Assembly (NCBI GenBank): GCA_947628585.1
Contig: CANRAL010000002.1
Coordinates: 1,343 to 65,342, forward strand
DNA: 64,000 nt
DNA from: an uncultured Bacilli bacterium
Lineage (GTDB): Bacteria > Bacillota_I > Bacilli_A > RF39 > UBA660
Reading direction: 5' to 3'
This document shows positions 1 to 64,000 of the stretch, one piece after another. Numbering within the stretch: position 1 is the first letter of the stretch; each line of letters opens with the position of its first letter. Below the pieces are notes generated by a model that saw only the letters and a list, made by a program, of their open reading frames with translations, ran no database searches and was not told the DNA's origin. Position numbers and translations under genes: made by a program.

Positions 1-1180
1 TCAAATTAGAGGCTATAACTAAATTAGGATTTTCTTTTCGTAATAAATAAAGTAATCTTTGAATAGCCAAATTAGTCATATTAGGATCTAAACTTTTTTC
101 ATATCTAGCACTAGCTTCAGTTCTTAATCCTAAGGCAACTGCTGTTTTACGAATTGATCCGGCATTAAAGGTAGCACTTTCTAAAAATACAGAAGTTGTA
201 TCATCTAATATTTCACTATCTAGACCTCCCATAACTCCGGCAATGCCAAAATATTTAGAACCATTTTTAATCATTAACATATCTTTAGTTAATGTTCTTT
301 TAACGCCATCCAAAGTTGTGTAAACATCACCATCTTTTGCAGTATCTACTTCAATATTTTTTACAACTCGAGCATCGAATGCATGCATAGGTTGACCAAG
401 TTCTAACATTAAATAATTTGTTAAATCAACTAATAAGGATATAGAACGCATTCCCACATAATACAAAAATATTTGCATATCTAAAGGAGTCTTATTATTA
501 GTAATATTTTCAATTTTTAGACCACAATAACGATAGCATAAATCGGGATTTTTTATTATAATGTCTAAATCTTTTTTAGTATTTTTAACTTCTTCAACTT
601 CCAAAGGAATTAATTTATTGCCTGTAATCGCAGCAATTTCTCGCGCAATTCCTATATGTCCCCATAAGTCAGGACGATTAGTTAAACTTTTATTATCAAT
701 TTCTACAATTATATCTTCGATAGGCAAATATTTTTTTAAATCCATACCTACAGGAGCATCCATAGGAAGTTCTAAAATGCCATCATGATTATCACTTATT
801 GCCAGTTCTTTACCACTGCAACACATACCATTAGAAACAATACCTCTTAAAGGACGAGAAGTAATTTCCATTCCATCTATATGTCCCCCCACTTTAATAA
901 AAGCTGTTTTTAAGCCAACTCTTACATTAGGAGCCCCACAGACAACTTGAACTAACTCTTTTTCTCCACAGTCAACTTTCAAAACATGCATATGATCGCT
1001 ATTGGGATGCTCTACACATTCTTTTATTTCAGCAATAACCACACCATCAAAATTTTTACCTACTTCTTTAACTCCTTCTATTTCAGCACAACGAATAGTA
1101 AATGTATCCCATATTTTTAACCAATCAATTTTTTCACTATTTTGAATATGTTTTTTTAATTTATTACAAGATATTAACAT
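1..1180 (-). CDS. pheT: Phenylalanine--tRNA ligase beta subunit, N-terminal part (gene continues beyond window start)
   Basis: Open minus-strand frame starts with ATG at 1180, 8 nt after the pheS stop and behind an AGGAGG RBS. Translation begins MLISCNKLKKHI and has a tRNA-binding-like N-terminus typical of PheT. Gene order pheS-pheT is conserved. Confidence 0.8.
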   Translation of the reverse strand, partial: MLISCNKLKKHIQNSEKIDWLKIWDTFTIRCAEIEGVKEVGKNFDGVVIAEIKECVEHPNSDHMHVLKVDCGEKELVQVVCGAPNVRVGLKTAFIKVGGHIDGMEITSRPLRGIVSNGMCCSGKELAISDNHDGILELPMDAPVGMDLKKYLPIEDIIVEIDNKSLTNRPDLWGHIGIAREIAAITGNKLIPLEVEEVKNTKKDLDIIIKNPDLCYRYCGLKIENITNNKTPLDMQIFLYYVGMRSISLLVDLTNYLMLELGQPMHAFDARVVKNIEVDTAKDGDVYTTLDGVKRTLTKDMLMIKNGSKYFGIAGVMGGLDSEILDDTTSVFLESATFNAGSIRKTAVALGLRTEASARYEKSLDPNMTNLAIQRLLYLLRKENPNLVIASNL

Positions 1181-1191
1181 ATTTATCCTCC

Positions 1192-2199
1192 TTAATTTAT
1201 TTTAAAGTTTTCCAAATAACGGATATCACCAGAATTTAAAACGCGAATATCATTAATTTTATATTTCATCATTGCTAACCGGGTTAATCCTAAACCAAAA
1301 GCAAAACCATTATATTTTTCAGGATCGATACCACCTGCTCGTAAAACATTAGGATGAACCATTCCTCCAGGAATAAGTTCTATCCAACCACTATTTTTAC
1401 AGGTTGGACAACCTTTACCACCACAGATTAAACAGCTGCAGTCAAGTTCATAACTAGGTTCAGTAAATGGGAAAAAACCAGGACGAAGACGAACTAAAAC
1501 ATCTTGATGAAAAACTTCTCTTAATAATTCTTGCATTACACCAATTAAGTTTTCTATAGAAATATTTTCATCAATTACCATTCCTTCTAATTGAAAGAAA
1601 GTATTTTCATGGGAAGCATCTAAATCTTCGTTACGAAAAACCCGACCAGGAACACAAATTCGAAGTGGTGCCCCATATTTTTCCATAGCGCGAACTTGAA
1701 CCCCACTGGTATGGGTTCTTAAAAGCATAGAATTATCTAAATAAAAAGTATCTTGCATATCTCGCGCAGGATGATCTTTTGGAATATTTAAAGCTTCAAA
1801 ATTATAAAATTCGTTATCCATCTCGGGACCAGAAACAATGGTAAAGCCCATTTTCTTTAAAATATCCGTTACTTCTTTAGCAACGATGGTAACAGGATGC
1901 ATAGATCCCACATTTACATCAAAATCTAACGTATCATCAAAATCAATTTTTAATTGGGTATTTAAACTTTCTAAAAAGTTATTAACAATGTTTTCCATTT
2001 CTTTTTTAGTATTATTAATTAAACTACCATACTTTCTTTTATCTTCAACTGTCATATCTTTTAAAGAAGATAATATTTCCATAATCCGACTTTTTTTACC
2101 CACATATTTAGATTTTACATTTAAAACATCAGCTTCTTTTTCACAATTCTTTAATTCCTTTTCTAAATTTTCTTTTAATGAATTTAATTCTTCTTCCAT
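1192..2199 (-). CDS. pheS: Phenylalanine--tRNA ligase alpha subunit
   Basis: 335 aa. Class II aaRS motifs are present (FRNEDLDASHENTFFQLEG, GFAFGLGLTRLAM), with a coiled-coil N-terminus typical of PheS. Confidence 0.95.
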   Translation of the reverse strand: MEEELNSLKENLEKELKNCEKEADVLNVKSKYVGKKSRIMEILSSLKDMTVEDKRKYGSLINNTKKEMENIVNNFLESLNTQLKIDFDDTLDFDVNVGSMHPVTIVAKEVTDILKKMGFTIVSGPEMDNEFYNFEALNIPKDHPARDMQDTFYLDNSMLLRTHTSGVQVRAMEKYGAPLRICVPGRVFRNEDLDASHENTFFQLEGMVIDENISIENLIGVMQELLREVFHQDVLVRLRPGFFPFTEPSYELDCSCLICGGKGCPTCKNSGWIELIPGGMVHPNVLRAGGIDPEKYNGFAFGLGLTRLAMMKYKINDIRVLNSGDIRYLENFKIN

Positions 2200-2225
2200 T
2201 TTTTCCTCCTATAAAAAAATAAAAA

Positions 2226-2460
2226 TTCATAAACTTCTTAAGGACGAGTTTTTCCCGCGGTACCACCTTAGTTTATGAATTTTTTTCATACTCTTTTATC
2301 GATAAGGGAATTATCCCGATTTTGCTCCACAATTGAAATTCATTTTAAATATCCTTAAAACTCTTCCACCTTTAAGTTTCTCTCTTTAAATTACTATTTA
2401 AAACTACTTAGATTGCATCCTTACAACTTCTCCCTTATTTTAACAATTTTTTTGCTATTA
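2226..2460 (-). promoter_or_regulatory. T-box leader (tRNA-responsive antitermination element) upstream of pheST
   Basis: Minus strand shows the conserved T-box core GGTGGTACCGCGG (plus-strand 2254..2267). It sits inside a long terminator helix (TTCATAAACT...AGTTTATGAA) followed by a T-run. Confidence 0.7.
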
Positions 2461-2472
2461 CGCAAGAACTTT

Positions 2473-3249
2473 TTATTTTAAATCCGGCAAATCCATATCA
2501 ATATCATCATCCGATATTTTAATTTCTATTTTTGGCTTTATAATTTCTGGTTCTTCAATAGAATTAGTTATTTCTTCTTCGGCCATTGGATTAATTTCTT
2601 TTTTAAAATATGGTAAATATAAAGGCCGATGGAAAATAGTTGCTATTCTTCCTTGAGGCATTATTTTATCAAATATTTTAAGCTTTCTAATTAAACTTTT
2701 TAAAATGATAAATAAAGCTACACATAATAAGATTAATAACCATCCCGTAGCATTACTCATGAATACTTGAATTCTTCCTAAAGCAGGTATTTTTAAAGCT
2801 ACTTTACCAATTATTTGGTTAAAATTTACTCTACCTGAATCTTCAATCGGAGCCGCATCTCCTTTAGTTTGATAACTATAAGTTCCATCCGCACTTTTAA
2901 CTACAGAAACAACTCTATGGGTTATAGTCATCCCTTTGGTTTCATTACTTGAAGAAATAAAAGTAATAACATCGCCTATTTGAATATCTTCAGGTTTATC
3001 TACTTTTATATTTACAATAACATCATATACTTGAATATTAGGTGTCATACTAGGGCTCATAATTGAATATAAAGAAAATTTGGGTTCAAATTTTTCACCA
3101 AAAATTGAAAATAAGCGAGTAGAAACAAAATAATAAAGTAATAAGCTAGCACAAATCATAAGCAAAGTAAAAATAGTCCAACTAAAAATAGTTGAAATAA
3201 GCTTTAATATTTCTTTAAAATTTATTTTTTCAACTTTACTAGTATCCAC
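2473..3249 (-). CDS. Signal peptidase I, SipW/ER-archaeal type (S26B), with C-terminal TM segment and acidic tail
   Basis: Box B SPSMTP (Ser nucleophile), GDVITF, THRVV (His general base as in SipW-type enzymes) and KGDAAPIED (GDN box). An N-terminal TM precedes the catalytic domain. An extra C-terminal TM plus acidic extension is present. Confidence 0.75.
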   Translation of the reverse strand: MDTSKVEKINFKEILKLISTIFSWTIFTLLMICASLLLYYFVSTRLFSIFGEKFEPKFSLYSIMSPSMTPNIQVYDVIVNIKVDKPEDIQIGDVITFISSSNETKGMTITHRVVSVVKSADGTYSYQTKGDAAPIEDSGRVNFNQIIGKVALKIPALGRIQVFMSNATGWLLILLCVALFIILKSLIRKLKIFDKIMPQGRIATIFHRPLYLPYFKKEINPMAEEEITNSIEEPEIIKPKIEIKISDDDIDMDLPDLK

Positions 3250-3321
3250 TTACCTTACACTTCCCAATTATTATTATAACCAAACTTTAATAAAATAGCA
3301 ATGCCCAGAAAATGTTTTAAA

Positions 3322-3350
3322 CATCAAAAAAAGGAATAAATCCTTTTTAT
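3322..3350 (-). terminator. Hairpin plus T-run overlapping the tadC stop codon, between tadC and the SipW gene
   Basis: Minus-strand AAAAAGGATTTATTCCTTTTTTT. Confidence 0.4.
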
Positions 3351-4135
3351 AAATTCATTAATTTCAAAACGGCAAAAATCAAAAGTATCATTAGGCCTAA
3401 TCCCGTTGTAATTAACATACTCATGGTTTTACCTTCCATTTTTTCCAAACGATTCTTATATCTCGTTTCTCTGGCTTTTTGTTGTAAATTAGATATTGTT
3501 CTTGAGAATGTTAGTATTTGTTCTTGTTTTCTTTCTTGACGTCCTAAACTTAAACGATAAAGTAAACGCATCATTCTCATGGAATCTCGAACCGGATATT
3601 TTCGAGCAAATTCCATATAAGGTTCAATAGTATCATCCCCAGAATTTATTGATTCGATCATTTCTTTTAAACCATCTCTAAATATTTCTGGTGCTTCAGC
3701 CATGGATTTACCTATAGCAACGGGAACCGTATAGTGTTGAATTAAAATTTCTAAGTTTTTTAAATAATAAGGCAACATTGCATCAATTTCATGAATGTGT
3801 CGAGCATAATATTTTTTAATATCATTATAAGGCATTTTAAAAACAAAGAACCCGACAACAAATACCAATAATAACTTAACACTATTAAATCCATTTAAAA
3901 GCATAAAGAATACTAAAATCATAACTATTAAAGCATTTTTAATTCTTTTATTAAATAAAATATCGGCATTGGCATTATGTCCATATTTAGCTCGAACATA
4001 AAAATCCCAATCGCTTTCTTTCATTCGCATAAATAACATTTGGTTATCAATTATTAATTGATTAATATTTATTTGACCATTATTTGCCATTATTCCAAAG
4101 ATAATAAAGGCTAAAACTATTATTTCTATTTGCAT
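3347..4135 (-). CDS. TadC-like (T2SS-F family) polytopic membrane protein
   Basis: 262 aa with an N-terminal TM, a cytoplasmic domain and C-terminal TMs. It overlaps the preceding TadB-like gene by 1 nt. Position is directly after the CpaF ATPase and TadB, as in Tad loci. Confidence 0.55.
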   Translation of the reverse strand: MQIEIIVLAFIIFGIMANNGQININQLIIDNQMLFMRMKESDWDFYVRAKYGHNANADILFNKRIKNALIVMILVFFMLLNGFNSVKLLLVFVVGFFVFKMPYNDIKKYYARHIHEIDAMLPYYLKNLEILIQHYTVPVAIGKSMAEAPEIFRDGLKEMIESINSGDDTIEPYMEFARKYPVRDSMRMMRLLYRLSLGRQERKQEQILTFSRTISNLQQKARETRYKNRLEKMEGKTMSMLITTGLGLMILLIFAVLKLMNL

Positions 4136-5040
4136 TATTCTACCCCCACATCATCATTATAGTATTTTTCCCCAGATAATAGGAAAAAGGCATTTATAAC
4201 AACTATGGCATGTAAAATAATTTGAACATACCAAATATCTAATAGCGAAATGTAATTTTCTTCACCTAATAAAAATCTTAAAACAATTACTAATAAAAAT
4301 AACATTAAACCAAATTTAATAAATCGACCATGGAAGTTCTTCCGATCCATTTGGTCACGATAAACACCTTCTACTAGAGAGTCGATATCCATTGACATAT
4401 TTTCTAATGATTCACCGGCATCTTTAGCCCCTTCTTGCGTAATTTGTAAGAATAATTGATGCATATTTTTTACCATATAATATGGATATTTTTCATTAAA
4501 ATATTCTAAGGAAGCATTAATAGTACCATTTTGATAAGACATATCAATCATTTTTTTAACATCGCTTAATACTGGATCTTCTAAAATACCAGAATCGCGA
4601 ACACCTTCCAAAGATTTAACAAAACTTTGGGTAGTATTAAATTCCATTATTACGTTAGTAGTATAGGTTTGTATTTGTTCAAAAACATATTCACTATAAA
4701 TTCTTTGTAATCTCAAGAAAGCTAAATAAGGAATAAATGATATTGTTACAACCGAATAAATAATAGCAATAATTATACTATAAAAGTAAAAATAACCAAC
4801 AATAGCTGCGAAGCCACCCATTAAAACAATTTGAATTAAGTATTGCTTTGTCGTATATTCTTGACCTAATTCAATAGCCTTTTCCCGGACTATTTTAAAA
4901 GAAAAAGGAGCATAGCGATCATATACTTTTCCCACAGATGATAGGAAATAATTATAAACATTTTCGCCAGGATTACGACGATACAATACAATAAAAATAG
5001 CTATTGCCAGTAATATAATTAGTTCAAAATATGTATTCAT
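4135..5040 (-). CDS. TadB-like (T2SS-F family) polytopic membrane protein
   Basis: 301 aa. It has a TM-cytoplasmic-TM-TM topology consistent with T2SSF/TadB and lies immediately downstream of the secretion ATPase. Confidence 0.55.
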   Translation of the reverse strand: MNTYFELIILLAIAIFIVLYRRNPGENVYNYFLSSVGKVYDRYAPFSFKIVREKAIELGQEYTTKQYLIQIVLMGGFAAIVGYFYFYSIIIAIIYSVVTISFIPYLAFLRLQRIYSEYVFEQIQTYTTNVIMEFNTTQSFVKSLEGVRDSGILEDPVLSDVKKMIDMSYQNGTINASLEYFNEKYPYYMVKNMHQLFLQITQEGAKDAGESLENMSMDIDSLVEGVYRDQMDRKNFHGRFIKFGLMLFLLVIVLRFLLGEENYISLLDIWYVQIILHAIVVINAFFLLSGEKYYNDDVGVE

Positions 5041-5050
5041 TTTATCACCT

Positions 5051-6172
5051 TTATAAGCTTTCTATTGGAGTATTAAAAGCTTCACTATTACTATTTTCAT
5101 CTGTTCCTATATCATCATTATTAACAAAGTAATGAGGATTAAGTTCAACTCCTTGAACTCCTAAATATTCTAGTAAATATTTACTAGGATTATGAAAAGT
5201 AAATGTACCATCCAATCTCTTTTTAAATATTATATTAGAACAAGCTTCATTTTTATCATTTACATAAAATTCAACTACTTCAATAATTTCTCTTTGGAAA
5301 CGTCCTAATTCTTTACTCATATAACCTTTTACATGAACGCCAATTTGAACATAACGGTGAATAGAAGTTAAGAATTGTTCAATATCAATATTATTTTCTA
5401 GCAAACTATATAACCGCATAGGAATATTTAATGCTCTATCGGAGTGAATAGTAGAAATAATATTGTGCCCTGATGAAATAGAGTTTCTGACAGCCATTAC
5501 AGCTTCAGCACTACGAACTTCGGATAATAAAATCCATTTAGGGTTTTGCCGCATGCAAGTAACCAATACATCAGTATAAGATGCAATATTATTAGTTTTT
5601 ACGGCTACAATATCCCGATGAGGAAATATTTTATCTAAGTGCAATTCCAAAGTATCTTCAATAGTTATTATTTTTTCATTTTCTTTAGTATGGCTAGCTA
5701 AATATTTAACTAATTCAGTTTTCCCACTACCAGTTTCCCCACTTACAATAATATTGCAGTGTCCTTCAACACAAGTAAGCAAGAAATCATGTAAGTTTTC
5801 AGTTACATATTGTTCGGATAATAATTTTTCTTTATTTAATCTTATCTTCGCAGGTGTTTTTCTGATAGTACATGATATTCCATTAGTTGCAATGGAATCA
5901 TGAATAAAGTTAAGCCGTAATTCAGCTGACTCAGCATCCAAAAAAGGATGGGCCATATTAAAGGATTTTCCCATAACATTTGAACATTGAAAGGCAATTT
6001 TTTCCATTAATGCATTATTTATTTCCGGTCTTTCAATGCGATAAACCCCTTTATCAAGAGTTTTTAGATGAATTTGGCCATTGTTTGAATAAGATATATC
6101 GGTTATATTATCTGCCTCTAAAAACTCTTTTAAAGGGCCAAAATCTATTTGTGAAAATATTGCATCTGTCAC
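5051..6172 (-). CDS. CpaF/TadA-family secretion ATPase (VirB11/GspE superfamily)
   Basis: Walker A VSGETGSGKTE. Asp box IITIEDTLEL. Walker B-like KWILLSEVR. His box ISTIHS. Length is 373 aa. Confidence 0.85.
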   Translation of the reverse strand: MTDAIFSQIDFGPLKEFLEADNITDISYSNNGQIHLKTLDKGVYRIERPEINNALMEKIAFQCSNVMGKSFNMAHPFLDAESAELRLNFIHDSIATNGISCTIRKTPAKIRLNKEKLLSEQYVTENLHDFLLTCVEGHCNIIVSGETGSGKTELVKYLASHTKENEKIITIEDTLELHLDKIFPHRDIVAVKTNNIASYTDVLVTCMRQNPKWILLSEVRSAEAVMAVRNSISSGHNIISTIHSDRALNIPMRLYSLLENNIDIEQFLTSIHRYVQIGVHVKGYMSKELGRFQREIIEVVEFYVNDKNEACSNIIFKKRLDGTFTFHNPSKYLLEYLGVQGVELNPHYFVNNDDIGTDENSNSEAFNTPIESL

Positions 6173-6193
6173 AATTAGTCACCTCTTTAATTT

Positions 6194-6961
6194 CTAATAT
6201 GTAGCTTCTTCTGTTCTAGAATTAATATATTCTATTAATCTTTGACTACCTATAGTAGTTTCCCCTTCAAGTTCAGTATAATATCTTCCTCTTGGAACAG
6301 GGAATATTTCAACTCCACTTATATATTCGCTACTTTTTAATAAATGGAATATTTCATCAGTTACTCCAAATACTAAGAAAGCTGGAGTTCTAGTTGTACT
6401 AGCATCAAAAACATTTTGATTTTGATTATCTTTTACACCAATAACTTTTATACTACCAATTAATTTACCAACAACAATGGTTCCATTATCATTAGCTTTC
6501 ATATAAAGGTCAATATAATTACCTGGATAAATTGAATTACCAAAAGTAGTTCGATTAGTTACTGGTAATTGATAAGAAGTATATCCTTCAGGTAAGTCAC
6601 TAAACATTGAATCTGGTAATTCATCACTACTTACAACTTGATTATTATAAAATAACCCACCTTCAGGAATTGAAGTACCTACGTTAACAAAATTACCAAC
6701 AATTTTATTAACATCAGTTATAATATTAATATTTTTTAAAAAATCACGGCTAATTTCAATATATTCTATATCATCTTTAGTTATTTGCGTAGCAGCCGAT
6801 ATTGATTTAACTGCATAAGGAACTCTTACAGGATCGATAGCTTTATTAACGCGATAATTATATCCAACCCATAAGACTATAACTCCAGCGATTATTCCAA
6901 ATATTGTAACCGTATTTTTATTAGTAATAAATTTTTTAACAAAATTAATTATATTACCCAT
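6194..6961 (-). CDS. CpaB/RcpC-like Flp pilus assembly protein (N-terminal TM plus SAF-like domain)
   Basis: A single N-terminal TM is followed by the VRVPYAVKSISAATQITKDDI SAF-like segment. The C-terminal TPAFLVFGVTDEIFHLLK resembles the CpaB C-domain. Confidence 0.55.
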   Translation of the reverse strand: MGNIINFVKKFITNKNTVTIFGIIAGVIVLWVGYNYRVNKAIDPVRVPYAVKSISAATQITKDDIEYIEISRDFLKNINIITDVNKIVGNFVNVGTSIPEGGLFYNNQVVSSDELPDSMFSDLPEGYTSYQLPVTNRTTFGNSIYPGNYIDLYMKANDNGTIVVGKLIGSIKVIGVKDNQNQNVFDASTTRTPAFLVFGVTDEIFHLLKSSEYISGVEIFPVPRGRYYTELEGETTIGSQRLIEYINSRTEEATY

Positions 6962-6977
6962 TTTTATCCTCCTTTAT

Positions 6978-8789
6978 TTAAATAGCACTCCAGAAGTTTG
7001 CACCAACACCACCAGTTGCTTTTTTCAAACGATTATAACAATTAGTATCTTGGAAGTGCCACCATTCACTTGCTAAATAATCTAGTCCAGCTCCGGTCAT
7101 ATATTTCATTAGCTTTTCGGCATCACTACCACTCCAACCTTTTATCCGAGTTGTTTTACTTTGACTAGTAAAGACGGCAGCTTTATTACTTAACTCATGC
7201 ATAGCTGATGGCATATTACCACCTTCAAGTGTAATATCAACAGCACAACCAACATTGTGAGTTGATAGAGAAGATGCTAAGAACCATCCTTGACCCCAAC
7301 CATCCATACCTTTAAGAACAGCAGGTTTATTCACAATTGTTGAAAATTGTCTACTACCAGCTAAAGTAACACTTCTTGGCCGATAAGCATCCATAACTAC
7401 TAAAGTATCTCCGCCTCTCGCGGCATTTCTTGCAGCAGTTTTAAGTTCTTTAGCAAAACCATATATTACAGGAACAAAATCCCGATATACAGATGAATAT
7501 AATTGTCTACCAGTTATACCTGGAATATCATAACCACTAGATTTATAAATAGCACTATAAGCATTTTTAATATCAGTTTTTATTTCTGGGGCATAGTCTA
7601 CTAAACTAATAGCCATATTATTAGCCTTAATCCAGCCACATTTTCCAGTTTCTTCAATTTTAATAGCCCAATACTCAATATTAGTATACGTAGATACCCT
7701 TGAACCTAAAATAGTAAATATTTTCCCAGCAGATAATTTACCACTTTCGTTTTCACCAGAGAATACTCGATACAAGGTTTCTTTAACCATTGGTGTACCA
7801 CGCATACCTGCAAGTGATGTATCAGCAATAAAATCAGGGTCTTCCAAACAAGAATCATTATTAGCAACAACCCGAACGGTATTTTCTACTTCATTAGATT
7901 TATTACCATCAACATCAATAGCATAAGCTCTTAATTTATGTTCACCAGAGCTTACATTCTTAAATGTATATGAATTAGAATCACTTTCTACCCAAGTAGC
8001 TCCATCATCTTCACTAAAATAATATTTTTTAATTTTCTTTTCACTAGTAACTACAACTTCAGCAGTTACATTATTATTACTATTATCTTTAACATTTAAT
8101 TTATTTGCTTCTATACCAGAATTCGATTCTGTTCCAGTAGATCCACTACCTGTATTTGATGAGCCACTGCCAGAACCAGTTCCAGTTGAACTATTTCCAG
8201 AACCCGTTCCTGTTCCGGTTCCAGTTCCAGTTCCTGATGAACTTCCACTTCCAGTGCCGGTTGAGCTATTTCCAGAACCAGTTGATCCACTGCCAGAACC
8301 GGTTCCAGTACTAGAAGAACTACTACCAGAACCACTGCCTGTACTTGATGAGCCACTACCAGTGTTTTTACCTGCGTTTGGTCCTAAAACACTTCCTTCG
8401 ATTATAGCATCGATTCTATTTACAATATCAAATTCCGTAGAATCTCCAACTACACTAAATGTTCCTGACTTTCCACTTATTTCAACACTAGCTTTAGGTG
8501 GGGCTTCATAAACATCATAAAAGCTTATTTCATATGAATTAGTCAATTGGGCATTTTCAGCAAATCTTCTTATAAATATTTCATAAAATTTTTCTTTATT
8601 CATTTTTATTTCGCCATATTGACGATAATATGCGAAGTCAACAGCATCTACCATTGCAGCTTCGGTTAATTCTTTAATTAAGAAATAATCTTGTTGGTTA
8701 TTAGTAGTTACACTTTGAACTAATAACATAATAACCACAATAAATACCCCTAATAAAATTAGCCAATATGTCCAAAAAGCATTTTTCAC
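6978..8789 (-). CDS. Membrane-anchored multidomain cell-wall hydrolase: Gly/Ser/Thr linker, Ig/Fn3-like domain, SH3b-like domain, C-terminal VanY/M15-family D,D- (or L,D-) peptidase
   Basis: N-terminal signal anchor. ~100 aa (GSGSST)n low-complexity linker. GWIKANNMA SH3b-like motif. LAS/M15 signatures STHNVGCAVD (H-x6-D) and SEWWHF (E-x-x-H). Confidence 0.65.
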   Translation of the reverse strand: MKNAFWTYWLILLGVFIVVIMLLVQSVTTNNQQDYFLIKELTEAAMVDAVDFAYYRQYGEIKMNKEKFYEIFIRRFAENAQLTNSYEISFYDVYEAPPKASVEISGKSGTFSVVGDSTEFDIVNRIDAIIEGSVLGPNAGKNTGSGSSSTGSGSGSSSSSTGTGSGSGSTGSGNSSTGTGSGSSSGTGTGTGTGTGSGNSSTGTGSGSGSSNTGSGSTGTESNSGIEANKLNVKDNSNNNVTAEVVVTSEKKIKKYYFSEDDGATWVESDSNSYTFKNVSSGEHKLRAYAIDVDGNKSNEVENTVRVVANNDSCLEDPDFIADTSLAGMRGTPMVKETLYRVFSGENESGKLSAGKIFTILGSRVSTYTNIEYWAIKIEETGKCGWIKANNMAISLVDYAPEIKTDIKNAYSAIYKSSGYDIPGITGRQLYSSVYRDFVPVIYGFAKELKTAARNAARGGDTLVVMDAYRPRSVTLAGSRQFSTIVNKPAVLKGMDGWGQGWFLASSLSTHNVGCAVDITLEGGNMPSAMHELSNKAAVFTSQSKTTRIKGWSGSDAEKLMKYMTGAGLDYLASEWWHFQDTNCYNRLKKATGGVGANFWSAI

Positions 8790-8807
8790 CTAAAAGTCAC
8801 TCCCTTT

Positions 8808-11800
8808 CTATTTCCAAGCAGGACCACCAACAATAGATTCATTATATGTATATCCATCCCATGGTGTCCAATATCCACTATTTACTACACTTTCTGGTGT
8901 TCTACTTCCTGAATCTCCTGCTCCTCTATTCTTTATGTATACTTTATCTCCGTAATTATTTACTAAGTCATCTATAAAACTACTATAACAGAATACATCT
9001 TTATATACGGCATTATTTGGTGCTTCATAGTCATAACATGTTAAGGTATTATTTCCATATCCACCAACTTGCTCTTTATTATAATCTCTTATATGTTGGA
9101 TCATATCTGAACTTAATTGAATACTAAATTCTAATTTTGAATCTGGATCATCTTTATCATCATTATATATTGTTGTATTACTTTCTTCTATTTCTTTTAT
9201 TGTTTCTTCAGCTTTATCTCTTACTAATGATAATTCTGATAATGTTGTATTTACATTCCAGTTATATCCATATTCTCTTCCGGCTGATTCTGTAAATCCT
9301 CCTGATGTTGTTACTGATTTAAAGTTCAATTGTAATTTATCTAAGTTAAAGATACAGTTTACACATTCTATATCACATGTTGGGCAAGGTACCCATTCGC
9401 AATATTCTCCTTCACACACGAAGTCACATTGTGGACACATATTATCATCTGGTATACATGTTGTATAGTAATGACATACATATTCACCATTCCATGTATC
9501 AGTTCCATTTACACCTTTGGCATTGGCAACACTTCTTTGTTCATTTTCACCGCCAAAGTCGATTAATCTACCTAAATCTCCTGAATCATAGAATTCACCT
9601 AAATCTTCAATTTTTAATCTAAAGATTCCACCTCCATTTGCATCTGATGACAATGGTAATCCATGTCCTGATCCATCTGGTTCTCCTACAGGTACTACTT
9701 GTAGATTTGGTCCACTATAATTTTGATTTGTTACATGACCACTCATTGGTCCACTTGATACTATTTGATAAAATACTGTTGGTGTTAAATATTCTTGAGT
9801 TGTTTCTTCAAATTTTTGTTTAGCAAATTTAGCTTTTGATACATCTTTTTCATCTTTTTTACATCCTTCAGTTGAACAAATTGTATGAGATCTTTTTTCT
9901 AATAATGATTCTGGACTTGTCCATCCTGAACTACATTCTTCGTACTTATTATCTACGTCTTCTTCACAAGCCATCAATGTTCCTTCAGGTCTTGTTGTTC
10001 CACTTATCATTTCTAGATATTTAGCATCATCTGATACTAATTTCATATATTCTTCAATATCATATTCCCATGCTATTTTATCTTCAAACTTAAATTCACT
10101 TTCCCATTCTGTTGAACATGAATTAAAGTTTTCAATTGTATTTTCATATCTTGTTTGTAGCTTTTCAAGTGCTTCTGAAGCTTTTGATAAATCATTTTCT
10201 ATTTGACTTGTTACATCACTTTCATTTTCTCCAGTATATTTAAATTTATGTGTTTCTCCCTCGTCAGTAACTTCTCCTGTTTTTTTATTAGTAGTTCCTA
10301 CTTTTCTACCAGCATAATTTCCTTCTACATACCAATAATCTGTTTCTTCATGATAGCCTATAATAGTCCCTGTTTCTTCATCAATATCTTGTATTTTTTT
10401 CTTATGTTCTTGTATTGTATTTCCTTGAGCTACTTTTGCTTTAGTATATAAATCATACATATCAATAAAGTTTGTTTGAATTTCAATTATGTCTTCTAAA
10501 TATTTATCTACATCTATTTGTTTTCCTTTAGTTGTTCCTTTACCACGATAGCAGTCCATACTACCAGTTACTTTAGCTTTTAATTTAAAGTATCCACCAC
10601 AATTTAATTTGTCTATAGCTTTATTTAAGACTATTTCCCGATAATCTTCTTTACAGAAAGTATCACAATAATCATTGCTTATGCCTCCGAGACTTTCATC
10701 TAACTTATATGTATTTCCAGCATCATCAACATTTTCAATAATACATTTCTTTATATCTTCAGGAGCTATTACTGAGCCAACTCCATCATCTTCTTCACTA
10801 CATATTGGTGTAGTTAGTGTTGTATCACAAGCTACTCCTAAACATTCAATAGGCATTATATATTGTAAAGTTTTATCTTGTTTATTTGATTCAGAAGTAA
10901 CATAATCATTAGGAATTACACCTACATATCTTTGTGTACCTTCTGAAATTTGATCATCAAATAAAGCAATAGATATATCTTTAGTTTCTGGTACTAAATA
11001 ATTAACCGTTATATTTCCACATGTTTCAGATTCAGTCATTTCTTTGTGAATAGTAATTTTTATTTTTACATTTCCATCTTCATCTGCAAAGTTAGAAATA
11101 TCAATTCTTTCACCAAGTTCTTTCCACTCACCATTTTCTTGATATTCAACTTTTTCTATTGTTATGCCATTTTCAGCACAATTATTACAAACTATATCAC
11201 TTCTGCCTACTTTAACATATCCATCTTTATTTTTAGTTATCTTAAAATTTACTATTTTTTCTTCAGTATTTCTATCTATTTTCACACTATTAGATGTTAC
11301 ATTAACTTCTGTATCATCATCTATTCCACCTTTATTAAAAAATTCGTATGCCGCATCTATTCCCTTTTGAATTAAATTTTTGGCTTTAGTAACCGTACTT
11401 TTTCCACCAGTAATAGCATAATTTTTACTAGGTTTTTTTATAGATACGCCTAAGGCAGATATTTTATCTTTATTATTTATTGCCATTCCATATCCTAAAT
11501 TCATAACTGCATATTTAGCTTGAACCCTACTTACATCGTCAGATTCATAATTTTTGTCGTCTAATCCCATTATTTCATTAAAATAAGCCCGTACAGCTAA
11601 ATCGGTAGCAGTTATATCACTGGTATTTGATGTAGTTGATTTAGCACCATTTTCTAAAATTGTATATAAGCCATAATATAAAGCTCTAGTTTCAAGTGAT
11701 GTTCCAGCATTGCCAAAATCAAAAATTTGTTTAACCTTTACTGTACTATTTCTAGCATTATTTAAATCTACTGGATCTACGCAATATAATTTAACTTGTT

Positions 11801-11996
11801 TTGAATTAGCTGTCGCGTAATAATTCCAAACATGATATGGCCAATTTCCTCCTTTTATTCCTAAACTGCTTGCAGCATCACCATTCCAATTAAATGTATA
11901 CTTATCACCAACATTAAATGCTTTAACACTACTATTATTAATTAAAAACATAAATAATATTAAAGACATTAAGAATAATTTTTTTAAATTTTTCAT
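8808..11996 (-). CDS. Giant secreted cysteine-rich protein (1062 aa), putative surface/adhesin-like cargo of the Tad-like locus
   Basis: Signal peptide (cleavage after ...NNSSVKA). Multiple Cys clusters (CNNCAENG; CPQCDFVCEGEYCEWVPCPTCDIECVNC). The gene start overlaps the upstream gene stop (ATGA), indicating operon coupling. Confidence 0.6.
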   Translation of the reverse strand: MKNLKKLFLMSLILFMFLINNSSVKAFNVGDKYTFNWNGDAASSLGIKGGNWPYHVWNYYATANSKQVKLYCVDPVDLNNARNSTVKVKQIFDFGNAGTSLETRALYYGLYTILENGAKSTTSNTSDITATDLAVRAYFNEIMGLDDKNYESDDVSRVQAKYAVMNLGYGMAINNKDKISALGVSIKKPSKNYAITGGKSTVTKAKNLIQKGIDAAYEFFNKGGIDDDTEVNVTSNSVKIDRNTEEKIVNFKITKNKDGYVKVGRSDIVCNNCAENGITIEKVEYQENGEWKELGERIDISNFADEDGNVKIKITIHKEMTESETCGNITVNYLVPETKDISIALFDDQISEGTQRYVGVIPNDYVTSESNKQDKTLQYIMPIECLGVACDTTLTTPICSEEDDGVGSVIAPEDIKKCIIENVDDAGNTYKLDESLGGISNDYCDTFCKEDYREIVLNKAIDKLNCGGYFKLKAKVTGSMDCYRGKGTTKGKQIDVDKYLEDIIEIQTNFIDMYDLYTKAKVAQGNTIQEHKKKIQDIDEETGTIIGYHEETDYWYVEGNYAGRKVGTTNKKTGEVTDEGETHKFKYTGENESDVTSQIENDLSKASEALEKLQTRYENTIENFNSCSTEWESEFKFEDKIAWEYDIEEYMKLVSDDAKYLEMISGTTRPEGTLMACEEDVDNKYEECSSGWTSPESLLEKRSHTICSTEGCKKDEKDVSKAKFAKQKFEETTQEYLTPTVFYQIVSSGPMSGHVTNQNYSGPNLQVVPVGEPDGSGHGLPLSSDANGGGIFRLKIEDLGEFYDSGDLGRLIDFGGENEQRSVANAKGVNGTDTWNGEYVCHYYTTCIPDDNMCPQCDFVCEGEYCEWVPCPTCDIECVNCIFNLDKLQLNFKSVTTSGGFTESAGREYGYNWNVNTTLSELSLVRDKAEETIKEIEESNTTIYNDDKDDPDSKLEFSIQLSSDMIQHIRDYNKEQVGGYGNNTLTCYDYEAPNNAVYKDVFCYSSFIDDLVNNYGDKVYIKNRGAGDSGSRTPESVVNSGYWTPWDGYTYNESIVGGPAWK

Positions 11997-12748
11997 ATTT
12001 CACTGCTCCTTTGTTTTTTTACAATCACAGCTACGACAACCCCACTTATAGTAATTAGCAAAATACTTCCGCCAATAACATAATATTTATTTTCTGATAT
12101 AAAATTTTTAAAACTATCCCAAAAATTATCATTTTCTACATTGCTGGTTTGATTATTTTCTTTGCTAGTTATATATTGTTTTATCCTATCCATAAAAGTG
12201 CCTAAATCAATTTCATTATAAGTAACAAACTTTTGACATAAACTAAATTCAGGAATATCTGTACATAGTTCATAATTATAATATTCGTTTAATCTAGGAA
12301 CTTTTAATGTAATAGTTCGCATTAATTCACCAGGGCATCCAGTATTATCACTAGTATAAACCTTAATTGTAAAATTTGTAACACTCTCAAGATTATACCA
12401 AGGAAACATAATTATATTATCCTTATCAGTAATATCATATCTATTTTTAGTTTTATCATTATCATTAGAAACTTCTAAATAAAATTTATCAGAAAGATTA
12501 GTAATAGATATATTAAAATACGTTCTTGTTGGAGGGATAAAATCAGCATTTTCATCTTCACCATCAGGAAAACCATATATACTTGGATCCAATTCTTCTT
12601 CCGCTTCCTCATATGTGCCACGCATATTAGATACTAAATTTCTTAATTCTGCTTGTTCACTTGTAGAACAAACACTTGCTGCACTAATATTTGTTATAAA
12701 TACCACACTAAATAAGAAAGAAATAAACATTTTTGTTATTCTTTGCAT
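11993..12748 (-). CDS. Secreted protein with N-terminal signal peptide and C-terminal TM anchor (251 aa), first gene of the operon
   Basis: Signal peptide MQRITKMFISFLFSVVFITNISAAS. C-terminal hydrophobic segment followed by KKQRSSEI. No homology recognised. Confidence 0.5.
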   Translation of the reverse strand: MQRITKMFISFLFSVVFITNISAASVCSTSEQAELRNLVSNMRGTYEEAEEELDPSIYGFPDGEDENADFIPPTRTYFNISITNLSDKFYLEVSNDNDKTKNRYDITDKDNIIMFPWYNLESVTNFTIKVYTSDNTGCPGELMRTITLKVPRLNEYYNYELCTDIPEFSLCQKFVTYNEIDLGTFMDRIKQYITSKENNQTSNVENDNFWDSFKNFISENKYYVIGGSILLITISGVVVAVIVKKQRSSEI

Positions 12749-12796
12749 ATTGCCACCTACCTACTATTTAGTTTATCATAGATAACTATTATTTTC

Positions 12797-12988
12797 AATT
12801 AAAAAATTGAACTATCAATTAAATTTAAATTAATTTAATCACTCCTTTTTAGTTCTACAACCCGAAAAATATTAATATAAATGAAAAAAATAGAACTTTG
12901 CCTAATAGTTTAACACTTTATTTTATAATTTCAACTATTTTTTTTATAACTATTTATTTTTAAAAATTTGAACTATTAATTAAATTAT
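12797..12988. promoter_or_regulatory. Divergent promoter region with two copies of a ~25-bp motif AAAAA(T)TTGAACTAT(C/T)AATTAAATT
   Basis: Copies at 12799..12823 and 12963..12987 lie between the minus-strand Tad-like operon and the plus-strand CPBP gene. Confidence 0.35.
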
Positions 12989-13017
12989 GATATATTTATT
13001 AAGAATGGAGAATAAAA

Positions 13018-13671
13018 ATGAAATTTTTAAAATATATTAATTATTTTAAAGGACTTCTTATCTATTTATTTTTAAATGTATTTAGCATATATTTTTTTAG
13101 TTTTTTATATCCTAATCATAAATATATTTTTAATATAATTAATTTAAGTATTCCTTTTTTAACTTGTTTTATTCTATTAATAGTTTATCGAAACTTATTT
13201 AATAATAAATTTAAAGATTATAAAAATAATTTTGCAAAATATTTTAATATAATGTTTAGATATTGGTTTGTTGGAGTAATATTAATGATTGTCTTAAATA
13301 CTTTAATAAATGCTTTAACTGGAAATATTGCTATAAACGAAGAAAATAATAGAACATTATTTAGTAGTTTACCTCTTTATTCTATAATATCTACAATTAT
13401 TCTTGCTCCTATAAGTGAAGAACTAGCATTTAGAGCTTCTTTTAAAGGAATTTCTAAAAATAAATATATTTATTCATTTATAACAGCCTTTATATTTGGT
13501 TTATTACATGTCATATTTAATGGTGATTTTCTATATATAGTTCCTTATTCTGCTTTAGGTTACTTTATTGCTTTAAGTTATTCCGAAACTGATAATATCT
13601 TAGTTCCTATTTCGATGCATGCTTTTCATAATACTTTATGTATTCTTCTTTTAATAGGAGGAAACCTATGA
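13018..13671 (+). CDS. CPBP-family (CAAX/Abi) intramembrane metalloprotease
   Basis: EELAFR motif (APISEELAFRASF), FGLLH and HAFHN motifs, multiple TMs. Confidence 0.8.
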   Translation: MKFLKYINYFKGLLIYLFLNVFSIYFFSFLYPNHKYIFNIINLSIPFLTCFILLIVYRNLFNNKFKDYKNNFAKYFNIMFRYWFVGVILMIVLNTLINALTGNIAINEENNRTLFSSLPLYSIISTIILAPISEELAFRASFKGISKNKYIYSFITAFIFGLLHVIFNGDFLYIVPYSALGYFIALSYSETDNILVPISMHAFHNTLCILLLIGGNL

Positions 13672-14483
13672 AAAAATATTTTTTTATTTTTATTATATTA
13701 ATAGCAGCCTTATTTTTATATGGTAGGTATATAGAACCTCATACTATTAAAATTAAAGAATATACTATATCTAATAGTAATATTCCTGAATCTTTCAATG
13801 GTTTAAAAATAATTCATTTTTCCGATTTATTATATAAAGAAGATACTACGGAAGATGATTTAAAAAAAATAGTTGCCAAAATTAATCAATATAAACCTGA
13901 TGTTATTTTTTTTACTGGTGATTTAATATATCAAAATTATCAAATAAGTGAAGATGATAAAAATTTATTAATTAAATATTTAAATAAAATGGATTGTTCG
14001 TTATATAAATATGCTGTTATAGGAGATAACGATGAAATTAATGATAATCAATATTATGATATTTTAGATAAAAGTAATTTTAAGTTATTAAATAATAATA
14101 AAGAATATTTATTTTATAAAGATATTAATCCTATTAAAATAATTGGTTTAACAAATACAATGAATATTTCTGAATTATTAATTGAGGAAGAAAACATTAC
14201 TCCAATATATACTATTGTTTTAACTCATGAACCTGGAAATATAAATGAATTAAAAGATTATAATTTTGATTTGATTTTAGCGGGTCATTATCTGGGAGGA
14301 ATTATTAATATTCCTTTCTATGGTGCTTTAATAAAAAAAGATCATACAGATAATTATTTAAACAATTATTATAAAATAAACAATACAGAAGTTTATATAT
14401 CTAATGGCATAGGAACTGAATATTTTTCTTTTAGATTATTTAATAAACCTTCTATAAATTTTTATCGATTAAATAAAAATTAA
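13638..14483 (+). CDS. Calcineurin-like metallophosphoesterase (YkuE-like), membrane-anchored
   Basis: N-terminal TM. IIHFSDLLY, GDL and GHYLGG phosphoesterase motifs. Confidence 0.75.
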   Translation: MYSSFNRRKPMKKYFFIFIILIAALFLYGRYIEPHTIKIKEYTISNSNIPESFNGLKIIHFSDLLYKEDTTEDDLKKIVAKINQYKPDVIFFTGDLIYQNYQISEDDKNLLIKYLNKMDCSLYKYAVIGDNDEINDNQYYDILDKSNFKLLNNNKEYLFYKDINPIKIIGLTNTMNISELLIEEENITPIYTIVLTHEPGNINELKDYNFDLILAGHYLGGIINIPFYGALIKKDHTDNYLNNYYKINNTEVYISNGIGTEYFSFRLFNKPSINFYRLNKN

Positions 14484-14508
14484 ACAGCTACTTCAATAGT
14501 AACTGTTT

Positions 14509-15417
14509 TTAAATTTCTTTTTGTAACTCATTTATGGTTTTTAATGATAAACCGGTTATTTCTTGAATATCACTATTTTTATATTTTCTAGTTAACATTC
14601 TTTTGGCTAGCTCTTTCTTTTCTTCACTTCGGCCTTCTTTTAGGCCTACTTCTCTACCTTTATCTATAGCTATCTCTTCAGCCCATTTACCATAAAATTC
14701 TTTGGTTTGTTCATCATTTACATATTTTTCTAACCATTCATTTAAACTCATTAAATATTCATCTCCTTCTGAGGCTCTTTTTCTTTCTTCATAACCTCTT
14801 GCTTTTAAATAGTTTAACCATCTTACCTTTTGTTCACTTTTAGTATACTTCCTTGCCTCTTCTATGTCAAGTCGATATATTTTTATCTTAAAGTTTTCTT
14901 TTAATATCGTATAGCTTAAATCATCTTCATTTATTATCTTATATATACTTTCTATCTTTTTAGGTATTCTTGTTTCTACTTTATCTACTATATTTATTTG
15001 AATTAATTGTTTTAATTTATTATATTTCTTATATCCTGCTTTATTTGATGTTGAAAATATCCTCATAGCATAATTTATTGATTTATTTAAACTTGCTAAA
15101 TTAAATATTTTATAACATTCTAAATTTATTAAATAATCTTCAAATACTATTAATACATCACTTCGATATTTTTTATCTTGATATTTACTTTTCCGTAACT
15201 CACTTTCGTAATTTACTTCCATTTTTATTTTCTTTAAATATTCCATATCAAGATCTAAAAAACAAGATAGAAAATACTTTAATATATTTCGATTATCCGG
15301 ATGCGTTAAAGCTTCTTTAAATAAAGTATCATCCATTAAAGTAAGATTTTTTACTTCTTCCTTAGTTACCATTTTTTCACCTTCTTTCTTTTTAAAAATA
15401 ATCCTACTATAGCACAC
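14509..15417 (-). CDS. Rpn-family recombination-promoting nuclease / putative transposase (PD-(D/E)XK, TIGR01784-like)
   Basis: N-terminal LMDDTLFKEALTHPDNRNILKYFLSCFLDL and C-terminal KEGRSEEKKELAKRMLTRKY repeats, typical of the YhgA/Rpn family. Confidence 0.65.
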   Translation of the reverse strand: MCYSRIIFKKKEGEKMVTKEEVKNLTLMDDTLFKEALTHPDNRNILKYFLSCFLDLDMEYLKKIKMEVNYESELRKSKYQDKKYRSDVLIVFEDYLINLECYKIFNLASLNKSINYAMRIFSTSNKAGYKKYNKLKQLIQINIVDKVETRIPKKIESIYKIINEDDLSYTILKENFKIKIYRLDIEEARKYTKSEQKVRWLNYLKARGYEERKRASEGDEYLMSLNEWLEKYVNDEQTKEFYGKWAEEIAIDKGREVGLKEGRSEEKKELAKRMLTRKYKNSDIQEITGLSLKTINELQKEI

Positions 15418-15486
15418 AAATATAGAAATATTTGTCGAATACGGGCGAACACTTTAATTTTTTTTAACATAAAAAAAACTTCTTTT

Positions 15487-15774
15487 TTAGAGAAGTTCTA
15501 TAAGACGAAAATTAGAATTTAATTTTGCTATTAAAGAATCTTTTTCGTATTTATCTAGCATATCTTTAAAGTTACTATGATCCATGAAAAATAAATCTGG
15601 ATAATTAATAAATATTTGAACATAAGTAGTAATACCTAAATCTTTTAAATACGCTAAATTCTTTTCCACTAATTTTTGGCTTTGTTTAATTTCATTCATT
15701 ATTTTTTTAGGAGTATTGTCAATTAACTTATCAATATCATCTTTAGTAAAATCATATTTTTCTAAAAATTTCAT
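15487..15774 (-). CDS. Hypothetical protein (95 aa)
   Basis: ORF in an operon-like array with the two upstream genes. No recognised motif. Confidence 0.4.
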   Translation of the reverse strand: MKFLEKYDFTKDDIDKLIDNTPKKIMNEIKQSQKLVEKNLAYLKDLGITTYVQIFINYPDLFFMDHSNFKDMLDKYEKDSLIAKLNSNFRLIELL

Positions 15775-16529
15775 TATGCCGCCCCTCTCATTCTACCAAC
15801 GCCATTATCCATAGTTTCATTAAGTTCTAAAACTTTATCAATTTCTGTACTTAATAGTTCAACATTTCCCACTTGAAATGCATCATTAAAGACTGCGAGT
15901 AAAATTTCTTTTTCACTTAAAGCAGATAAATCAACTTTTTCTAAAGCTTTTCGAACTGCTTCTTTATCTTCATCAGCTGTTAAAGTGAAAGTTTCTAATA
16001 ATTTATTACAAAGATTTAATATTCTTTCTTTTTTATTATTTTCTTCTTCATTAGGATTAGCTTCAAAATTCATAAAGCTTACTTCTTTAGGTTCTTCTTT
16101 AACTGTTTCGGTTTCTTTTTGTTTTTCAATTAAAGGTCGAACATTTTTTTCATATTCTTCTTTATCAAAGATAAAATCAGCACATAGATTAGTTTCTTCA
16201 TCTCGATATGGAATATGCATCGCATCACATTCCGCCATTCTTCTAATTATTTCCGCGGTATCAGGATTAGTTAATCTTCTAGGTTTATGCCGCATATCTT
16301 GGATAAAGTTCATTTGTTCAGTTAATTCTACATAATGTTTTAATTCACGAGGTACTATTGTATAAATTATAAAACAACTTGGACTAGTTGGATAAATATC
16401 ATGTTCTTCCAAAAGTTTAAAATTTTCTTCTTCCCCATTAATTAAAGAATAACTAAATTTTTCAATTTGCGCTTTATTCTTTTCTGACATTTTTCGAGTA
16501 GCAATTTCAACTTTTTCTTTTAACTCCAT
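15774..16529 (-). CDS. Hypothetical acidic protein (251 aa)
   Basis: ORF overlaps the downstream gene by 1 nt. No recognised motif. Confidence 0.4.
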   Translation of the reverse strand: MELKEKVEIATRKMSEKNKAQIEKFSYSLINGEEENFKLLEEHDIYPTSPSCFIIYTIVPRELKHYVELTEQMNFIQDMRHKPRRLTNPDTAEIIRRMAECDAMHIPYRDEETNLCADFIFDKEEYEKNVRPLIEKQKETETVKEEPKEVSFMNFEANPNEEENNKKERILNLCNKLLETFTLTADEDKEAVRKALEKVDLSALSEKEILLAVFNDAFQVGNVELLSTEIDKVLELNETMDNGVGRMRGAA

Positions 16530-16545
16530 TCTTTATTTCTCCTTT

Positions 16546-17664
16546 CTAATATGCCATTAAAGGAACCTTTTTAGGATCTAAACCACTTACTTGTAAAACA
16601 TTTATAGTATTAGTTAATCCATTTAAATCATATTTAACTAATATACTTGGCATCAAACATATATCTTCTACTTCTTTACCAATTGCTAATAACTTATCTA
16701 ATTTTTCTTGTAATTCAGAATCATATAATATTTCATAATTTTCTAATAAAATATCTAAATCCATATTTTTACTTTTTAATATTTCAACATTTTTCTTTAG
16801 TAAATTTTCATCATAATTTTCTAATATTTTTGTAAATGCTTTAGTCGAAAATTTATCAGCATTTAAACCAATTCCAGCCATTAAGTTTTCAAGTTTTCCT
16901 TTTGCTGATTCAGCACTATCTTCAGATATCATTTCGACATTTTCAATAGTTAATTTTTCTTCTTTTGGAGCAATATTTAATGGTTCTTCTTTAATAAAAT
17001 CTAATGGTTCTTTTATTTCAACTTCTTTACCATTTAATTTATTATCATATTCAAATAAAGCATCTTCAGGGAACATTAATAACTTCGCCGTTTCTCTTTG
17101 TTCTTCAGGAGTAAAATCAAATTTTTCAAGTAAAGAAACTATTTCATCACGAGTTATATTTATATTTCCATTTAAGGCTAAATTTATATATTCATTTAAT
17201 TTACTTTGATTACTTAAAGCTTCATCTTTTCTAATGCCTAACTCTTCAACCATAGTTATAGCATTATTCATTTCTTTTTCAACATTATCTAATTTTTCTT
17301 TAGCACTTTCATTTTCTCGAACTACTTTTTCAATCGTTTCTGGTAATAATTTATTTACTTTAGCATTAATATTAGCTGGTTCAAAATCTATTTTTAATGC
17401 TTCAAGAACAAAAGCAAAATCATCACGATTAATGTTACTTAAAACATCCATTAATTTATTACCTTGTTCTGCCAAAATTGCTTCTTCATTTGTTAAACGA
17501 TCTATTTCTTTTAATAATACTTCTTTTTCATTCTTCGTTCTTTCTTGAGTTTCAATAGCATTTTGTCTTTCTTTATTCATTTGTTTTAAAATCACACTAT
17601 CTTCACCACGAAGATTATAAAGCTTATCTAATAAACCTTTTACTTCATTTGTAATCATTTTCAT
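16546..17664 (-). CDS. Hypothetical coiled-coil protein (372 aa)
   Basis: Long heptad-rich N-terminal half. No recognised catalytic motif. Confidence 0.4.
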   Translation of the reverse strand: MKMITNEVKGLLDKLYNLRGEDSVILKQMNKERQNAIETQERTKNEKEVLLKEIDRLTNEEAILAEQGNKLMDVLSNINRDDFAFVLEALKIDFEPANINAKVNKLLPETIEKVVRENESAKEKLDNVEKEMNNAITMVEELGIRKDEALSNQSKLNEYINLALNGNINITRDEIVSLLEKFDFTPEEQRETAKLLMFPEDALFEYDNKLNGKEVEIKEPLDFIKEEPLNIAPKEEKLTIENVEMISEDSAESAKGKLENLMAGIGLNADKFSTKAFTKILENYDENLLKKNVEILKSKNMDLDILLENYEILYDSELQEKLDKLLAIGKEVEDICLMPSILVKYDLNGLTNTINVLQVSGLDPKKVPLMAY

Positions 17665-17783
17665 TTAATCACGCCCTTTATTATATTTAAATTATAACAA
17701 AAAGGTAAAAAAATGTAAATAGATAATGAAGTTTTTCACTAAAAATATGATTTTGAATATACTACCCTAGAGGAGGAATTGTT

Positions 17784-18776
17784 TTGAAAAAAAGAATATT
17801 ATTATTCATTTTTACTTTAATTATTTTAGGATTAATTATTTTGGGAGTTAGTTTATCAGGAAAAAAAGCTAATAAAGACTTAATAAACATTCGAGTTGCC
17901 GAAGTAACCCATAGTTCCTTTTATACTCCCCTTTATGTTGCTTTAGAAAAAGGTTATTTTAAAGATGAAGGTTTAAATGTGGAATTAATCTTAACCCCAG
18001 GAGCTGATAAAGTAAGTGCTGCCGTATTATCTAATGATGTTGAAATAGGTTTCGCCGGAGCAGAATCAGCAATTTATGTTTATAATGCTCAAGAAAAAGA
18101 TTATTTACAAATATTTTCGGGCTTAACCAAAAGAGATGGTCAATTCATAGTTTCTCGAAAACCAAATACCAATTTTCAATTAAAAGATTTATATGGTAAG
18201 GAAATTCTTGTTGGTCGCAGTACAGGAATGCCAGCATTGAACTTTTTAAACGCTTTAAAAAACAATAATATCGATATAGAAAAAATTAATGCTAATTATT
18301 CGGTAGAATTTGCAGCTTTATCAGGATCTTTTATTGGAGGTGTTGGCGACTTTGTTAATCTATTTGAACCTAACGCTACCGCTTTAGAAAAAGAAGGTTA
18401 TGGTTATGTTGTCGCATCAGTTGGTGAACTATCGGGAGAAGTTCCCTATACAACTTTTTATGCTCGAAAAAGTTATATAAATAATAATAGTGAAATTATT
18501 GAAAAATTTACTAGAGCTATCGCTAAAGCACTAAATTATACTCTTAATAATGATAGCAAAACTTTAGCAAATGATATCATTAATCAATTTCCAGATACCG
18601 ATTCTAATGATTTAGCTACTATGATAGATCGCTATAAAAAATATGATACTTGGTTAGAAAATCCTTTTGTTGATGAAAAATTATTTACTAATTTAGAAGA
18701 TTTCTTAATAGATTTTGATTTAATAGATGAATATGTCCCATTTAATGACTTAGTTCATAATTTTTACCATGACTAA
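17784..18776 (+). CDS. ABC transporter substrate-binding lipoprotein, NMT1/THI5-SsuA-like (NitT/TauT family)
   Basis: Signal/anchor N-terminus. Periplasmic-binding-protein type 2 fold hallmarks. Followed by ATPase and permease genes. Confidence 0.75.
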   Translation: MKKRILLFIFTLIILGLIILGVSLSGKKANKDLINIRVAEVTHSSFYTPLYVALEKGYFKDEGLNVELILTPGADKVSAAVLSNDVEIGFAGAESAIYVYNAQEKDYLQIFSGLTKRDGQFIVSRKPNTNFQLKDLYGKEILVGRSTGMPALNFLNALKNNNIDIEKINANYSVEFAALSGSFIGGVGDFVNLFEPNATALEKEGYGYVVASVGELSGEVPYTTFYARKSYINNNSEIIEKFTRAIAKALNYTLNNDSKTLANDIINQFPDTDSNDLATMIDRYKKYDTWLENPFVDEKLFTNLEDFLIDFDLIDEYVPFNDLVHNFYHD

Positions 18777-19186
18777 ATTATTAGAAATTAAAAATTTAAA
18801 AAAGAATTATCATACATTAAATGGGGAAATATCAGCAATTAAAAATATTAGTTTCACGGTTAATGAAGGAGACTTTATAGCTATTGTAGGTTCCAGTGGT
18901 TGTGGTAAATCAACTTTACTTAATATTTTAGGAAATTTAGATAATTATACAGATGGAGAAATAAAATATTTTAAAGAAAATTTAAAAATAGGATATATGC
19001 TTCAAGAAGATGCCCTATTTCCTTGGCTAACGATTTTAGATAATGCTTGTCTAGGATTAGATATAACTAAAACCAAAACAAAAGAAAATGTTGATTATGT
19101 AAAAGGATTATTAAAAACCTATGGTTTAGAAGATTTTATTAATAAATATCCTTCTCAACTATCAGGAGGCATGAAACAAAGAGTTG
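18769..19186 (+). pseudogene. ABC transporter ATP-binding protein, 5' fragment (Walker A to LSGGMKQRV), interrupted by the integrated element
   Basis: GSSGCGKST Walker A, Q-loop and the signature LSGGMKQRV are present. The frame then stops after QRVG inside the ABC signature. The missing continuation is found in frame at 28921. Confidence 0.85.
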
Positions 19187-19277
19187 GTTGAATACTGTGT
19201 ACACACAAAAATATAAAGTAACTTATAACTAAAAATAGAAAGTTAGATAATAATAATTTGATTATTAGGGTTATTTT

Positions 19278-22200
19278 TTAAAGGTGTAATTTTAAAACCT
19301 TTGATTCATTGTCTAATGTTTTTGATTGTAGAGTTTCTAACACTTGATCTAAACTAAATTGTTGTTGATACATTACATATTGATTTATAGTTGCTCTTGT
19401 AGCTTCAAATTCAATTTTTGCTTTTTGATCAAAATCTAATACAGAACTACTTGTAATTTGTTGTCCATCAAAAATAATATACCAATTATCGCCAAGAAAT
19501 ATTGTTGCGTCTTTAGGCAATGATATACTTTCAAAATCAGTTTCATTAAGATATGAATTGATACCATTAATTTTGTTAATCTTATTAACAATATCTATAT
19601 CTGGGTTATTTGTTCCTACTATTTTATTTCTTGGTCTAGTATATACTGCTTCCACATCTTTTGATTTAATATCTTTGGCTTTTAATTCATTAAAAATTCT
19701 ATGTTCTTTACTAGAAGCCATACATATAAGTGGATAACATCCATAATCTGTAGAGAATGTATCATGTTTGGAATGACATTCTTGGAGATTTTCAGTACTG
19801 TTAACAAAATTTTCCCAATCTACGCTTTTTACATCCATTGGACTTCTACCAATTTTATCTTGAACCTCTTTACTTACATTAGATTCCATTTCTCTTAATG
19901 CATAACTTTTTGTTACAAATACAAAATCAATTTTATCTTGTTCTTTTTTATTTTTTTGAGATGTTTCGACAATATCATTACATGCTCGTTTAAATGTTTC
20001 AATAATTTCTAGTTTTTCGTTTCTATACACTCCTTCATAACCATATCCACCTTCATCATAGATAGTTCTTAATTGATTAATATAAACACTATTACCATTT
20101 CTAAATCCTGATGCTCTACCAATAAAGTTTCCAAAAGTATCAGTTATCTTAATAACAAATCCATTTTTGTCTAAAGCACAATAGTGTAAGAAATCATTGT
20201 CATTACCATCTATTCTAAAACAAGAATTAGTATTAATTCCTGCCAATAAAATTGTTTCATCTTGTGAATCGTACATTGAATATTTATAATTACCATAACT
20301 TCCTTTAATATAAGGAACAGTAGATTTATCTCTTTTTGTCATTTCACAAACTAATTTTTTGGCCATTCTAACAATTTCCTTTACATCATCATTAGTATAA
20401 TCTAGATATCTGGATAATTTTGAAATCACATCTTTTCCTAGAATAGCAATAGATTCTTCACTGGAATATTCACTTAATTCACATAATGTTAAAACATCTT
20501 CAAATTTATTAACATCATAATTAAACATTTTTGCCAACCTAGCAATATCTGTCATATAATCAAATGTTGCGAGAATTATTTCTTTATCAATACTAATTTC
20601 TTCTAAAGTTTCATAGCTATTTATTAGTAATAGCATCCAAACTAATCCATTATTAATTACATAATTTTTCAAAATATTATATGCTTCATCATCAATAAGA
20701 CTACTAGGTTCAATAAGGTCATCTTCAAAAACACAACCATTAATAAAATCTTCTAAATCAAAGTCATTTATAGCACCTTTTTGAAATTTAAAATATTCAT
20801 CATTAAATGGCAAATCTTCTGCAATAGCCATTAATTCTTCATCAGTAATTGTACTATCTATTTCTAATTTTTTCGCTTCAAATATTATTTGTTGTTTTAT
20901 TTTATCAAATATTTGTAATTTTTTCCTATATTCGTTATATCTAGTTATTGCTTCTTCTTCAAAAGAAGGTCCTGTATAATAATATTTATCCTTTTCAATA
21001 TCATATTTAATAATATCTAAATATCTAACTAATTCTAGGTCAGTATATTTTATATAATGACTATTTAATCTATTTATTAACTTACTTGCTTCTTCATATT
21101 TTTTATAGTTGTTCCATCCATGAGGTGCTTTAATAAAAGAATCCATTTTTGAATAACTATTGTTTAAAAAATTATCTATCATACACCACAGAGTATCTTC
21201 TTCAATTTTTTCACTATATTGTTTAACAAGAACTTCTAAAAAACTACAAATATTATTATCTTTATTTTGATATAACTCTCTAAATGCTTCTTTATGTTTA
21301 TGTTCTACTAACTTTTTATAAATAGTGGGATGAGTTTTTCTGGGAATAAAATATTCTTTTATATATTTAAAATATTCTTCTAATCTTTCCTTTTTAAAAT
21401 TTTCTTTACTAATAGATACATATAATGCCGATAATTTAGCAATTTGGTCACGAGCATAATCTATATTACCTAACGAAATATTACTATGGATTATCGTATG
21501 ATATTGTTCCATTGCTTGAAGCAGTAAATAATATTTGTCATTTAATGTTTCTTGCATTTCTTTCAAAAAATATAAGCAATTAACGGCATCATTATAATCA
21601 TTTTGAATTCTTAATTCAGCACAAATTTTTCCAAAAATATTTGCATATTCATCTAAATTTTCTTCTCTATGTTCATCCCAGTCGGATTCGGCACATACTT
21701 GCAATACAGAGTTAAAACTTTTAATTGTTGGAGCTGTACTAATTGCTTTAACATAGAGTTCAATATATCTTTCAATATATTTATCAATTTCCTTAGGATA
21801 ATCTTTAAATATTTGAATAAAATCACTATCATTCTTATCAAGGATATTTAATTTTTCGATAGCATATCTCATTACATCATTATCTACAAATGCAGATAAT
21901 GTTTTTTTCATTAATTCTTCTTTGCTAAATTCATATCCCTTTGATATCAAATATTTAAAAACTTTAGGATGATTTCTAGCAATTTTTGATGAATAACGTA
22001 GTGTATCCATATTTTTTTTAATAGAATTTAAAACAATATCAGGATTTTCAGTTAAAACTGGGCAACTTTCTGATGATAATTCATATCCTGCTTTAATTGT
22101 TTCTCGTATCAAATCATCAAACTCTTCTTTTTTCATAGCATTCCAAGCAACATAGTTAGCAGAATTTGGTTCTTGTCTAATTGAATTCAATGCTATCGCA

Positions 22201-22601
22201 TAATTATTTTTCAAAAATTCAGGACTATTTGATACCAAAATATATTTTTGATCTTTGACAAGATTTAAAATCTTTTGAGATAATTCTGGAGTAAATTCTT
22301 CTATAAAATTAACACTATTTATATTTCTTTCAATTGCTACATTAATACAATTTTGATTTGTAAAGATAAAATTTGGTGTGTCTTCATTAAAATAATTATC
22401 ACTATTTACGAATGTCGTGATAATTAGCTGTTTTTGTTCAGACGTTAATTCAAAATTATTAGGTATTTTTCCTTTAGCAATGGCTCTAATCATTATTAAA
22501 GTATCTCTATTAAACAAACTATTATCCTCAATAATTATGTTTTTATTTTCTAATATAAAATCAAATATTTTCATCATTTCTTCATTGCTTATTTTCATCA
22601 T
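19278..22601 (-). CDS. Giant uncharacterised protein (1107 aa), cargo of integrated element
   Basis: Long ORF with no recognised catalytic motif. A Gly/Asn-rich C-terminal region is present (GINTNSCFRIDGNDNDF...GRASGFRNGNSVY). It is translationally coupled to the 79-aa ORF upstream. Confidence 0.5.
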   Translation of the reverse strand: MMKISNEEMMKIFDFILENKNIIIEDNSLFNRDTLIMIRAIAKGKIPNNFELTSEQKQLIITTFVNSDNYFNEDTPNFIFTNQNCINVAIERNINSVNFIEEFTPELSQKILNLVKDQKYILVSNSPEFLKNNYAIALNSIRQEPNSANYVAWNAMKKEEFDDLIRETIKAGYELSSESCPVLTENPDIVLNSIKKNMDTLRYSSKIARNHPKVFKYLISKGYEFSKEELMKKTLSAFVDNDVMRYAIEKLNILDKNDSDFIQIFKDYPKEIDKYIERYIELYVKAISTAPTIKSFNSVLQVCAESDWDEHREENLDEYANIFGKICAELRIQNDYNDAVNCLYFLKEMQETLNDKYYLLLQAMEQYHTIIHSNISLGNIDYARDQIAKLSALYVSISKENFKKERLEEYFKYIKEYFIPRKTHPTIYKKLVEHKHKEAFRELYQNKDNNICSFLEVLVKQYSEKIEEDTLWCMIDNFLNNSYSKMDSFIKAPHGWNNYKKYEEASKLINRLNSHYIKYTDLELVRYLDIIKYDIEKDKYYYTGPSFEEEAITRYNEYRKKLQIFDKIKQQIIFEAKKLEIDSTITDEELMAIAEDLPFNDEYFKFQKGAINDFDLEDFINGCVFEDDLIEPSSLIDDEAYNILKNYVINNGLVWMLLLINSYETLEEISIDKEIILATFDYMTDIARLAKMFNYDVNKFEDVLTLCELSEYSSEESIAILGKDVISKLSRYLDYTNDDVKEIVRMAKKLVCEMTKRDKSTVPYIKGSYGNYKYSMYDSQDETILLAGINTNSCFRIDGNDNDFLHYCALDKNGFVIKITDTFGNFIGRASGFRNGNSVYINQLRTIYDEGGYGYEGVYRNEKLEIIETFKRACNDIVETSQKNKKEQDKIDFVFVTKSYALREMESNVSKEVQDKIGRSPMDVKSVDWENFVNSTENLQECHSKHDTFSTDYGCYPLICMASSKEHRIFNELKAKDIKSKDVEAVYTRPRNKIVGTNNPDIDIVNKINKINGINSYLNETDFESISLPKDATIFLGDNWYIIFDGQQITSSSVLDFDQKAKIEFEATRATINQYVMYQQQFSLDQVLETLQSKTLDNESKVLKLHL

Positions 22602-22837
22602 TTATCCCTCTTTTTATAATTTACTTCTTTTTTATTATAAAATAATTGTTTAGGTTGCTCTTCAAAAAAAGTATCCATATGTGCAACTAATAAAATTGGA
22701 ATATCGTCTTCAGCATAGAGAAAACCATCTTCATAAATTGGTCTCAATTTTTTTTGAAGCAAATAATTATAAATTTCAACTTTTAACTCCTCTTGAGTTA
22801 GTTTTAAAAAATAAGTTAATTTTTCCATAAAAAACAC
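22598..22837 (-). CDS. Small protein (79 aa) overlapping the start of the giant ORF (ATGA overlap)
   Basis: ORF directly coupled to the 1107-aa gene. No homology recognised. Confidence 0.4.
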   Translation of the reverse strand: MFFMEKLTYFLKLTQEELKVEIYNYLLQKKLRPIYEDGFLYAEDDIPILLVAHMDTFFEEQPKQLFYNKKEVNYKKRDK

Positions 22838-22924
22838 TCTTTCTCCTGAAAATTAAGTATTATAATAACACAAAATCATTATTTTGAGAATAATTTTTAA
22901 TAAATCTTACTACATTTAAAGAGT

Positions 22925-22975
22925 TGACTTTAATAAAATAAAGACACACTAAATTGTCAAATTCATTAGTGTATC
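22925..22975 (-). terminator. Rho-independent terminator at the 3' end of the CoA-transferase gene
   Basis: Minus-strand hairpin ACACTAATGAATTTGACAATTTAGTGT followed by CTTTATTTTATT. Confidence 0.5.
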
Positions 22976-24505
22976 TTTAAATATTCTTTCATCCATGGTT
23001 TTTAAATTAGGACTAACTTTTATTGGAAAATCGAGATAATTTAAAATATCTTTTTCTAAATCAATTCCAGGAGCTATTTCTCTTAATTCTAAACCTTCGT
23101 TAGTTAAATAAAATACAGCCCTTTCGGTAATATACATTATTTCTTGTTTATTTTTTAATGCTTCTTTAGCGGAAAAAGTAATTTGCTTAACTTTAGGAAC
23201 AAACTTTTTCTTTTCTCCTTCATTTTGAATAACTAATTTTCCCTCTATAATTTTTTCTTTTAAATTTTGAGCCATAAAGGTACCTAAAAATATAACTTTA
23301 GGGGTACTTTGGGTAATATTAATAAATCCTCCTGGTCCAGTTATTCTTGGACCGAAGGCAGAAACATTAACATTTCCCTCTTTATCAACTTCCGCTAAAC
23401 CAACAATAGCCATATCTAAAGCCCCACCATTATAAGCATCAAATTGTTCGGCAGTAGCAATAACCGAATCTGGATTTAAAGATGCTCCAAAAGTAACTCC
23501 ACCCACGGGAACTCCTCCGGTAGGGCCAGATTCGACGGATAAATAAATATTATCACTTACATTTTCTTCAGCAGCCACTTTGGCAACGACTTCAGGCATA
23601 CCAACTCCTAAATTAACAACATTCCCTTTAGTTAATTCCATCGCGGCTCTTCGCGCACAAAGTTTTCTTTCATCAAGTTGAGGTGGTGTAATATTTTTTA
23701 AAGGGATTTTTTTATCACCAGTTATTTCTGGACGATATTGAGGTAAATTATATTCTTCCTCTCTAGTTTCTTCACTAATAACAACATAATCTACGTAAGA
23801 TGCATGAATTAAAACATTTCGTGCTCTTAAAGAACCTTTAGGAACGATTCTTTTAACTTCCGCGATAACTATTCCTTTAGAATTATGAGCAGCTATGGCC
23901 ATATTATATTGTTCGCCAATAACTCCTTCTTCTTCTAAAGAAATGTTGCCATCTTCATCCGCGATACTGCCTTTAATAATAGCTACATTAATGGGAAAAG
24001 TTCGGTAAAATAAACATTCTTTGCCATCAACTTTAATTAAAGATACAATATCGTCTTCCTTTTTAGCTAAATCATTAACTCGGCATCCTTCTTGGCGAGG
24101 ATCCGCAAAAGTATTTAAACCAATATGCGTAATAATTCCTACTTCGTGTCCGGCTTGAGCTCGATATAAATGATTAATAACACCTAAAGGAAGAGCAAAA
24201 GTAGCAAATTGATTTTGACCAACAGCTTTGCCAAATAAACGCCCCATTCCCAAATGAGCACAAATAGCTTTTTTCACTAATCCCGGCAAAGCTAATAAAT
24301 TCATGCCCACTTCTTCTTCCGTTAAATTCCCGGGACTAATGCCACATGTAACTCCAATATTACAAGGATGATGATATTTTTTAAAACTTTCATTAATTCC
24401 TTTTAATATTGTTTCACAAGAACCGGAACCTCCAGAACCAGAAATAGCTACCATATCATTATCTTTTATTAATTTACCTACTTCTTCTTTTGTTATTATT
24501 TGCAT
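22949..24505 (-). CDS. Acyl-CoA:acetate/3-ketoacid CoA-transferase, fused alpha-beta (YdiF-like, family I)
   Basis: Segments align to E. coli YdiF: ...FADPRQEG..., ...GVGMPEVVA..., ...SGPTGG..., ...YITERAVF.... Length is 518 aa. Confidence 0.75.
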   Translation of the reverse strand: MQIITKEEVGKLIKDNDMVAISGSGGSGSCETILKGINESFKKYHHPCNIGVTCGISPGNLTEEEVGMNLLALPGLVKKAICAHLGMGRLFGKAVGQNQFATFALPLGVINHLYRAQAGHEVGIITHIGLNTFADPRQEGCRVNDLAKKEDDIVSLIKVDGKECLFYRTFPINVAIIKGSIADEDGNISLEEEGVIGEQYNMAIAAHNSKGIVIAEVKRIVPKGSLRARNVLIHASYVDYVVISEETREEEYNLPQYRPEITGDKKIPLKNITPPQLDERKLCARRAAMELTKGNVVNLGVGMPEVVAKVAAEENVSDNIYLSVESGPTGGVPVGGVTFGASLNPDSVIATAEQFDAYNGGALDMAIVGLAEVDKEGNVNVSAFGPRITGPGGFINITQSTPKVIFLGTFMAQNLKEKIIEGKLVIQNEGEKKKFVPKVKQITFSAKEALKNKQEIMYITERAVFYLTNEGLELREIAPGIDLEKDILNYLDFPIKVSPNLKTMDERIFKDTLMNLTI

Positions 24506-24579
24506 ATTTTACCTCTTTCTAATTTAATTTTAGCAAATTTTTAAGCATAATAAAAGGTGGAAAAAAATCCACCATATTA

Positions 24580-25803
24580 TTAATTACTCTTTTTTAAATA
24601 AATTGTATTATCCAATATTAATTTTACAAGTACACTAAGGATAAATGTAATTAAAACTGTTGGAATAAATACAGACCAGAAAGAGTAAATTGTAGCTGCT
24701 GTATTTTGACCATATAATCTTAATACAAAAATAGCGACAGGATAATGTAACATATAAATATACAATGAAATACTTCCTAAATAGCCAAATATTTTACTAG
24801 TATATTTATTATTTAATGCTGCCGTGAAATAATCTTTATTTAATAGAGTTAAACCAATTACTAAGATACATAATAAAGAAACTGTCCAACGGTCTAAGTT
24901 AAACCATGTTGGTTGATTAATAGTATACCATAGTAATAATGCTCCAGCAGCCATATTTAATATAGTTAACAAAAGTGTACCAGTTTCACTGAATTTATGT
25001 TTTTTCAATTTTTCAATTCCATAGTACATAATTATGCCACCTAACATACCTAGTAAAACAAAAAGTAAACCATTGTTAAAACCTAAAAAGGCCGTTTCAC
25101 CAGTAGCGCTTCCGCCCATTCCATTTGTTGAGGCTAATTGAACTCCTAAAGTTGACCAACCAGTTTGAGCACCACGAGTTCCTGTATAACACCACCATCC
25201 AGCTAGGAAAATAAAACTAAATGGAGCGATTAAACCCGCTAAAAGGTCTTCATTTTTACATAATCCCCAATATAGGAAATAGCCTAAAATGATTATTGCT
25301 GAAATAAACCATAATGTTCCATTTAAATTAAAGAATTCACCACCAGCACTTCTTAAACCAACAGCATGGAATCCTAAAAATTCCCAAGCGCTATTGATAA
25401 TCATTGAACAAACTTGTTGAAAACTATAATCTGGATAGAAAAACTTAGTACTTATAATTACACCTAAAATATAACCTAATATTAAAACAGGTAATAAGCC
25501 TTTTATTCTACCCCAAGTATATTCCCAAGCTCTAGATGAAGCACTCCTTTCTTGATAATTTTTTTCTTGACTCTTTTTCTTAAAATGTTTAACCATAAAG
25601 TAACCAGTTGTTAAAGTAAATATTAATAATACTTCACTAGAACCAAAAAACCAATTACTTGTTTCCATAAAGAAACCATTTGCACCATTACAACTACGAG
25701 CAATAATCCAACCAGTATGGAAACCTATTATCGCAAACGCAATAAGAAAACGCCAAAGTTCAATTGCTACATTTCTTTCGTTTTTAGCAACCTTTTTTTC
25801 CAT
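24580..25803 (-). CDS. Acyltransferase family 3 (OatA-like) integral membrane O-acyltransferase
   Basis: ~10 TMs. N-terminal ELWRFLIAFAIIGFH motif typical of acyltransferase_3. Confidence 0.75.
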   Translation of the reverse strand: MEKKVAKNERNVAIELWRFLIAFAIIGFHTGWIIARSCNGANGFFMETSNWFFGSSEVLLIFTLTTGYFMVKHFKKKSQEKNYQERSASSRAWEYTWGRIKGLLPVLILGYILGVIISTKFFYPDYSFQQVCSMIINSAWEFLGFHAVGLRSAGGEFFNLNGTLWFISAIIILGYFLYWGLCKNEDLLAGLIAPFSFIFLAGWWCYTGTRGAQTGWSTLGVQLASTNGMGGSATGETAFLGFNNGLLFVLLGMLGGIIMYYGIEKLKKHKFSETGTLLLTILNMAAGALLLWYTINQPTWFNLDRWTVSLLCILVIGLTLLNKDYFTAALNNKYTSKIFGYLGSISLYIYMLHYPVAIFVLRLYGQNTAATIYSFWSVFIPTVLITFILSVLVKLILDNTIYLKKSN

Positions 25804-26137
25804 ATTTCAACACTCCTTTCTATTCATAGCCTACTTTATACTATGCTTACTATAATAATAACAAATTTAAAAATAAAAGTCTATTTCTAATTAAATTTCT
25901 AATTAAAAAAATTTATAATATATTTTAATTATGGGAGGGGTAAAATATGAAATACAATGTCATTGATATTGTAGATGTTAAAATAACCGATACTAAATTA
26001 AAAGAAATTATTAATAAGAAGTTATATAAAATCATCGAACTTTTGGAGTTTAATGTCAATACAGCCGAGTAAGTGGTATAATAGTATTGGTTATAAGTTT
26101 AACTTAAAACTTAATTGTTACCTTATGTTAGGAGGTA

Positions 26138-27754
26138 ATGATTATGAATGAAATGGAGAGTGTTGAGAGTAAGAAAGTATTAAGAGTTGGAATTTATTTA
26201 AGATTATCTAATGAAGATAAGGACAAACTAAACAAAGATGATGATAGTGAATCTATCAAAAATCAAAGAAATATGCTTATTGACTATATTGAAAAGCATC
26301 CTGAATTTGCGTTAGTTGATGAGTATTGTGATGAAGATTTATCTGGTGCTGGAACTTATAGACCTGAATTTGAAAGACTAATTAGAGATTGTGAAAACGG
26401 AAAACTTGATATAGTTTTATGTAAAAGTCAATCAAGATTTTCAAGAGATATGGAAATTGTTGAAAAATATATCAATAATAAGTTTAAAGAATGGAATATT
26501 AGGTTTATAGGACTATCCGATAATGCTGATACTGATAATAGTGGAAACAAGAAATCAAGACAAATAAATGGACTCGTAAATGAATGGTATTTAGAAGATG
26601 TTTCAAATAATATAAGAAGTGCTTTTCATTCTAAAATGAAGCAAGGAGAATTTATTTCTCCTTTCGCCTCATTTGGTTATGAAATATCCGAAGAAGATAA
26701 CAATAAATTAGTAGTCGATCCTGTTGCAGCCGAAGTGGTAAAAAATATTTATAATCTATACTTAACAGGATTAGGGTTTACAGGTATAGCAAAATACTTA
26801 AATAGTAAAAATATACCTTCCCCTTCTCTTTATAAATATCGTAAAGGTATTAAATTAAATGTTATTAGTAATAGACCTCGTGAAGAAATAAAATGGACAA
26901 CAAATGCTATTAAAACAATTTTAACAAATGAAGTTTATCTAGGACATTTAATTCAAGGGAAAAGAACTACTGTTAGTTATAAAAATCACAAAATAAAACA
27001 CAAAGATAAAAGTGAATGGATAAGAAAAGAAAACACTCATGAAGCAATTATAGATGAAGAAACATTTAATAAAGTTCAAGTAGCTATGAAAGAAAGAACG
27101 AAACCTATGAAAGCAACAGGTGTAGTTCATATCTTCTCTGGTAAAGTATTTTGTCTTGAATGTGGGCATTATATGAGAAAAAAGAACTCTAAAAAACACG
27201 AATATCTTTTATGTTCGGGAAATCGAGATGGATATGATGACTGTATTAATAAAGCATCTATAAGATATGATGTTCTTGTGAGTATTGTATTAGATGCCAT
27301 TAATGAGAAAATTCAAAAATTCTATGATGAAGAAGAATTAGAAAATTTGGATTCAGCAACAAAGGAAAATAGATTTAATAAAAAAATTAAAGCATTAGAA
27401 CATCAAAAAATGGATATTGAAAAACAAATATCTAAAACAAGAAACTATTTAAAAAATCTTTATGAAGATAAGGTAAATGGTGTTATTACTGCTGAACAAT
27501 TTAAAGATTTAGTTGTAGAATACAACAAGAATGAAGATGTATATAACGATCAAATTAAATCTATTAATAACGAAATTGCTTATTATCAAATGAAAGAAGA
27601 ATCTTCAAAAAATAATAAAGAAATATTTAGTAAATATCAAAAATTAGATGAACTTAATCGAGTTATTGTTGATGAATTTATTGATAAAATTTATATTGGT
27701 AAGTTGAGAGTTGAAACAAATAGTAGAGATATTCAAATTAAATGGAATTTTTAA
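26138..27754 (+). CDS. Large serine recombinase (resolvase/invertase N-domain plus recombinase and zinc-ribbon/coiled-coil C-domains)
   Basis: Catalytic YLRLSNEDKD ...IKNQRNML. Resolvase domain, Cys cluster CLECGH...CSGNRDGYDDC, C-terminal coiled coil. Length is 538 aa. Confidence 0.9.
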   Translation: MIMNEMESVESKKVLRVGIYLRLSNEDKDKLNKDDDSESIKNQRNMLIDYIEKHPEFALVDEYCDEDLSGAGTYRPEFERLIRDCENGKLDIVLCKSQSRFSRDMEIVEKYINNKFKEWNIRFIGLSDNADTDNSGNKKSRQINGLVNEWYLEDVSNNIRSAFHSKMKQGEFISPFASFGYEISEEDNNKLVVDPVAAEVVKNIYNLYLTGLGFTGIAKYLNSKNIPSPSLYKYRKGIKLNVISNRPREEIKWTTNAIKTILTNEVYLGHLIQGKRTTVSYKNHKIKHKDKSEWIRKENTHEAIIDEETFNKVQVAMKERTKPMKATGVVHIFSGKVFCLECGHYMRKKNSKKHEYLLCSGNRDGYDDCINKASIRYDVLVSIVLDAINEKIQKFYDEEELENLDSATKENRFNKKIKALEHQKMDIEKQISKTRNYLKNLYEDKVNGVITAEQFKDLVVEYNKNEDVYNDQIKSINNEIAYYQMKEESSKNNKEIFSKYQKLDELNRVIVDEFIDKIYIGKLRVETNSRDIQIKWNF

Positions 27755-27796
27755 TATCTCTCTACTATTACATAACCAAATATTATACGAAAGGAT

Positions 27797-28663
27797 GTGA
27801 AAAAAATGGAACATAACAAACTAGAAACCATTACTAATTTATTTGAAGGTAAGGAAATAAGAAGTATCTGGGATAGTGAAAAAGAAGATTATTATTTTAG
27901 TGTCGTTGATGTTATTGGTGTATTAACTGATAGTAAAGATGCGAGTGATTATTGGACTACTCTAAAAAGAAGATTAACTAATGATGAAGGAAGTGAACTT
28001 CCGACAAATTGTCGGAGTTTGAAATTCAAAGCAAAAGATGGAAAAATGAGAAATACCGATACTTTAGATACCAAAGGAATTTTAAGACTAATTGAATCAG
28101 TTCCTTCGCCAAAAGCAGAGCCGTTTAAGGTCTGGCTTGCTAATTTAGGTAGTGAAAGAATTGATGAAGTATTCGATCCAGAAATTGCCATTAATAGAGC
28201 TGTTAATTATTATAGAAGATTAGGTTACAGTGATGAATGGATTAAAAAAAGACTAAACGGAATTGTTGATAGATTTAAACTAACTGATATATGGAAAGAT
28301 GGAGGCATTGAAAAACCTGTTGAATATGCTATGCTTACTAACGAAATATATAAAGGTTGGTCTGGTATGAAAGCAAGCGAATATAAAGCATATAAAGGCA
28401 TAAGAAAAGAAAGTTTGAGAGATAATATGACTGATATAGAAGTTATTCTCACTGATTTAGGAGAAGTTGCTACTCGTGATATAGCAACAACTGAACATCC
28501 ACAAGGATTTAGTGAAAATATGAAAGTTGCTGCACGAGGTGGACAAGTTGCTAATGATGCGAGAATTTCATACGAACAAGCAACTAAAAAATCAGCAATA
28601 TCAAATAAAAATGCACTTAACTACCAATATAAAGATGAAACCAAACAAATTGAAAATAAATAA
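27797..28663 (+). CDS. Bro-N domain / DinD-like (DNA-damage-inducible protein D family) phage-associated protein
   Basis: N-terminal IRSIWDSEKEDYYFSVVDVIGVL resembles Bro-N/DinD. The central IYKGWSGMK and C-terminal GGQVANDAR segments parallel E. coli DinD. Confidence 0.6.
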   Translation: MKKMEHNKLETITNLFEGKEIRSIWDSEKEDYYFSVVDVIGVLTDSKDASDYWTTLKRRLTNDEGSELPTNCRSLKFKAKDGKMRNTDTLDTKGILRLIESVPSPKAEPFKVWLANLGSERIDEVFDPEIAINRAVNYYRRLGYSDEWIKKRLNGIVDRFKLTDIWKDGGIEKPVEYAMLTNEIYKGWSGMKASEYKAYKGIRKESLRDNMTDIEVILTDLGEVATRDIATTEHPQGFSENMKVAARGGQVANDARISYEQATKKSAISNKNALNYQYKDETKQIENK

Positions 28664-28920
28664 TTAAATTTCAATTGTTGTAAAATTTTCAATAACCTAA
28701 AACAATAACTAAAAAATGAAAAAATATAGGTTGTGTTAGAACACACCTTGCAAATCCTTATTTTATAAGGATTTAATAAAGTTCCAAAAAAATCAAGTAA
28801 ACTTATAAGTTAAACTTTTTAAAAAAATTATTCTAAATAGTTAAAAAATAAGTCTGTATCAGACCACACGCAAGCCCCTATAAATAAAGGAAAAAAATGA
28901 AAATGTGTCTATACTACACT

Positions 28921-29262
28921 CAAAGAGTTGCTTTAATAAGAACACTCGCTATTAAACCGGATATTTTATTATTAGATGAACCATTTTCTGCTTTAGATTA
29001 TCAATCCCGTCTCGCAGTTAGCAATGATGTTTATAAAATAATAAAAAAAGAAAATAAAACAGTAATTATGATAACTCATGACATTGCCGAAGCAATTTCC
29101 TTAGCTAAAAAAATCATTGTTCTATCTAAAAGACCAGCAACTATTAAAACAGTCTATGAAGTTAAATTAAAAAATCCTCTTGATCCTATTAATAACCGTC
29201 AAGATGAAAATTTTTCCTATTACTACGAAAAAATATGGAAGGATTTAGATATTAATGTCTGA
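28921..29262 (+). pseudogene. ABC transporter ATP-binding protein, 3' fragment (Walker B, D-loop, H-loop)
   Basis: In-frame [23 protein letters not shown] ... ITHDIAEA continues exactly from the LSGGMKQRV break at 19186. The stop overlaps the permease start. Confidence 0.85.
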
Positions 29263-30046
29263 GGAACAAAAATTATATTTACGAAAAATTAAAAAACAAA
29301 AAATATTAATTGTTTTTATACAAATATTTATAATTATTCTATTTTTCTTTTTTTGGGAACTAGGAGCTAGATTAAATATTATTAATGAATTTATTTTTTC
29401 TAGTCCTAGTAAAATAATAAATACTATTATTAATTTAATTATTACTAATAATTTATTTAATCATATTTTAGCAACATTATATGAAATAATTATTGCTTTT
29501 ATTTTAGGTATATTTCTAGGATTTTTTATAGCAATTATTCTTTATGAATTTCCTATTATTGCTAAAATAATAGATCCTTTTTTAACTATGTTAAATAGTT
29601 TACCCAAAGTTGCTTTAGGGCCTTTAATAATTATTATTGCCGGAGCTAATATAAAAAGTGTTATTGTAATGGCTTTACTTATAAATTTAATTATCAGTAT
29701 TATTACAATATATAATGGTTTTATCAATACTGATATTCATAAATTAAAATTATTAGATTCTTTTAAAGCAACAAAATATCAAAAATTAACTAAATTAATT
29801 ATTCCTGAATCATATAACACGATAATATCCAGTTTAAAATTAAATATTTCAATGAGTCAAATTGGGGTTATTATGGGCGAATTTTTAGTTAGTAAAGAAG
29901 GTATTGGTTATTTAATTATTTATGGTACTCAAGTATTTAATCTAAGTTTAGTTATGAGTGGAATTTTAATTTTAATAATTATTTCTTTTGTCCTTTATAA
30001 ATTAGTAACTTACTTAGAAAATTATTTACTTAAAAATAGATCCTAA
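29255..30046 (+). CDS. ABC transporter permease (NitT/TauT, SsuC-like)
   Basis: Six TMs. Permease signature region around LPKVALGPLIIIIAG. Confidence 0.8.
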   Translation: MSEEQKLYLRKIKKQKILIVFIQIFIIILFFFFWELGARLNIINEFIFSSPSKIINTIINLIITNNLFNHILATLYEIIIAFILGIFLGFFIAIILYEFPIIAKIIDPFLTMLNSLPKVALGPLIIIIAGANIKSVIVMALLINLIISIITIYNGFINTDIHKLKLLDSFKATKYQKLTKLIIPESYNTIISSLKLNISMSQIGVIMGEFLVSKEGIGYLIIYGTQVFNLSLVMSGILILIIISFVLYKLVTYLENYLLKNRS

Positions 30047-30099
30047 GAAATTTATTATTCTTAGGATTTTTTTACTTATAATTTAAATATTTAATATTA

Positions 30100-30800
30100 T
30101 TTTCTGACAGTATTTTTATTTGAGAAATAGCAATTTTATTTAATCTTTCAAGTCTTTCAGCTTGAGTTAGTCCATAATTAATAAATACTGAATTTAAATT
30201 TTCTAAATTTGCTAAACATATAAGTTCATCAATAGAAGCATAATCCCTCATATTACCTTTTAAATTATTATTTTTTTCTCTCCATTCTTTAACACTAATC
30301 TTATAACTATTTAAACCCTTGACTTTTAATTATGGCGAACTTGCCATAATTAAAATTAGGATTAGGAATTTCTTCCCAAATTTCTAAAAATTCAATAGTA
30401 TTTCTATTGCAAAATATATTCTGTATTTTTGACATTCCAACTTTTTACATACTCATTTACTACTGATTTTCACTCTGTTGTCATATTGTCTTATCATTTT
30501 TTCATCTAGATAGCTTATAATCAGTTTGTTTTTTTTTGGCTCCTGAACCTATTTCTATCATTTTTCCCACTTGGCAAAAATGGTCGTCAATATGATTATT
30601 ACTTTTTTCACAAGTTATTTTAGCATTATCTATAACATTATTGAATTTATCCCATCTTTTATATTCAAGCACTGCCATCAGTTCTCTAGCATACCAATAT
30701 TCATTACCATATTCATTAAATATGTTTTATACTTTCAAATATTTCAGTAGTTTCTTCAATTTTTATAATTTCTTGCATTTTGATTATCCCCCAATCCTAT
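30100..30800 (-). pseudogene. Decayed Bro-N/DinD-like gene (multiple frameshifts/stops)
   Basis: Minus-strand fragments NEYGNEYWYARELMAVLEYKRWDKFNNVIDNAKITCE..., ...FNYGKFAIIKSQGFK* and ...KGLNSYKISVKEWREKNNNLKGNMRDYASIDELICLANLENLNSVFINYG... lie in three different frames. They parallel the intact DinD-like gene at 27797. Confidence 0.5.
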
Positions 30801-30861
30801 CACTTATTAGCATTTTATTATTAAAACGTTTGTTCATCAATGATTTTTTTATCTTTTGAAA

Positions 30862-31716
30862 CTAAATTACTAATAATTTCTTATTAGCTTTAATAATCAT
30901 ATAGATGGACATAGTTGTATTTATTAAACAGACAACAAAACCCATAATACTAGTCATTAACATTTTAAATTCAATATCATTTGTTCCAAATTGGGAAACC
31001 ATAGCAACTTCTAAAGAAATCATCGAAATCATGGCAACAGTTAAGTTAATACATTTACTTGAAGCTAAAAGAGGACTATGATCTTTTCGATATTTGATTA
31101 CATTTATTATAGCACTTATAATTAGATAAAAATCATACATAGCAACAATATAGATAATAAATCCAGCATAAGCTATTTCTTCTTGTTGTCTAATTATTAA
31201 AATAATCATACCAGTTAATATTAAATTTAAAAATAATAAAATTATACCCGTCATTCTTAATTTTTTATATTCGCTTTTTAATTTTTTACCAACTTCATTT
31301 TTTATATCTTTTACAATAGATAATTTCATTAAACAAAGAATCAAATAGTAGACTGCAAAAGTAATAAACCACCACGACATATAATATATTCCTGTTCCTA
31401 ATTTAAAAATACCATATACAAAATGAAGTAAAGTAGCAAATGCTAGACTATATTTTGTTATTAAAAGTTCGTGGTTTTTATATAACTCATAAGGTTTAGA
31501 TTTCTTAATAGCCTTATTACTAAATTCACATATCTTACAAAACCAAATAATAAATATAATTAAGGCATAGGTGGATAAAAGATAACTTATATAAGCAAGT
31601 GGTGTATTTTCTAAATGACAACTAAAAACATAAATTAGTAATCCAAAAGCCAAATTAAATAAGAAAAAGCCAATTATTTTATTAGGCACAAATAATTTGT
31701 TTAATATCTTTTTCAT
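30862..31716 (-). CDS. Polytopic membrane protein, unknown function
   Basis: 284 aa, ~8 predicted TMs. Confidence 0.4.
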   Translation of the reverse strand: MKKILNKLFVPNKIIGFFLFNLAFGLLIYVFSCHLENTPLAYISYLLSTYALIIFIIWFCKICEFSNKAIKKSKPYELYKNHELLITKYSLAFATLLHFVYGIFKLGTGIYYMSWWFITFAVYYLILCLMKLSIVKDIKNEVGKKLKSEYKKLRMTGIILLFLNLILTGMIILIIRQQEEIAYAGFIIYIVAMYDFYLIISAIINVIKYRKDHSPLLASSKCINLTVAMISMISLEVAMVSQFGTNDIEFKMLMTSIMGFVVCLINTTMSIYMIIKANKKLLVI

Positions 31717-31786
31717 ATCACACCTCTAACTATATATAATTATATCATTAAAAGAAAAAAGGAAGAATATTCTTCCAAGTAGATTA

Positions 31787-32182
31787 CTAATCTTTGTTAC
31801 CTTTTAAATAAGAATATATTGGGTAGTTAAGTACACAAATAAGTAAACCAACAATGCCTGTTACGATACCTATTAGTAAATCAGTTTTGGATGGATCTCC
31901 AACCATTACTTTACTCATACCAAATCCCATTACTAATGCCCCAACTATTCCGATTATCCAATTGAATACTATTCCCCAATTTATAGGTCCGTGTTCTTTT
32001 TTAGGATGATTACTTCTATAAACAGGAATAATACAAAGTAGAATGATAAATCCTAAAATTGCTACAACAACTCCTGCCTTTAATAAATCCCATTCAGGTA
32101 TTAAACACATCGATATACCTATTCCAAATACCAAGCCACCAATAGTTCCTAAAATAATTTCTAATAAAGTTTCTTTTTTCAT
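31787..32182 (-). CDS. Small membrane protein (131 aa, 4 TM)
   Basis: Hydrophobic ORF with an RBS. Confidence 0.4.
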   Translation of the reverse strand: MKKETLLEIILGTIGGLVFGIGISMCLIPEWDLLKAGVVVAILGFIILLCIIPVYRSNHPKKEHGPINWGIVFNWIIGIVGALVMGFGMSKVMVGDPSKTDLLIGIVTGIVGLLICVLNYPIYSYLKGNKD

Positions 32183-32198
32183 AATTTCCTCCTATACT

Positions 32199-32429
32199 TT
32201 ATTTATTTAATTTTTCTTGTTGCTTTTCTTTTAATTCTTCTTGTTCTTTTTGTAATCTCATCTTTGCTTCTTCGATCGTTTCTCCATCTTTTTTTAAGAA
32301 AGTATCAACAAACTTATCTTCTATCTTTTGGTATCCTCCAACAACGGTTTCTTCAATTTTTTTGTAACTACCAACAACAGCATCTTCTATTTTTTTATTA
32401 GCATCTACTATTTTGGACATAATTATCAC
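32199..32429 (-). CDS. Small repeat protein (KKIE(D/E)xVVGxY x3), YtxH/stress-protein-like
   Basis: Triplicated motif KKIEDAVVGSY / KKIEETVVGGY / QKIEDKFVDTF. Confidence 0.35.
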   Translation of the reverse strand: MIIMSKIVDANKKIEDAVVGSYKKIEETVVGGYQKIEDKFVDTFLKKDGETIEEAKMRLQKEQEELKEKQQEKLNK

Positions 32430-32543
32430 TCCTTTTTAATAACTAGACACTTGTCTTTTTATTACAATTTTAGTATAATCTTATAAAATAAGAAAAACAA
32501 TCAACAATTTATCGTCATTTGTCCAATTAAAAGGAGAAAATAT

Positions 32544-33074
32544 ATGAATACCCCAAATAATAAAAGAAAAAAAGAAACTAAAGATAAAATAAATAAAGTA
32601 TTTATAAATTTATTACAAACTAAAGAAATAAATGAAATTTCCGTTACAGATATTTGCAAATTAGCCAAAATAAATCGTTCTACTTTTTATGTCAATTATC
32701 TTGATATTTATGATCTAGCGGACAAAATCGGCCAAGAATTAGAGCAAGATGTTTTATCTTTATATCAAGAAGAAAGAGAAACAAATCATAATTCTAATAA
32801 CTTTTTAAAACTATTCAAACATATAAAAGATAATCAATTGTTTTATAAAACTTATTTTAAATTAAAAATGGATCAAAACTTTATAACTCAAGAATATGAT
32901 TATCATTTATCAAAAAAATTATATGATGATAAATATATAGACTATCATATGGAATTTTTTAAGGCAGGACTTAATGCTATTATTAAAAAGTGGCTTAGTA
33001 ATGAATGCAAGGAATCACCAGAAGAAATTGAAAATATTTTAAAAAGTGAATATAAAAATAAAAATTTAATTTAA
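32544..33074 (+). CDS. TetR/AcrR-family transcriptional regulator
   Basis: N-terminal HTH ISVTDICKLAKINRSTFYVNY. Confidence 0.75.
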   Translation: MNTPNNKRKKETKDKINKVFINLLQTKEINEISVTDICKLAKINRSTFYVNYLDIYDLADKIGQELEQDVLSLYQEERETNHNSNNFLKLFKHIKDNQLFYKTYFKLKMDQNFITQEYDYHLSKKLYDDKYIDYHMEFFKAGLNAIIKKWLSNECKESPEEIENILKSEYKNKNLI

Positions 33075-33853
33075 AATAAACCCCATTCGGCAAATTTTTC
33101 AAAACCACCAATGTTTTTTATATATTCCCAAGCTTCATCAACAATTTGGCAATAAGGTTTACCATCTATTAAAGTATCTCCAATAGCACAACTAATTTCT
33201 ACTTTTTTCTTTAATTCTTGAGCTTTTTTAAAAGCATAAATATTTAAAGAAACATCAGCTTTAGATAAATCTTTGCCATGTAATCCACCACCAGTAATAC
33301 TATGTCCCATATCGGAACCTAATTTTCTATTAGTTGCTCCACTATCTACATTTATACCACCCGTCCAATAACCTAAAGGATTAATAATAGCCTTTGAATA
33401 ATCTTTAACTAAATCGCTTTCTAAAGCATGACTTTGGCAAATAATTAATTTATTTTGATCTAAAATATATTTGCCATCATAAGGATATTTTTGATATATT
33501 TTTCGCGCAATTGTTGCTAATTTTATTTCTTCTTTAGTTAATGGTTCTCCTTTAAAAATTCCATTATCACCACATCTAATTTCATTTTCTTGATTTATTG
33601 CTAAATGTTTATCTTGTTTATAAATTTTTAAATCTAATGTAATATCTCCCGCGATTCTTTTAATAATTTTTTTAATTTCCCCTTTTAAAAATTGTTCGGA
33701 AGTTTCTATTATGATATGACAAATACCATGACCAATTAAAACTTCAACTGCTACCTTAGGATTCTTATTCTTTGTATAAGCAAGGTCAACTATAGCCCCC
33801 GCGATACGATCAGCTATCTTATCAGGATGACTTGGATTTACTTTTTCAATCAT
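33071..33853 (-). CDS. Compact S-adenosylmethionine synthetase-like protein (~260 aa, start at internal ATG 33853 behind a GGAAGGAG RBS)
   Basis: MAT signatures SHPDKIADRIAGAIVD (GHPDK box), CGDNGIFKG (GAGDQG-like) and GGGLHGKDLSKAD (GGGAFSGKD box). It is ~120 aa shorter than canonical MetK. A SAM-I riboswitch lies upstream. Confidence 0.55.
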   Translation of the reverse strand: MIEKVNPSHPDKIADRIAGAIVDLAYTKNKNPKVAVEVLIGHGICHIIIETSEQFLKGEIKKIIKRIAGDITLDLKIYKQDKHLAINQENEIRCGDNGIFKGEPLTKEEIKLATIARKIYQKYPYDGKYILDQNKLIICQSHALESDLVKDYSKAIINPLGYWTGGINVDSGATNRKLGSDMGHSITGGGLHGKDLSKADVSLNIYAFKKAQELKKKVEISCAIGDTLIDGKPYCQIVDEAWEYIKNIGGFEKFAEWGLF

Positions 33854-33929
33854 TATTAACACTCCTTCCATCAAAAGTAAATTAGTCATTAAAATTGCTT
33901 TTTCATAAATACTCCTTTCTCGCATCTCA

Positions 33930-34060
33930 TAAAAAAACACCCAAGATAACCTTGAGTATTAAAGTTATCTTATAGATCTAGCATTACCACCTAATTTAAT
34001 AGGTTGGTGCGACTTCATAGGGCTAGTCCCTCCATCGCTCTTTATAAGATGTTGAAATAA
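33930..34060 (-). promoter_or_regulatory. SAM-I (S-box) riboswitch with terminator expression platform
   Basis: Minus strand reads CTTATAAAGAGCGATGGAGGGACTAGCCCTATGAAGTCGCACCAACC...GGTGGTAATGCTAGATC. A terminator GATAAC...GTTATCTTGGGTGTTTTTTT follows. Confidence 0.8.
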
Positions 34061-34089
34061 TTATAACAATTTAATTAACGATATGCAAA

Positions 34090-34548
34090 TTATTTTTCAA
34101 ATTTAACATTAATAGTACCCCTACCTAAATCAACCAAATTATCAATATGGCCTATTTTCGTGTAGCTATAATTTGTTTCAAATGATTTGTAAAAAATAAC
34201 TAAACAATCATTTCCATAAAGCATTATATCTCCCTTGGTAATTTGTTTAGGATTTATAGAATTTGTAGGTAATTCATAATCTAAATAAACATACTTTTCA
34301 TTGCCATTAAGTTCTTGCATATTAAATTCTTGAGGCAATTTATTTATAAAGGCTTTTGTCGTTTCATTATCCAAAACTGTTACTTCATAAATTATTCCAT
34401 TTATATTTACTTTAATATTTTCCATATATTCCTCATTATTATTAATACTATTTGAATTATTATTTATATTTTTATTAGTTAATTTATAGGTAATAAAACC
34501 TATTACCAGAAAAAGAAAAATTAAAACTATAATTATTATTTTTTTCAT
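34090..34548 (-). CDS. Secreted/membrane-anchored hypothetical protein (152 aa)
   Basis: N-terminal TM. No motif recognised. Confidence 0.4.
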   Translation of the reverse strand: MKKIIIIVLIFLFLVIGFITYKLTNKNINNNSNSINNNEEYMENIKVNINGIIYEVTVLDNETTKAFINKLPQEFNMQELNGNEKYVYLDYELPTNSINPKQITKGDIMLYGNDCLVIFYKSFETNYSYTKIGHIDNLVDLGRGTINVKFEK

Positions 34549-34558
34549 AATCTATTCT

Positions 34559-35491
34559 TTATTTCTTAACTTTTTTATATATAAAGTAAGAAGTTCCTCC
34601 TATAAGCGAAGTTGACGCTAAAAAAGATAATATATTTGGATTTTCTTCAGTATTGGTAATCTCGGGCTTTTCTTCCTCTTCTATAATTTCAGTTTTAGGT
34701 AAAAAGGCTCTATTAACAAATATTGAATAATCTTGTTCTTCACCGTTTTCCGCTTTTACTCTAATAATTATTTCATTATATCCTTCTTTTAAGTCCTTAT
34801 TTCCTATGATTTCAGCAGTTGACATATCATCTTCTAAAACATAATCAATATCCAACTCATTTTTATCATTAGGAATATTAAAAATATCACTTTTATATGC
34901 ATTAAATAATACTTCTTTACCATCGACCATTATTTTTATATTTTTATTATTACTTAATATTTTTTCTCGCGTAATATTTAAACTATATTCTTTAACATTA
35001 CCATTTTCCGCGGTTACTTTTATTTTAATAAGGTTTTCCCCAATTGTTAATTTAGGATTACTTAAATAATTAATTTGAGCTTTGGTATCATTAGCCACAG
35101 CTAAAATTTTTACACTTTCTTTTATAGTACTATAATCCATATTACTAAGAATTGGAATTTCTTCATCATCAATAGTTATTTTTTTTAAGGTATTATCACT
35201 ACTTTTAGGTTTCTCCGTAATAGTCGGTTTTTGATTTTCAGAACTAGAGTTACTTGAGGAATTATTGTTAGTAGAGCCAGATGAACTACTACTTGAACTA
35301 TTAGAGCAACCTCCATGATGAGAGCAGCATCCTTGATGACAATCATCACAACTCTTACTTATTGTTCCATCATTACAAACAATTCTTGCCATAACAGACA
35401 TTGGATAAAATAAGATTATCAAAAATACACTAATCCAACAAATAACTTTTTTCATTTTTTCACCACAACTATTAATAACATTATAAAACAT
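34559..35491 (-). CDS. Surface protein with Cys/His-rich N-terminal motif, two cadherin-like beta-sandwich repeats and C-terminal TM anchor
   Basis: CNDGTISKSCDDCHQGCCSHHGGCS. Two ~75-aa repeats ending ...VTAENGNVKEYSLNITR / ...VKAENGEEQDYSIFVNR (Cadherin-like_3 pattern). Ser-rich linker. Confidence 0.55.
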   Translation of the reverse strand: MFYNVINSCGEKMKKVICWISVFLIILFYPMSVMARIVCNDGTISKSCDDCHQGCCSHHGGCSNSSSSSSSGSTNNNSSSNSSSENQKPTITEKPKSSDNTLKKITIDDEEIPILSNMDYSTIKESVKILAVANDTKAQINYLSNPKLTIGENLIKIKVTAENGNVKEYSLNITREKILSNNKNIKIMVDGKEVLFNAYKSDIFNIPNDKNELDIDYVLEDDMSTAEIIGNKDLKEGYNEIIIRVKAENGEEQDYSIFVNRAFLPKTEIIEEEEKPEITNTEENPNILSFLASTSLIGGTSYFIYKKVKK

Positions 35492-35521
35492 TTATTAAAG
35501 ATTCGCAAAAAATAATTTTGG

Positions 35522-36235
35522 TTATTCTTTACAAAAATTAAGTAACTTATTTATTGTAACTTTTTCATTAGATTTTATCACCCAATATTCATTAACTTCA
35601 TCATAATTACACCGATATACATCATAAAAAGGGGTATTATAATAAATAACATTACCAGTGGTAGTAGTTATAATTCTAAACATTGGGGCTTCATCATTTA
35701 ATTTTACATTTAGATAATCAATAAATAATAAAAATCCCATACTACATATAAAAATTAAAAAAGTAATTAGTAATCGTTTATACCATTTAAAAGTTGACAT
35801 TGTTCGAAAAATACCAACCATAGATATTAATAAACCTAAAATAGAATAAATACTTCCCCAACTACTTTCACTAGGAAATATCATAATTGCAGATAGGGTA
35901 ATAAATAAGCCAAAGACAATAATTATTAAAGATACAATTTGCTTATACTTTTGAATTTTTTGTTTAGAATAATTAAGCGTATTAGCAATATTTTCTTCAA
36001 ATTTTTCTTGATAATTATCTTGTTTTAATTTTTCGCCACTTAGTAATTCATTAACCGTTATTTCAAGTATTTCACATAAAGGAATAAATAAAGATACATC
36101 TGGCATATTTCGGCCATTTTCCCAATTGCCAATTGTTTTGTCGGATACCCCTAACAAAGTAGCTAATTCTTGTTGGGTTAATTTTTTAAAATGCCTCCTT
36201 TCATTAATAAATTTACCAATTTTTTCTTGATTCAT
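35522..36235 (-). CDS. XRE-family HTH transcriptional regulator with membrane-spanning C-terminal domain
   Basis: HTH LTQQELATLLGVSDKTIGNWENG. Three predicted TMs follow. Confidence 0.7.
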   Translation of the reverse strand: MNQEKIGKFINERRHFKKLTQQELATLLGVSDKTIGNWENGRNMPDVSLFIPLCEILEITVNELLSGEKLKQDNYQEKFEENIANTLNYSKQKIQKYKQIVSLIIIVFGLFITLSAIMIFPSESSWGSIYSILGLLISMVGIFRTMSTFKWYKRLLITFLIFICSMGFLLFIDYLNVKLNDEAPMFRIITTTTGNVIYYNTPFYDVYRCNYDEVNEYWVIKSNEKVTINKLLNFCKE

Positions 36236-36384
36236 TTTTTCTCCTTTCCCTTATAATAATACAAATTTTTTTAAAATTTAACAGGAAATAAAACAAGGGT
36301 TCTATTTATTTTAGAACTTGTCTAGTCTAATATAATTTACAAAAGTGGCCAAACCCCATAGATTATAAATGAGGGAGGAAATAA

Positions 36385-36662
36385 ATGAATTATTACAATA
36401 CGGCTTTACAAAAAATTAAATGTGCTCAGCAACAATTTAGTACAGCAGGTTGTTGCTGTATAGGAAATATTGGACCAACTGGGCCAACTGGACCTCAAGG
36501 GCCAGCGACAATTACTGTAGGGACCACAACTACAGGAGCACCCGGTACTCCAGCCTCAGTTGTTAATGTCGGAACAACCGAAAATGCCATTTTAAATTTT
36601 ACAATTCCTGAAGGAATAACCGGACCAACTGGGCCAACTGGTGCGACAGGTGCAACTGTATA
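36385..36662 (+). pseudogene. Collagen-like (BclA-like) protein, 5' portion, interrupted by element 2
   Basis: N-terminal domain plus GPTGPTGPQGP...GITGPTGPTGATGATV Gly-X-Y triplets. The frame stops 8 codons after the junction. Confidence 0.7.
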
Positions 36663-36790
36663 TAGTAAAAAGTGGCACTTTTATTAATATGTCAAAAATT
36701 GGATGTCAATCGGCTAGATATTTATTTACAGTTAACATATATTATTATATAATGCTATTAAGAAATTAATTTAGAAAGGAATTTGAAAAA

Positions 36791-38161
36791 ATGAAAAAAA
36801 TGTCAGACAAAGCAATTAAAGGATTACTTTTTGCTTCGGGAGTTGTTACCGCGGGAATTTGTACTCTAGCTATTAAAAACAATACATTTGATACAGATAA
36901 TAAAGATACTTTAAATCTAGTTGAAAATGAAGTAATGGGAGTTGAAAATGCTAATCTTTTAGAACAAGCTCAAAAAGAAGTTGATGAAGCCCAAGCTCAA
37001 GTAAAGATGGCTGATGTTGAATTACAAGAAGCCACAAAAGAACAAGAAGCGGCTGAAGCAGAAGTTAAAAATGCTACAGAAGTTTTTGAAAAAGCTCAAA
37101 AAGCCAAAAGTGAAGCGGAAGCTCAAGTAAAAGCTGCTAAAACAGAAGAAGAAAGAAGAGTAGCGGAAGAAAAAGTTAAAGCTGTTGAAGCGCAAATAGA
37201 AAAAGCAGAAAGTGCTAAAAAGGCAGCGGAAGCTAAAGTTCAAACAGCTGTAGAAAATACTAAAAAAGCGGAAAATGTAAAAAAAGAAGCGGAAAAATTA
37301 GTTCAAAAAGCTGAAGATAATAAAAAGAGTGTTGAAGAACAAGTAAAAAAAGAACAAGCTCAAAATATTATTACAGAAGATGAAACAAAGAAAACAGAAA
37401 CTAATGTTGAACAAGTAAAAGAAACTGAAGTAAAACAAACAGAAACTAAACAAGTTGAAACAAAAAAAGTCGAAGAACCTAAAAAGTCCGAAGAAGTTAA
37501 AAAATCTGAAGAATCTACATCCGAAAATAGAACTTTACCTCAATGGGCACTAGATGCTGCAGCAAGAAGTGAACAAGCGGCAAAAGAAGAAGAAGCTAAA
37601 AGAGAAGCCCAAAAAGCTATAGATAAAGCCAATGCTGAGGCGGAAAGAAAAGCTCAAGAAGAGGAAGAAGAAAGATTAAGACAAGAACGCGAAGCTTGGG
37701 AAAAAGAAATCCAAAGACAAAGTGAAGAAGTTAATAGTCGGACTAATGAAAGTAAAGAAGATTTACCGGGAGATAGAACATTTACATTTAAAAGTGCTCC
37801 ATCTAATGCTGAAGAAGAAAGATACATTCAATCTTTAGATAGAGTTATATCAAATGTTAGTGAAGTTGTTGATACGCATTCAAAAATAACTGTTGATAAA
37901 ACAAGCAACCTTGCTAAAGGCCAAATTTGGTGGGTTGAAATGAGTTGTAATCTAACAATGTGTGAAGGATTCCCAGGACATTTCAATACTGCTAAAGTAA
38001 GTGTAAGACTTGAAGGATTACGTGATTCTGTAAATAATATTACCCTTACAGCGCCAACTGCTAAAGCAGGTTATAGATTTGTAGGATGGAAAACTTATAC
38101 AGTTAGATATAATAATGAAATTAATATAAGAGGATACGAAGCTGTATACGAAAAAATGTAA
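36791..38161 (+). CDS. Membrane-anchored coiled-coil protein with Ala/Glu/Lys-rich repeats (456 aa), cargo of element 2
   Basis: N-terminal TM. ~250 aa of EAEAQVKAAK/KAAEAKVQ-type helical repeats. C-terminal globular domain with Cys pair. Confidence 0.5.
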   Translation: MKKMSDKAIKGLLFASGVVTAGICTLAIKNNTFDTDNKDTLNLVENEVMGVENANLLEQAQKEVDEAQAQVKMADVELQEATKEQEAAEAEVKNATEVFEKAQKAKSEAEAQVKAAKTEEERRVAEEKVKAVEAQIEKAESAKKAAEAKVQTAVENTKKAENVKKEAEKLVQKAEDNKKSVEEQVKKEQAQNIITEDETKKTETNVEQVKETEVKQTETKQVETKKVEEPKKSEEVKKSEESTSENRTLPQWALDAAARSEQAAKEEEAKREAQKAIDKANAEAERKAQEEEEERLRQEREAWEKEIQRQSEEVNSRTNESKEDLPGDRTFTFKSAPSNAEEERYIQSLDRVISNVSEVVDTHSKITVDKTSNLAKGQIWWVEMSCNLTMCEGFPGHFNTAKVSVRLEGLRDSVNNITLTAPTAKAGYRFVGWKTYTVRYNNEINIRGYEAVYEKM

Positions 38162-38353
38162 TATAATTAATTTAAAGAAGGTAATTTAAACTATCTTCTT
38201 TTTTTTGGCTTTAAAAATATTTATTCAGAATAAAATATTATCAAAGGAGGTTTATTATGAATGTTATAAGTCATTTTAATGCTAAAGGAGAAAAATTAAC
38301 AATAATAATTGAAGAATTATTAAAAGAATATTATAAAAATATATAAAATTATT

Positions 38354-39949
38354 ATGTATGATAATTTTTTAAGATTTGTAAATGTAATAAACTATGTTAT
38401 TTATGCTCGTCTTTCTAAAGAAGAACAAGGGAAAAGTCCTGAGGAACAAAGTCGAAGTATAAAAAATCAAATAAAAGTATGCCAAAATTACATTGAAGAA
38501 GAAAAAAAGACTTATCCTAATTGTAAATTTATAGAAGTAGCTATTTTAAAAGATGATGGAATATCGGGAACAACATTTAATAGAGAAAATTTTAATGAAC
38601 TGGTAAAATTAATTGAACAAAAACAAATAAATATGGTTATAACTAAAGACTTATCAAGACTTGGTAGAGACCATATTCAAACCGATGATTATATTGAAAA
38701 ATGGTTTCCCGAACATAATGTTCGTTATGTTTCTATCATGGAAAATATTGATACTTATGTCGATTCTGTAAGTAATGAAATTGCCCCGATTATCAACTGG
38801 AGTAATGAAAACTTTGCTAGACAAACTTCTAAAAAGATTAAAAAAACATTTAAAGAATATCGTCAGGAAGGAAAATGGACTGGAGGAGAAATTCCATTAG
38901 GTTATAAAAAAGATCCTCATAATAAATATCATTTTATAGTAGATGAAAAAGGTAAAGAAATTGTAGAAAGAATATTTAATTTAGCTTTGGAAAACAATAG
39001 TATTGAAAAAATTACTAAAATTCTTACAAAAGAAAATGTTCCCCTTCCCTCTTTAGTAAAGAAAAATGCAAGAAAACTAAGGGTTAATATTTGGTCTAGT
39101 AATACTATTAAAGCTATTTTACAAAATGAAATGTATTTAGGACATATGGTTCAAGGAAAAACAACTCGTTTAAATCATAAATCAAAAAAAATTATATATC
39201 TTCCTAAAAATCAATGGACTATTGTTAAAAATACCCATGAACCGATAATTGATATTAATACATTTAATAATGTTCAATTATTATTTAAGGCTAGTAAAAA
39301 TAAATCTTTTAAATCATTAGATTATCTTTTAAAAGGATTAATAAAATGTAAGGAATGCCAACATAGAATTAGTTTACAAACTTACCCCAAAAGAAAAAAA
39401 TGTTATACAATATGTAATTATTATCGAAAATATGGTAGCAAAAAAAATGTATGTACTGCCCATAGATTTAATTACAAAGATTTAGAAAATTTAATTTTAA
39501 CCAATATTAAAGAAGAATGTTTTTCCCATATTGATAAAAATAATTTAATAAATATAATTAAAAATTATCAAAAAAATAATCAAACAATAAATAATATTAA
39601 AAATAATATAAATAAAAGTAATCAAGAAATTACTAAATTAAAAAACCAAATTAATCAAATTTATAATGATAAATTAGAAGGAATTATTACTAAAGAACAA
39701 TATCAAAATATAACCAAAAATAAATATGAATCTCTGGAATATGAAAAAAAGAAATTACTTTGGCAAAATAATCAATTAGCTAAAATAGTAAAAAAGCAAA
39801 GTATGAACCAAAACTATACAAAAATTATTGATGATTTTTTATCTTTAAAAAATCCTTATAGATTAATTATATTAAATTTAATTGATGTAATCTATTTAAG
39901 TGAAAATGGGAATATAGATATTTATTACAAAATTCAAAAACCTTTATAG
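38354..39949 (+). CDS. Large serine recombinase (second copy, divergent paralogue of 26138..27754)
   Basis: YARLSKEEQG...IKNQIKV catalytic region. DLSRLGRD. Cys cluster CKECQH...CTAH. C-terminal coiled coil. Length is 531 aa. Confidence 0.9.
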   Translation: MYDNFLRFVNVINYVIYARLSKEEQGKSPEEQSRSIKNQIKVCQNYIEEEKKTYPNCKFIEVAILKDDGISGTTFNRENFNELVKLIEQKQINMVITKDLSRLGRDHIQTDDYIEKWFPEHNVRYVSIMENIDTYVDSVSNEIAPIINWSNENFARQTSKKIKKTFKEYRQEGKWTGGEIPLGYKKDPHNKYHFIVDEKGKEIVERIFNLALENNSIEKITKILTKENVPLPSLVKKNARKLRVNIWSSNTIKAILQNEMYLGHMVQGKTTRLNHKSKKIIYLPKNQWTIVKNTHEPIIDINTFNNVQLLFKASKNKSFKSLDYLLKGLIKCKECQHRISLQTYPKRKKCYTICNYYRKYGSKKNVCTAHRFNYKDLENLILTNIKEECFSHIDKNNLINIIKNYQKNNQTINNIKNNINKSNQEITKLKNQINQIYNDKLEGIITKEQYQNITKNKYESLEYEKKKLLWQNNQLAKIVKKQSMNQNYTKIIDDFLSLKNPYRLIILNLIDVIYLSENGNIDIYYKIQKPL

Positions 39950-39962
39950 TGCCACTTTTATA

Positions 39963-40576
39963 TATTTACAACAGGACCAGTAGGGCCTGCACCAACTTTA
40001 GCGGTCGGTCCTGTAACTACTCTACCACCAGAATCAGAAGCCACAGTTGGTATTACGGGTCAAGATGGTAATTATACTTTAACCTTTTCAATACCTCAAG
40101 GGGCAACTGGCGAAACGGGTCCAACTGGAGCTACTGGCAATGGCTTAGCTGCCTATGGAGGCTTGTATAATGCCACTCCTAATGATACTTTAACCTTTAC
40201 AGATGGTAATGCTACGGAAGTTACTTTAGGCACTGCAATGACTGATGTTAATATTACCGCGAATGGAAATGAAATAACTATTATCGAACCTGGTGACTAC
40301 GAAATATCTTATGTTTTAACTGTAACATCTACAGCTGGAGCTAATAATGTAGAGTTTGGGGTTCGACAAAATGATGTTGATATAACAGCTACTGAAGTAA
40401 CTAAAAATTTAACGAGCAATACGCCCATCACTTTCAGTGGTAATGTTATTCTTAATCTTGGGGCAACAGATACAATTGATATGCAATTAACTAATCCGGC
40501 AGCTTCAGGAAATGTGGCTATTAATGAAGCTACATTAGTTGTTAAAAAATTAAGTACTGCTACTCCTACAAATTAA
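39963..40576 (+). pseudogene. Collagen-like (BclA-like) protein, 3' portion: remaining Gly-X-Y repeats plus C-terminal beta-rich (BclA-C/C1q-like) domain
   Basis: In-frame TGPVGPAPTLAVGPVTT...GATGETGPTGATGNGLAAYGG continues into the listed ORF 40163..40576. That ORF has no independent RBS-start context. Confidence 0.7.
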
Positions 40577-40604
40577 TTTAAAAAGACAAGTTTTATCCTT
40601 GTCT

Positions 40605-41321
40605 TTATCTTTTTATTGAATTTTTTAAATACCCATCTACTTCTTCTTTAATAGGTATTTCTTTAATAGTTTTATATAAAAATTTAGCATTTATAGCTTC
40701 TATCATTGATCTTTCTTCTAAAAATTTAGCAAAACCTCTTACATCAACATTATTAATAAAATCATAATATTGTTCAGTTTCTTTTTCACTTATTACAACT
40801 GGGGCATAACCTTCATGAAAGAAATGAATATTCATTATAGTTCGACATAGTCTTTTATTACCATCTTCAAAAGGATGAATTCGCATCAAAGCAATGTGAA
40901 ACATAGCCTCTTTTTCATACACGTTATCTAAAGCAGACCAAACATTATAATAATTATTTAATAAATTATATAATTCATAATAAATCCTTTGAGGTGGTAC
41001 AACTTCCCAATTAACATTAAAACGAGCGATAACATTTATTTTACGAAAATCAGCAATTCCATTATGTTCATTTATAATATTGCCAATTTTTTGAATATCC
41101 GCGGGGCTCATTTTTTCCAAAGATGACAAAGCCATTTTAAAAGCTTTAAGTAAACTATCAATCATATTTTGTCTTTTTTCTTCATTATCACTATGTTCAA
41201 CATCTTCAATTGAATAAACAAAGCGATCTAAAAAATTATCTAAATAGATATTTCGAAATTCTTCGTCTTGCAATATTTTGCGATATATTTCCAATGCGGT
41301 AGTACTCACTAATATCACCAC
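40605..41321 (-). CDS. Fic/DOC-family protein
   Basis: Fic motif HPFEDGNKRLCR. Confidence 0.8.
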   Translation of the reverse strand: MVILVSTTALEIYRKILQDEEFRNIYLDNFLDRFVYSIEDVEHSDNEEKRQNMIDSLLKAFKMALSSLEKMSPADIQKIGNIINEHNGIADFRKINVIARFNVNWEVVPPQRIYYELYNLLNNYYNVWSALDNVYEKEAMFHIALMRIHPFEDGNKRLCRTIMNIHFFHEGYAPVVISEKETEQYYDFINNVDVRGFAKFLEERSMIEAINAKFLYKTIKEIPIKEEVDGYLKNSIKR

Positions 41322-41397
41322 CCAATTATATTATAACATGTTTTTAAACTTTTTGCATAGATTTTAAAGAAAGAAGGAATTTTTTATAAAAATATGT

Positions 41398-42465
41398 GTA
41401 TATGCTATATCTAAAAACGAAGAAAAATTTGTTGATCGTTGGTATAATTCTATTAAAGATGCTGATGAAATAATTGTTTTAGATACTGGTTCAACTGATA
41501 AAACTATAGAAAAGTTAAAAAAATATAATATTAAGGTTTTTGAACAAGAAATAAAACCATGGCGTTTTGATAATGCCCGTAATTTATCACTAGACTTAGT
41601 TCCGAGCGATACTGACGTTTGCATTTGTTTAGATTTAGATGAAGTTATTTTGCCGGGTTGGCGCGAAGAAATAGAAAAAATTTGGCAAAAAGATACTACG
41701 CGTTTACGATACATTTATAATTGGTATTTGGAAAATGATATTCCTAAAGTATCTTTTTACTCGGAAAAAATTCATTGTCGAAATAATTTTAGATGGGTTA
41801 ATCCCGTTCATGAAATTTTAAAATATGAGGGAGAAGAAAAACAAATATATACTAATAATTTAATAATTAATCATTACCCAGACCGAAGTAAATCGCGAAG
41901 CAATTATTTACCCCTTCTAGAACTAAGTGTTAAAGAAAATCCTCAAAACGACCGAAATATGCATTATTTAGGAAGAGAATATATGTATTATGGTAAATGG
42001 AATGAAGCAATTGATACATTAATTAAACATTTAAAACTCAAAACGGCAACATGGAAAGATGAAAGATGTGCATCTATGCGCTTTATATCTCGTTGTTATA
42101 AAAACTTAAATCGTTTTGATGAAGCCGAAATGTGGTTAAAAAAGGCAATCAATGAAGCTCCTTATTTAAGAGATCCCTATGTAGAAATGGCTATGTTAAA
42201 ATATGCTTTTGAAGATTATTCGGGAATCATTGAATATGGTGAAAAAGCCTTAAAAATTAAACAAAATAAAAAAACTTATATCAATGAAATATTTAGCTGG
42301 GATGAAACGATTAATGACTTACTTTCCCTTGCCTACTTTAATATTCACGATATTGATAAAGCTATAAAAAATGCTAAAGATGCTTTAAAAATAAATTCCC
42401 AAAACGAAAGAATTAAAGAAAATTTAAAAATATTTAAAGAAACTAAGAAAAAAATAGAAAAATAA
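41398..42465 (+). CDS. Family-2 glycosyltransferase with C-terminal TPR repeats (5' end uncertain)
   Basis: In-frame CVYAISKNEEKFVDRWYNSIKDADEIIVLDTGSTDKT (GT2 N-terminus) is contiguous with the listed ORF 41650..42465. TPR-like C-terminal half. No in-frame ATG exists after the upstream stop at 41364. Confidence 0.55.
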   Translation, partial: VYAISKNEEKFVDRWYNSIKDADEIIVLDTGSTDKTIEKLKKYNIKVFEQEIKPWRFDNARNLSLDLVPSDTDVCICLDLDEVILPGWREEIEKIWQKDTTRLRYIYNWYLENDIPKVSFYSEKIHCRNNFRWVNPVHEILKYEGEEKQIYTNNLIINHYPDRSKSRSNYLPLLELSVKENPQNDRNMHYLGREYMYYGKWNEAIDTLIKHLKLKTATWKDERCASMRFISRCYKNLNRFDEAEMWLKKAINEAPYLRDPYVEMAMLKYAFEDYSGIIEYGEKALKIKQNKKTYINEIFSWDETINDLLSLAYFNIHDIDKAIKNAKDALKINSQNERIKENLKIFKETKKKIEK

Positions 42466-42467
42466 AA

Positions 42468-42503
42468 ACTGTCAATCGAATTTATTTCATGACAGTTTTT
42501 TAC
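42468..42503 (+). terminator. Rho-independent terminator after the glycosyltransferase gene
   Basis: AAACTGTCAAT...ATGACAGTTTTTT. Confidence 0.5.
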
Positions 42504-42507
42504 TTTA

Positions 42508-43065
42508 TTATATTTTACTAACTTGATATATTTCCACATCAACTGTGGTTTCTTGACCAAATAAATCAATAACAATATTAAGCCGATTATTTTCTAAATC
42601 AATGTTTTCAACTTTACCAATCATACCATTAAATGGTCCGTCAACGATACTAACTTGATCACCAACATTAAGTTCTTTTTCCGCATTTACTCTACTCATA
42701 CCCATACTAGCTAAAATGCGATCAATTTCTTGAGGTAATAAAGGAGTTGGTTTAGCCCCTTTACCAGATGAACCAATAAATCCAGTTACTCCTGGAGTAT
42801 TACGAATCATTAACCAAGCTTCATCGGACATAATCATTTCTACTAAAACATAACCAGGAAACATTTTTTTAACTTTTTCTTTTCTTACTCCATTTTTTAC
42901 TTCTACTTCCGTAGTTTCAGGAATAATAATACGAAAAATATTATCTTGCATGTTCATTGATTCAATTTTTGCTTCTAATTTTTCTTTTACTTTACTTTCA
43001 TGTCCCGAATAAGTATTAACAACATACCATTGTTTTTCCATTAAACAAACATCCCCTTTATCCAA
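42508..43065 (-). CDS. nusG: Transcription termination/antitermination factor NusG
   Basis: NGN plus KOW domains (WYVVNTYSGHE...; GDQVSIVDGPFNGMIGKV). Sits downstream of secE. Confidence 0.9.
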   Translation of the reverse strand: MDKGDVCLMEKQWYVVNTYSGHESKVKEKLEAKIESMNMQDNIFRIIIPETTEVEVKNGVRKEKVKKMFPGYVLVEMIMSDEAWLMIRNTPGVTGFIGSSGKGAKPTPLLPQEIDRILASMGMSRVNAEKELNVGDQVSIVDGPFNGMIGKVENIDLENNRLNIVIDLFGQETTVDVEIYQVSKI

Positions 43066-43247
43066 GACATAATTAAGTTAAGTACGATAAAGAATAAGCA
43101 AATAAATATACAAAAAACTATTGTAGCAATGGAATATTTCACAACTTCCTTTAATGAAGGCCATTTTACTAACTTCATTTCTTTTCTAACTTTGCTAAAA
43201 TAATTTTCTTTTTTAGCTTTTTTCTTTTTTGCCATATAATCCTCCAA
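43041..43247 (-). CDS. secE: Preprotein translocase subunit SecE
   Basis: 68 aa with a single C-terminal TM and an N-terminal KKKAKK segment. Conserved position upstream of nusG. Confidence 0.8.
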   Translation of the reverse strand: MEDYMAKKKKAKKENYFSKVRKEMKLVKWPSLKEVVKYSIATIVFCIFICLFFIVLNLIMSWIKGMFV

Positions 43248-43321
43248 TAAAAAAACACCTTCGTGCTTGTATATAATATAACATATAAAATATTGATAAT
43301 CAATACTTTTATTTAATTTTA

Positions 43322-43951
43322 TTAATCTAAATTTTTTTCACGTTCCTTTAAAATTGTTTTAACTTTATTTTTTATTCTTTGCATAGCATTATCTATTTGC
43401 TTGCTATCTTTTTTTAAAATAATTGCTATTTGACGATAATTAAATCCATCTATCATATATTTAAAAACTTCTAATTCTAATTTAGATAATTCCTTGGTAA
43501 TATTTTCTAATAATTCTTGGTATGTTTCTTCTGAAGTAATATTATATAAAGGATCATTACGATTTCCATCACTAATTAAATCTAGTAAAGGTAAACCAAA
43601 TTTTTCATAAACATAATCTAACGAATAAGAATCTTTTTCATTTAAATACTTAAAGGATTTAGCCTTTTCAAAACATTTCTTGATACTTCTTTTGACACAT
43701 AAATTTATAAATGTTGGTAAAGAAGCTTTCTTGTCTTGTTGATAATAATTTAAAGCATCGGAAAAACCATATAAAGCAGCGCTTTCAAAATCTTTATAAT
43801 CTATTTTCAAAGTTTTAGCCATCTTACTATATTTTTTGATATTAATATCAATAATAAAATGATAACGACTATAAATAATATCTCTAGCTGCTTCATTTTC
43901 CTCTAATAAAAGAGCAAATAATTCATCGTCAGTTATATCTTTTAAATCCAA
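43322..43951 (-). CDS. sigH: Sigma-70 family sigma factor, SigH-like
   Basis: Region 2 and region 4 features in a 209-aa protein. Located between rlmB and secE as in Firmicutes. Confidence 0.65.
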   Translation of the reverse strand: MDLKDITDDELFALLLEENEAARDIIYSRYHFIIDINIKKYSKMAKTLKIDYKDFESAALYGFSDALNYYQQDKKASLPTFINLCVKRSIKKCFEKAKSFKYLNEKDSYSLDYVYEKFGLPLLDLISDGNRNDPLYNITSEETYQELLENITKELSKLELEVFKYMIDGFNYRQIAIILKKDSKQIDNAMQRIKNKVKTILKEREKNLD

Positions 43952-43952
43952 C

Positions 43953-44612
43953 TTAATCCCTCATTTCATAAATTAAAATTCCAGCAGCTACAGAAGCATT
44001 TAAACTTTCGACTTTTTTATTAATTGGTATGTTTACACATAAATCAGAATTTTCTTTTACTAAGCGACTAATTCCCTTTCCTTCATTACCAATTATTAAA
44101 ACTTTTTTTAAAGCATAATCAACTTCTTTATAATTAGTTCCTTCCATATCCGTTGCATAAATAAAATAACCTTCTTTTTTTAATTTTTTAATCGCATCTA
44201 CCAAATTACTAACCATAACAATTTTAATATTTTCAATTGTTCCTGAACTAACCTTTACTACTGTCGAATTAACATTAATGCTACGATCTTTAGGAATAAT
44301 AATTTCTTTTATCCCCGCGGCCACACAAGTTCTTATTATAGCGCCAAAATTATGAGGATCTTCTAAATGATCTAACATAACTACAAAATTACCTTCAATA
44401 TCATTTAAATTATAATATTCATATTCATAGACATCCAAAACTATACCTTGATGATTTCCTTTAACTAATTTATCTAAAAAATCTTTATTTTTTAATTCGT
44501 ATTTAATTTTTTTTGTTTTTAATAAAGGTATAATTTCTTTACGGGAACAATATGCCTTTTTTACTTTTTTACCATCTATTTCTTTTAAAACATTTAATCC
44601 AAATATTAACAT
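43953..44612 (-). CDS. rlmB: TrmH-family 23S rRNA 2'-O-methyltransferase (RlmB-like)
   Basis: SpoU methylase motifs (NFGAIIRT, IGNEGKGIS, ESLNASVAAGILIYE). Confidence 0.75.
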   Translation of the reverse strand: MLIFGLNVLKEIDGKKVKKAYCSRKEIIPLLKTKKIKYELKNKDFLDKLVKGNHQGIVLDVYEYEYYNLNDIEGNFVVMLDHLEDPHNFGAIIRTCVAAGIKEIIIPKDRSINVNSTVVKVSSGTIENIKIVMVSNLVDAIKKLKKEGYFIYATDMEGTNYKEVDYALKKVLIIGNEGKGISRLVKENSDLCVNIPINKKVESLNASVAAGILIYEMRD

Positions 44613-44760
44613 AATCTGCCTCTTCTTTATTAATAATAATTATATCAAAAAATATTTAATAACCCAACCTTTTTTACAAGTCTTTTATTATATAGATTTA
44701 TTTTTAAATAGCAAGGTTTTCGACAAAATAAGACAATTTAAATATTATTCATATACTATC

Positions 44761-45693
44761 ATGGGAGGTAATATGAATTTTGATTATCAATTTGGAAATA
44801 AGTATTATAAATATAGCGATGATGTTGGTTTAGAATTAACAAAATATAAAATTTTGGCTCCAGCCCAATCTCAAGATAAACAACCAGGATTAGAATACAT
44901 TATGAAACCGCGACCTATATTTGATGATCCATCTTATAAAGGAAGTGGAAAATTAAAGGGAAAAGTTGCTATTATTACGGGAGGAGATAGTGGTTTAGGA
45001 AGAGCTTGTGCCGTTATTTATGCAAAAGAAGGGGCTAAAATAGTTATTCCTTATTTAAATGAACATATAGATGCCGAAGAAACAAAGAATTATATTGAAC
45101 GTCTCGGAGGAGAATGTTTACTTATATCTGGTGATTTGACGGATAAAAATTTTTCTCAAAAAATAGTTAAAGAAACATTAAATCGTTTTGGCAAAATTAA
45201 TATTTTAGTTAATAACGCAGGAGTTCAATATCAACAAGATAAATTAGAAAATATCTCCGATGAACAATTTGACTATACTATGAAAGTTAATATATATGGG
45301 ATGTTTTATTTAACTAAAGCCGTTTTACCCTATTTACATAAAGGTGACTGTATAATTAATTTATCTAGTATAACCACTTTTTATGGAGATCCTCAATTAA
45401 TTGATTATGTTACAACTAAAGGAGCAATAGTTGGTTTCACAAGAAGTTTAGCCCGTAATCTAGCTTTAAAGGGAATTAGAGTTAATGCCATAGCCCCAGG
45501 ATTCTTTTGGACTCCTTTACAACCAGCATGTTGGGAAAAAGAAAAAATTTCTTCTTTAGGAGCTAATGCGGCGATGGCTAGAGGTGCAATGCCTTATGAA
45601 TTAGCCCCAACATTTCTTTATTTAGCTTGTTCGGATAATAGTTATATGACGGGTCAAGTAATCCATGTTAATGGTGGCGAAATAATGGGTTAA
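44761..45693 (+). CDS. SDR-family NAD(P)-dependent oxidoreductase (general-stress YhxD/YdaD-like)
   Basis: TGGDSGLGRA Rossmann motif, NNAG and YxxxK catalytic region. Confidence 0.8.
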   Translation: MGGNMNFDYQFGNKYYKYSDDVGLELTKYKILAPAQSQDKQPGLEYIMKPRPIFDDPSYKGSGKLKGKVAIITGGDSGLGRACAVIYAKEGAKIVIPYLNEHIDAEETKNYIERLGGECLLISGDLTDKNFSQKIVKETLNRFGKINILVNNAGVQYQQDKLENISDEQFDYTMKVNIYGMFYLTKAVLPYLHKGDCIINLSSITTFYGDPQLIDYVTTKGAIVGFTRSLARNLALKGIRVNAIAPGFFWTPLQPACWEKEKISSLGANAAMARGAMPYELAPTFLYLACSDNSYMTGQVIHVNGGEIMG

Positions 45694-45697
45694 AAAA

Positions 45698-45722
45698 AGA
45701 TTGTAATTGGCAATCTTTTTTA
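45698..45722. terminator. Bidirectional terminator between convergent genes
   Basis: AAGATTG-TAATTGG-CAATCTT with flanking A/T runs. Confidence 0.45.
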
Positions 45723-46595
45723 ATTTTTATTTTCTTCTTTTTTCGCTTTAGAACTGATAATAATATAAGCAATTAATATTACCAAAGATATAATTAATGT
45801 TCCTCCCGACAACTTTAAACTGAATTTAGTACCTATTGCTAAAATATCATATATATAAGAATTATTATTAATATTTATAGGATTTAATAATAAAGCAAGA
45901 GAAATTATAGTTGTAAATAAAGAAGCAATTATAATTGGTATAGTTCCCACTTTAAAACATTTTCCTTTTGAATAATTAATTAAAACTATAAATAGGATAA
46001 TAATACCCATAGTTAATCCTATAGATTCTATTAATTCATTACCTAAAGTAAAATGGACTATATTTAATGCACTTTTTTCTTCTACAGATAAATTATTTAC
46101 AATAGTATTAGTATCCGGAATAATATTAGAATATTCCGTTGCTTTATTGTGAACAATTTTTAAAATATTATTTTTATCTTTTTCTTTTATTTCACATATT
46201 TGTAATTTATTAATATTATCAATAACATTTCCTACTAAAACTTCTATATCTTGAGTATTTATGATTTTTTGATTATTCCCCGTCATAATAAAATTCATAA
46301 AATTACTAGCAGCATCTCCAAGTAAATTTTTTATTTCTTTAGAATCAATTATTTTTAAAACTATTTCGTCACTTATTCCCATTTTTCTAGTTTCTTCATA
46401 TATTAGTTCTAATAATTTTTCAAATTCATTATTATTTGTAACTAATTTTTCAATTTCGACATGTGATACTATTTCTTTAACATTATCTTCACTAATTACT
46501 TTTTTAATTGGAATTATTATTAATAAAATAAAAGTAAGAATAAATAAAATACTACTTAAAATAATGTTTAAAGCTGTCTTAAAAATTTTTTTCAA
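45720..46595 (-). CDS. Membrane protein, unknown function (291 aa)
   Basis: N- and C-terminal TM segments. Confidence 0.4.
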   Translation of the reverse strand: MKKIFKTALNIILSSILFILTFILLIIIPIKKVISEDNVKEIVSHVEIEKLVTNNNEFEKLLELIYEETRKMGISDEIVLKIIDSKEIKNLLGDAASNFMNFIMTGNNQKIINTQDIEVLVGNVIDNINKLQICEIKEKDKNNILKIVHNKATEYSNIIPDTNTIVNNLSVEEKSALNIVHFTLGNELIESIGLTMGIIILFIVLINYSKGKCFKVGTIPIIIASLFTTIISLALLLNPININNNSYIYDILAIGTKFSLKLSGGTLIISLVILIAYIIISSKAKKEENKN

Positions 46596-46628
46596 TTTAT
46601 CACCTAATTTCTTTTAATATTTATTTTA

Positions 46629-49244
46629 TCATATATTTTTTATTTTTCTTTTTATTTTTTTATATATTTCCATAACTAATAAAATGGATAAACCAATTAA
46701 AAATAAATATAACATATCTTGAAATGGTACGGTCGTCGTTTTAAGAAAAGAGCTTAAAACTGGTATTTCCATTATTAATAGTTGGAGTCCAATAGAAAAG
46801 GCTACCCCAAAAAGCACTAATTTATTTTTAGTTAAAGGCGTCTTGAAGACACTTAAATTTTCACTTCGACAATTAAATACATGAATATTTTGAATAAATA
46901 CCATCAAAGCCATAACATAGCCTCTAGCAACATTTATATCCATATGTAAATGATTTAATAAATAACACCAAACGATAAATACTATTAATCCTATATATGT
47001 GCCTGAAACAATTATATCTATAAATAAACTTTTATCAAATATAGAGGATTTAGGATTCACTGGTTTTTGTTTCATGATTCCATCTTCCTCTTGTTCAAAT
47101 GATAAAGAAAAATCTTGGATACCATCGGTTACAATATTAAGCCATAATAGTTGAATTGCCAAAAGAGGCAAAGGCATATTGAAAAATATAGATAAAGAAA
47201 AGAATAATACTTCTGCGAGTCCAGAGGAAATTAAAAATAAAATTATTTTTCTAATATTAGCATAAGCAATTCTACCTTCCTTTATCCCCGATACAATTGA
47301 TTTAAAATTATCATCTATAATAATCATTTTTGCGCTTTCTCGAGCAATATCAGTTCCGCTTCCCATAGCAACACCTAAGTTTGCTGTTTTTAAAGCAGGA
47401 GCATCATTTACACCATCGCCAGTTACAGCAACAAATTCTCCTTGTCTTTTTAAAGATTTAACTATTTCTAATTTTTCAAGGGGTGTTACTCTTGTAAATA
47501 CTTTTTTAGTTTTAACAAATAAATCAAAAGCTTCTGGACCTTTTTTTAAATATTCTTCAACTTCTTCCGAGGTGGTAACTAAACTAAAATCATCAGTTAA
47601 TTCTAGTTCTTTAGCAATAGCAAAGGATGTTAAAGGATGATCTCCGGTTACCATTAAAACATTTATTCCCGCTTCTTTCGACTCCTTTATAGAAGCCACA
47701 GCTTCTTTTCTTATCGGATCTATAAAAGCAACTAAACCTTGGAACTCTAGATTTTTAATATCTTGTTCCTTATAATTTTCTTTATTCTTTATTTTCGAAC
47801 TAGCAAGAGCAATAACTCTATATCCTTCCCGAGCTAAAGTTTCATTTTGGTTTATTATTTTTTCTTTATCAATATTTTTACAATAAGAAAGAACTACTTC
47901 AACAGATCCTTTAATCGTACAATAAGTATTATTTTCTTGTTCAAAGAAAACAGCAGAATATTTATTTTCGGATTCATAAGGTATCATTTCTAATATTTTA
48001 ATATTTTTAGTATTTACTTTTAGTTTTTGGGCTAAAACGAGAAAAGCAATATCAATAGAATCTCCCATAAATTCATTATTATTTATTTTGGCTTCATTAT
48101 TTAAGGCTCCAAGTAAACCTATATAATATGCTTTATCAATATTTTTTCCTTCTACTTTTCCTTTTAAACTATAACCCGTTCCACTTATATTAAATACTTC
48201 CCCATTAGGTAATAATATTTTTTTGGCAGTTTGTTCATTTACCGTTAAAGTTCCGGTTTTATCACTCATAATTGTCGTACAGCTTCCCAAAGATTCTACC
48301 GAATGTAATTTTTTAGCAACAACATTTTTTTTAGCCATTTTATTTGAAGCAATTGTTAGAGCCATCGTTAAAGCTAAAGGAAGTCCCTCAGGCATTGCTG
48401 AAACAGATAGAGCAATAACCGACAAAAATATTTCATTTAAAGTTACTCCCTTACTTATTAATAAAATAGTGATTACAAAAGCAATGATTAATACTAATCC
48501 ACTTATTTGTTTAGATAATTTTTCTACTCTTATAGATAATGGGGATTTTTCTTCAACTGTTTTTGAAAGTGTATCAGCAATATGCCCTATTTCTGTATCG
48601 AGAGCGGTTTTTATAACAACGGCTTTAGCTCTTCCTTTCACTACCGTTGTCCCCGAGAATAAAATATTTTTTTGTTCATTAAGGGAAATATTCTTAGGAG
48701 GAAGGATTTTATTATTTTTCTCTACTTCAATGCTTTCCCCAGTAAGAATAGATTCATTAACCATTAAATTATGTGAATCTATTATTCGCATATCAGCACT
48801 TATCTTATCTCCTGATTCTAATAAACAAATATCCCCTATTACTAAATTTTCACTTGAAACATCTATTTCTTTATTATTTCTTAAAACTCTTACCTTTACG
48901 GTAACTAATTTTTCTAAAGCTTCCGCCGTATTATTAGCTTTATTTTCTTCATAAGTTCCCATTATAACATCGATTAAAACTATAAAAAAAATTATGAAAG
49001 CATCTATGACTTCTCCTATAAGCAAGGAAAAAATAATAGCTACTATTAAAAGTATAACTATAGGATCTAAAAATTCATTAATAAATATTTTAAATACACT
49101 AGTTTTCTTTTCTTTAGGAAGAATATTTAAACCATATTTTTCTTGACGTTTTTTAACTTCTACATTAGTTAAACCATCTATATTTGTATTTAACTCTTTT
49201 AATACATCATCTATTTCTTTACTCCAAAATTCTATTTTAATCAA
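46629..49244 (-). CDS. Cation-transporting P-type ATPase (P2-type, Ca2+/Mg2+ family)
   Basis: DKTGTLT phosphorylation motif, TGES, GDGVNDAPALK, 10 TMs. Length is 871 aa. Confidence 0.9.
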   Translation of the reverse strand: MIKIEFWSKEIDDVLKELNTNIDGLTNVEVKKRQEKYGLNILPKEKKTSVFKIFINEFLDPIVILLIVAIIFSLLIGEVIDAFIIFFIVLIDVIMGTYEENKANNTAEALEKLVTVKVRVLRNNKEIDVSSENLVIGDICLLESGDKISADMRIIDSHNLMVNESILTGESIEVEKNNKILPPKNISLNEQKNILFSGTTVVKGRAKAVVIKTALDTEIGHIADTLSKTVEEKSPLSIRVEKLSKQISGLVLIIAFVITILLISKGVTLNEIFLSVIALSVSAMPEGLPLALTMALTIASNKMAKKNVVAKKLHSVESLGSCTTIMSDKTGTLTVNEQTAKKILLPNGEVFNISGTGYSLKGKVEGKNIDKAYYIGLLGALNNEAKINNNEFMGDSIDIAFLVLAQKLKVNTKNIKILEMIPYESENKYSAVFFEQENNTYCTIKGSVEVVLSYCKNIDKEKIINQNETLAREGYRVIALASSKIKNKENYKEQDIKNLEFQGLVAFIDPIRKEAVASIKESKEAGINVLMVTGDHPLTSFAIAKELELTDDFSLVTTSEEVEEYLKKGPEAFDLFVKTKKVFTRVTPLEKLEIVKSLKRQGEFVAVTGDGVNDAPALKTANLGVAMGSGTDIARESAKMIIIDDNFKSIVSGIKEGRIAYANIRKIILFLISSGLAEVLFFSLSIFFNMPLPLLAIQLLWLNIVTDGIQDFSLSFEQEEDGIMKQKPVNPKSSIFDKSLFIDIIVSGTYIGLIVFIVWCYLLNHLHMDINVARGYVMALMVFIQNIHVFNCRSENLSVFKTPLTKNKLVLFGVAFSIGLQLLIMEIPVLSSFLKTTTVPFQDMLYLFLIGLSILLVMEIYKKIKRKIKNI

Positions 49245-49455
49245 TCCTTCCCATTTTTATTAACATTTTAATTATACTATATATTTTTAATTAACAAAAT
49301 GGTTTTATTTACATTCTAGTTTCGTATTTTCTAAATTACGTGTTATAATGTATAGCAAGTTATGAAAGTTTTTGTGCAAGCAAAAAGTTTTATAACTGCA
49401 TTGTACTATGATTTCTAACGACTAAAGTCCTATAAAGTAAAACAAGTTTTACTTC

Positions 49456-49527
49456 ACAAATACATAATATTACAAGTTGTTCTCCTATTTCTACTCGAAA
49501 AGTCCGAGTTTAATATCTATCTGGTGC
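49456..49527. repeat. Direct repeat copy 1 of the tRNA-Thr 3'-flank (~75 bp, ~90% identical to 51156..51246)
   Basis: ACAAATACATAATAT...CAAGTTGTTCTCCTATTTCTACTCGAAAAGTCCGAGTTT...CTGGTGC. Copy 1 lacks the left half of the hairpin present in copy 2. Confidence 0.6.
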
Positions 49528-49681
49528 GAGAAGGAAAGTTATTTCAAACTTTCTCTTAAAAATTAGAAATAATACTATTAGGTATCAATTTCTAATACCA
49601 TTTTAGCAATTAAATATATGTTTAGTAAATCTAAATTTAACTTTTATCTATAAATTATTTACAATTCTAAACTATTACTAT

Positions 49682-49882
49682 TTAGTAAAAATCTGTTATG
49701 CCAATAATTAAAATTCCATCTTTCCCACTTCTTCTAATTCTCGTAATAACTTTAATTAGTTTATTTTCCCGTGCTGCTATTAATTCATTTAAATATTGCA
49801 CTCTTTTAAATTCTTGCATTTTATTCCTCCATTGAAAATTAATGTCACTTATGTCACTAATTTTCAATAAAAAAAGTACCAC
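49682..49882 (-). CDS. Small hypothetical protein (66 aa) inside the tRNA-flanked islet
   Basis: ORF only. No homology recognised. Confidence 0.25.
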   Translation of the reverse strand: MVLFLLKISDISDINFQWRNKMQEFKRVQYLNELIAARENKLIKVITRIRRSGKDGILIIGITDFY

Positions 49883-50100
49883 CTTCTTTTTGAATTTGAT
49901 ACTATTATGTATTAAAATCTAAACTTAAATAAGTTCAGACAGATTTCCTTCTGGTGCCCTAAAGGAAGACGTACAACAACTTTTAGACAAAAGAAATAGG
50001 TAGTAATAAATTATTAACTAATACAGGTTAAAATTAACTTAAAATATTTAATTTATATCATTTTTATGGTAGTATAATATACACAAAGGAGGATTTAGCA

Positions 50101-50727
50101 ATGAGTTTTAAAGAAAAGTTAGAAAAATTAAAAATGGAAATTTCGGATTCATCTTTGCATGTTAATAGAGATTATGAATTTGAAGTAGAACTAGAAGATC
50201 ATAAACTTGGAAATCAAAATATATATAGATTGTATTATATTGACTATCATAGAATTCGTGAGTACCCTGGTAGAACAGATAATAATATTGGAGTCATTGA
50301 TTGTCCATTCAAACCTTTTATGCTTCCTTATAGAATGAGTCGTGAAGATGGATTTAAAGTTTTATCTTATTTAACAGATTTTATAGAAAAGCAACAAAAT
50401 TTAAGACCTTGTTCACTTAAAAGTGTGTCAACTTTAAATAGTGTATTAGATTTAGAAAGATTAGGATTTAGAAGAATAAATGCAAACATTAATGATAATG
50501 ATGTTATAGATTTATTTACAGTATCTGGACGATTATTATTATTTAAAAATAGTAGACAATATCAAAAATATTTTGAATGGTATACTGATGATATTACATT
50601 AGATGAAATAAAGGCAATTTATTGTAAATGTGGAATAGAATTTTATGATTTAATCTTATCAGAAAATTTTGAAGAATCGAAAATCGAAAATTCGAATGGT
50701 GGACCTCAATTGATAAAGAAAAGGTAA
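50101..50727 (+). CDS. Hypothetical protein (208 aa) inside the tRNA-flanked islet
   Basis: ORF with GGAGG RBS. No motif recognised. Confidence 0.45.
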   Translation: MSFKEKLEKLKMEISDSSLHVNRDYEFEVELEDHKLGNQNIYRLYYIDYHRIREYPGRTDNNIGVIDCPFKPFMLPYRMSREDGFKVLSYLTDFIEKQQNLRPCSLKSVSTLNSVLDLERLGFRRINANINDNDVIDLFTVSGRLLLFKNSRQYQKYFEWYTDDITLDEIKAIYCKCGIEFYDLILSENFEESKIENSNGGPQLIKKR

Positions 50728-50967
50728 AATTGTGAATACATTTTATTTAATGATTTATTTCAACTAAAAGATGATAGAACACTATAATATTATTACTATT
50801 ATTTTATACACGCATATTGATAGTCAATATGCAAGTATATTTTCTAAATTGTCCTAATTTCTTTATAAAGCATATTGTGTCAAGAACAAAAATTTGATAT
50901 GATTTTTGTAGGGAAACTTAACTGTTGAGTGCTTGCCAACTTTCTTTTGGAAAGGAGGCTTGGTATT

Positions 50968-51057
50968 ATGAAGAAAAAAGATTTATTAATCTCATTTCTA
51001 ATACTAATTATCATTTTATTAATAGTCTCTGTAATGATTCTATGTATAAAGAAATAG
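50968..51057 (+). CDS. 29-aa hydrophobic peptide MKKKDLLISFLILIIILLIVSVMILCIKK, candidate type I toxin
   Basis: GGAGG RBS 8 nt upstream. Single TM flanked by Lys. Bracketed by extended inverted repeats (50925..50950 versus 51085..51125). Confidence 0.35.
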   Translation: MKKKDLLISFLILIIILLIVSVMILCIKK

Positions 51058-51155
51058 CACTCAATCTAGCATAGATTAAGTGCTTACCACTTAAGGGCAA
51101 GTACTCAACTCGGCAAAGTTAAGTCTTCCCTTTTTATTTTATGCAAGTTTCCTTG

Positions 51156-51246
51156 ACAAATACATAATATCATAAAAACGACTTTTTTACAAGTCGTTCT
51201 CCTATTTCTACTCAAAAGTCCGAGTTTGGTATCATTCTGGTGCTGG
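51156..51246. repeat. Direct repeat copy 2 (includes the tRNA terminator hairpin and the tRNA 3' end)
   Basis: See copy 1. Contains AACGACTT-TTTTAC-AAGTCGTT hairpin. Confidence 0.6.
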
Positions 51247-51313
51247 AAGTGGGACTCGAACCTACGACCTACGCGTTACGAGGGCGTTGCTCTACCAACT
51301 GAGCTATTCCAGC
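51238..51313 (-). tRNA. tRNA-Thr (anticodon CGU), CCA encoded
   Basis: Minus strand reads GCTGGAATAGCTCAGTTGGTAGAGCAACGCCCTCGTAACGCGTAGGTCGTAGGTTCGAGTCCCACTTCCAGCACCA. Cloverleaf has a 7-bp acceptor stem, a GTTGGTA D-loop, a CTCGTAA anticodon loop and a TTCGAGT T-loop. Confidence 0.7.
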
Positions 51314-51403
51314 AGTATTTATATTATACAATAATTTATTTTTTTATACAACTTTACAAATAAGATTTTTTTATATAAAATAAGATTCGAGGTTTAAATT
51401 AAT

Positions 51404-52321
51404 ATGTTTAAATATACATTAGATAATAAAAGATATCATACTTTAAATTATTTTTATAAAAATAAATTTGGAAAAAAAGTTTTTAAAGTACCACTTGATT
51501 TAGGTCTAGACTGTCCTAATAAAATGAGTGGAGGTTGTATTTTTTGCAGCAATAATAGTAAAAGTAATATTACGTTAAATGAAGCTAATATTTTAGAACA
51601 ATTTAACCATGCCAAAAAGATAATGGAAAAAAAGTGGCCTAATAGCTATTACATTGCTTATTTTCAGGCTGGGACTAATACATATGGTCCTTTAGCATAC
51701 TTAAAAAAACAAGTTGATGTTGTTTTAAATATTCCTAATGTCGTAGGTATAAGTATTGCTACTCGTCCTGATGCTATAAATAATGAATGTTTAAACTATT
51801 TAAAAGAACTTAATAAAAAGACTTTTTTAACTATTGAATTGGGACTTCAAAGTAGTAATAATGAAACTTTAAAATATATTAATCGGGGTCATGATGTAGA
51901 ATGTTTTACCCAAATGGTAAAAAAACTACAAAAAGAAAATATCTTTGTGGTAGCTCATATTATAAATGGATTACCATATGAAACTAAAGAAGATATGCTT
52001 AATACGGTTAAATATTTGAATAATTTAAAAATTGATGGTATAAAAATTCATGCTCTTTTTATTAATAAAAATACGGAATTAGCTAAAAGATATGAAAAGG
52101 AAAAATTTTCTATTTTAACTAGAGATGAATTTGTCGATATTGTTTGTGAACAACTTACCTACTTAGATGAAAAAATTGTTATTGAAAGAATAACGGGAGA
52201 CCCTATTATTGAAGAACTAATTGCTCCTCATTGGTTAACTAAAAAATTTGTAGTTTTAAATGAAATTGACAAAGAAATGGTTAAAAGAAATATTTATCAA
52301 GGTATAAATACTAAAGCATAA
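51404..52321 (+). CDS. Radical SAM protein, TIGR01212/YhcC-like
   Basis: CPNKMSGGCIFC Cys motif. Family-typical length of 305 aa. Confidence 0.75.
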   Translation: MFKYTLDNKRYHTLNYFYKNKFGKKVFKVPLDLGLDCPNKMSGGCIFCSNNSKSNITLNEANILEQFNHAKKIMEKKWPNSYYIAYFQAGTNTYGPLAYLKKQVDVVLNIPNVVGISIATRPDAINNECLNYLKELNKKTFLTIELGLQSSNNETLKYINRGHDVECFTQMVKKLQKENIFVVAHIINGLPYETKEDMLNTVKYLNNLKIDGIKIHALFINKNTELAKRYEKEKFSILTRDEFVDIVCEQLTYLDEKIVIERITGDPIIEELIAPHWLTKKFVVLNEIDKEMVKRNIYQGINTKA

Positions 52322-52360
52322 ATTAGAAAAACTTCACCATACTAATAAAAAGGTGATTTT

Positions 52361-53116
52361 ATGAATTATCAAACTTCTATTTCCTTTGGTTTAGTAAATA
52401 TACCCGTATTATTAAATTCCGCGATTAAAGATAACAATGTTACATTTAATTTATTACATAAAAAGTGTGATACAAGATTAGAATATATAAGATATTGTCC
52501 TCATTGTAAAATGAAAGTTAAAAATAATGAAATTGTTAAAGGCTACGAATATAAAGATAATAATTATGTTACTTTCACTAATGATGAATTTAATAAATTA
52601 AAAGATGAAAATGAAAAATCGATAGAAATAATTTCGTTTGTTAACATTAATGAAATAGATCCCGTCTATTATGATAAAAGTTATATTTTAAGTCCAAATA
52701 AAAGCACTAAAGCCTTTGATTTACTAAAAGAAGCTTTAAGGAAAAGTAAAAAAGCTGCGATAGCTAAAACCTATATTCATAATCGTTTATATTATGTAGT
52801 AATTCGCTTTGGATATGAAAATATTATTATGAATACCTTATATTATGAAGAAGAAGTAAAATTAAAAGAAGAAAAATTAAAGAAAAATTATACCGAAAAA
52901 GAACTAAAAATGGCAATAAAATTGGTGGATAATTTAACTGATAAATTTAAACCTGAAGAATATAAGGATGAATATCAAAATCGGATTAAAGATGCTATTG
53001 ATAAAAAAATACATGGGCAAAAAATTAAACCTATTAAAGGGAAAAAGAAAAAAACAATTGATGATTTATATAAAGCGCTAGAAGAATCTTTAAAGGTAGC
53101 AAATGAAAAAAGATGA
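52361..53116 (+). CDS. Ku protein (non-homologous end joining)
   Basis: N-terminal SISFGLVNIPV signature. Length is 251 aa. Overlaps the ligase gene start. Confidence 0.8.
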   Translation: MNYQTSISFGLVNIPVLLNSAIKDNNVTFNLLHKKCDTRLEYIRYCPHCKMKVKNNEIVKGYEYKDNNYVTFTNDEFNKLKDENEKSIEIISFVNINEIDPVYYDKSYILSPNKSTKAFDLLKEALRKSKKAAIAKTYIHNRLYYVVIRFGYENIIMNTLYYEEEVKLKEEKLKKNYTEKELKMAIKLVDNLTDKFKPEEYKDEYQNRIKDAIDKKIHGQKIKPIKGKKKKTIDDLYKALEESLKVANEKR

Positions 53117-53981
53117 ATTTTTAGATTTAAAACCGATGCTATTACAAGAAATAGCTAAGCCTTTTAATGATAAAGATTATATATATGAAATAAAATTTGA
53201 TGGATTTAGAGCTTTAATTTATATAAATAAAAAAGAAATAATCATTAAAAGTCGCAATGGCATTATATTAAATGAAGTATTTCCCGAATTAGAAAAAATA
53301 AAAGATATTATAAAGATTCCATGTATTATAGATGGTGAAATTATTTATTTAGATAATGGCCTACCAAATATAAGACCTTTACAAGAAAGAATGCGAACCA
53401 AAGACAAAATTAAAAAACAATTTTTACAAGATAATTATCCAGCATTGTTTATAGCCTTTGATATTTTAAATAATGGAAAAAGTTTATTAAATACGCCTTT
53501 AATAAAAAGAAAAAATATTTTGGAAAAATTACCCGAAAATGAAGTTTTTCAAAAAGCTAAATTTTATAAAGAAAAAGGAAAAGAATTATTTCAAGTTATA
53601 AAAAAAGCTAATATGGAAGGAATTGTAGCTAAAAAGATAAATAGTTGTTATTATCCGGGAAAAAGAGTTAATTTTTGGCTAAAAATTAAAAATTTTCAAA
53701 GTGATTATTTTTATATAGGCGGATATGCTTTAAATAAGAATAATACTATTAGTCTTTTTTTAGGGGAAAAAACCAAAGAAGGATTTAAATATGTTGGTAA
53801 AATTGCTATTAGTAATAAAAATGATATTTATTATAAAGTTTTAAAAAGTAAAGTAATTAAAAAATCACCATTTATAAATTATAGTGATTCTTCAACTAAT
53901 TTTTTAAATCCTAAATTAGAAATATTTATTTATTATACTGAAAAAACTAAAAACAATATGTTAAGACATCCTAAGATCTAG
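53103..53981 (+). CDS. ATP-dependent DNA ligase, LigD ligase-domain-only type
   Basis: Motif I KFDGFRAL (KxDG). Motif IV-like EGIVAKK and conserved WLKIK. At 292 aa it lacks polymerase and nuclease modules. Confidence 0.75.
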   Translation: MKKDEFLDLKPMLLQEIAKPFNDKDYIYEIKFDGFRALIYINKKEIIIKSRNGIILNEVFPELEKIKDIIKIPCIIDGEIIYLDNGLPNIRPLQERMRTKDKIKKQFLQDNYPALFIAFDILNNGKSLLNTPLIKRKNILEKLPENEVFQKAKFYKEKGKELFQVIKKANMEGIVAKKINSCYYPGKRVNFWLKIKNFQSDYFYIGGYALNKNNTISLFLGEKTKEGFKYVGKIAISNKNDIYYKVLKSKVIKKSPFINYSDSSTNFLNPKLEIFIYYTEKTKNNMLRHPKI

Positions 53982-54705
53982 ATTTATTTGTTCCCTTGTA
54001 ATCTTCTTTTAGTTCTTCTAATTGTTCTAAAGTATAATAGTTTAATTGAGCTAAGACATTATCCCTAGCTACTTTATCTAATCCGTCAGGATACATTAAT
54101 GGTAATAATTCTTCAATTATTTTTTCTCGGGGGTCATCTTTAGGAACTTCTTCTTTTACTGCTGGTAATTCATCTAAAAAATCTTCATCAGGTGTAACAT
54201 TATCAGTTTGAGGTAAATCAAGATGATCAATATTTAATTCCGGTATTGAAGGTGGTAATTCTATTTCTTCCGTTGGAACATCTAGGGTTTCTATTTCTTC
54301 TTCATAATCTGCATTTAAAATTTCTTCACTCGCATCATCTGGTGTTTCTTCTTTTTCCTTTACTTCAGGAGTACTTTTTACCAAATTTACATCTAAATTA
54401 GCTTGGGCAGATTCATTTAAAAAATTAAAACAATTATTTAATATTTCTTTATTATTACTTTTTAAATAATTAACCCGAGCTTGTAATAAAAAGAAATCCT
54501 TATCTAATTTAAATTCTCCTCTTTTTTGATTTAATAATAATTCCAAATTTTTAGATAAATATTCTAAGATTTTAGCTTCTTCAGAATCTTTAGTTTTTAT
54601 TTTCATTAAATCAATTAACATTTCAAAACAACCAATTTGGACATCAATATCTACTTTATCATCTTCTAAAGTAGCCTTAACTCTTTTTTCGTTTACATCT
54701 GCCAT
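53971..54705 (-). CDS. Acidic hypothetical protein (244 aa)
   Basis: ORF upstream of rluB. Very acidic C-terminal half. Confidence 0.4.
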   Translation of the reverse strand: MADVNEKRVKATLEDDKVDIDVQIGCFEMLIDLMKIKTKDSEEAKILEYLSKNLELLLNQKRGEFKLDKDFFLLQARVNYLKSNNKEILNNCFNFLNESAQANLDVNLVKSTPEVKEKEETPDDASEEILNADYEEEIETLDVPTEEIELPPSIPELNIDHLDLPQTDNVTPDEDFLDELPAVKEEVPKDDPREKIIEELLPLMYPDGLDKVARDNVLAQLNYYTLEQLEELKEDYKGTNKSRS

Positions 54706-54742
54706 ATTAGCCTCCTACTATTATTTATAGTATAACATACTT

Positions 54743-55453
54743 TTATAAACTATAAAACTTTTTTACTTCTTTTATTTGCAATTTTCGATATTCGCCCGAT
54801 TTTAAATTACCTATAGTTAAGAATCCATAACCTATGCGCGATAATTTTAAAACGGGTAAATGAAGTTCCGCGAATAAATTTTTTATGATATGGTTGCGAC
54901 CTTCAATTATTGTTATTTCGACAATAGTATTATTTTTCGCTATATTTTTTTGCTTTACTTTAAATCTTTTTACTTCTACTTTTCGCTTATCGATAACTAT
55001 TCCTTGTTTTATTTTATTTATATTTTCTTTGGTAATTATTCCTTCCAATTTAGCTACGTATGTTTTTTCAATTTCATTGGAGGGATGCATTAAATGATTA
55101 GCAAAATCGCCATCATTAGTTAAAATAATTAAACCTGTTGTATTATAGTCTAAACGCCCTACAGGGTAAATTCTTTCCTGCGTGGGAATTAAATCAACTA
55201 CGGTTTTTCGCTTTTCTTTATCACTAACGCTACTTATAACTCCCCGCGGTTTATTAAGTAAATAATACTCATAATTAATATTTTTATTAATAATAACATC
55301 ATTAATGCTAATTATATCGGTACTAGCAACTTTTGTGCCTAATTCTTTTATAGTTATACCATTAACTTTAACTAATCCTTGTAAAATTAATTCTTCAGCT
55401 TTCCTTCTCGAAGTATAACCAAAATTTGCAATAACTTTTTGTAACCGTTCCAT
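54743..55453 (-). CDS. rluB: Pseudouridine synthase, RsuA/RluB family
   Basis: S4 domain N-terminus. GRLDYNTTGLIILTNDG catalytic Asp motif. Confidence 0.85.
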   Translation of the reverse strand: MERLQKVIANFGYTSRRKAEELILQGLVKVNGITIKELGTKVASTDIISINDVIINKNINYEYYLLNKPRGVISSVSDKEKRKTVVDLIPTQERIYPVGRLDYNTTGLIILTNDGDFANHLMHPSNEIEKTYVAKLEGIITKENINKIKQGIVIDKRKVEVKRFKVKQKNIAKNNTIVEITIIEGRNHIIKNLFAELHLPVLKLSRIGYGFLTIGNLKSGEYRKLQIKEVKKFYSL

Positions 55454-55537
55454 GTCATCACCAATTAAAGTTTACCATAACTTACGAACTTTTTAATAAT
55501 TTTTTTATTTATTTTAAAAAATTAATGTTAAATTTTT

Positions 55538-56056
55538 TTAAAACAAGAGCATTGTAAGAAGAAAAGCCATCACTATTCCAACTAAATCCGCGAAAAGACC
55601 AACGCCTAATGAATAACGAATTTTTTTGATACCTATAGAGCTAAAATATAAAGCTAAAACATAAATAGTTGTATCCGTACAACCTTGTAAAATAGATGCT
55701 AATCTTCCTAGATAAGAATCGGGACCAAAATTTAGAAAAATATCATTCATAATTGCTAAAGATGCCGTTCCTGAAACTGGTCTAAGTAAAGCCATAGGCA
55801 TAATTTCTATAGGAATATTTAAAAAATCTAAGATACCTTTAAAGGCCTTAAGTAAAAAATAAATAAAATTACTATCTAAAAAAATATTAATGGCAAAAAC
55901 CATAGCTATAATTGCTGGAAAAATATTTAAAGTTATATTTAAGCCTTCTTTTGCCCCTTCTAAAAAAGAATCATAAACATTTATTTTCTTTTTAAAACCA
56001 TAAAAAATAACTATAACGACAAATAAAGGAATCACAATTTTCGATAAAATATTCAT
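55538..56056 (-). CDS. spmB: Spore maturation protein B
   Basis: Gate/nucleoside-recognition membrane domain, 172 aa. Overlaps the spmA stop. Position is downstream of dacB-spmA. Confidence 0.8.
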   Translation of the reverse strand: MNILSKIVIPLFVVIVIFYGFKKKINVYDSFLEGAKEGLNITLNIFPAIIAMVFAINIFLDSNFIYFLLKAFKGILDFLNIPIEIMPMALLRPVSGTASLAIMNDIFLNFGPDSYLGRLASILQGCTDTTIYVLALYFSSIGIKKIRYSLGVGLFADLVGIVMAFLLTMLLF

Positions 56057-56631
56057 TTTTTTCTTCTCCTAATAATATAATCTAAAATTAAGCCCGCGAA
56101 ACTCGAATAAAAAGTAGCAATTATCCCGGGAATAATTATTTCACTAGGATTAAGACTATTATGAGCTATTCTTAACGCTAAAACCGTAGTAGGTACTATT
56201 GTTACTCCCGCGGTATTTAAAACTAAAAAAGTTATCATGGCTTCACTGGCCGTATCTTTCTTTTTATTTATTTTTTGAAGTTCTTTCATTGCTTTTAAAC
56301 CAAAAGGGGTCGCCGCACTACCTAGTCCCATCATATTCGCCGCAATATTTGAAGCAATATATCCTAAAGCGGGATTATTCTTAGGAATACTGGGAAAAAG
56401 ACGAGATAATAAAGGTTCTACTAATTTAGCAAATTTTTGTAAAAGTCCTGAATCTTCGGCAATTTTCATAATTCCCGTCCATAAGACTATTATAGGTAAA
56501 ATAGAAATAACAATATCAAAACCTTCTTTACCATTAGTTAAAATACTGTTATTTATGGTATCTAAATTTCCTGTGATAAAAGCAAAAAATATTCCTACTA
56601 AAATTAAAAATATCCAAATATAATTTACCAT
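56053..56631 (-). CDS. spmA: Spore maturation protein A
   Basis: 192-aa membrane protein with an SpmA-like N-terminus (IWIFLILVGIFFAF...). Overlaps the dacB stop. Confidence 0.8.
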   Translation of the reverse strand: MVNYIWIFLILVGIFFAFITGNLDTINNSILTNGKEGFDIVISILPIIVLWTGIMKIAEDSGLLQKFAKLVEPLLSRLFPSIPKNNPALGYIASNIAANMMGLGSAATPFGLKAMKELQKINKKKDTASEAMITFLVLNTAGVTIVPTTVLALRIAHNSLNPSEIIIPGIIATFYSSFAGLILDYIIRRRKK

Positions 56632-57713
56632 TTTTTAAACCACCCAAATAATTTTTGCCAAAAGTTTTCTTTTTCTTTTTTACCATTAATATAAATATTT
56701 ACTTCTTTTATTAATTTATCTTTTAAATAAATTTCTGCTTTACCAATAATATCATCATTAACTATTTTATTTTTTTCAATTAATACATAATTTATATTTA
56801 AATTCTTTTTTTCTTTTTCTTTAAGCGGAATAAATACATCATCTTTAATATATAAATTATAATCCTTATATAATTTATCTTTTTTTATTTTAAAATTATC
56901 TTTAGATAAAACTTGATATGCCTGATAATTATTAAATACTTCATTATATAAAGTTAAATGATCTTCAAAGTCATTACCATCATTTAAGGTAACAATAACT
57001 AAATTTATATTATCTTTAGATGCCGTTGTAACTAAAGTTCTTCGCGCTTTTTCGGTAAATCCCGTTTTACCTCCCGTTATAAAATCATACTTATGAATAA
57101 GCCGGTTTTTACTTTGCCAAGTATAAGTTTTTTTATTGGTTTTAACTGTTTTACTTTTAGTTTTAAATATTTCTCTAAAAGTGGCATTTTGATAAGCATA
57201 TTTAGTAAGTAAAGCCATATCATAAGCTGTGGAAATATTACCTTTACCACTTTTTTCTTCTAAACCATGGGCATTATAAAAAAAAGTATCTTTCATACCA
57301 ATATTTTTGGCTAAAACATTCATTAAATAAGCAAAATTTTCCATACTACCTGCCACATTTTTAGCTATAACCATCGCCGCATCATTACCACTACGAAGCA
57401 TTAAACCATAAAGTAAATCTCTTAAAGTTAATTCTTCCCCAACTTCAATATAAATGGAGGAACCAAAAGCTTGATATATTTCTTCTCCCACTGTCACTTT
57501 TTTATCAATATTGGCATTTTCAATAGTTACTATCGCCGTCATAATTTTAGTAATAGAAGCAATTAATCTTTTTTCATGAATATTATTTTCATAATAAATT
57601 CGATCATTATCTAAATCCATTACAATTGCACTCGATGCACTAATAGCTAAAACTTTAATTGGTAAAAATAAAATTAAACAAAACAAAACTACTTTTTTCA
57701 TATGTCCCCTCAT
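56625..57713 (-). CDS. dacB: D-alanyl-D-alanine carboxypeptidase, S11 family (sporulation DacB-like)
   Basis: SITK (SxxK), SGN and KTG motifs. Signal peptide present. Operon with spmA-spmB. Confidence 0.85.
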   Translation of the reverse strand: MRGHMKKVVLFCLILFLPIKVLAISASSAIVMDLDNDRIYYENNIHEKRLIASITKIMTAIVTIENANIDKKVTVGEEIYQAFGSSIYIEVGEELTLRDLLYGLMLRSGNDAAMVIAKNVAGSMENFAYLMNVLAKNIGMKDTFFYNAHGLEEKSGKGNISTAYDMALLTKYAYQNATFREIFKTKSKTVKTNKKTYTWQSKNRLIHKYDFITGGKTGFTEKARRTLVTTASKDNINLVIVTLNDGNDFEDHLTLYNEVFNNYQAYQVLSKDNFKIKKDKLYKDYNLYIKDDVFIPLKEKEKKNLNINYVLIEKNKIVNDDIIGKAEIYLKDKLIKEVNIYINGKKEKENFWQKLFGWFKKW

Positions 57714-57781
57714 TTAAGAATATGAAAAAAATAATCAAGCCATGTATCTTTTAAACATAAAAAAAAGAAATATTCTTTCTT

Positions 57782-58339
57782 TTAATCTAAATCATAATTA
57801 TAAATACCATGTATTTTTTCTAAATCACTATTTGTTAATTCTTGTACTTGCCATTTACCTTTATCATCTTTTATTGTTTTAAAATTAATCGTATATTCTA
57901 CTGTATCATTCATTTTTTTCATTTGTTCTAATTTATAATCTAAAAACTTATTATTATCTAATATATTAGTATCCGTCATAAATTCTTCTTGATGAAGATT
58001 TAAATAATTTGTAGCATCTTCTTGAGCTTTATATAAATCATAAACAGTAACTTTAGTTTCTACTGTAGCCGTATCCCCATCATAATTTTCTTTAACTATT
58101 TCATACTTTAAATCACTATATTGTTTTTTTAATATATCTCGATATTTTTCTTCTTGGTCTTTTGTAAAATCTTCTTTAGCAATAACATCTTCTAAATCTC
58201 CTAAAACATTACTAGATAAATTTTTATATTGATCTAAAAATATTTTGACTGCATCTGAAGCATTACTCCTCGTAAAACTACATGCCATTAACGTAAAACT
58301 AGTTAAAATTAAACTTAAACATAAAATAATTTTTTTCAT
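57782..58339 (-). CDS. Lipoprotein, unknown function
   Basis: Lipobox LMAC after the signal peptide. Confidence 0.5.
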   Translation of the reverse strand: MKKIILCLSLILTSFTLMACSFTRSNASDAVKIFLDQYKNLSSNVLGDLEDVIAKEDFTKDQEEKYRDILKKQYSDLKYEIVKENYDGDTATVETKVTVYDLYKAQEDATNYLNLHQEEFMTDTNILDNNKFLDYKLEQMKKMNDTVEYTINFKTIKDDKGKWQVQELTNSDLEKIHGIYNYDLD

Positions 58340-58384
58340 TATATCCCATTCCTTACTTTTATATAATTACCAGTTTTTTATCTT

Positions 58385-59014
58385 TTATACCTTATTGTAA
58401 CTTAATTTAATTATTTTATATATTTTTTCTTCTACATATGTAATTTTATTATTTAATTTATTATTCATATCTTTATATATTTTATCTATATCTTTTTCCA
58501 AATTATTAAACCATTCTAAGTATAAAAACTGTAACTTTTTTAAATTTTTTTCTTGGTATAGTTTATCTATTTCTTCTTTTATATTATTTTTGATTACTTC
58601 TTCTTGTCTTAATTTTTGAACCATATTTTTTTGATTAATTATGGCATAATTAATATTAATATTTTTAATAGTATAAACTACCTCTAATAAGTTAAGTTCG
58701 TCATTTATTCTTAAGGGACTACAACTAATAGAATAGCCATCTTTATCAAACATAAAAGCCATGGCATTATTTTTATCAGCTAAAATTGTAGCATATTCAA
58801 TTATTTTTTCTGAAGTATTAGTTTTATTATGAATTAATTCTAAAAACTCTTGATCAACTTGAACTTTATTTAAAATAAAATCTTTTATTACTTTATTATT
58901 AACTTGAAACAAAGGTATTTTTTTTATATTTAAAAAATTATCACTAGCTAAGACATCATAAAAATTATAATTATTTTCTAAAAAATCTAATGTTATGTCG
59001 TAATAAAAATTCAT
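58385..59014 (-). CDS. Hypothetical protein (209 aa)
   Basis: ORF only. Confidence 0.35.
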   Translation of the reverse strand: MNFYYDITLDFLENNYNFYDVLASDNFLNIKKIPLFQVNNKVIKDFILNKVQVDQEFLELIHNKTNTSEKIIEYATILADKNNAMAFMFDKDGYSISCSPLRINDELNLLEVVYTIKNININYAIINQKNMVQKLRQEEVIKNNIKEEIDKLYQEKNLKKLQFLYLEWFNNLEKDIDKIYKDMNNKLNNKITYVEEKIYKIIKLSYNKV

Positions 59015-59289
59015 TTATCTGTTTCCTTTCTAATCCATAAATAATAAGTATTATACCTATAAATAAAGTATACATATATGGGTTACTAATAATAAAATAA
59101 ACAAATTCTAAAAAACTATACCCTATTGTTAATAAGTTTAAATATAAAATTAAGAAAAATAATCCGATACTGCATAATATTATTCCCAAAATAATAGTTA
59201 AAATAATATCACCTATGTAATAATAATATGCTAAATATTATTATATTTATTCTCTTTTTTATGGTACACTATATATAGAAGGTGAGATT

Positions 59290-59499
59290 ATGAAAAAAGA
59301 AATATTAATATCTGGTATGAGTTGTAATCATTGTGCTAAAAAGGTTGAAGATGCTTTAATAAGCATAGAAGGAGTCGAAAAAGTTAAAGTTGATTTAAAT
59401 AAAAAAATGGCTAAAATAAAATGTAATAAAGAAATAGATAATAATCTTATTAAAGAAATAATAACTAATTTAGGTTATGAAGTAGTTGGGATAAATTAA
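59290..59499 (+). CDS. copZ: Copper chaperone CopZ (heavy-metal-associated domain)
   Basis: GMSCNHC metal-binding motif. Length is 69 aa. Confidence 0.85.
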   Translation: MKKEILISGMSCNHCAKKVEDALISIEGVEKVKVDLNKKMAKIKCNKEIDNNLIKEIITNLGYEVVGIN

Positions 59500-59500
59500 G

Positions 59501-60097
59501 ATGAAAAAAATTATTGTTTTATTTTTAACTGTATTTTTACTCGCAGGTTGTAGTAATAATAACCCAATTGTAACTATGGAAATTGAAAATTATGGTACTA
59601 TTCAAGTGGAATTATATCGAAATGTTGCTCCCAATACCGTAGCTAACTTTGTTAATTTAATTGAAGATGGTTTTTATGATGGATTAACCTTTCATCGCTT
59701 AGTTAAAGGATTTGTTTTACAAGGAGGAGATCCTTTAGGCAATGGTAGTGGTACTCCAGGATATACCATTAAAGGGGAATTCAAAGCTAATGGCTTTAAT
59801 AATGCTTTAGTTCATACTGAAGGCGTCATATCGATGGCTAGAAGTGATGATTATGATTCCGCGGGTAGTCAATTTTTTATAGTTTTAGATAATAGTGCTC
59901 GAACTTCTTTAGATAATTTATATGCCGGATTTGGTAAAGTTATAAGTGGAATGGATACTATAAAGAAAATTGAAGAGCAAGAAGAAGTAATTGATGAAAT
60001 GGGAACTTTAAAAAATAAAATAACCATAACGAAAATGACAGTAGATACATTTGGTAAAAATTATAAAGTTGAAAAAATTATTCAAGATAACGAATAA
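59501..60097 (+). CDS. Cyclophilin-type peptidyl-prolyl cis-trans isomerase lipoprotein
   Basis: Lipobox LAGC. Cyclophilin motifs FHRLVKGFVLQGGD and SMARSDDYDSAGSQFFI. Confidence 0.85.
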   Translation: MKKIIVLFLTVFLLAGCSNNNPIVTMEIENYGTIQVELYRNVAPNTVANFVNLIEDGFYDGLTFHRLVKGFVLQGGDPLGNGSGTPGYTIKGEFKANGFNNALVHTEGVISMARSDDYDSAGSQFFIVLDNSARTSLDNLYAGFGKVISGMDTIKKIEEQEEVIDEMGTLKNKITITKMTVDTFGKNYKVEKIIQDNE

Positions 60098-60891
60098 TTT
60101 TTTTTATTTACTATTTGATGAAATTCATATATTTTTTGAGATATATCGGTGACTAAAGAAAAATTAGGACTTTCTTTAGTTAAGACAATTATTATATAAG
60201 GTTCCCTTGCTAAAACAATTCCCATATCATGATAAAAAGAACCATAATAGCCATATTTATGCAAAATAACTGGACAATCATCAAAACTTAAATAATTATA
60301 ATAACTATTTATAAAAAAACTTTTTAATTCTTTAGTACGAGAATTATCATTTTGAATTAAATAATTATATAAATATTTTAAATAGATAAATTCATCATTA
60401 ACTGTAGCAAGACCATAGATATCCGTAGAACCATTTGTTAAAACTTTAGTAGCTCCCAATAATTGTCCATAATGTTTTAAATTATCAAAACCAATTATTT
60501 GAACTAATTTTTGATGAGCTAAATTATCACTTCTTTTAATTGCTAAACGCACTAATTTTTTTATTTCTTCAGTTAATTCTAAATTTTCATAAACATATAA
60601 AGCATCTAATACTTTTATTAAACTAGCACCATAATAAATTTGATTTTCCTTATATTTATAGGTATATTGATTATTAATATTATAATATAATACACTAACG
60701 TTATAATTTTTTAAATAATTATTTAATAATGTTTCATAATTATTTATATTATCAATATTATCGGTTATTTTAATATCTATTAAGATATTTATGATAGGTA
60801 CTTTTTCTTCCTTTTTATTTTTTATCAATAAGATAATTAAAATAAAAATTAAAAGAAAGATAAATATTTTTTTTAAAAACATAATGTTCAT
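60082..60891 (-). CDS. Class A beta-lactamase-related serine hydrolase
   Basis: ASLIK (SxxK) and SDN motifs. N-terminal TM/signal. Confidence 0.5.
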   Translation of the reverse strand: MNIMFLKKIFIFLLIFILIILLIKNKKEEKVPIINILIDIKITDNIDNINNYETLLNNYLKNYNVSVLYYNINNQYTYKYKENQIYYGASLIKVLDALYVYENLELTEEIKKLVRLAIKRSDNLAHQKLVQIIGFDNLKHYGQLLGATKVLTNGSTDIYGLATVNDEFIYLKYLYNYLIQNDNSRTKELKSFFINSYYNYLSFDDCPVILHKYGYYGSFYHDMGIVLAREPYIIIVLTKESPNFSLVTDISQKIYEFHQIVNKKNYSLS

Positions 60892-60914
60892 ATTACATTA
60901 TATTATTAAAATTA

Positions 60915-61640
60915 TTATTTATCTAACTTAGTTATAAAATTAGTAGCCTCATATAAAGCCTCATTATATAAAGTAAGAAATTTATCAATTTTAATGTCTA
61001 ATTCTTCTTTAGTAAAATTAAAAGATAAAAAACGATATTTCTTTTTATTAATAAGACAATAACCTAATTTCTTTAATCCTGTTTTATCAAATCGATAATG
61101 TTTTAAAAAAGGATATACATTATTAATACCTTTAATAATTCTTTGACTATAAATATCATTTTCAAAATAATTATCAAAAATTATAGATAACTCCTTTTTA
61201 AAATCTTTAGTTAATTTTAAATGTTTTGGAATACTTTGTCTTACTTTAGATACATCATTTAAAATAACATCAATCTTAGTTTCTAATAAAGCATGCTGAT
61301 TACCATCATAATTTACGGTTTCATTAATATATGGATGGACCCGATTATCTAATATTTCATGAGCTAAATAACCATATAAAAAACTTTTTAAAGCTACATT
61401 ATTTATTTTTTTAGGTAAAAAATTATTAATATCTATTTCTTGTAATTCGCGAGCATAAAAATCATATTTCTTTTTTAATGGATATTCATATAATTTTAAA
61501 AAATATAATAAATCATGACCTTGATTTCCTAATATGAAATAATCTTTTATTAATGTTTTATTATTTAATCTTTGATAAAGATCATTACCAAATTTAAAAT
61601 GAGTTAATGTTCCTGCCATAAATAATCCTTTCTTAATCAT
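60915..61640 (-). CDS. Zinc-dependent phospholipase C-like / metal-dependent hydrolase family protein
   Basis: N-terminal GTLTHFKFG and internal His-rich motifs. Assignment is tentative. Confidence 0.35.
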   Translation of the reverse strand: MIKKGLFMAGTLTHFKFGNDLYQRLNNKTLIKDYFILGNQGHDLLYFLKLYEYPLKKKYDFYARELQEIDINNFLPKKINNVALKSFLYGYLAHEILDNRVHPYINETVNYDGNQHALLETKIDVILNDVSKVRQSIPKHLKLTKDFKKELSIIFDNYFENDIYSQRIIKGINNVYPFLKHYRFDKTGLKKLGYCLINKKKYRFLSFNFTKEELDIKIDKFLTLYNEALYEATNFITKLDK

Positions 61641-61688
61641 TATATCATTATTTTAGTGAAAAATTCGAAAATTTAATATATAATTATA

Positions 61689-62510
61689 ATGGTGATAATA
61701 ATGAATTTAATAAAATATATCATTTTAGGGATTATTCAAGGGTTTACTGAACCTTTACCTATTTCTAGTAGTGGTCATATTTTTTTATTTAAAAATATTT
61801 TTAATACGAATTTATTTAATTCTTTAAATTTTGAAATAATTTCTAACTTTGGATCTTTTTTAGCCATTTTAATTATTTTTTGGAAAGATATTGTTGATTT
61901 AATAAAATCATTTTTTACTTATATTTTTAATAAAGAAAAAAGAAAAATAAATTTAGAAAAATTTAAATATTGTTGGTATATTGTTGTTAGTACTATACCA
62001 GTTGGAATAACCGGGATTATTTTTAAAGAAAAATTAGAAAATTTATATTCTTTAAAGGGTTTAGCCATCGCCTTTTTAATTACTGCGCTTTCCCTTTTTA
62101 TTGTCCGAAATATTAAAGGAGAAAAACAAGATAAAGATATTACTTTAAAAGATGCTATAATTATTGGTTTATTTCAAGCTATAACGATTGTACCTGGCAT
62201 TAGTCGGAGTGGTACAGTTTTAGTTGCTTGTCTTCTTTGCAAATTAAAAAGAGAAACAGCTTTAAAATATACTTTTATTCTTTATTTTCCTGTTAGTGTA
62301 GCAACATTTATACTAGGAGTAAGTGATATCGTAGCAACGCCTAATTTAACGGATATGATATTACCTTATTCTTTAGGTTTAATTGCCGCGGGTATTGTTA
62401 CTTATTTATCTTATAAGTGGTTAAGTAATTTAGTTAAAAAGGGTCATCTATGGAAATTTTCGATTTATTGCTTATTCTTAGCCTTATTCATCTTTATTTA
62501 TTTTAGATAA
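61689..62510 (+). CDS. uppP: Undecaprenyl-diphosphatase
   Basis: ISSSGH and PGISRSG motifs, 8 TMs. Confidence 0.9.
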   Translation: MVIIMNLIKYIILGIIQGFTEPLPISSSGHIFLFKNIFNTNLFNSLNFEIISNFGSFLAILIIFWKDIVDLIKSFFTYIFNKEKRKINLEKFKYCWYIVVSTIPVGITGIIFKEKLENLYSLKGLAIAFLITALSLFIVRNIKGEKQDKDITLKDAIIIGLFQAITIVPGISRSGTVLVACLLCKLKRETALKYTFILYFPVSVATFILGVSDIVATPNLTDMILPYSLGLIAAGIVTYLSYKWLSNLVKKGHLWKFSIYCLFLALFIFIYFR

Positions 62511-62647
62511 TATAAAAAAGGAAGCGACTTCCTTTTTTTGTTGTGGGTTTAAAATAGTTTATTTCTTTTTCTCTTCATTAACCACCATCTTTCATTATAA
62601 TTTTAATTCTTTAATGTGAAATTTGCATGATTAATTAATGAACTTTG

Positions 62648-64000
62648 TTAACCTTTAATAACAAAATAAAATGTCGTTCCTTTATTAGAACTTAAAACTC
62701 CATATTTAAAATCATGTTTTTCTAATATTTCTTTAACAATAGCTAAACCTAATCCAGTTGAGACAACATTTCGCCGATGGAGTTTATCACTTTTATAATA
62801 TTTATTCCAAATATAAGGAATTTCTTCTTTTTTAATACCTTTACCTGTATCTATGATTTTAACAATATAATCTTTTTTATCTTTAATAACTTTAATAGTT
62901 ACTAATTTATCATCTCCAGTATAATTAATGGCATTATTAATTAAATTATAAATAACTTGATTTATTTTATCTTTATCCGCTTTTACCATTATTTCATTGG
63001 GAATATCTAAAACTAAATTATATTGTTCAGTTTCTTTAATAATATCATATTTTTTAACAATATTTTTTATTTCTTTAGCTAAATCATATTCCGTTATATT
63101 TAGCTTTTCGGTTTCCCCACTTTGTAATTTAGATAAAGTTAATATATCATTAACTAATAATGTTAAACGATCACTTTCATCAATTATAATATCTAAATGT
63201 TCTTGCATTTTATTAGGATCTTTATACGATATATCTTTAATCATTTCAGCATAGGCTTTAATCATAGTTAAGGGAGTCTTTAAATCATGGCTAACATTGG
63301 CCATCAAATCTCTTCTTAACTCATCGGTTTTAGTTAATTCCATCTTAGCTTGAGTTAAAGTTTTAGATAGCTCATCAATTTCTAAAATGTCACTTTCATC
63401 AAATTCGACATTCATTTTTCCTTTACCTAATAATTTAGCTTTTTTCGTTATTTTAGTTATAGGATCTGTTATCTTATTAGCTAAGAAAATAGATAAAATA
63501 ATGGCAATTAAAATAGCTACAATTGATAAATAAAGTAATTGTTTTTTAATAACAGTAGTTACCAAAGATATATCTTCCAAATTAGAATACATAAAAATAT
63601 ATTTATCGCCATATTTTATGGCATACATAACAGCAGCAACATGCTTATCTTCATTAATAAAATTATAAGTTTTTTGTTCTAAATTACTATTAATAAAAGA
63701 TTTAATCATTTTATTCGTATTTGGATTATTTTCATTTAATAAACAGCCTTCCATATTGCTATTTATTTTAGCTAAATAGTTAGTACTACTAGTTATGGCT
63801 ACACATACATCATTATTAAAAGTTTCTTCTTCTAATTTATTTAATATATCATCACTATTACTATTTTTAATATCATTAACCATTTTATCTAAATTTTTAA
63901 TTTGATATTTTTCATAATAAACATTAAAAATGGTAACTTGACTCAACCAAAGTAAAACAACAATAGTAATATTAAATATAATTAAATAAAAAAGGGTTTT
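62648..64000 (-). CDS. Sensor histidine kinase (HisKA plus HATPase_c), N-terminus runs past window end
   Basis: H-box HDLKTPL. N and G boxes (NLINNAINYT, DTGKGI, GLGLAIV). The open frame continues upstream of 63946 with a TM segment. Confidence 0.85.
   Translation of the reverse strand, partial: KTLFYLIIFNITIVVLLWLSQVTIFNVYYEKYQIKNLDKMVNDIKNSNSDDILNKLEEETFNNDVCVAITSSTNYLAKINSNMEGCLLNENNPNTNKMIKSFINSNLEQKTYNFINEDKHVAAVMYAIKYGDKYIFMYSNLEDISLVTTVIKKQLLYLSIVAILIAIILSIFLANKITDPITKITKKAKLLGKGKMNVEFDESDILEIDELSKTLTQAKMELTKTDELRRDLMANVSHDLKTPLTMIKAYAEMIKDISYKDPNKMQEHLDIIIDESDRLTLLVNDILTLSKLQSGETEKLNITEYDLAKEIKNIVKKYDIIKETEQYNLVLDIPNEIMVKADKDKINQVIYNLINNAINYTGDDKLVTIKVIKDKKDYIVKIIDTGKGIKKEEIPYIWNKYYKSDKLHRRNVVSTGLGLAIVKEILEKHDFKYGVLSSNKGTTFYFVIKG

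Follow-up and report, generated by a model that had tools for sequence, protein, structure and literature searches.

Several described systems resemble the locus studied here. Tad (type IVc) systems, such as those of the monoderm Bifidobacterium breve (tad locus) and of Caulobacter (Cpa), have in common with it a CpaF/TadA-type ATPase, two half-size T2SSF paralogues, and a SAF/CpaB protein, and they share the order CpaB-ATPase-TadB-TadC. In Clostridia, Miller et al. (2022) reported "secretion-related" operons that encode CpaF, PilC/GspF, DUF5411, and an internalin-like/adhesin-like protein (PMC9523054). On the Priestia koreensis plasmid NZ_CP061869, a locus encodes an Ig-like protein of 993 aa, DUF5411, SAF, ParA-like, CpaF/VirB11, and T2SSF proteins, a 279-aa protein, and DUF4320. 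The Priestia and Clostridia loci are known by homology or classifier annotation alone. Genes 34-40 of the Bacillus subtilis plasmid pLS20 encode Tie, p35, p36, the "VirB11" protein p37, p38, p39, and p40; the module has the same order as the locus described here, namely a thioester-domain (TED) adhesin, a small DUF5411-like protein, a T2SSE ATPase, and two membrane proteins of ∼245-270 aa (PMC8557374). Lastly, the tapA-sipW-tasA locus of B. subtilis is alike in that an ER/archaeal-type signal peptidase (SPase) I with a C-terminal extension is encoded beside genes for secreted surface proteins.

We analyzed a 64-kb stretch of DNA, referred to as the window herein. The features of the locus are as follows:

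11993-12748, minus strand: 251-aa protein, first gene of the operon (ORF; weak Ig-like Pfam match)
8808-11996, minus strand: 1062-aa secreted, Cys-rich giant protein (thioester-domain-like N-terminal region)
6978-8789, minus strand: 603-aa DUF5411-M15 fusion protein (Pfam DUF5411, Y_Y_Y, and Peptidase_M15)
6194-6961, minus strand: 255-aa CpaB/RcpC-like SAF-domain protein with an N-terminal TM helix (sub-cut-off HMMs and family profile)
5051-6172, minus strand: 373-aa CpaF/TadA-type secretion ATPase (PF00437 and motifs)
4135-5040, minus strand: 301-aa TadB-like platform protein (single T2SSF-fold cytoplasmic domain between TM helices)
3347-4135, minus strand: 262-aa TadC-like platform protein, last gene of the operon (profile-level paralogue of the 301-aa protein)
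3325-3348, minus strand: terminator-like hairpin AAAAAGGA-TTTAT-TCCTTTTT and T-run, immediately after the final stop codon of the operon (sequence and fold)
3273-3301, minus strand: sigma-70-type promoter TTGCTA-17-TATAAT preceding SipW (10/12 match)
2473-3249, minus strand: 258-aa SipW/archaeal-type signal peptidase I (TIGR02228; C-terminal TM helix and acidic tail)

An ORF check of the window found all eight ORFs on the minus strand at these coordinates, as a preliminary description of the locus had listed them, and each translation has an identical entry in the protein collection. That description had read the eight genes as one operon of undescribed architecture. We find instead seven tightly packed core genes, which overlap or are separated by gaps of 21 bp or less, with SipW set apart by 97 bp. 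Nor is the claim of an undescribed architecture supported, since related operons had been flagged computationally (PMC9523054) and pLS20 genes 34-40 are the same module (PMC8557374, PMC8092201). The Tad-type inner-membrane core that had been proposed, comprising a CpaF-like ATPase, two T2SSF-fold platform paralogues, and a SAF/CpaB protein, was borne out. We think it probable that the seven genes at 3347-12748 are the core operon of an envelope machine of the type IVc filament family, a divergent relative of Tad systems that is vertically inherited in a large uncultured lineage of low-GC gut Bacilli. The Tad-like identity of the core is argued for by the PF00437 match of the ATPase with CpaF as its nearest relative, the paralogy of the platform proteins, the CpaB profile match, and a gene order as in the monoderm Tad and Priestia loci.

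Pfam HMM searches matched the 373-aa ATPase to T2SSE (PF00437, E=2.8e-29), and the protein carries Walker A (GETGSGKT), Walker B-like (ILLSEVR), Asp box, and His box (TIHS) motifs, as do ATPases of the CpaF/TadA clade in Tad systems. Its nearest solved relatives are CpaF (8rkd, E=1.3e-18; 9e24, ∼1e-18), then FlaI, then VirB11. The TadB/TadC call of the preliminary description drew no direct support from T2SSF HMMs and stands at the level of fold and profile, where two paralogous single-domain T2SSF platform proteins, as expected of a Tad system, are found. The 301-aa and 262-aa proteins gave zero matches in single-sequence Pfam and NCBIfam searches, profiles of their close orthologs yielded no PDB sequence match and no mutual paralogy, and none of ten full-length remote homologues from a representative search matched T2SSF. 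The fold of the 301-aa protein was assigned by structure prediction with remote homologues in the alignment, and its family matched the Priestia T2SSF protein in hhalign (98.6%); this bridging Priestia protein itself scores 24.2 bits against Pfam T2SSF, for which the cut-off is 25.2. The 262-aa protein matched the second Priestia membrane protein (hhalign, 96.7%), and an enriched profile-profile comparison aligned it with the 301-aa family over 242 co-linear columns (96%, E=4e-9). These comparisons indicate distant paralogy between the 262-aa and 301-aa proteins, and we assign the former as TadC-like by profile comparison. Similarly, the CpaB call fell below the cut-off for both single-sequence HMMs (TIGR03177, 27.5 bits against a cut-off of 71, E=1.6e-6; RcpC, E=1e-3) and was carried by its family profile, which matched the SAF and RcpC protein of the Priestia plasmid (hhalign, 99.65%, E=4.6e-25). 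The 255-aa protein thus has the SAF domain of the CpaB/RcpC proteins of Tad systems. Together with the shared DUF5411, these three profile matches make the Priestia locus co-linear with the window; it keeps ParA-like and DUF4320 genes that are absent from the window, and the Priestia and Clostridia loci have neither the M15 fusion nor the 251-aa protein.

The 603-aa protein had been described as a TM-linker-Ig-SH3b-M15 peptidase with a classical signal peptide. Its M15 domain is intact, but the N-terminal DUF5411 domain had been overlooked, and the protein starts with a TM helix; the other two of the three signal peptides claimed, those of the 251-aa and 1062-aa proteins, were confirmed. The N-terminal TM helix and DUF5411 (8394-8789, E=8e-54 in Pfam) are followed by a Gly/Ser-rich linker, an Ig-like Y_Y_Y/OmpL47-type domain (∼7869-8033; Y_Y_Y, E=4.5e-5 in Pfam), and an SH3b-like region; NCBIfam matches were also obtained. 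The VanX-type M15 domain at 7044-7520 scores 41.2 bits against PF01427 (cut-off 27, E=2e-10) and has both Zn-binding motifs of the family, H-x6-D (STHNVGCAVD) and E-x-x-H (SEWWHF). Most relatives encode DUF5411 on its own, as a protein of ∼140 aa, and have the M15 domain joined to a pilin-like N-domain; the DUF5411-M15 fusion recurs in loci L005 and L062, and in a further locus, L004, the M15 domain is absent. That DUF5411 might be a pseudopilin stays a guess because hhalign comparison of DUF5411 with the pilin-like families of the relatives was not significant. The window also encodes a PBP5-type carboxypeptidase, evidence that the organism makes peptidoglycan.

The signal peptides of the 251-aa and 1062-aa proteins are of the AXA type and would be substrates for an SPase I. 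In the 251-aa protein, the signal peptide (..NISA|AS) precedes an Ig-like extracytoplasmic domain, in which Cys residues are conserved, a C-terminal TM anchor, and a basic tail. Of the 60 loci with enough upstream sequence, 59 have a homologue in this position, and the protein is fast-evolving (23-46% identity). The giant protein consists of a TED-like N-terminal region, a central coiled-coil-like region, and a Cys-rich C-terminal region ending in ..IVGGPAWK; a C-terminal [IV]GGP[AS]WK occurs in about 50 of 68. Its N-terminal YCVD (Cys72) conforms to the motif defined for TEDs, [YFL]C-hydrophobic-hydrophilic after the signal peptide, and the corresponding motif of Tie is YCID (PMC8092201). Cys72 is invariant in 51/51 orthologues within [YF]C[ILM]DP, and the next Asp is found in 49/51. 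The window protein itself had no Pfam match, the TED model included, and a PDB profile search with its N-terminus gave none; nine of the 51 orthologues match Pfam TED (PF08341) at E≤0.01, the best at 1.6e-5. There is no conserved Gln column, the thioester partner, in the first 320 residues. Based on the YC motif, the TED matches of the orthologues, and the position equivalent to that of Tie, which is a thioester-domain adhesin (PMC8092201), we infer that the giant protein is most likely an adhesin. It is larger than Tie, Cys-rich, without recognizable CnaB domains, and has the GGPAWK end.

Relatives of the ATPase were found in at least 567 species-level genomes, and across 80 species-level genomes the protein is 72-94% identical. 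The hosts are small-genome uncultured gut Bacilli known as MAGs, some of them labelled Tenericutes or Erysipelotrichaceae, from humans, rabbits, ruminants, chickens, and mice. Where enough upstream sequence was available, the core genes occurred in 58-60 of 60 loci and CpaB in 60/60, often in two to three copies. The operon has a fixed chromosomal site beside a metallophosphoesterase gene in 43 loci. Our literature search found no experimental study of any member of the system, and the functions given below are inferred from homology and context.

As the preliminary description had stated, pilin, TadZ, and pseudopilin genes are missing; we confirmed this over the full 64 kb of the window, down to ORFs of 20-30 aa, with HMMs derived from the modules of relatives. 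No Flp-type prepilin (short, with a class III signal peptide and G/XXXXEY) was found among locus ORFs of at least 20 aa, and the HMM of the relatives' small pilin-like proteins had no match in the window. Pfam searches detected no A24 prepilin peptidase among the operon proteins, and a crude motif test for A24-like GxGD[VIL]K ORFs was negative for the window and for 81 related loci. HMMs of the TadZ candidate (g329) and of minor-pilin-like families (g155 and the N-domain of g507) likewise found none in the window, which by these tests lacks the Flp prepilin, A24 peptidase, TadZ/CpaE, and TadE/F/G of described Tad systems. Its platform proteins have diverged beyond the reach of the Pfam T2SSF model, and DUF5411, the tethered M15, the 251-aa anchored protein, and the giant TED-like Cys-rich protein are core parts additional to those of described Tad loci. 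A divergent Rce1-like CPBP protease (13018-13671) was considered as a substitute prepilin peptidase and rejected; it adjoins only 22 loci and is absent from full loci of the L001 type.

It had been proposed that this architecture replaces a pilin module. This does not hold, as 48 of the 68 assessable relatives carry pilin-like genes after the same core. Their downstream module comprises small pilin-like genes, a larger gene for a pilin-like M15 protein, a candidate TadZ (ParA-like), and weakly T4SS_pilin-like genes for two-TM proteins. The small pilin-like proteins start MKEATGELN... and are without the Flp G/XXXXEY motif and without Pfam support. A short layout without the pilin module was seen at 20 loci in several clades. 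In L004, flanking uvrA is kept and the pilin module is replaced by SipW, which resembles an in-place deletion. This distribution indicates that the missing pilin module is a derived, truncated state at the window locus. In the pilin-less clade, the ATPase is 91-94% and the platform proteins are 84-89% identical versus 52-61% for neighboring genes, a pattern indicating that the motor genes are under strong purifying selection. The genes of the 64-kb window give no evidence of a filament in this genome.

In the machine that we propose, the CpaF-type hexameric ATPase drives a membrane platform of two paralogous single-domain T2SSF proteins, as homology and fold show, and the SAF/CpaB protein and the TM-anchored DUF5411 protein would extend it on the outer face of the membrane. 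The D-Ala-D-Ala-type M15 peptidase appears always to be tethered to a machine-associated N-terminal module, here DUF5411, and may trim the peptidoglycan locally, letting the structure through the wall. The fast-evolving surface parts would be the Sec-exported, anchored 251-aa protein and the giant protein. By analogy with Tie and its homologous pLS20 module, the machine may present the giant adhesin or push it through the wall. In most relatives, the MKEATGELN... proteins encoded just downstream would build a short filament. The pilin module would have been removed from the locus in the window clade and, since the motor genes still appear to be under strong purifying selection, pilin genes may lie elsewhere in the genome or DUF5411 may suffice.

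A more specific reading, which we regard as unlikely in its entirety, is that of a Tad-derived monoderm machine that needs no prepilin peptidase and drives a giant adhesin through peptidoglycan. Its pilin-like subunits, DUF5411 included, would be leaderless and all start M-[KR]-E-[AS]; its cargo would be the giant non-LPXTG TED-like adhesin, recognized by the C-terminal GGPAWK; and the wall would be opened by a peptidase fused to a machine subunit. The window clade would run with DUF5411-M15 as the sole pilin-like piston. If true, this would be a Gram-positive counterpart of the type II secretion pseudopilus, not a pilus.

Next, the module may be, or stem from, a conjugation or mating-pair-formation device like pLS20 34-40, with cell contact serving DNA transfer rather than adhesion to a host or substrate. 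Among plasmids, the ATPase matches pLS20-family p37 (34% identity) and the Priestia locus best, the gene order is that of pLS20, in which p36 has a weak DUF5411 match and a weak DUF4320 match also occurs, and Tie is required for efficient conjugation (PMC8092201). The two-TM T4SS_pilin-like genes of relatives would also fit. We nonetheless consider this origin distinctly unlikely. The pLS20 module is plasmid-borne within a T4SS operon with VirB4, VirD4, VirB6, and VirB8, and it is without CpaB and M15, whereas the operon described here occupies its fixed chromosomal site beside housekeeping genes in dozens of species. VirB4, VirD4, a relaxase, and VirB6/VirB8 were looked for among the operon proteins, the flanking genes, and ten larger ORFs of the window, and none turned up. 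Furthermore, of the solved structures, those of CpaF and FlaI are nearer to the ATPase than that of VirB11, and profile comparison with the p38 and p39 membrane proteins was not significant. We rejected a SpoIIIA-like sporulation channel, which has a different gene content and leaves no place for CpaB, DUF5411, and the adhesin.

We judge it very unlikely that the locus is a dedicated secretion or fiber system whose Tad-type motor exports a large cargo matured specifically by the co-encoded SipW, as for TasA/TapA. SipW matures TasA/TapA in Bacillus. The identification of a SipW/archaeal-type SPase I was upheld (TIGR02228, 87.9 bits against a cut-off of 51.85; the SipW equivalog model gave 75.5 bits, below its cut-off of 190), and the protein is of the S26B (ER/archaeal) type, with the Ser (SPSM) and His (THRV) motifs present. 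It is intact, co-directional with the operon and directly downstream of it, its adjacency is retained in the two closest species, and the AXA-type signal peptides need an SPase I. The claim that SipW is wired into the operon did not survive. The 97-bp gap contains the hairpin with its T-run and the TTGCTA-17-TATAAT promoter. Both keep their position in the two sister species, each of which has its own hairpin sequence at the same site followed by a T-run, and both promoter hexamers are invariant across the three species having SipW at this locus. A generic terminator scan did not call the hairpin after the 262-aa gene because its stem is GC-poor. SipW accompanies only three of 81 homologous loci, the other 78 being without it, and its orthologues (47-59% identity) lie in unrelated neighborhoods in all three contigs examined. 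One of these contigs keeps SipW-SDF-pheS-pheT; pheST adjoins SipW in the window too, which ties SipW to the pheS side. No TasA/TapA/camelysin-like domain was found by Pfam in any operon protein. Unlike tapA-sipW-tasA, the locus has no homologue of these substrates, and its SipW is neither co-transcribed by sequence criteria nor conserved with the system. We conclude from gene context that SipW is a separate gene brought beside the operon by rearrangement and that it is, by the same sequence criteria, separately transcribed and of a housekeeping type. At most, it would cleave the two classical signal peptides like any others.

Lastly, it is highly improbable that the system of the window clade is a decaying remnant, inactivated by loss of the pilin, TadZ, and minor-pilin genes and heading to pseudogenization: the downstream module of the 48 relatives is indeed missing and L004, with its deletion-like SipW replacement, also lacks M15 at the locus, but three species have all seven ORFs intact, identity is 84-94% for the motor genes against 52-61% for their neighbors, the ATPase and M15 catalytic motifs are intact, and the 20 loci in several clades argue that the short layout is stable rather than transient.

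The Tad-like motor is among the most conserved proteins of its neighborhood and occurs in at least several hundred species of uncultured gut Bacilli. Its combination with a tethered wall peptidase and an adhesin-like giant protein that evolves rapidly is a clue to how these poorly understood gut bacteria attach themselves, be it to hosts, to food particles, or to other cells. The relationship with pLS20 34-40 provides a testable hypothesis in a genetically tractable Bacillus, in which the genes beside Tie would form a Tad-like module. A Tad-like core that appears to persist under strong selection without adjacent pilin genes bears on what constitutes the minimal functional type IV filament machine.

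All eight minus-strand open reading frames of the preliminary description were found in place with exact coordinates, and each of the eight translations is an exact entry in a public protein collection, encoded on a contig of 73 kb. The first seven genes are tightly packed, with overlaps or gaps of ≤21 bp, and the eighth follows 97 bp behind the seventh:

11993-12748 (-), operon gene 1, 251-aa protein
8808-11996 (-), operon gene 2, 1062-aa giant protein
6978-8789 (-), operon gene 3, 603-aa protein
6194-6961 (-), operon gene 4, 255-aa CpaB-like protein
5051-6172 (-), operon gene 5, 373-aa ATPase
4135-5040 (-), operon gene 6, 301-aa TadB-like protein
3347-4135 (-), operon gene 7, 262-aa TadC-like protein
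2473-3249 (-), eighth gene, 258-aa SipW signal peptidase
13018-13671 (+), Rce1-like CPBP intramembrane protease (PF02517, 2e-15), divergent from the operon

A pheS T-box leader lies directly 3' of the SipW gene. The Rce1-like protease was also found as a neighbor at 22 related loci. The core occupies a fixed chromosomal site, where a divergently transcribed metallophosphoesterase gene adjoins it in 43 loci; this gene adjoins that of the Rce1-like protease. Elsewhere in the window, a PD-(D/E)XK nuclease-family transposase-like gene (14509-15417, -; PDDEXK_2, 3e-13) splits genes that are adjacent in the related locus L001, and a 1107-aa protein (19278-22601, -) that lacks a signal peptide and matches no Pfam family at 1e-5 appears unrelated to the operon. 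Two large serine recombinases (26138-27754, +, and 38354-39949, +; Resolvase, Recombinase, and Zn_ribbon_recom), ∼12 kb apart, may mark the ends of an integrated mobile element or prophage, or be part of one. An Rfam scan returned a SAM riboswitch and a tRNA gene, at 33967-34050 (-) and 51241-51313 (-).

We class the operon as a form of Tad-like type IV filament system whose core has diverged too far for curated models. We identified the 373-aa ATPase as a T2SSE protein (PF00437, 2.8e-29), and its nearest solved structures are CpaF, then FlaI, then VirB11. Single-sequence HMMs weakly backed the CpaB assignment of the 255-aa protein, and domain HMM searches gave no family match whatever for the 301-aa and 262-aa proteins. 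Profiles of close orthologues of these two membrane proteins matched no PDB sequence and were not similar to each other, and their remote homologues had no Pfam T2SSF matches. Querying plasmids with the ATPase by tblastn led to a co-linear locus in Priestia koreensis, which encodes, in order, an Ig-like protein of 993 aa, DUF5411, SAF, ParA-like and CpaF/VirB11 proteins, a "T2SS F family protein," a 279-aa protein, and DUF4320. The 301-aa family aligned with this "T2SS F family protein" (98.6%, E = 1.4e-15), the 262-aa family with the second membrane protein of that locus (96.7%), and the CpaB family with its SAF protein (99.65%). Modeled by AlphaFold from an alignment that included remote homologues, the 301-aa protein gave a confident structure (pLDDT 83.3). 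Lastly, enriched profiles revealed the 301-aa and 262-aa families to be co-linear paralogues (96%, E = 4e-9), as are TadB and TadC. Taken together, the Priestia matches, the model, and the paralogy support the Tad-like core proposed earlier (CpaB, ATPase, TadB, and TadC): the ATPase holds by Pfam and CpaB and the platform by profiles, though the 301-aa and 262-aa proteins fail curated HMMs.

The ATPase is 72 to 94% identical across 80 species-level genomes, taken from at least 567 that have a relative. These genomes are uncultured gut Bacilli MAGs that variously go under the labels Bacilli, Tenericutes, or Erysipelotrichaceae; among them are Clostridium sp. CAG:609, Candidatus Onthocola, and Candidatus Ventrenecus. 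A presence matrix of 81 loci revealed that the order of the seven-gene core is kept: 251-like, giant, DUF5411, one to three CpaB, ATPase, 301, and 262. For the motor, platform, and SAF protein, both identity and conservation are established. Motor proteins are 55 to 94% identical versus 22 to 48% for the giant and 251-aa proteins, both of which evolve fast; at the sequence level, this is the pattern to be expected if exposed surface parts are carried on a conserved machine. Two loci (L046 and L054) have an extra 251-like/giant gene pair upstream of the main operon, a duplication of the adhesin pair. At a further locus, L075, an ORF (17431-17970) beginning ..GEIYLGVVGAVRTGKSTFIKK presumably resembles the SpoIVA N-terminus; sporulation may occur in at least part of the lineage.

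Behind the core, 48 of 68 assessable loci carry a second, pilin-like module:

two small Cys-rich proteins with a nearly invariant N-terminus, MKEATGELNMTVV...
a protein that joins a pilin-like N-domain to SH3b and M15
a paralogue of the N-domain of this M15-fused protein
a candidate TadZ of 330 aa, without family support
two 2-TM proteins that weakly match T4SS_pilin

The small Cys-rich pair (∼75-100 aa; L001:12960-13475 and equivalent places in 48 loci) has the almost invariant N-terminus MKEATGELNMTVVTVVAIAA, and no A24 peptidase gene was found near it. A start of M-[KR]-E-[AS] is common to these proteins, the minor-pilin-like g155 and g507 N-domain families, and DUF5411; it resembles an N-terminal signal that they all share, and it lacks the Flp G/XXXXEY motif. 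The module is absent at the locus from the window and from the sister species L004 and L005. Profile HMMs of its families had no match anywhere in the 64-kb window, in agreement with the earlier observation that no pilin module is present here. This short layout occurs in 20 loci from several clades, and loss of the module is derived. In one short-layout clade (L038, L040, and L048, ∼13300-18400), four conserved genes (∼378, 499, 365, and 428 aa) replace the module behind the core. Motor identity in the short-layout clade is 84 to 94% versus 52 to 61% in neighboring genes, which indicates strong purifying selection on the motor and counts against decay of the system.

The 258-aa protein is, as previously called, a SipW/archaeal-type signal peptidase I (TIGR02228, above cut-off). 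The proposal that it is wired into the system failed. SipW is present at 3 of 81 loci, and in all three a hairpin and T-run, different in sequence in each species, lies directly 3' of the 262-aa stop codon, followed by an invariant TTGCTA-17-TATAAT promoter. SipW orthologues (47-59% identity) are common across the lineage and lie far from any Tad-like gene in three long contigs, one of which has the order SipW, SDF, pheS, pheT. SipW is thus separate from the operon. Behind SipW we found pheS in the window and uvrA in L004; in L001, uvrA sits behind the full module. The simplest reading would be that a deletion or rearrangement took out the downstream module and set a separately transcribed SipW beside the core, and we therefore rejected functional wiring. 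In the role of a general signal peptidase, SipW may still process both classical signal peptides.

In the 603-aa protein, the M15 peptidase is intact and accompanied by an Ig-like domain, confirming the peptidoglycan peptidase assignment, and the N-terminus, overlooked before, is DUF5411 (8e-54). M15 is always joined to a TM-anchored, machine-associated N-terminal module, which is the pilin-like N-domain in most loci and DUF5411 in the window, L005, and L062; the last has the fusion while its pilin module is still present. This constant attachment favors a tethered, local wall-trimming role. The L004 locus has no M15 domain, so M15 is dispensable there. Two identical, tandem stand-alone DUF5411 genes at L004:8181-9142 could be a real duplication or an assembly artifact. 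A PBP5-type carboxypeptidase encoded in the window indicates that the organism makes peptidoglycan.

The giant protein has a TED-type Cys motif: an invariant Cys within [YF]C[ILM]DP, 72 residues from the start, fits the thioester-domain motif defined for the adhesin Tie of the Bacillus subtilis plasmid pLS20 (PMC8092201). Pfam TED matched 9 of 51 orthologues weakly and not the window copy, and we saw no conserved Gln partner for this Cys. The family is Cys-rich (19-86 each), without an LPXTG or TM anchor. The end [IV]GGP[AS]WK-COOH (window 8808-8840) is kept in ∼50 of 68 while the rest of the protein evolves fast, and might serve as a tag for docking or processing; in one divergent clade, the proteins end in ..WP, ..LP, or ..CP.

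Genes 34 to 40 of pLS20 follow the same order as the operon, namely Tie, p35, p36 (weak DUF5411 match), the ATPase p37, the membrane proteins p38 and p39, and p40 (weak DUF4320 match). Its curators list p37 as a putative VirB11 and entered p36 and p38-p40 as unknown (PMC8557374). In Roseburia, Ruminococcus, and Eubacterium, Miller et al. (2022) flagged operons that combine CpaF, PilC/GspF, DUF5411, and an internalin-like protein as an uncharacterized secretion-related system (PMC9523054). In the literature searched, we found no mention of DUF4320 and no experimental work on the operon's family. We propose that the machine would build a short filament or piston that presents the giant adhesin, with M15 opening the cell wall; in the window's clade, pilin genes would sit elsewhere or be dispensable. 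What makes the system interesting is how widespread and conserved it is among uncultured gut bacteria, together with its unusual set of accessory genes and its testable link to pLS20.

Follow-up and report, generated by a model that had tools for sequence, protein, structure and literature searches.

The DNA analyzed here, a window of 64 kb, carries a collagen-like gene (36385..40576; this and the features described below between 36339 and 42465 lie on the + strand) that is split into two halves by an intervening element of 3,316 bp (36657..39972) bounded by two AC cores. The 5' half (36385..36656) comprises 90 codons and the AC of Thr codon 91. With the element in place, its Gly-X-Y reading frame enters the element sequence and stops at 36687, after 10 junk codons past the break. 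The frame that is open from 39950 to 40576 includes the 3' half (39973..40576), which encodes a second beta-module, a short Gly-X-Y run and a BclA_C domain, and is followed by a terminator-like hairpin (40582..40606). When the flanks are joined at AC, a single ORF of 291 aa is obtained, with the break within codon 91. An earlier note on this DNA had proposed that a collagen-like gene is cut by a serine-recombinase element, and the Gly-X-Y ORF, the recombinase gene and the resumed open frame were all found. Its details needed correction: the cut, placed after codon ~93 with resumption at 39963, lies in codon 91 with the 3' half beginning at 39973, and the joined product, given as ~297 aa, has 291 aa and is collinear with intact genes.

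The assignment of the split gene to the BclA type is supported by structure prediction. The 3' half scores 37.0 bits against the Pfam BclA_C family, just under the cut-off of 38, and PF18573 is present in the homologues P0001, P0002 and P0003. The AlphaFold model of the C-terminal domain (pLDDT 84.6) retrieved with Foldseek, as best matches, the BclA structures 3TYJ, 1WCK and 2R6Q together with ExsF/BxpB, with target-normalised TM-scores of 0.71-0.76; a fold like that of Bacillus anthracis BclA is predicted for this domain. The gene contains three Gly-X-Y runs of five triplets each, which are short in comparison with those of B. anthracis BclA, and its N-terminus is a conserved Cys-rich leader (MNYYNTALQKIKC...CCC) that is common to the homologues and unlike the exosporium-targeting motif of the B. 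anthracis protein.

Relatives carry single intact orthologues proximal to nusG, and not two independent genes at this locus. The three homologues mentioned above are single intact genes, P0001 (293 aa) showing 65% identity over 99% coverage. In the closest species an intact gene is present at the same nusG-secE-sigH locus without the element, which therefore is not an old fixed feature. The N-terminus encoded by the 5' half is 87% identical to that of the intact L001 gene, and the flanks joined at AC align with the L001 DNA without gaps. Both refuting conditions of the earlier note that concern sequence were checked, and neither applies. Downstream of the split gene lies a full-length GT2-TPR glycosyltransferase gene (41386..42465), a conserved partner of the collagen-like gene that is also found in L001, L004, L005, L009 and L092; its product and that of the L001 orthologue share 86% identity across 351 aa, and its start codon is ATA at the position of the L001 ATG.

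Three genes were identified on the element. The first (36791..38161) is preceded by a sigma-A type promoter (36725..36753; TTTACA-17-TATAAT, 11/12 match), whose − 35, spacing and − 10 are kept in five elements, and encodes a coiled-coil surface protein of 456 aa. Judged by eye from the sequence, its N-terminus is a hydrophobic anchor or signal; a long coiled coil follows, and then a C-terminal domain like the InlB B-repeat that is also found in large surface proteins. The protein has a weak match to Pfam Flg_new_2. In other elements the equivalent position is taken by homologues of 37-42% identity, at full length in L089 and L092 and as partial matches in L009 and L046. The third gene (38354..39949) encodes a large serine recombinase (LSR) of 531 aa with the Pfam domains Resolvase (PF00239), Recombinase (PF07508) and Zn_ribbon_recom (PF13408), in which Y17, R19, S21 and the motif SRLGR are unchanged in 29 homologues. 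Directly upstream of it is a conserved ORF of 29 aa (38257..38346), a candidate recombination directionality factor (RDF). A small ORF with a ribosome binding site, of 28-41 aa, was present in 5/5 mini-elements, and its substitutions fall mostly at third codon positions (e.g. 1/1/9 and 3/4/11), which suggests that it is under purifying selection at the place where an RDF would be; a comparison with PHROG gave no match. With the LSR domains and catalytic residues intact and the third-position bias of the small ORF, the recombination unit looks active. No mobilisation, transfer or recognisable replication gene was found among the contents of the element. The LSR and the coiled-coil protein had been reported before as its only cargo; both are there, but the conserved small ORF had been overlooked.

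The ends of the element show the organization of an LSR attachment site. The sequence AAAAGTGGCAC occurs exactly twice in the window, in inverted orientation, once per junction, as the earlier note had stated for the element ends. The P' arm of attP (36657..36679; TGTATATAGTAAAAAGTGGCACT) is complementary at 19/23 positions to the P arm (39948..39970; AGTGCCACTTTTATATATTTACA), which is overlapped by the stop codon of the LSR gene, and the distal 11-mer of the P' arm is found solely at the two junctions. The crossover was assigned to the dinucleotide AC (36655..36656 in attL, 39971..39972 in attR) on the basis of symmetry, frame and collinearity with the homologues: this core gives the best symmetry of the attP arms (23-nt inverted arms, 19/23) and is the sole top candidate in frame. 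The TATATA proposed previously as crossover does not hold, given that joining in its 6-nt register (offset 3300) breaks the reading frame; a 4-nt TATA register preserves the frame and yields 297 aa, but with a VYIF insert that is missing from P0001, the closest full-length intact homologue. The unoccupied attB of L001 reads GGAGCTAC|CGGACCA, in gapless alignment with the joined flanks. In all 8 related elements, AC or GT lies equally far from the arm; the arrangement of core and arms recurs at seven other loci, and the layout GTGCCACTTT-N11/12-[AC/GT] is common to L089, L092, L009, L093, L011 and L010. Since the AC cores of attL and attR are identical and in direct orientation, flanked on the element side by the 23-nt inverted arms, the geometry is that required for excision as a circle. 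From these comparisons it is well supported that the element could be excised precisely, restoring the gene. In-frame restoration is nonetheless automatic for any clean site-specific insertion and carries no information on programming.

The LSR could belong to a transposon of the Tn4451/Tn5397 kind, in which excision and insertion require no protein but the recombinase and are subject to neither a directionality factor nor developmental control. In favor of this are the small size and non-phage nature of the element and a single-sequence search of the PDB, in which the best match was the catalytic domain of TnpX (E = 2.8e-16). In contrast, a profile search ranked SPbeta SprA/YokA first among solved structures, over almost the full length; the attB arms are symmetric at only 10/23 positions against 19/23 for attP, which resembles attP x attB systems and not the mimicry of transposon ends; and the lack of a mobilisation gene and the conserved small ORF at the RDF position also argue against this explanation, which we regard as very improbable.

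A relationship between the LSR and collagen-coding DNA became evident from its homologues. At 8/8 loci examined with an LSR at least 46% identical, the element adjoins Gly-X-Y coding sequence, at GGN-NCN-AC|N-GGN, whereas a Gly-X-Y run was found at just 1 of ~160 loci of more distant LSRs; thus, as far as can be judged from sequence comparison, this LSR clade is specialised for collagen repeats. Its members sit in Gly-Pro/Ala-Thr repeats, whose DNA, GGNCCT-AC-AGGNCC, is by inspection palindromic about AC. The insertions are independent, in both orientations and in different collagen-like genes, and the clade is also carried by larger replicon-like or phage-like elements, such as L093 with SSB, DnaB and RecA-like genes; in L010 a large unannotated ORF of 796 aa lies upstream of the LSR gene. 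Taken together with the element-free locus of the closest species, these independent insertions indicate that the element is primarily a mobile cassette with a specific target.

This behavior would fit a selfish mini-element for which collagen repeats serve as a safe-harbour attB; its insertion would inactivate a surface gene that the host can spare, and excision would be rare and for movement only. Close relatives with an intact, element-free gene, the ATA start of the GT2-TPR partner, and the elements found in tandem within one collagen-like gene (three in L092, two in L089) favor it; the collagen-like gene of L092 and L089 could equally be an expendable landing pad. Nevertheless, in three species that carry the element (those of the window, L009 and L092), no damage is seen in either gene half, in the promoter or in the glycosyltransferase partner gene, and from this the disrupted gene seems to be still in use. 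Moreover, 3.3 kb without transfer genes would be hard to keep at the cost of a conserved spore-surface protein, and skin, SPbeta, gin, yin and the sigK insertion of B. cereus biovar anthracis, which lie in sporulation genes of the mother cell, all excise during sporulation (PMC5595907, PMC4191935, PMC10747680, PMC10745906). Two further observations in favor of the selfish element, concerning the recombinase promoter and the excised allele, are given below; on balance, we consider it rather unlikely, although a serious contender.

The split gene has a promoter of the sigma-K consensus type (36339..36365; AC-N16-CATAGATTA) that matches AC-N16-CATAnnnTA, and CATAnnnTA together with an upstream TTT(A/G)C is kept in four orthologous loci. 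The full pattern occurs twice in the window, when 3.4 occurrences are expected by chance, so the significance of the promoter rests on its position and conservation. Such a promoter would suit a gene transcribed late in the mother cell under sigma-K, and we infer that the split gene is one. The host, an uncultured gut member of the Bacilli known from a metagenome-assembled genome, may sporulate, as judged from a sigH-like sigma factor gene and an operon resembling dacB-spmAB; in the latter, which the earlier note had correctly pointed out, a Peptidase_S11 gene and two genes with Gate domains after it (55538..57713) show the dacB-spmA-spmB layout. That note had also suggested looking for a sigma-E/K-type promoter upstream of the recombinase. 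No sigma-E or sigma-K promoter was recognisable before the small ORF and the LSR gene when five upstream regions were aligned, a consensus scan at 25% GC having little weight in either direction; the sole conserved motif was GAATAnAATA, which fits no consensus cleanly. This result favors the selfish element, as does the fact that an excised allele was never assembled: six contigs with this exact LSR, from several samples and two places, show the integrated form only, and the exact 291-aa joined protein was absent from a collection of ~15 billion proteins. The protein would, however, be missing with or without such excision, because gut samples contain little mother-cell DNA.

The same contigs bear on the idea of a reversible ON/OFF phase variation of the spore surface, in which the LSR and the small ORF would excise and re-integrate the circle while cells divide, so that some cells of a population would have the collagen filament and others would lack it. 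The unit for integration and excision is complete and attB is regenerated exactly, collagen-like surface proteins are typical targets of variation, and the yin element in yabG reportedly produces growth-phase-dependent mixed populations (PMC10747680). On the other hand, a 3.3-kb circle with no recognisable replication gene would presumably be lost at division, and only the integrated form is present in contigs from several samples; such a switch appears improbable, if slightly less so than the transposon.

The explanation that we favor, tentatively and at somewhat less than an even chance, is that a non-phage LSR cassette lies in Thr codon 91 and is excised most likely in the sporulating mother cell. 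Such timing is plausible by analogy with known systems: since the host gene appears to be a late mother-cell gene, excision would most likely take place in that cell. The cassette, with its cargo gene, small ORF and LSR gene, would have been integrated within the codon by LSR chemistry; the 29-aa product may act as the directionality factor, enabling recombination between attL and attR by the LSR, and excision at AC would rebuild a 291-aa gene whose layout is identical to that of the intact orthologues. As the mother-cell genome is discarded, the spore-surface filament would be restored and the genome of the spore would retain the element, a pattern known from skin, SPbeta and gin, and in vegetative cells the element may express its own coiled-coil surface protein. 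A broader proposal is that a family of minimal interrupter cassettes (LSR, 28-41-aa directionality peptide and one surface cargo gene), specialised on palindromic Gly-Pro-Thr DNA, accumulates in spore-surface collagen genes of gut Bacilli, alone or in tandem, and that every one of them is excised in the mother cell, one to three programmed deletions then sufficing to rebuild the spore coat filament; it seems to us unlikely, more so than the selfish element. Against the RDF role, 29 aa would be less than half of the 72-aa CD1234 (PMC5025042).

If excision is timed by sporulation, the known sporulation genes that are rearranged in development would be joined by a structural exosporium gene of the BclA type, and by a case from an uncultured gut lineage, and the small ORF, the LSR gene and two 25-bp half sites would form a minimal self-contained recombination unit of ~2 kb. 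If the family proposal were true, no smaller developmental excision elements would be known, nor any earlier case in a structural gene of the exosporium, and their RDF would be under half as long as CD1234. Whatever the timing, the LSR clade has a compact attP/attB pair, GTGCCACTTT-N11/12-AC in the element and GGNCCN-AC-NGGNCC in the host, of practical interest for the construction of integrase tools; the palindromic nature of collagen codon repeats provides a rationale for the choice of target, and the clade is relevant to the high variability of collagen-like surface genes.

Among the known systems, which include the sporulation-specific intervening elements skin, SPbeta, vfbin, vrin and gin, skin(Cd) in sigK of Clostridioides difficile is likewise an LSR element that splits a mother-cell sporulation gene, with the recombinase CD1231 directly upstream of the 3' half; its RDF, the small acidic 72-aa protein CD1234, a counterpart of the candidate proposed here, is expressed from a mapped sigma-E promoter that confines excision to the mother cell (PMC5025042). 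It differs in being prophage-like, with 19 genes, and in having a sigma factor as target; the present element has 3.3 kb, three genes, a structural surface target, a 29-aa candidate RDF and no recognisable sporulation promoter. SPbeta interrupts spsM of B. subtilis (SprA/SprB), also a spore-envelope maturation gene, and among solved full-length structures the LSR described here is closest to SprA/YokA, a likeness detectable by profile only; excision of SPbeta is documented in the mother cell only (PMC4191935), and SprA is described as preferring a symmetric sequence within the coding region (PMC5595907). SPbeta is, in contrast, an active phage with no cargo like the coiled-coil protein. The gin element in gerE of B. 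cereus ATCC10987 (GirC/GirX) is a non-phage element excised from a mother-cell gene by an LSR that needs a small extra factor, and in its att site, as in the one observed here, central dinucleotides lie between imperfect inverted repeats (PMC5595907). With 28.6 kb, three recombinase genes and an excision that was shown experimentally, it differs from the element reported here, which is about nine times smaller and known from sequence.

Tn4451/Tn4453 (TnpX) and Tn5397 (TndX) are also small non-phage elements moved by LSRs with a similar catalytic domain, through a circular intermediate. They carry resistance and mobilisation genes, have a GA core and are not known to need an RDF; in contrast, the element studied here has no mob gene, an AC core, distinct attB and attP, and the conserved small ORF. 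The heterocyst elements of Anabaena (nifD, fdxN, hupL) encode mostly tyrosine recombinases and belong to a different phylum and a different developmental program. Nonetheless, as cited in PMC7192596, they interrupt genes that only a terminally differentiated cell requires and are excised there, and the likeness extends to the tandem interruptions of L092 and L089, which would need several excisions per gene.

The collagen-like, BclA-type gene at 36385..40576 is split in two, and the layout proposed in the earlier note (a Gly-X-Y gene interrupted by a coiled-coil gene and a recombinase, with inverted repeats at the junctions) was confirmed by the ORF list, the Pfam matches and the two copies of AAAAGTGGCAC. 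The 5' ORF (36385..36687, + strand, 100 aa), identified in the ORF list and in the raw sequence, starts with MNYYNTALQKIKC...CCC, continues with a beta-rich module and then GITGPTGPTGATGAT, and ends with ten unrelated codons (VYSKKWHFY and the stop). The 3' open frame (39950..40576, + strand) matches BclA_C in Pfam with 37.0 bits, slightly below the threshold of 38. Among the homologues of the joined protein are single proteins of full length: P0001 (293 aa, 65% identity, 99% coverage), P0002 and P0003. The AlphaFold model of the 3' half, obtained with 33 homologues as input (mean pLDDT 84.6), has as its best PDB matches the C-terminal domain of Bacillus anthracis BclA (3TYJ, 2R6Q, 2Z5W, 1WCK) and the exosporium proteins ExsF and BxpB, with target-normalised TM-scores of 0.71-0.76.

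The beta-rich module (…TITVGTTTTGAPGT.ASV.N.GT..NAILNFTIP.G) is present in two copies, one per gene half (36505..36612 and 39980..40099), and 36591-36650 and 40078-40137 form a DNA repeat of 72% identity. Many homologues of 170-230 aa stop after the second beta-module (…IPQGPTGPAA) and lack BclA_C; they form a second natural class, which is the one targeted in the related loci L009 and L092. The 219-aa homologue P0015 is near-identical to the window gene in its 22 N-terminal residues and has zero Gly-X-Y triplets, and therefore offers no attB to the recombinase clade of the window element. In the BclA-type proteins P0019 and P0023 the Gly-X-Y repeats follow immediately after MDKVIG, and both resemble 3' halves left by the insertion of another element into their genes.

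In the 64-kb window the 11-mer AAAAGTGGCAC has exactly two copies, inverted relative to each other, one at each break. All possible joins of the two gene halves were enumerated. The TATATA crossover suggested in the earlier note, a 6-nt identity at offset 3300, leaves the halves out of frame, and the 297-aa product also claimed there requires a weaker 4-nt TATA register that inserts VYIF in the collagen region; this insert is missing from P0001, the closest full-length intact homologue, which reads GATGATGPIGPAPTLAVGPV at the junction site. CAAC is common to both junctions, and an AC core (36655-56 and 39971-72) gives attP arms of 23 nt that are complementary at 19 positions, the best value of all candidate centres; it is also the sole top candidate in frame. 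The join at AC encodes 291 aa, and the resulting gene aligns at the DNA level with the intact gene of L001, a relative's locus, without gaps across the junction. Seven out of seven related loci have this geometry at their junctions: GTGCCACTTT, a gap of 11-12 nt, then AC or GT. Given the arm symmetry, the frame, the homologue alignment and this shared geometry, AC is taken as the core, and therefore the element is a 3,316-bp segment bounded by the AC cores (36657..39972, + strand). The predicted attB, formed by the joined flanks 36632..36656 and 39973..39997, reads ...CTGGTGCGACAGGTGCAACAGGACCAGTAGGGCCTGC..., and the predicted attP reads ...GTGCCACTTTTATATATTTACAACTGTATATAGTAAAAAGTGGCAC...; the stop codon TAG of the recombinase gene overlaps the right arm.

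The earlier note assigned to the element only a recombinase and one coiled-coil protein; both are present, together with an additional ORF of 29 aa. The 531-aa recombinase (38354..39949, + strand) includes the Pfam domains Resolvase, Recombinase and Zn_ribbon_recom, so it is a large serine recombinase (LSR). Of its solved relatives, the closest in a profile search is SprA/YokA, the integrase of SPbeta (E = 3.5e-22, over nearly the full length), and the best match in a single-sequence search is the TnpX catalytic domain. The cargo ORF (36791..38161, + strand, 456 aa) is preceded by a sigma-A type promoter, TTTACA-17-TATAAT, matching at 11 of 12 positions, whose −35, spacing and −10 are kept in five elements; this conserved promoter makes a vegetative surface protein the most likely identity of the cargo. 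The C-terminal domain of the protein has a GYRFVGW motif and is InlB B-repeat-like; elsewhere this domain occurs at the ends of, or as repeats inside, very large surface proteins (one match in a word-based search, 88 in an exhaustive search). The cargo evolves fast: its identity is 37-42% in comparisons of elements in which the LSRs share 67-79%.

The small ORF (38257..38346, + strand) has its own RBS, stops 7 nt short of the LSR start codon, and is present with a length of 28-41 aa in all five mini-elements (window, L089, L092, L009 and L046). Substitutions among the three closest elements fall mostly in the third codon position (3/4/11, 4/4/12 and 1/1/9 for positions 1/2/3), and therefore the small ORF is a real coding sequence; the element has no other candidate for a recombination directionality factor (RDF). 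That the element behaves as a transposon independent of an RDF seems to us very unlikely. A phage origin was considered and rejected: LSRs in IMG/VR and in GenBank phages are at most 33% and 36% identical, respectively, and PHROG returned zero matches for the small ORF and for the cargo gene. Ahead of the small ORF and the LSR, where the earlier note had proposed to look for one, no convincing promoter of sigma-E or sigma-K type emerged from an alignment of five elements and a consensus scan; comparison with the region upstream of dacB (CATATTCT), as a local reference for sigma-E, was of no help in this search.

Many LSR relatives have 46-83% identity to that of the window, among them those of L089-L091 (79%), L092 and L046 (76% each), L093 (69%), L009 (67%), L011 (51%) and L010 (46%). 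Every fetchable locus in this range was surveyed, and in all of them the AC or GT nearest the arm is part of a Thr codon within Gly-Pro/Ala-Thr repeats. Where both junctions are available (window, L089, L092, L009), joining the flanks restores the collagen-like frame in each; an in-frame junction was discarded as evidence of selection or programming, given that any precise site-specific insertion restores the frame. A JGI metagenome scan, which among the matches listed contained LSR relatives of at most 44% identity, served as a negative control for collagen adjacency, and only one of about 160 loci with LSRs 27-45% identical, among the matches listed, had any Gly-X-Y run, which was not adjacent to the LSR. 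The DNA of the Gly-Pro-Thr repeat around the AC of the Thr codon, GGNCCT-AC-AGGNCC, is palindromic except for its centre; repeats of this kind make up the attB of the window, L009, L089 and L092. This is a simple reason for collagen repeats to be a good site for an LSR dimer, and their palindromy may explain the choice of target and the multiple insertions.

The mini-elements show two architectures. In type A (window, L089, L092) the 5' half, the cargo, the small ORF, the LSR and the 3' half run in one direction; in type B (L009, 6090..9623; L046, about 6430..9018) the small ORF and the LSR are inverted relative to the cargo, and the central dinucleotide is GT in the sense of the LSR. The cargo is co-oriented with the target gene in five of five mini-elements, which is not significant as a signal since only two architectures are independent. 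The same LSR clade is found in larger elements with replication genes, such as L093 with SSB, DnaB and RecA-like genes, and in L010 a large ORF of 796 aa lies upstream of the LSR. In L009 (9872..9887) a stop codon lies within the first beta-module of the target gene and is followed by a new RBS and ATG (…TDASVTIREV, stop; then MNNEINYVLDFIIPQG…).

In L092 (1..8002; GCA_947629315.1, CANRDB010000001.1) a single collagen-like gene carries three tandem LSR elements, each at GCA-AC|TGG: the first ends at ~1316; the second (1438-4262), a 2.8-kb mini-element of a different kind, carries TTGTCAAAAT arms, an LSR of 504 aa, an overlapping ORF of 49 aa and a Zn-ribbon/TM protein of 342 aa; the third is a cargo/small-ORF/LSR mini-element (4317-7613). 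Similarly, the collagen-like gene of L089 has a second element of the clade (7812..7845, arm TAAAGTGACAC, core AC) 200 bp downstream of the first, which extends into a stretch where a small resolvase and genes like those of phages or plasmids are found. At the family level, the LSR clade emerges as a specialist of collagen repeats whose members are sometimes found stacked in a single gene. These tandem pile-ups could equally mean that the gene is an expendable landing pad, as expected if the insertion were plainly selfish, a reading that we consider rather unlikely. The species closest to the window organism have an intact gene and no element; the neighbouring glycosyltransferase GT2-TPR is 73-86% identical to that of the window in these element-free species versus 52-55% in the element-bearing L009 and L092. 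The element is thus missing in the closest species and present in remoter ones, a patchy distribution such as a mobile element would produce.

The related loci belong to uncultured Bacilli, mostly MAGs from rabbit gut. As the earlier note anticipated, the joined flanks correspond to single intact genes, and relatives carry one such gene at the same chromosomal place (L001, L004, L005). In L004 (GCA_947628445.1) and L005 the order is intact gene, GT2-TPR, nusG and secE; in L001 synteny extends through a Fic gene and GT2-TPR, and the contig stops before nusG. The window has the order of L004 and L005, plus a sigH-like gene after secE and the intercalated Fic-domain gene (40605..41321, − strand), which lies between the collagen-like gene and GT2-TPR as in L001 and is not at that position in L004 and L005. 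GT2-TPR (41386..42465) appeared N-terminally truncated in the ORF list; this was ruled out, given that it is full length from an ATA (L001 has ATG) preceded by a GAAGGA RBS, and is 86% identical to the L001 orthologue. The ATA is either a weak non-canonical start or an early decay of this partner gene, which looks dedicated to the collagen-like gene. Elsewhere in the window, a SAM riboswitch stands before a 289-aa protein whose only match is to the N-terminal domain of SAM synthetase (33071..34050, − strand), a T-box leader is found at 2237..2430 (− strand), and a single tRNA gene is listed at 51241..51313 (− strand).

Sigma-K promoters have the form AC-N16-CATAnnnTA in B. subtilis. An alignment of the 150 nt preceding the start codon in four orthologues of the split gene shows this form: CATAnnTTAT is invariant, with TTT(A/G)C 16 nt upstream. 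The full pattern occurs twice in the window, where 3.4 occurrences are expected by chance, and therefore the weight of this promoter rests on its position and conservation. In its spacer, AAAAGTGGCC (36341..36350) resembles the att arm AAAAGTGGCAC; L001, which has no element, keeps it in part (AAAAGTGACC), L004 and L005 do not, and the likeness is probably due to chance. The window also has the dacB-spmA-spmB layout, in the form of a Peptidase_S11 gene and two Gate-domain genes (192 and 172 aa) downstream of it. The BclA/ExsF fold, the promoter, this layout and the locus support, and do not prove, that the split gene is a late mother-cell spore-surface gene of an endospore former. The undamaged promoter and gene halves, together with a full-length GT2-TPR in three element-bearing species, support that the gene is still used, although the window copy of GT2-TPR begins with ATA.

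The geometry of the element fits excision by a serine recombinase, with direct AC cores, inverted element-side arms and an exact product, and the recombination unit is both intact and constrained. Neither of the joined proteins (291 aa and 297 aa) was retrieved by an exact sequence look-up, and no assembled excised allele was seen. The interpretation of the earlier note, a sporulation-programmed excision, is thus supported in part: an LSR element splits a BclA-type gene that can be exactly restored, and neither a sporulation-type promoter for the recombinase nor an excised allele was found. Reversible phase variation of the collagen-like gene appears improbable. Of the readings considered, excision timed to the mother cell is the most favoured one, proposed tentatively and by analogy; the small ORF would serve as RDF, the host gene would be sigma-K dependent, and excision would take place in the mother cell by the logic of skin(Cd), SPbeta and gin, in which the mother-cell genome is discarded, so that repairing the gene there costs the element nothing (PMC5025042, PMC4191935, PMC5595907). 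The clean definitions of attP and attB make the excision hypothesis directly testable in vitro.

There is no doubt that the window element is an LSR integrative element located within a coding region; it is also a candidate gene-intervening element. From its sequence it may be considered only a candidate for the family of sporulation intervening elements, because the defining property of this family is sporulation-specific excision. An LSR element in bclA or in a collagen-like gene is not described in any paper that full-text literature searches retrieved; the sporulation intervening elements that these searches did bring up are in sigK, spsM, spoVFB, spoVR, gerE and yabG. Compared with gin, the only comparator whose size was confirmed (28.6 kb, PMC5595907), the window element is about nine times smaller (3.3 kb), and its candidate RDF would be unusually small. 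The gene interrupted here, putatively a structural gene of exosporium type, would represent a new class of target.
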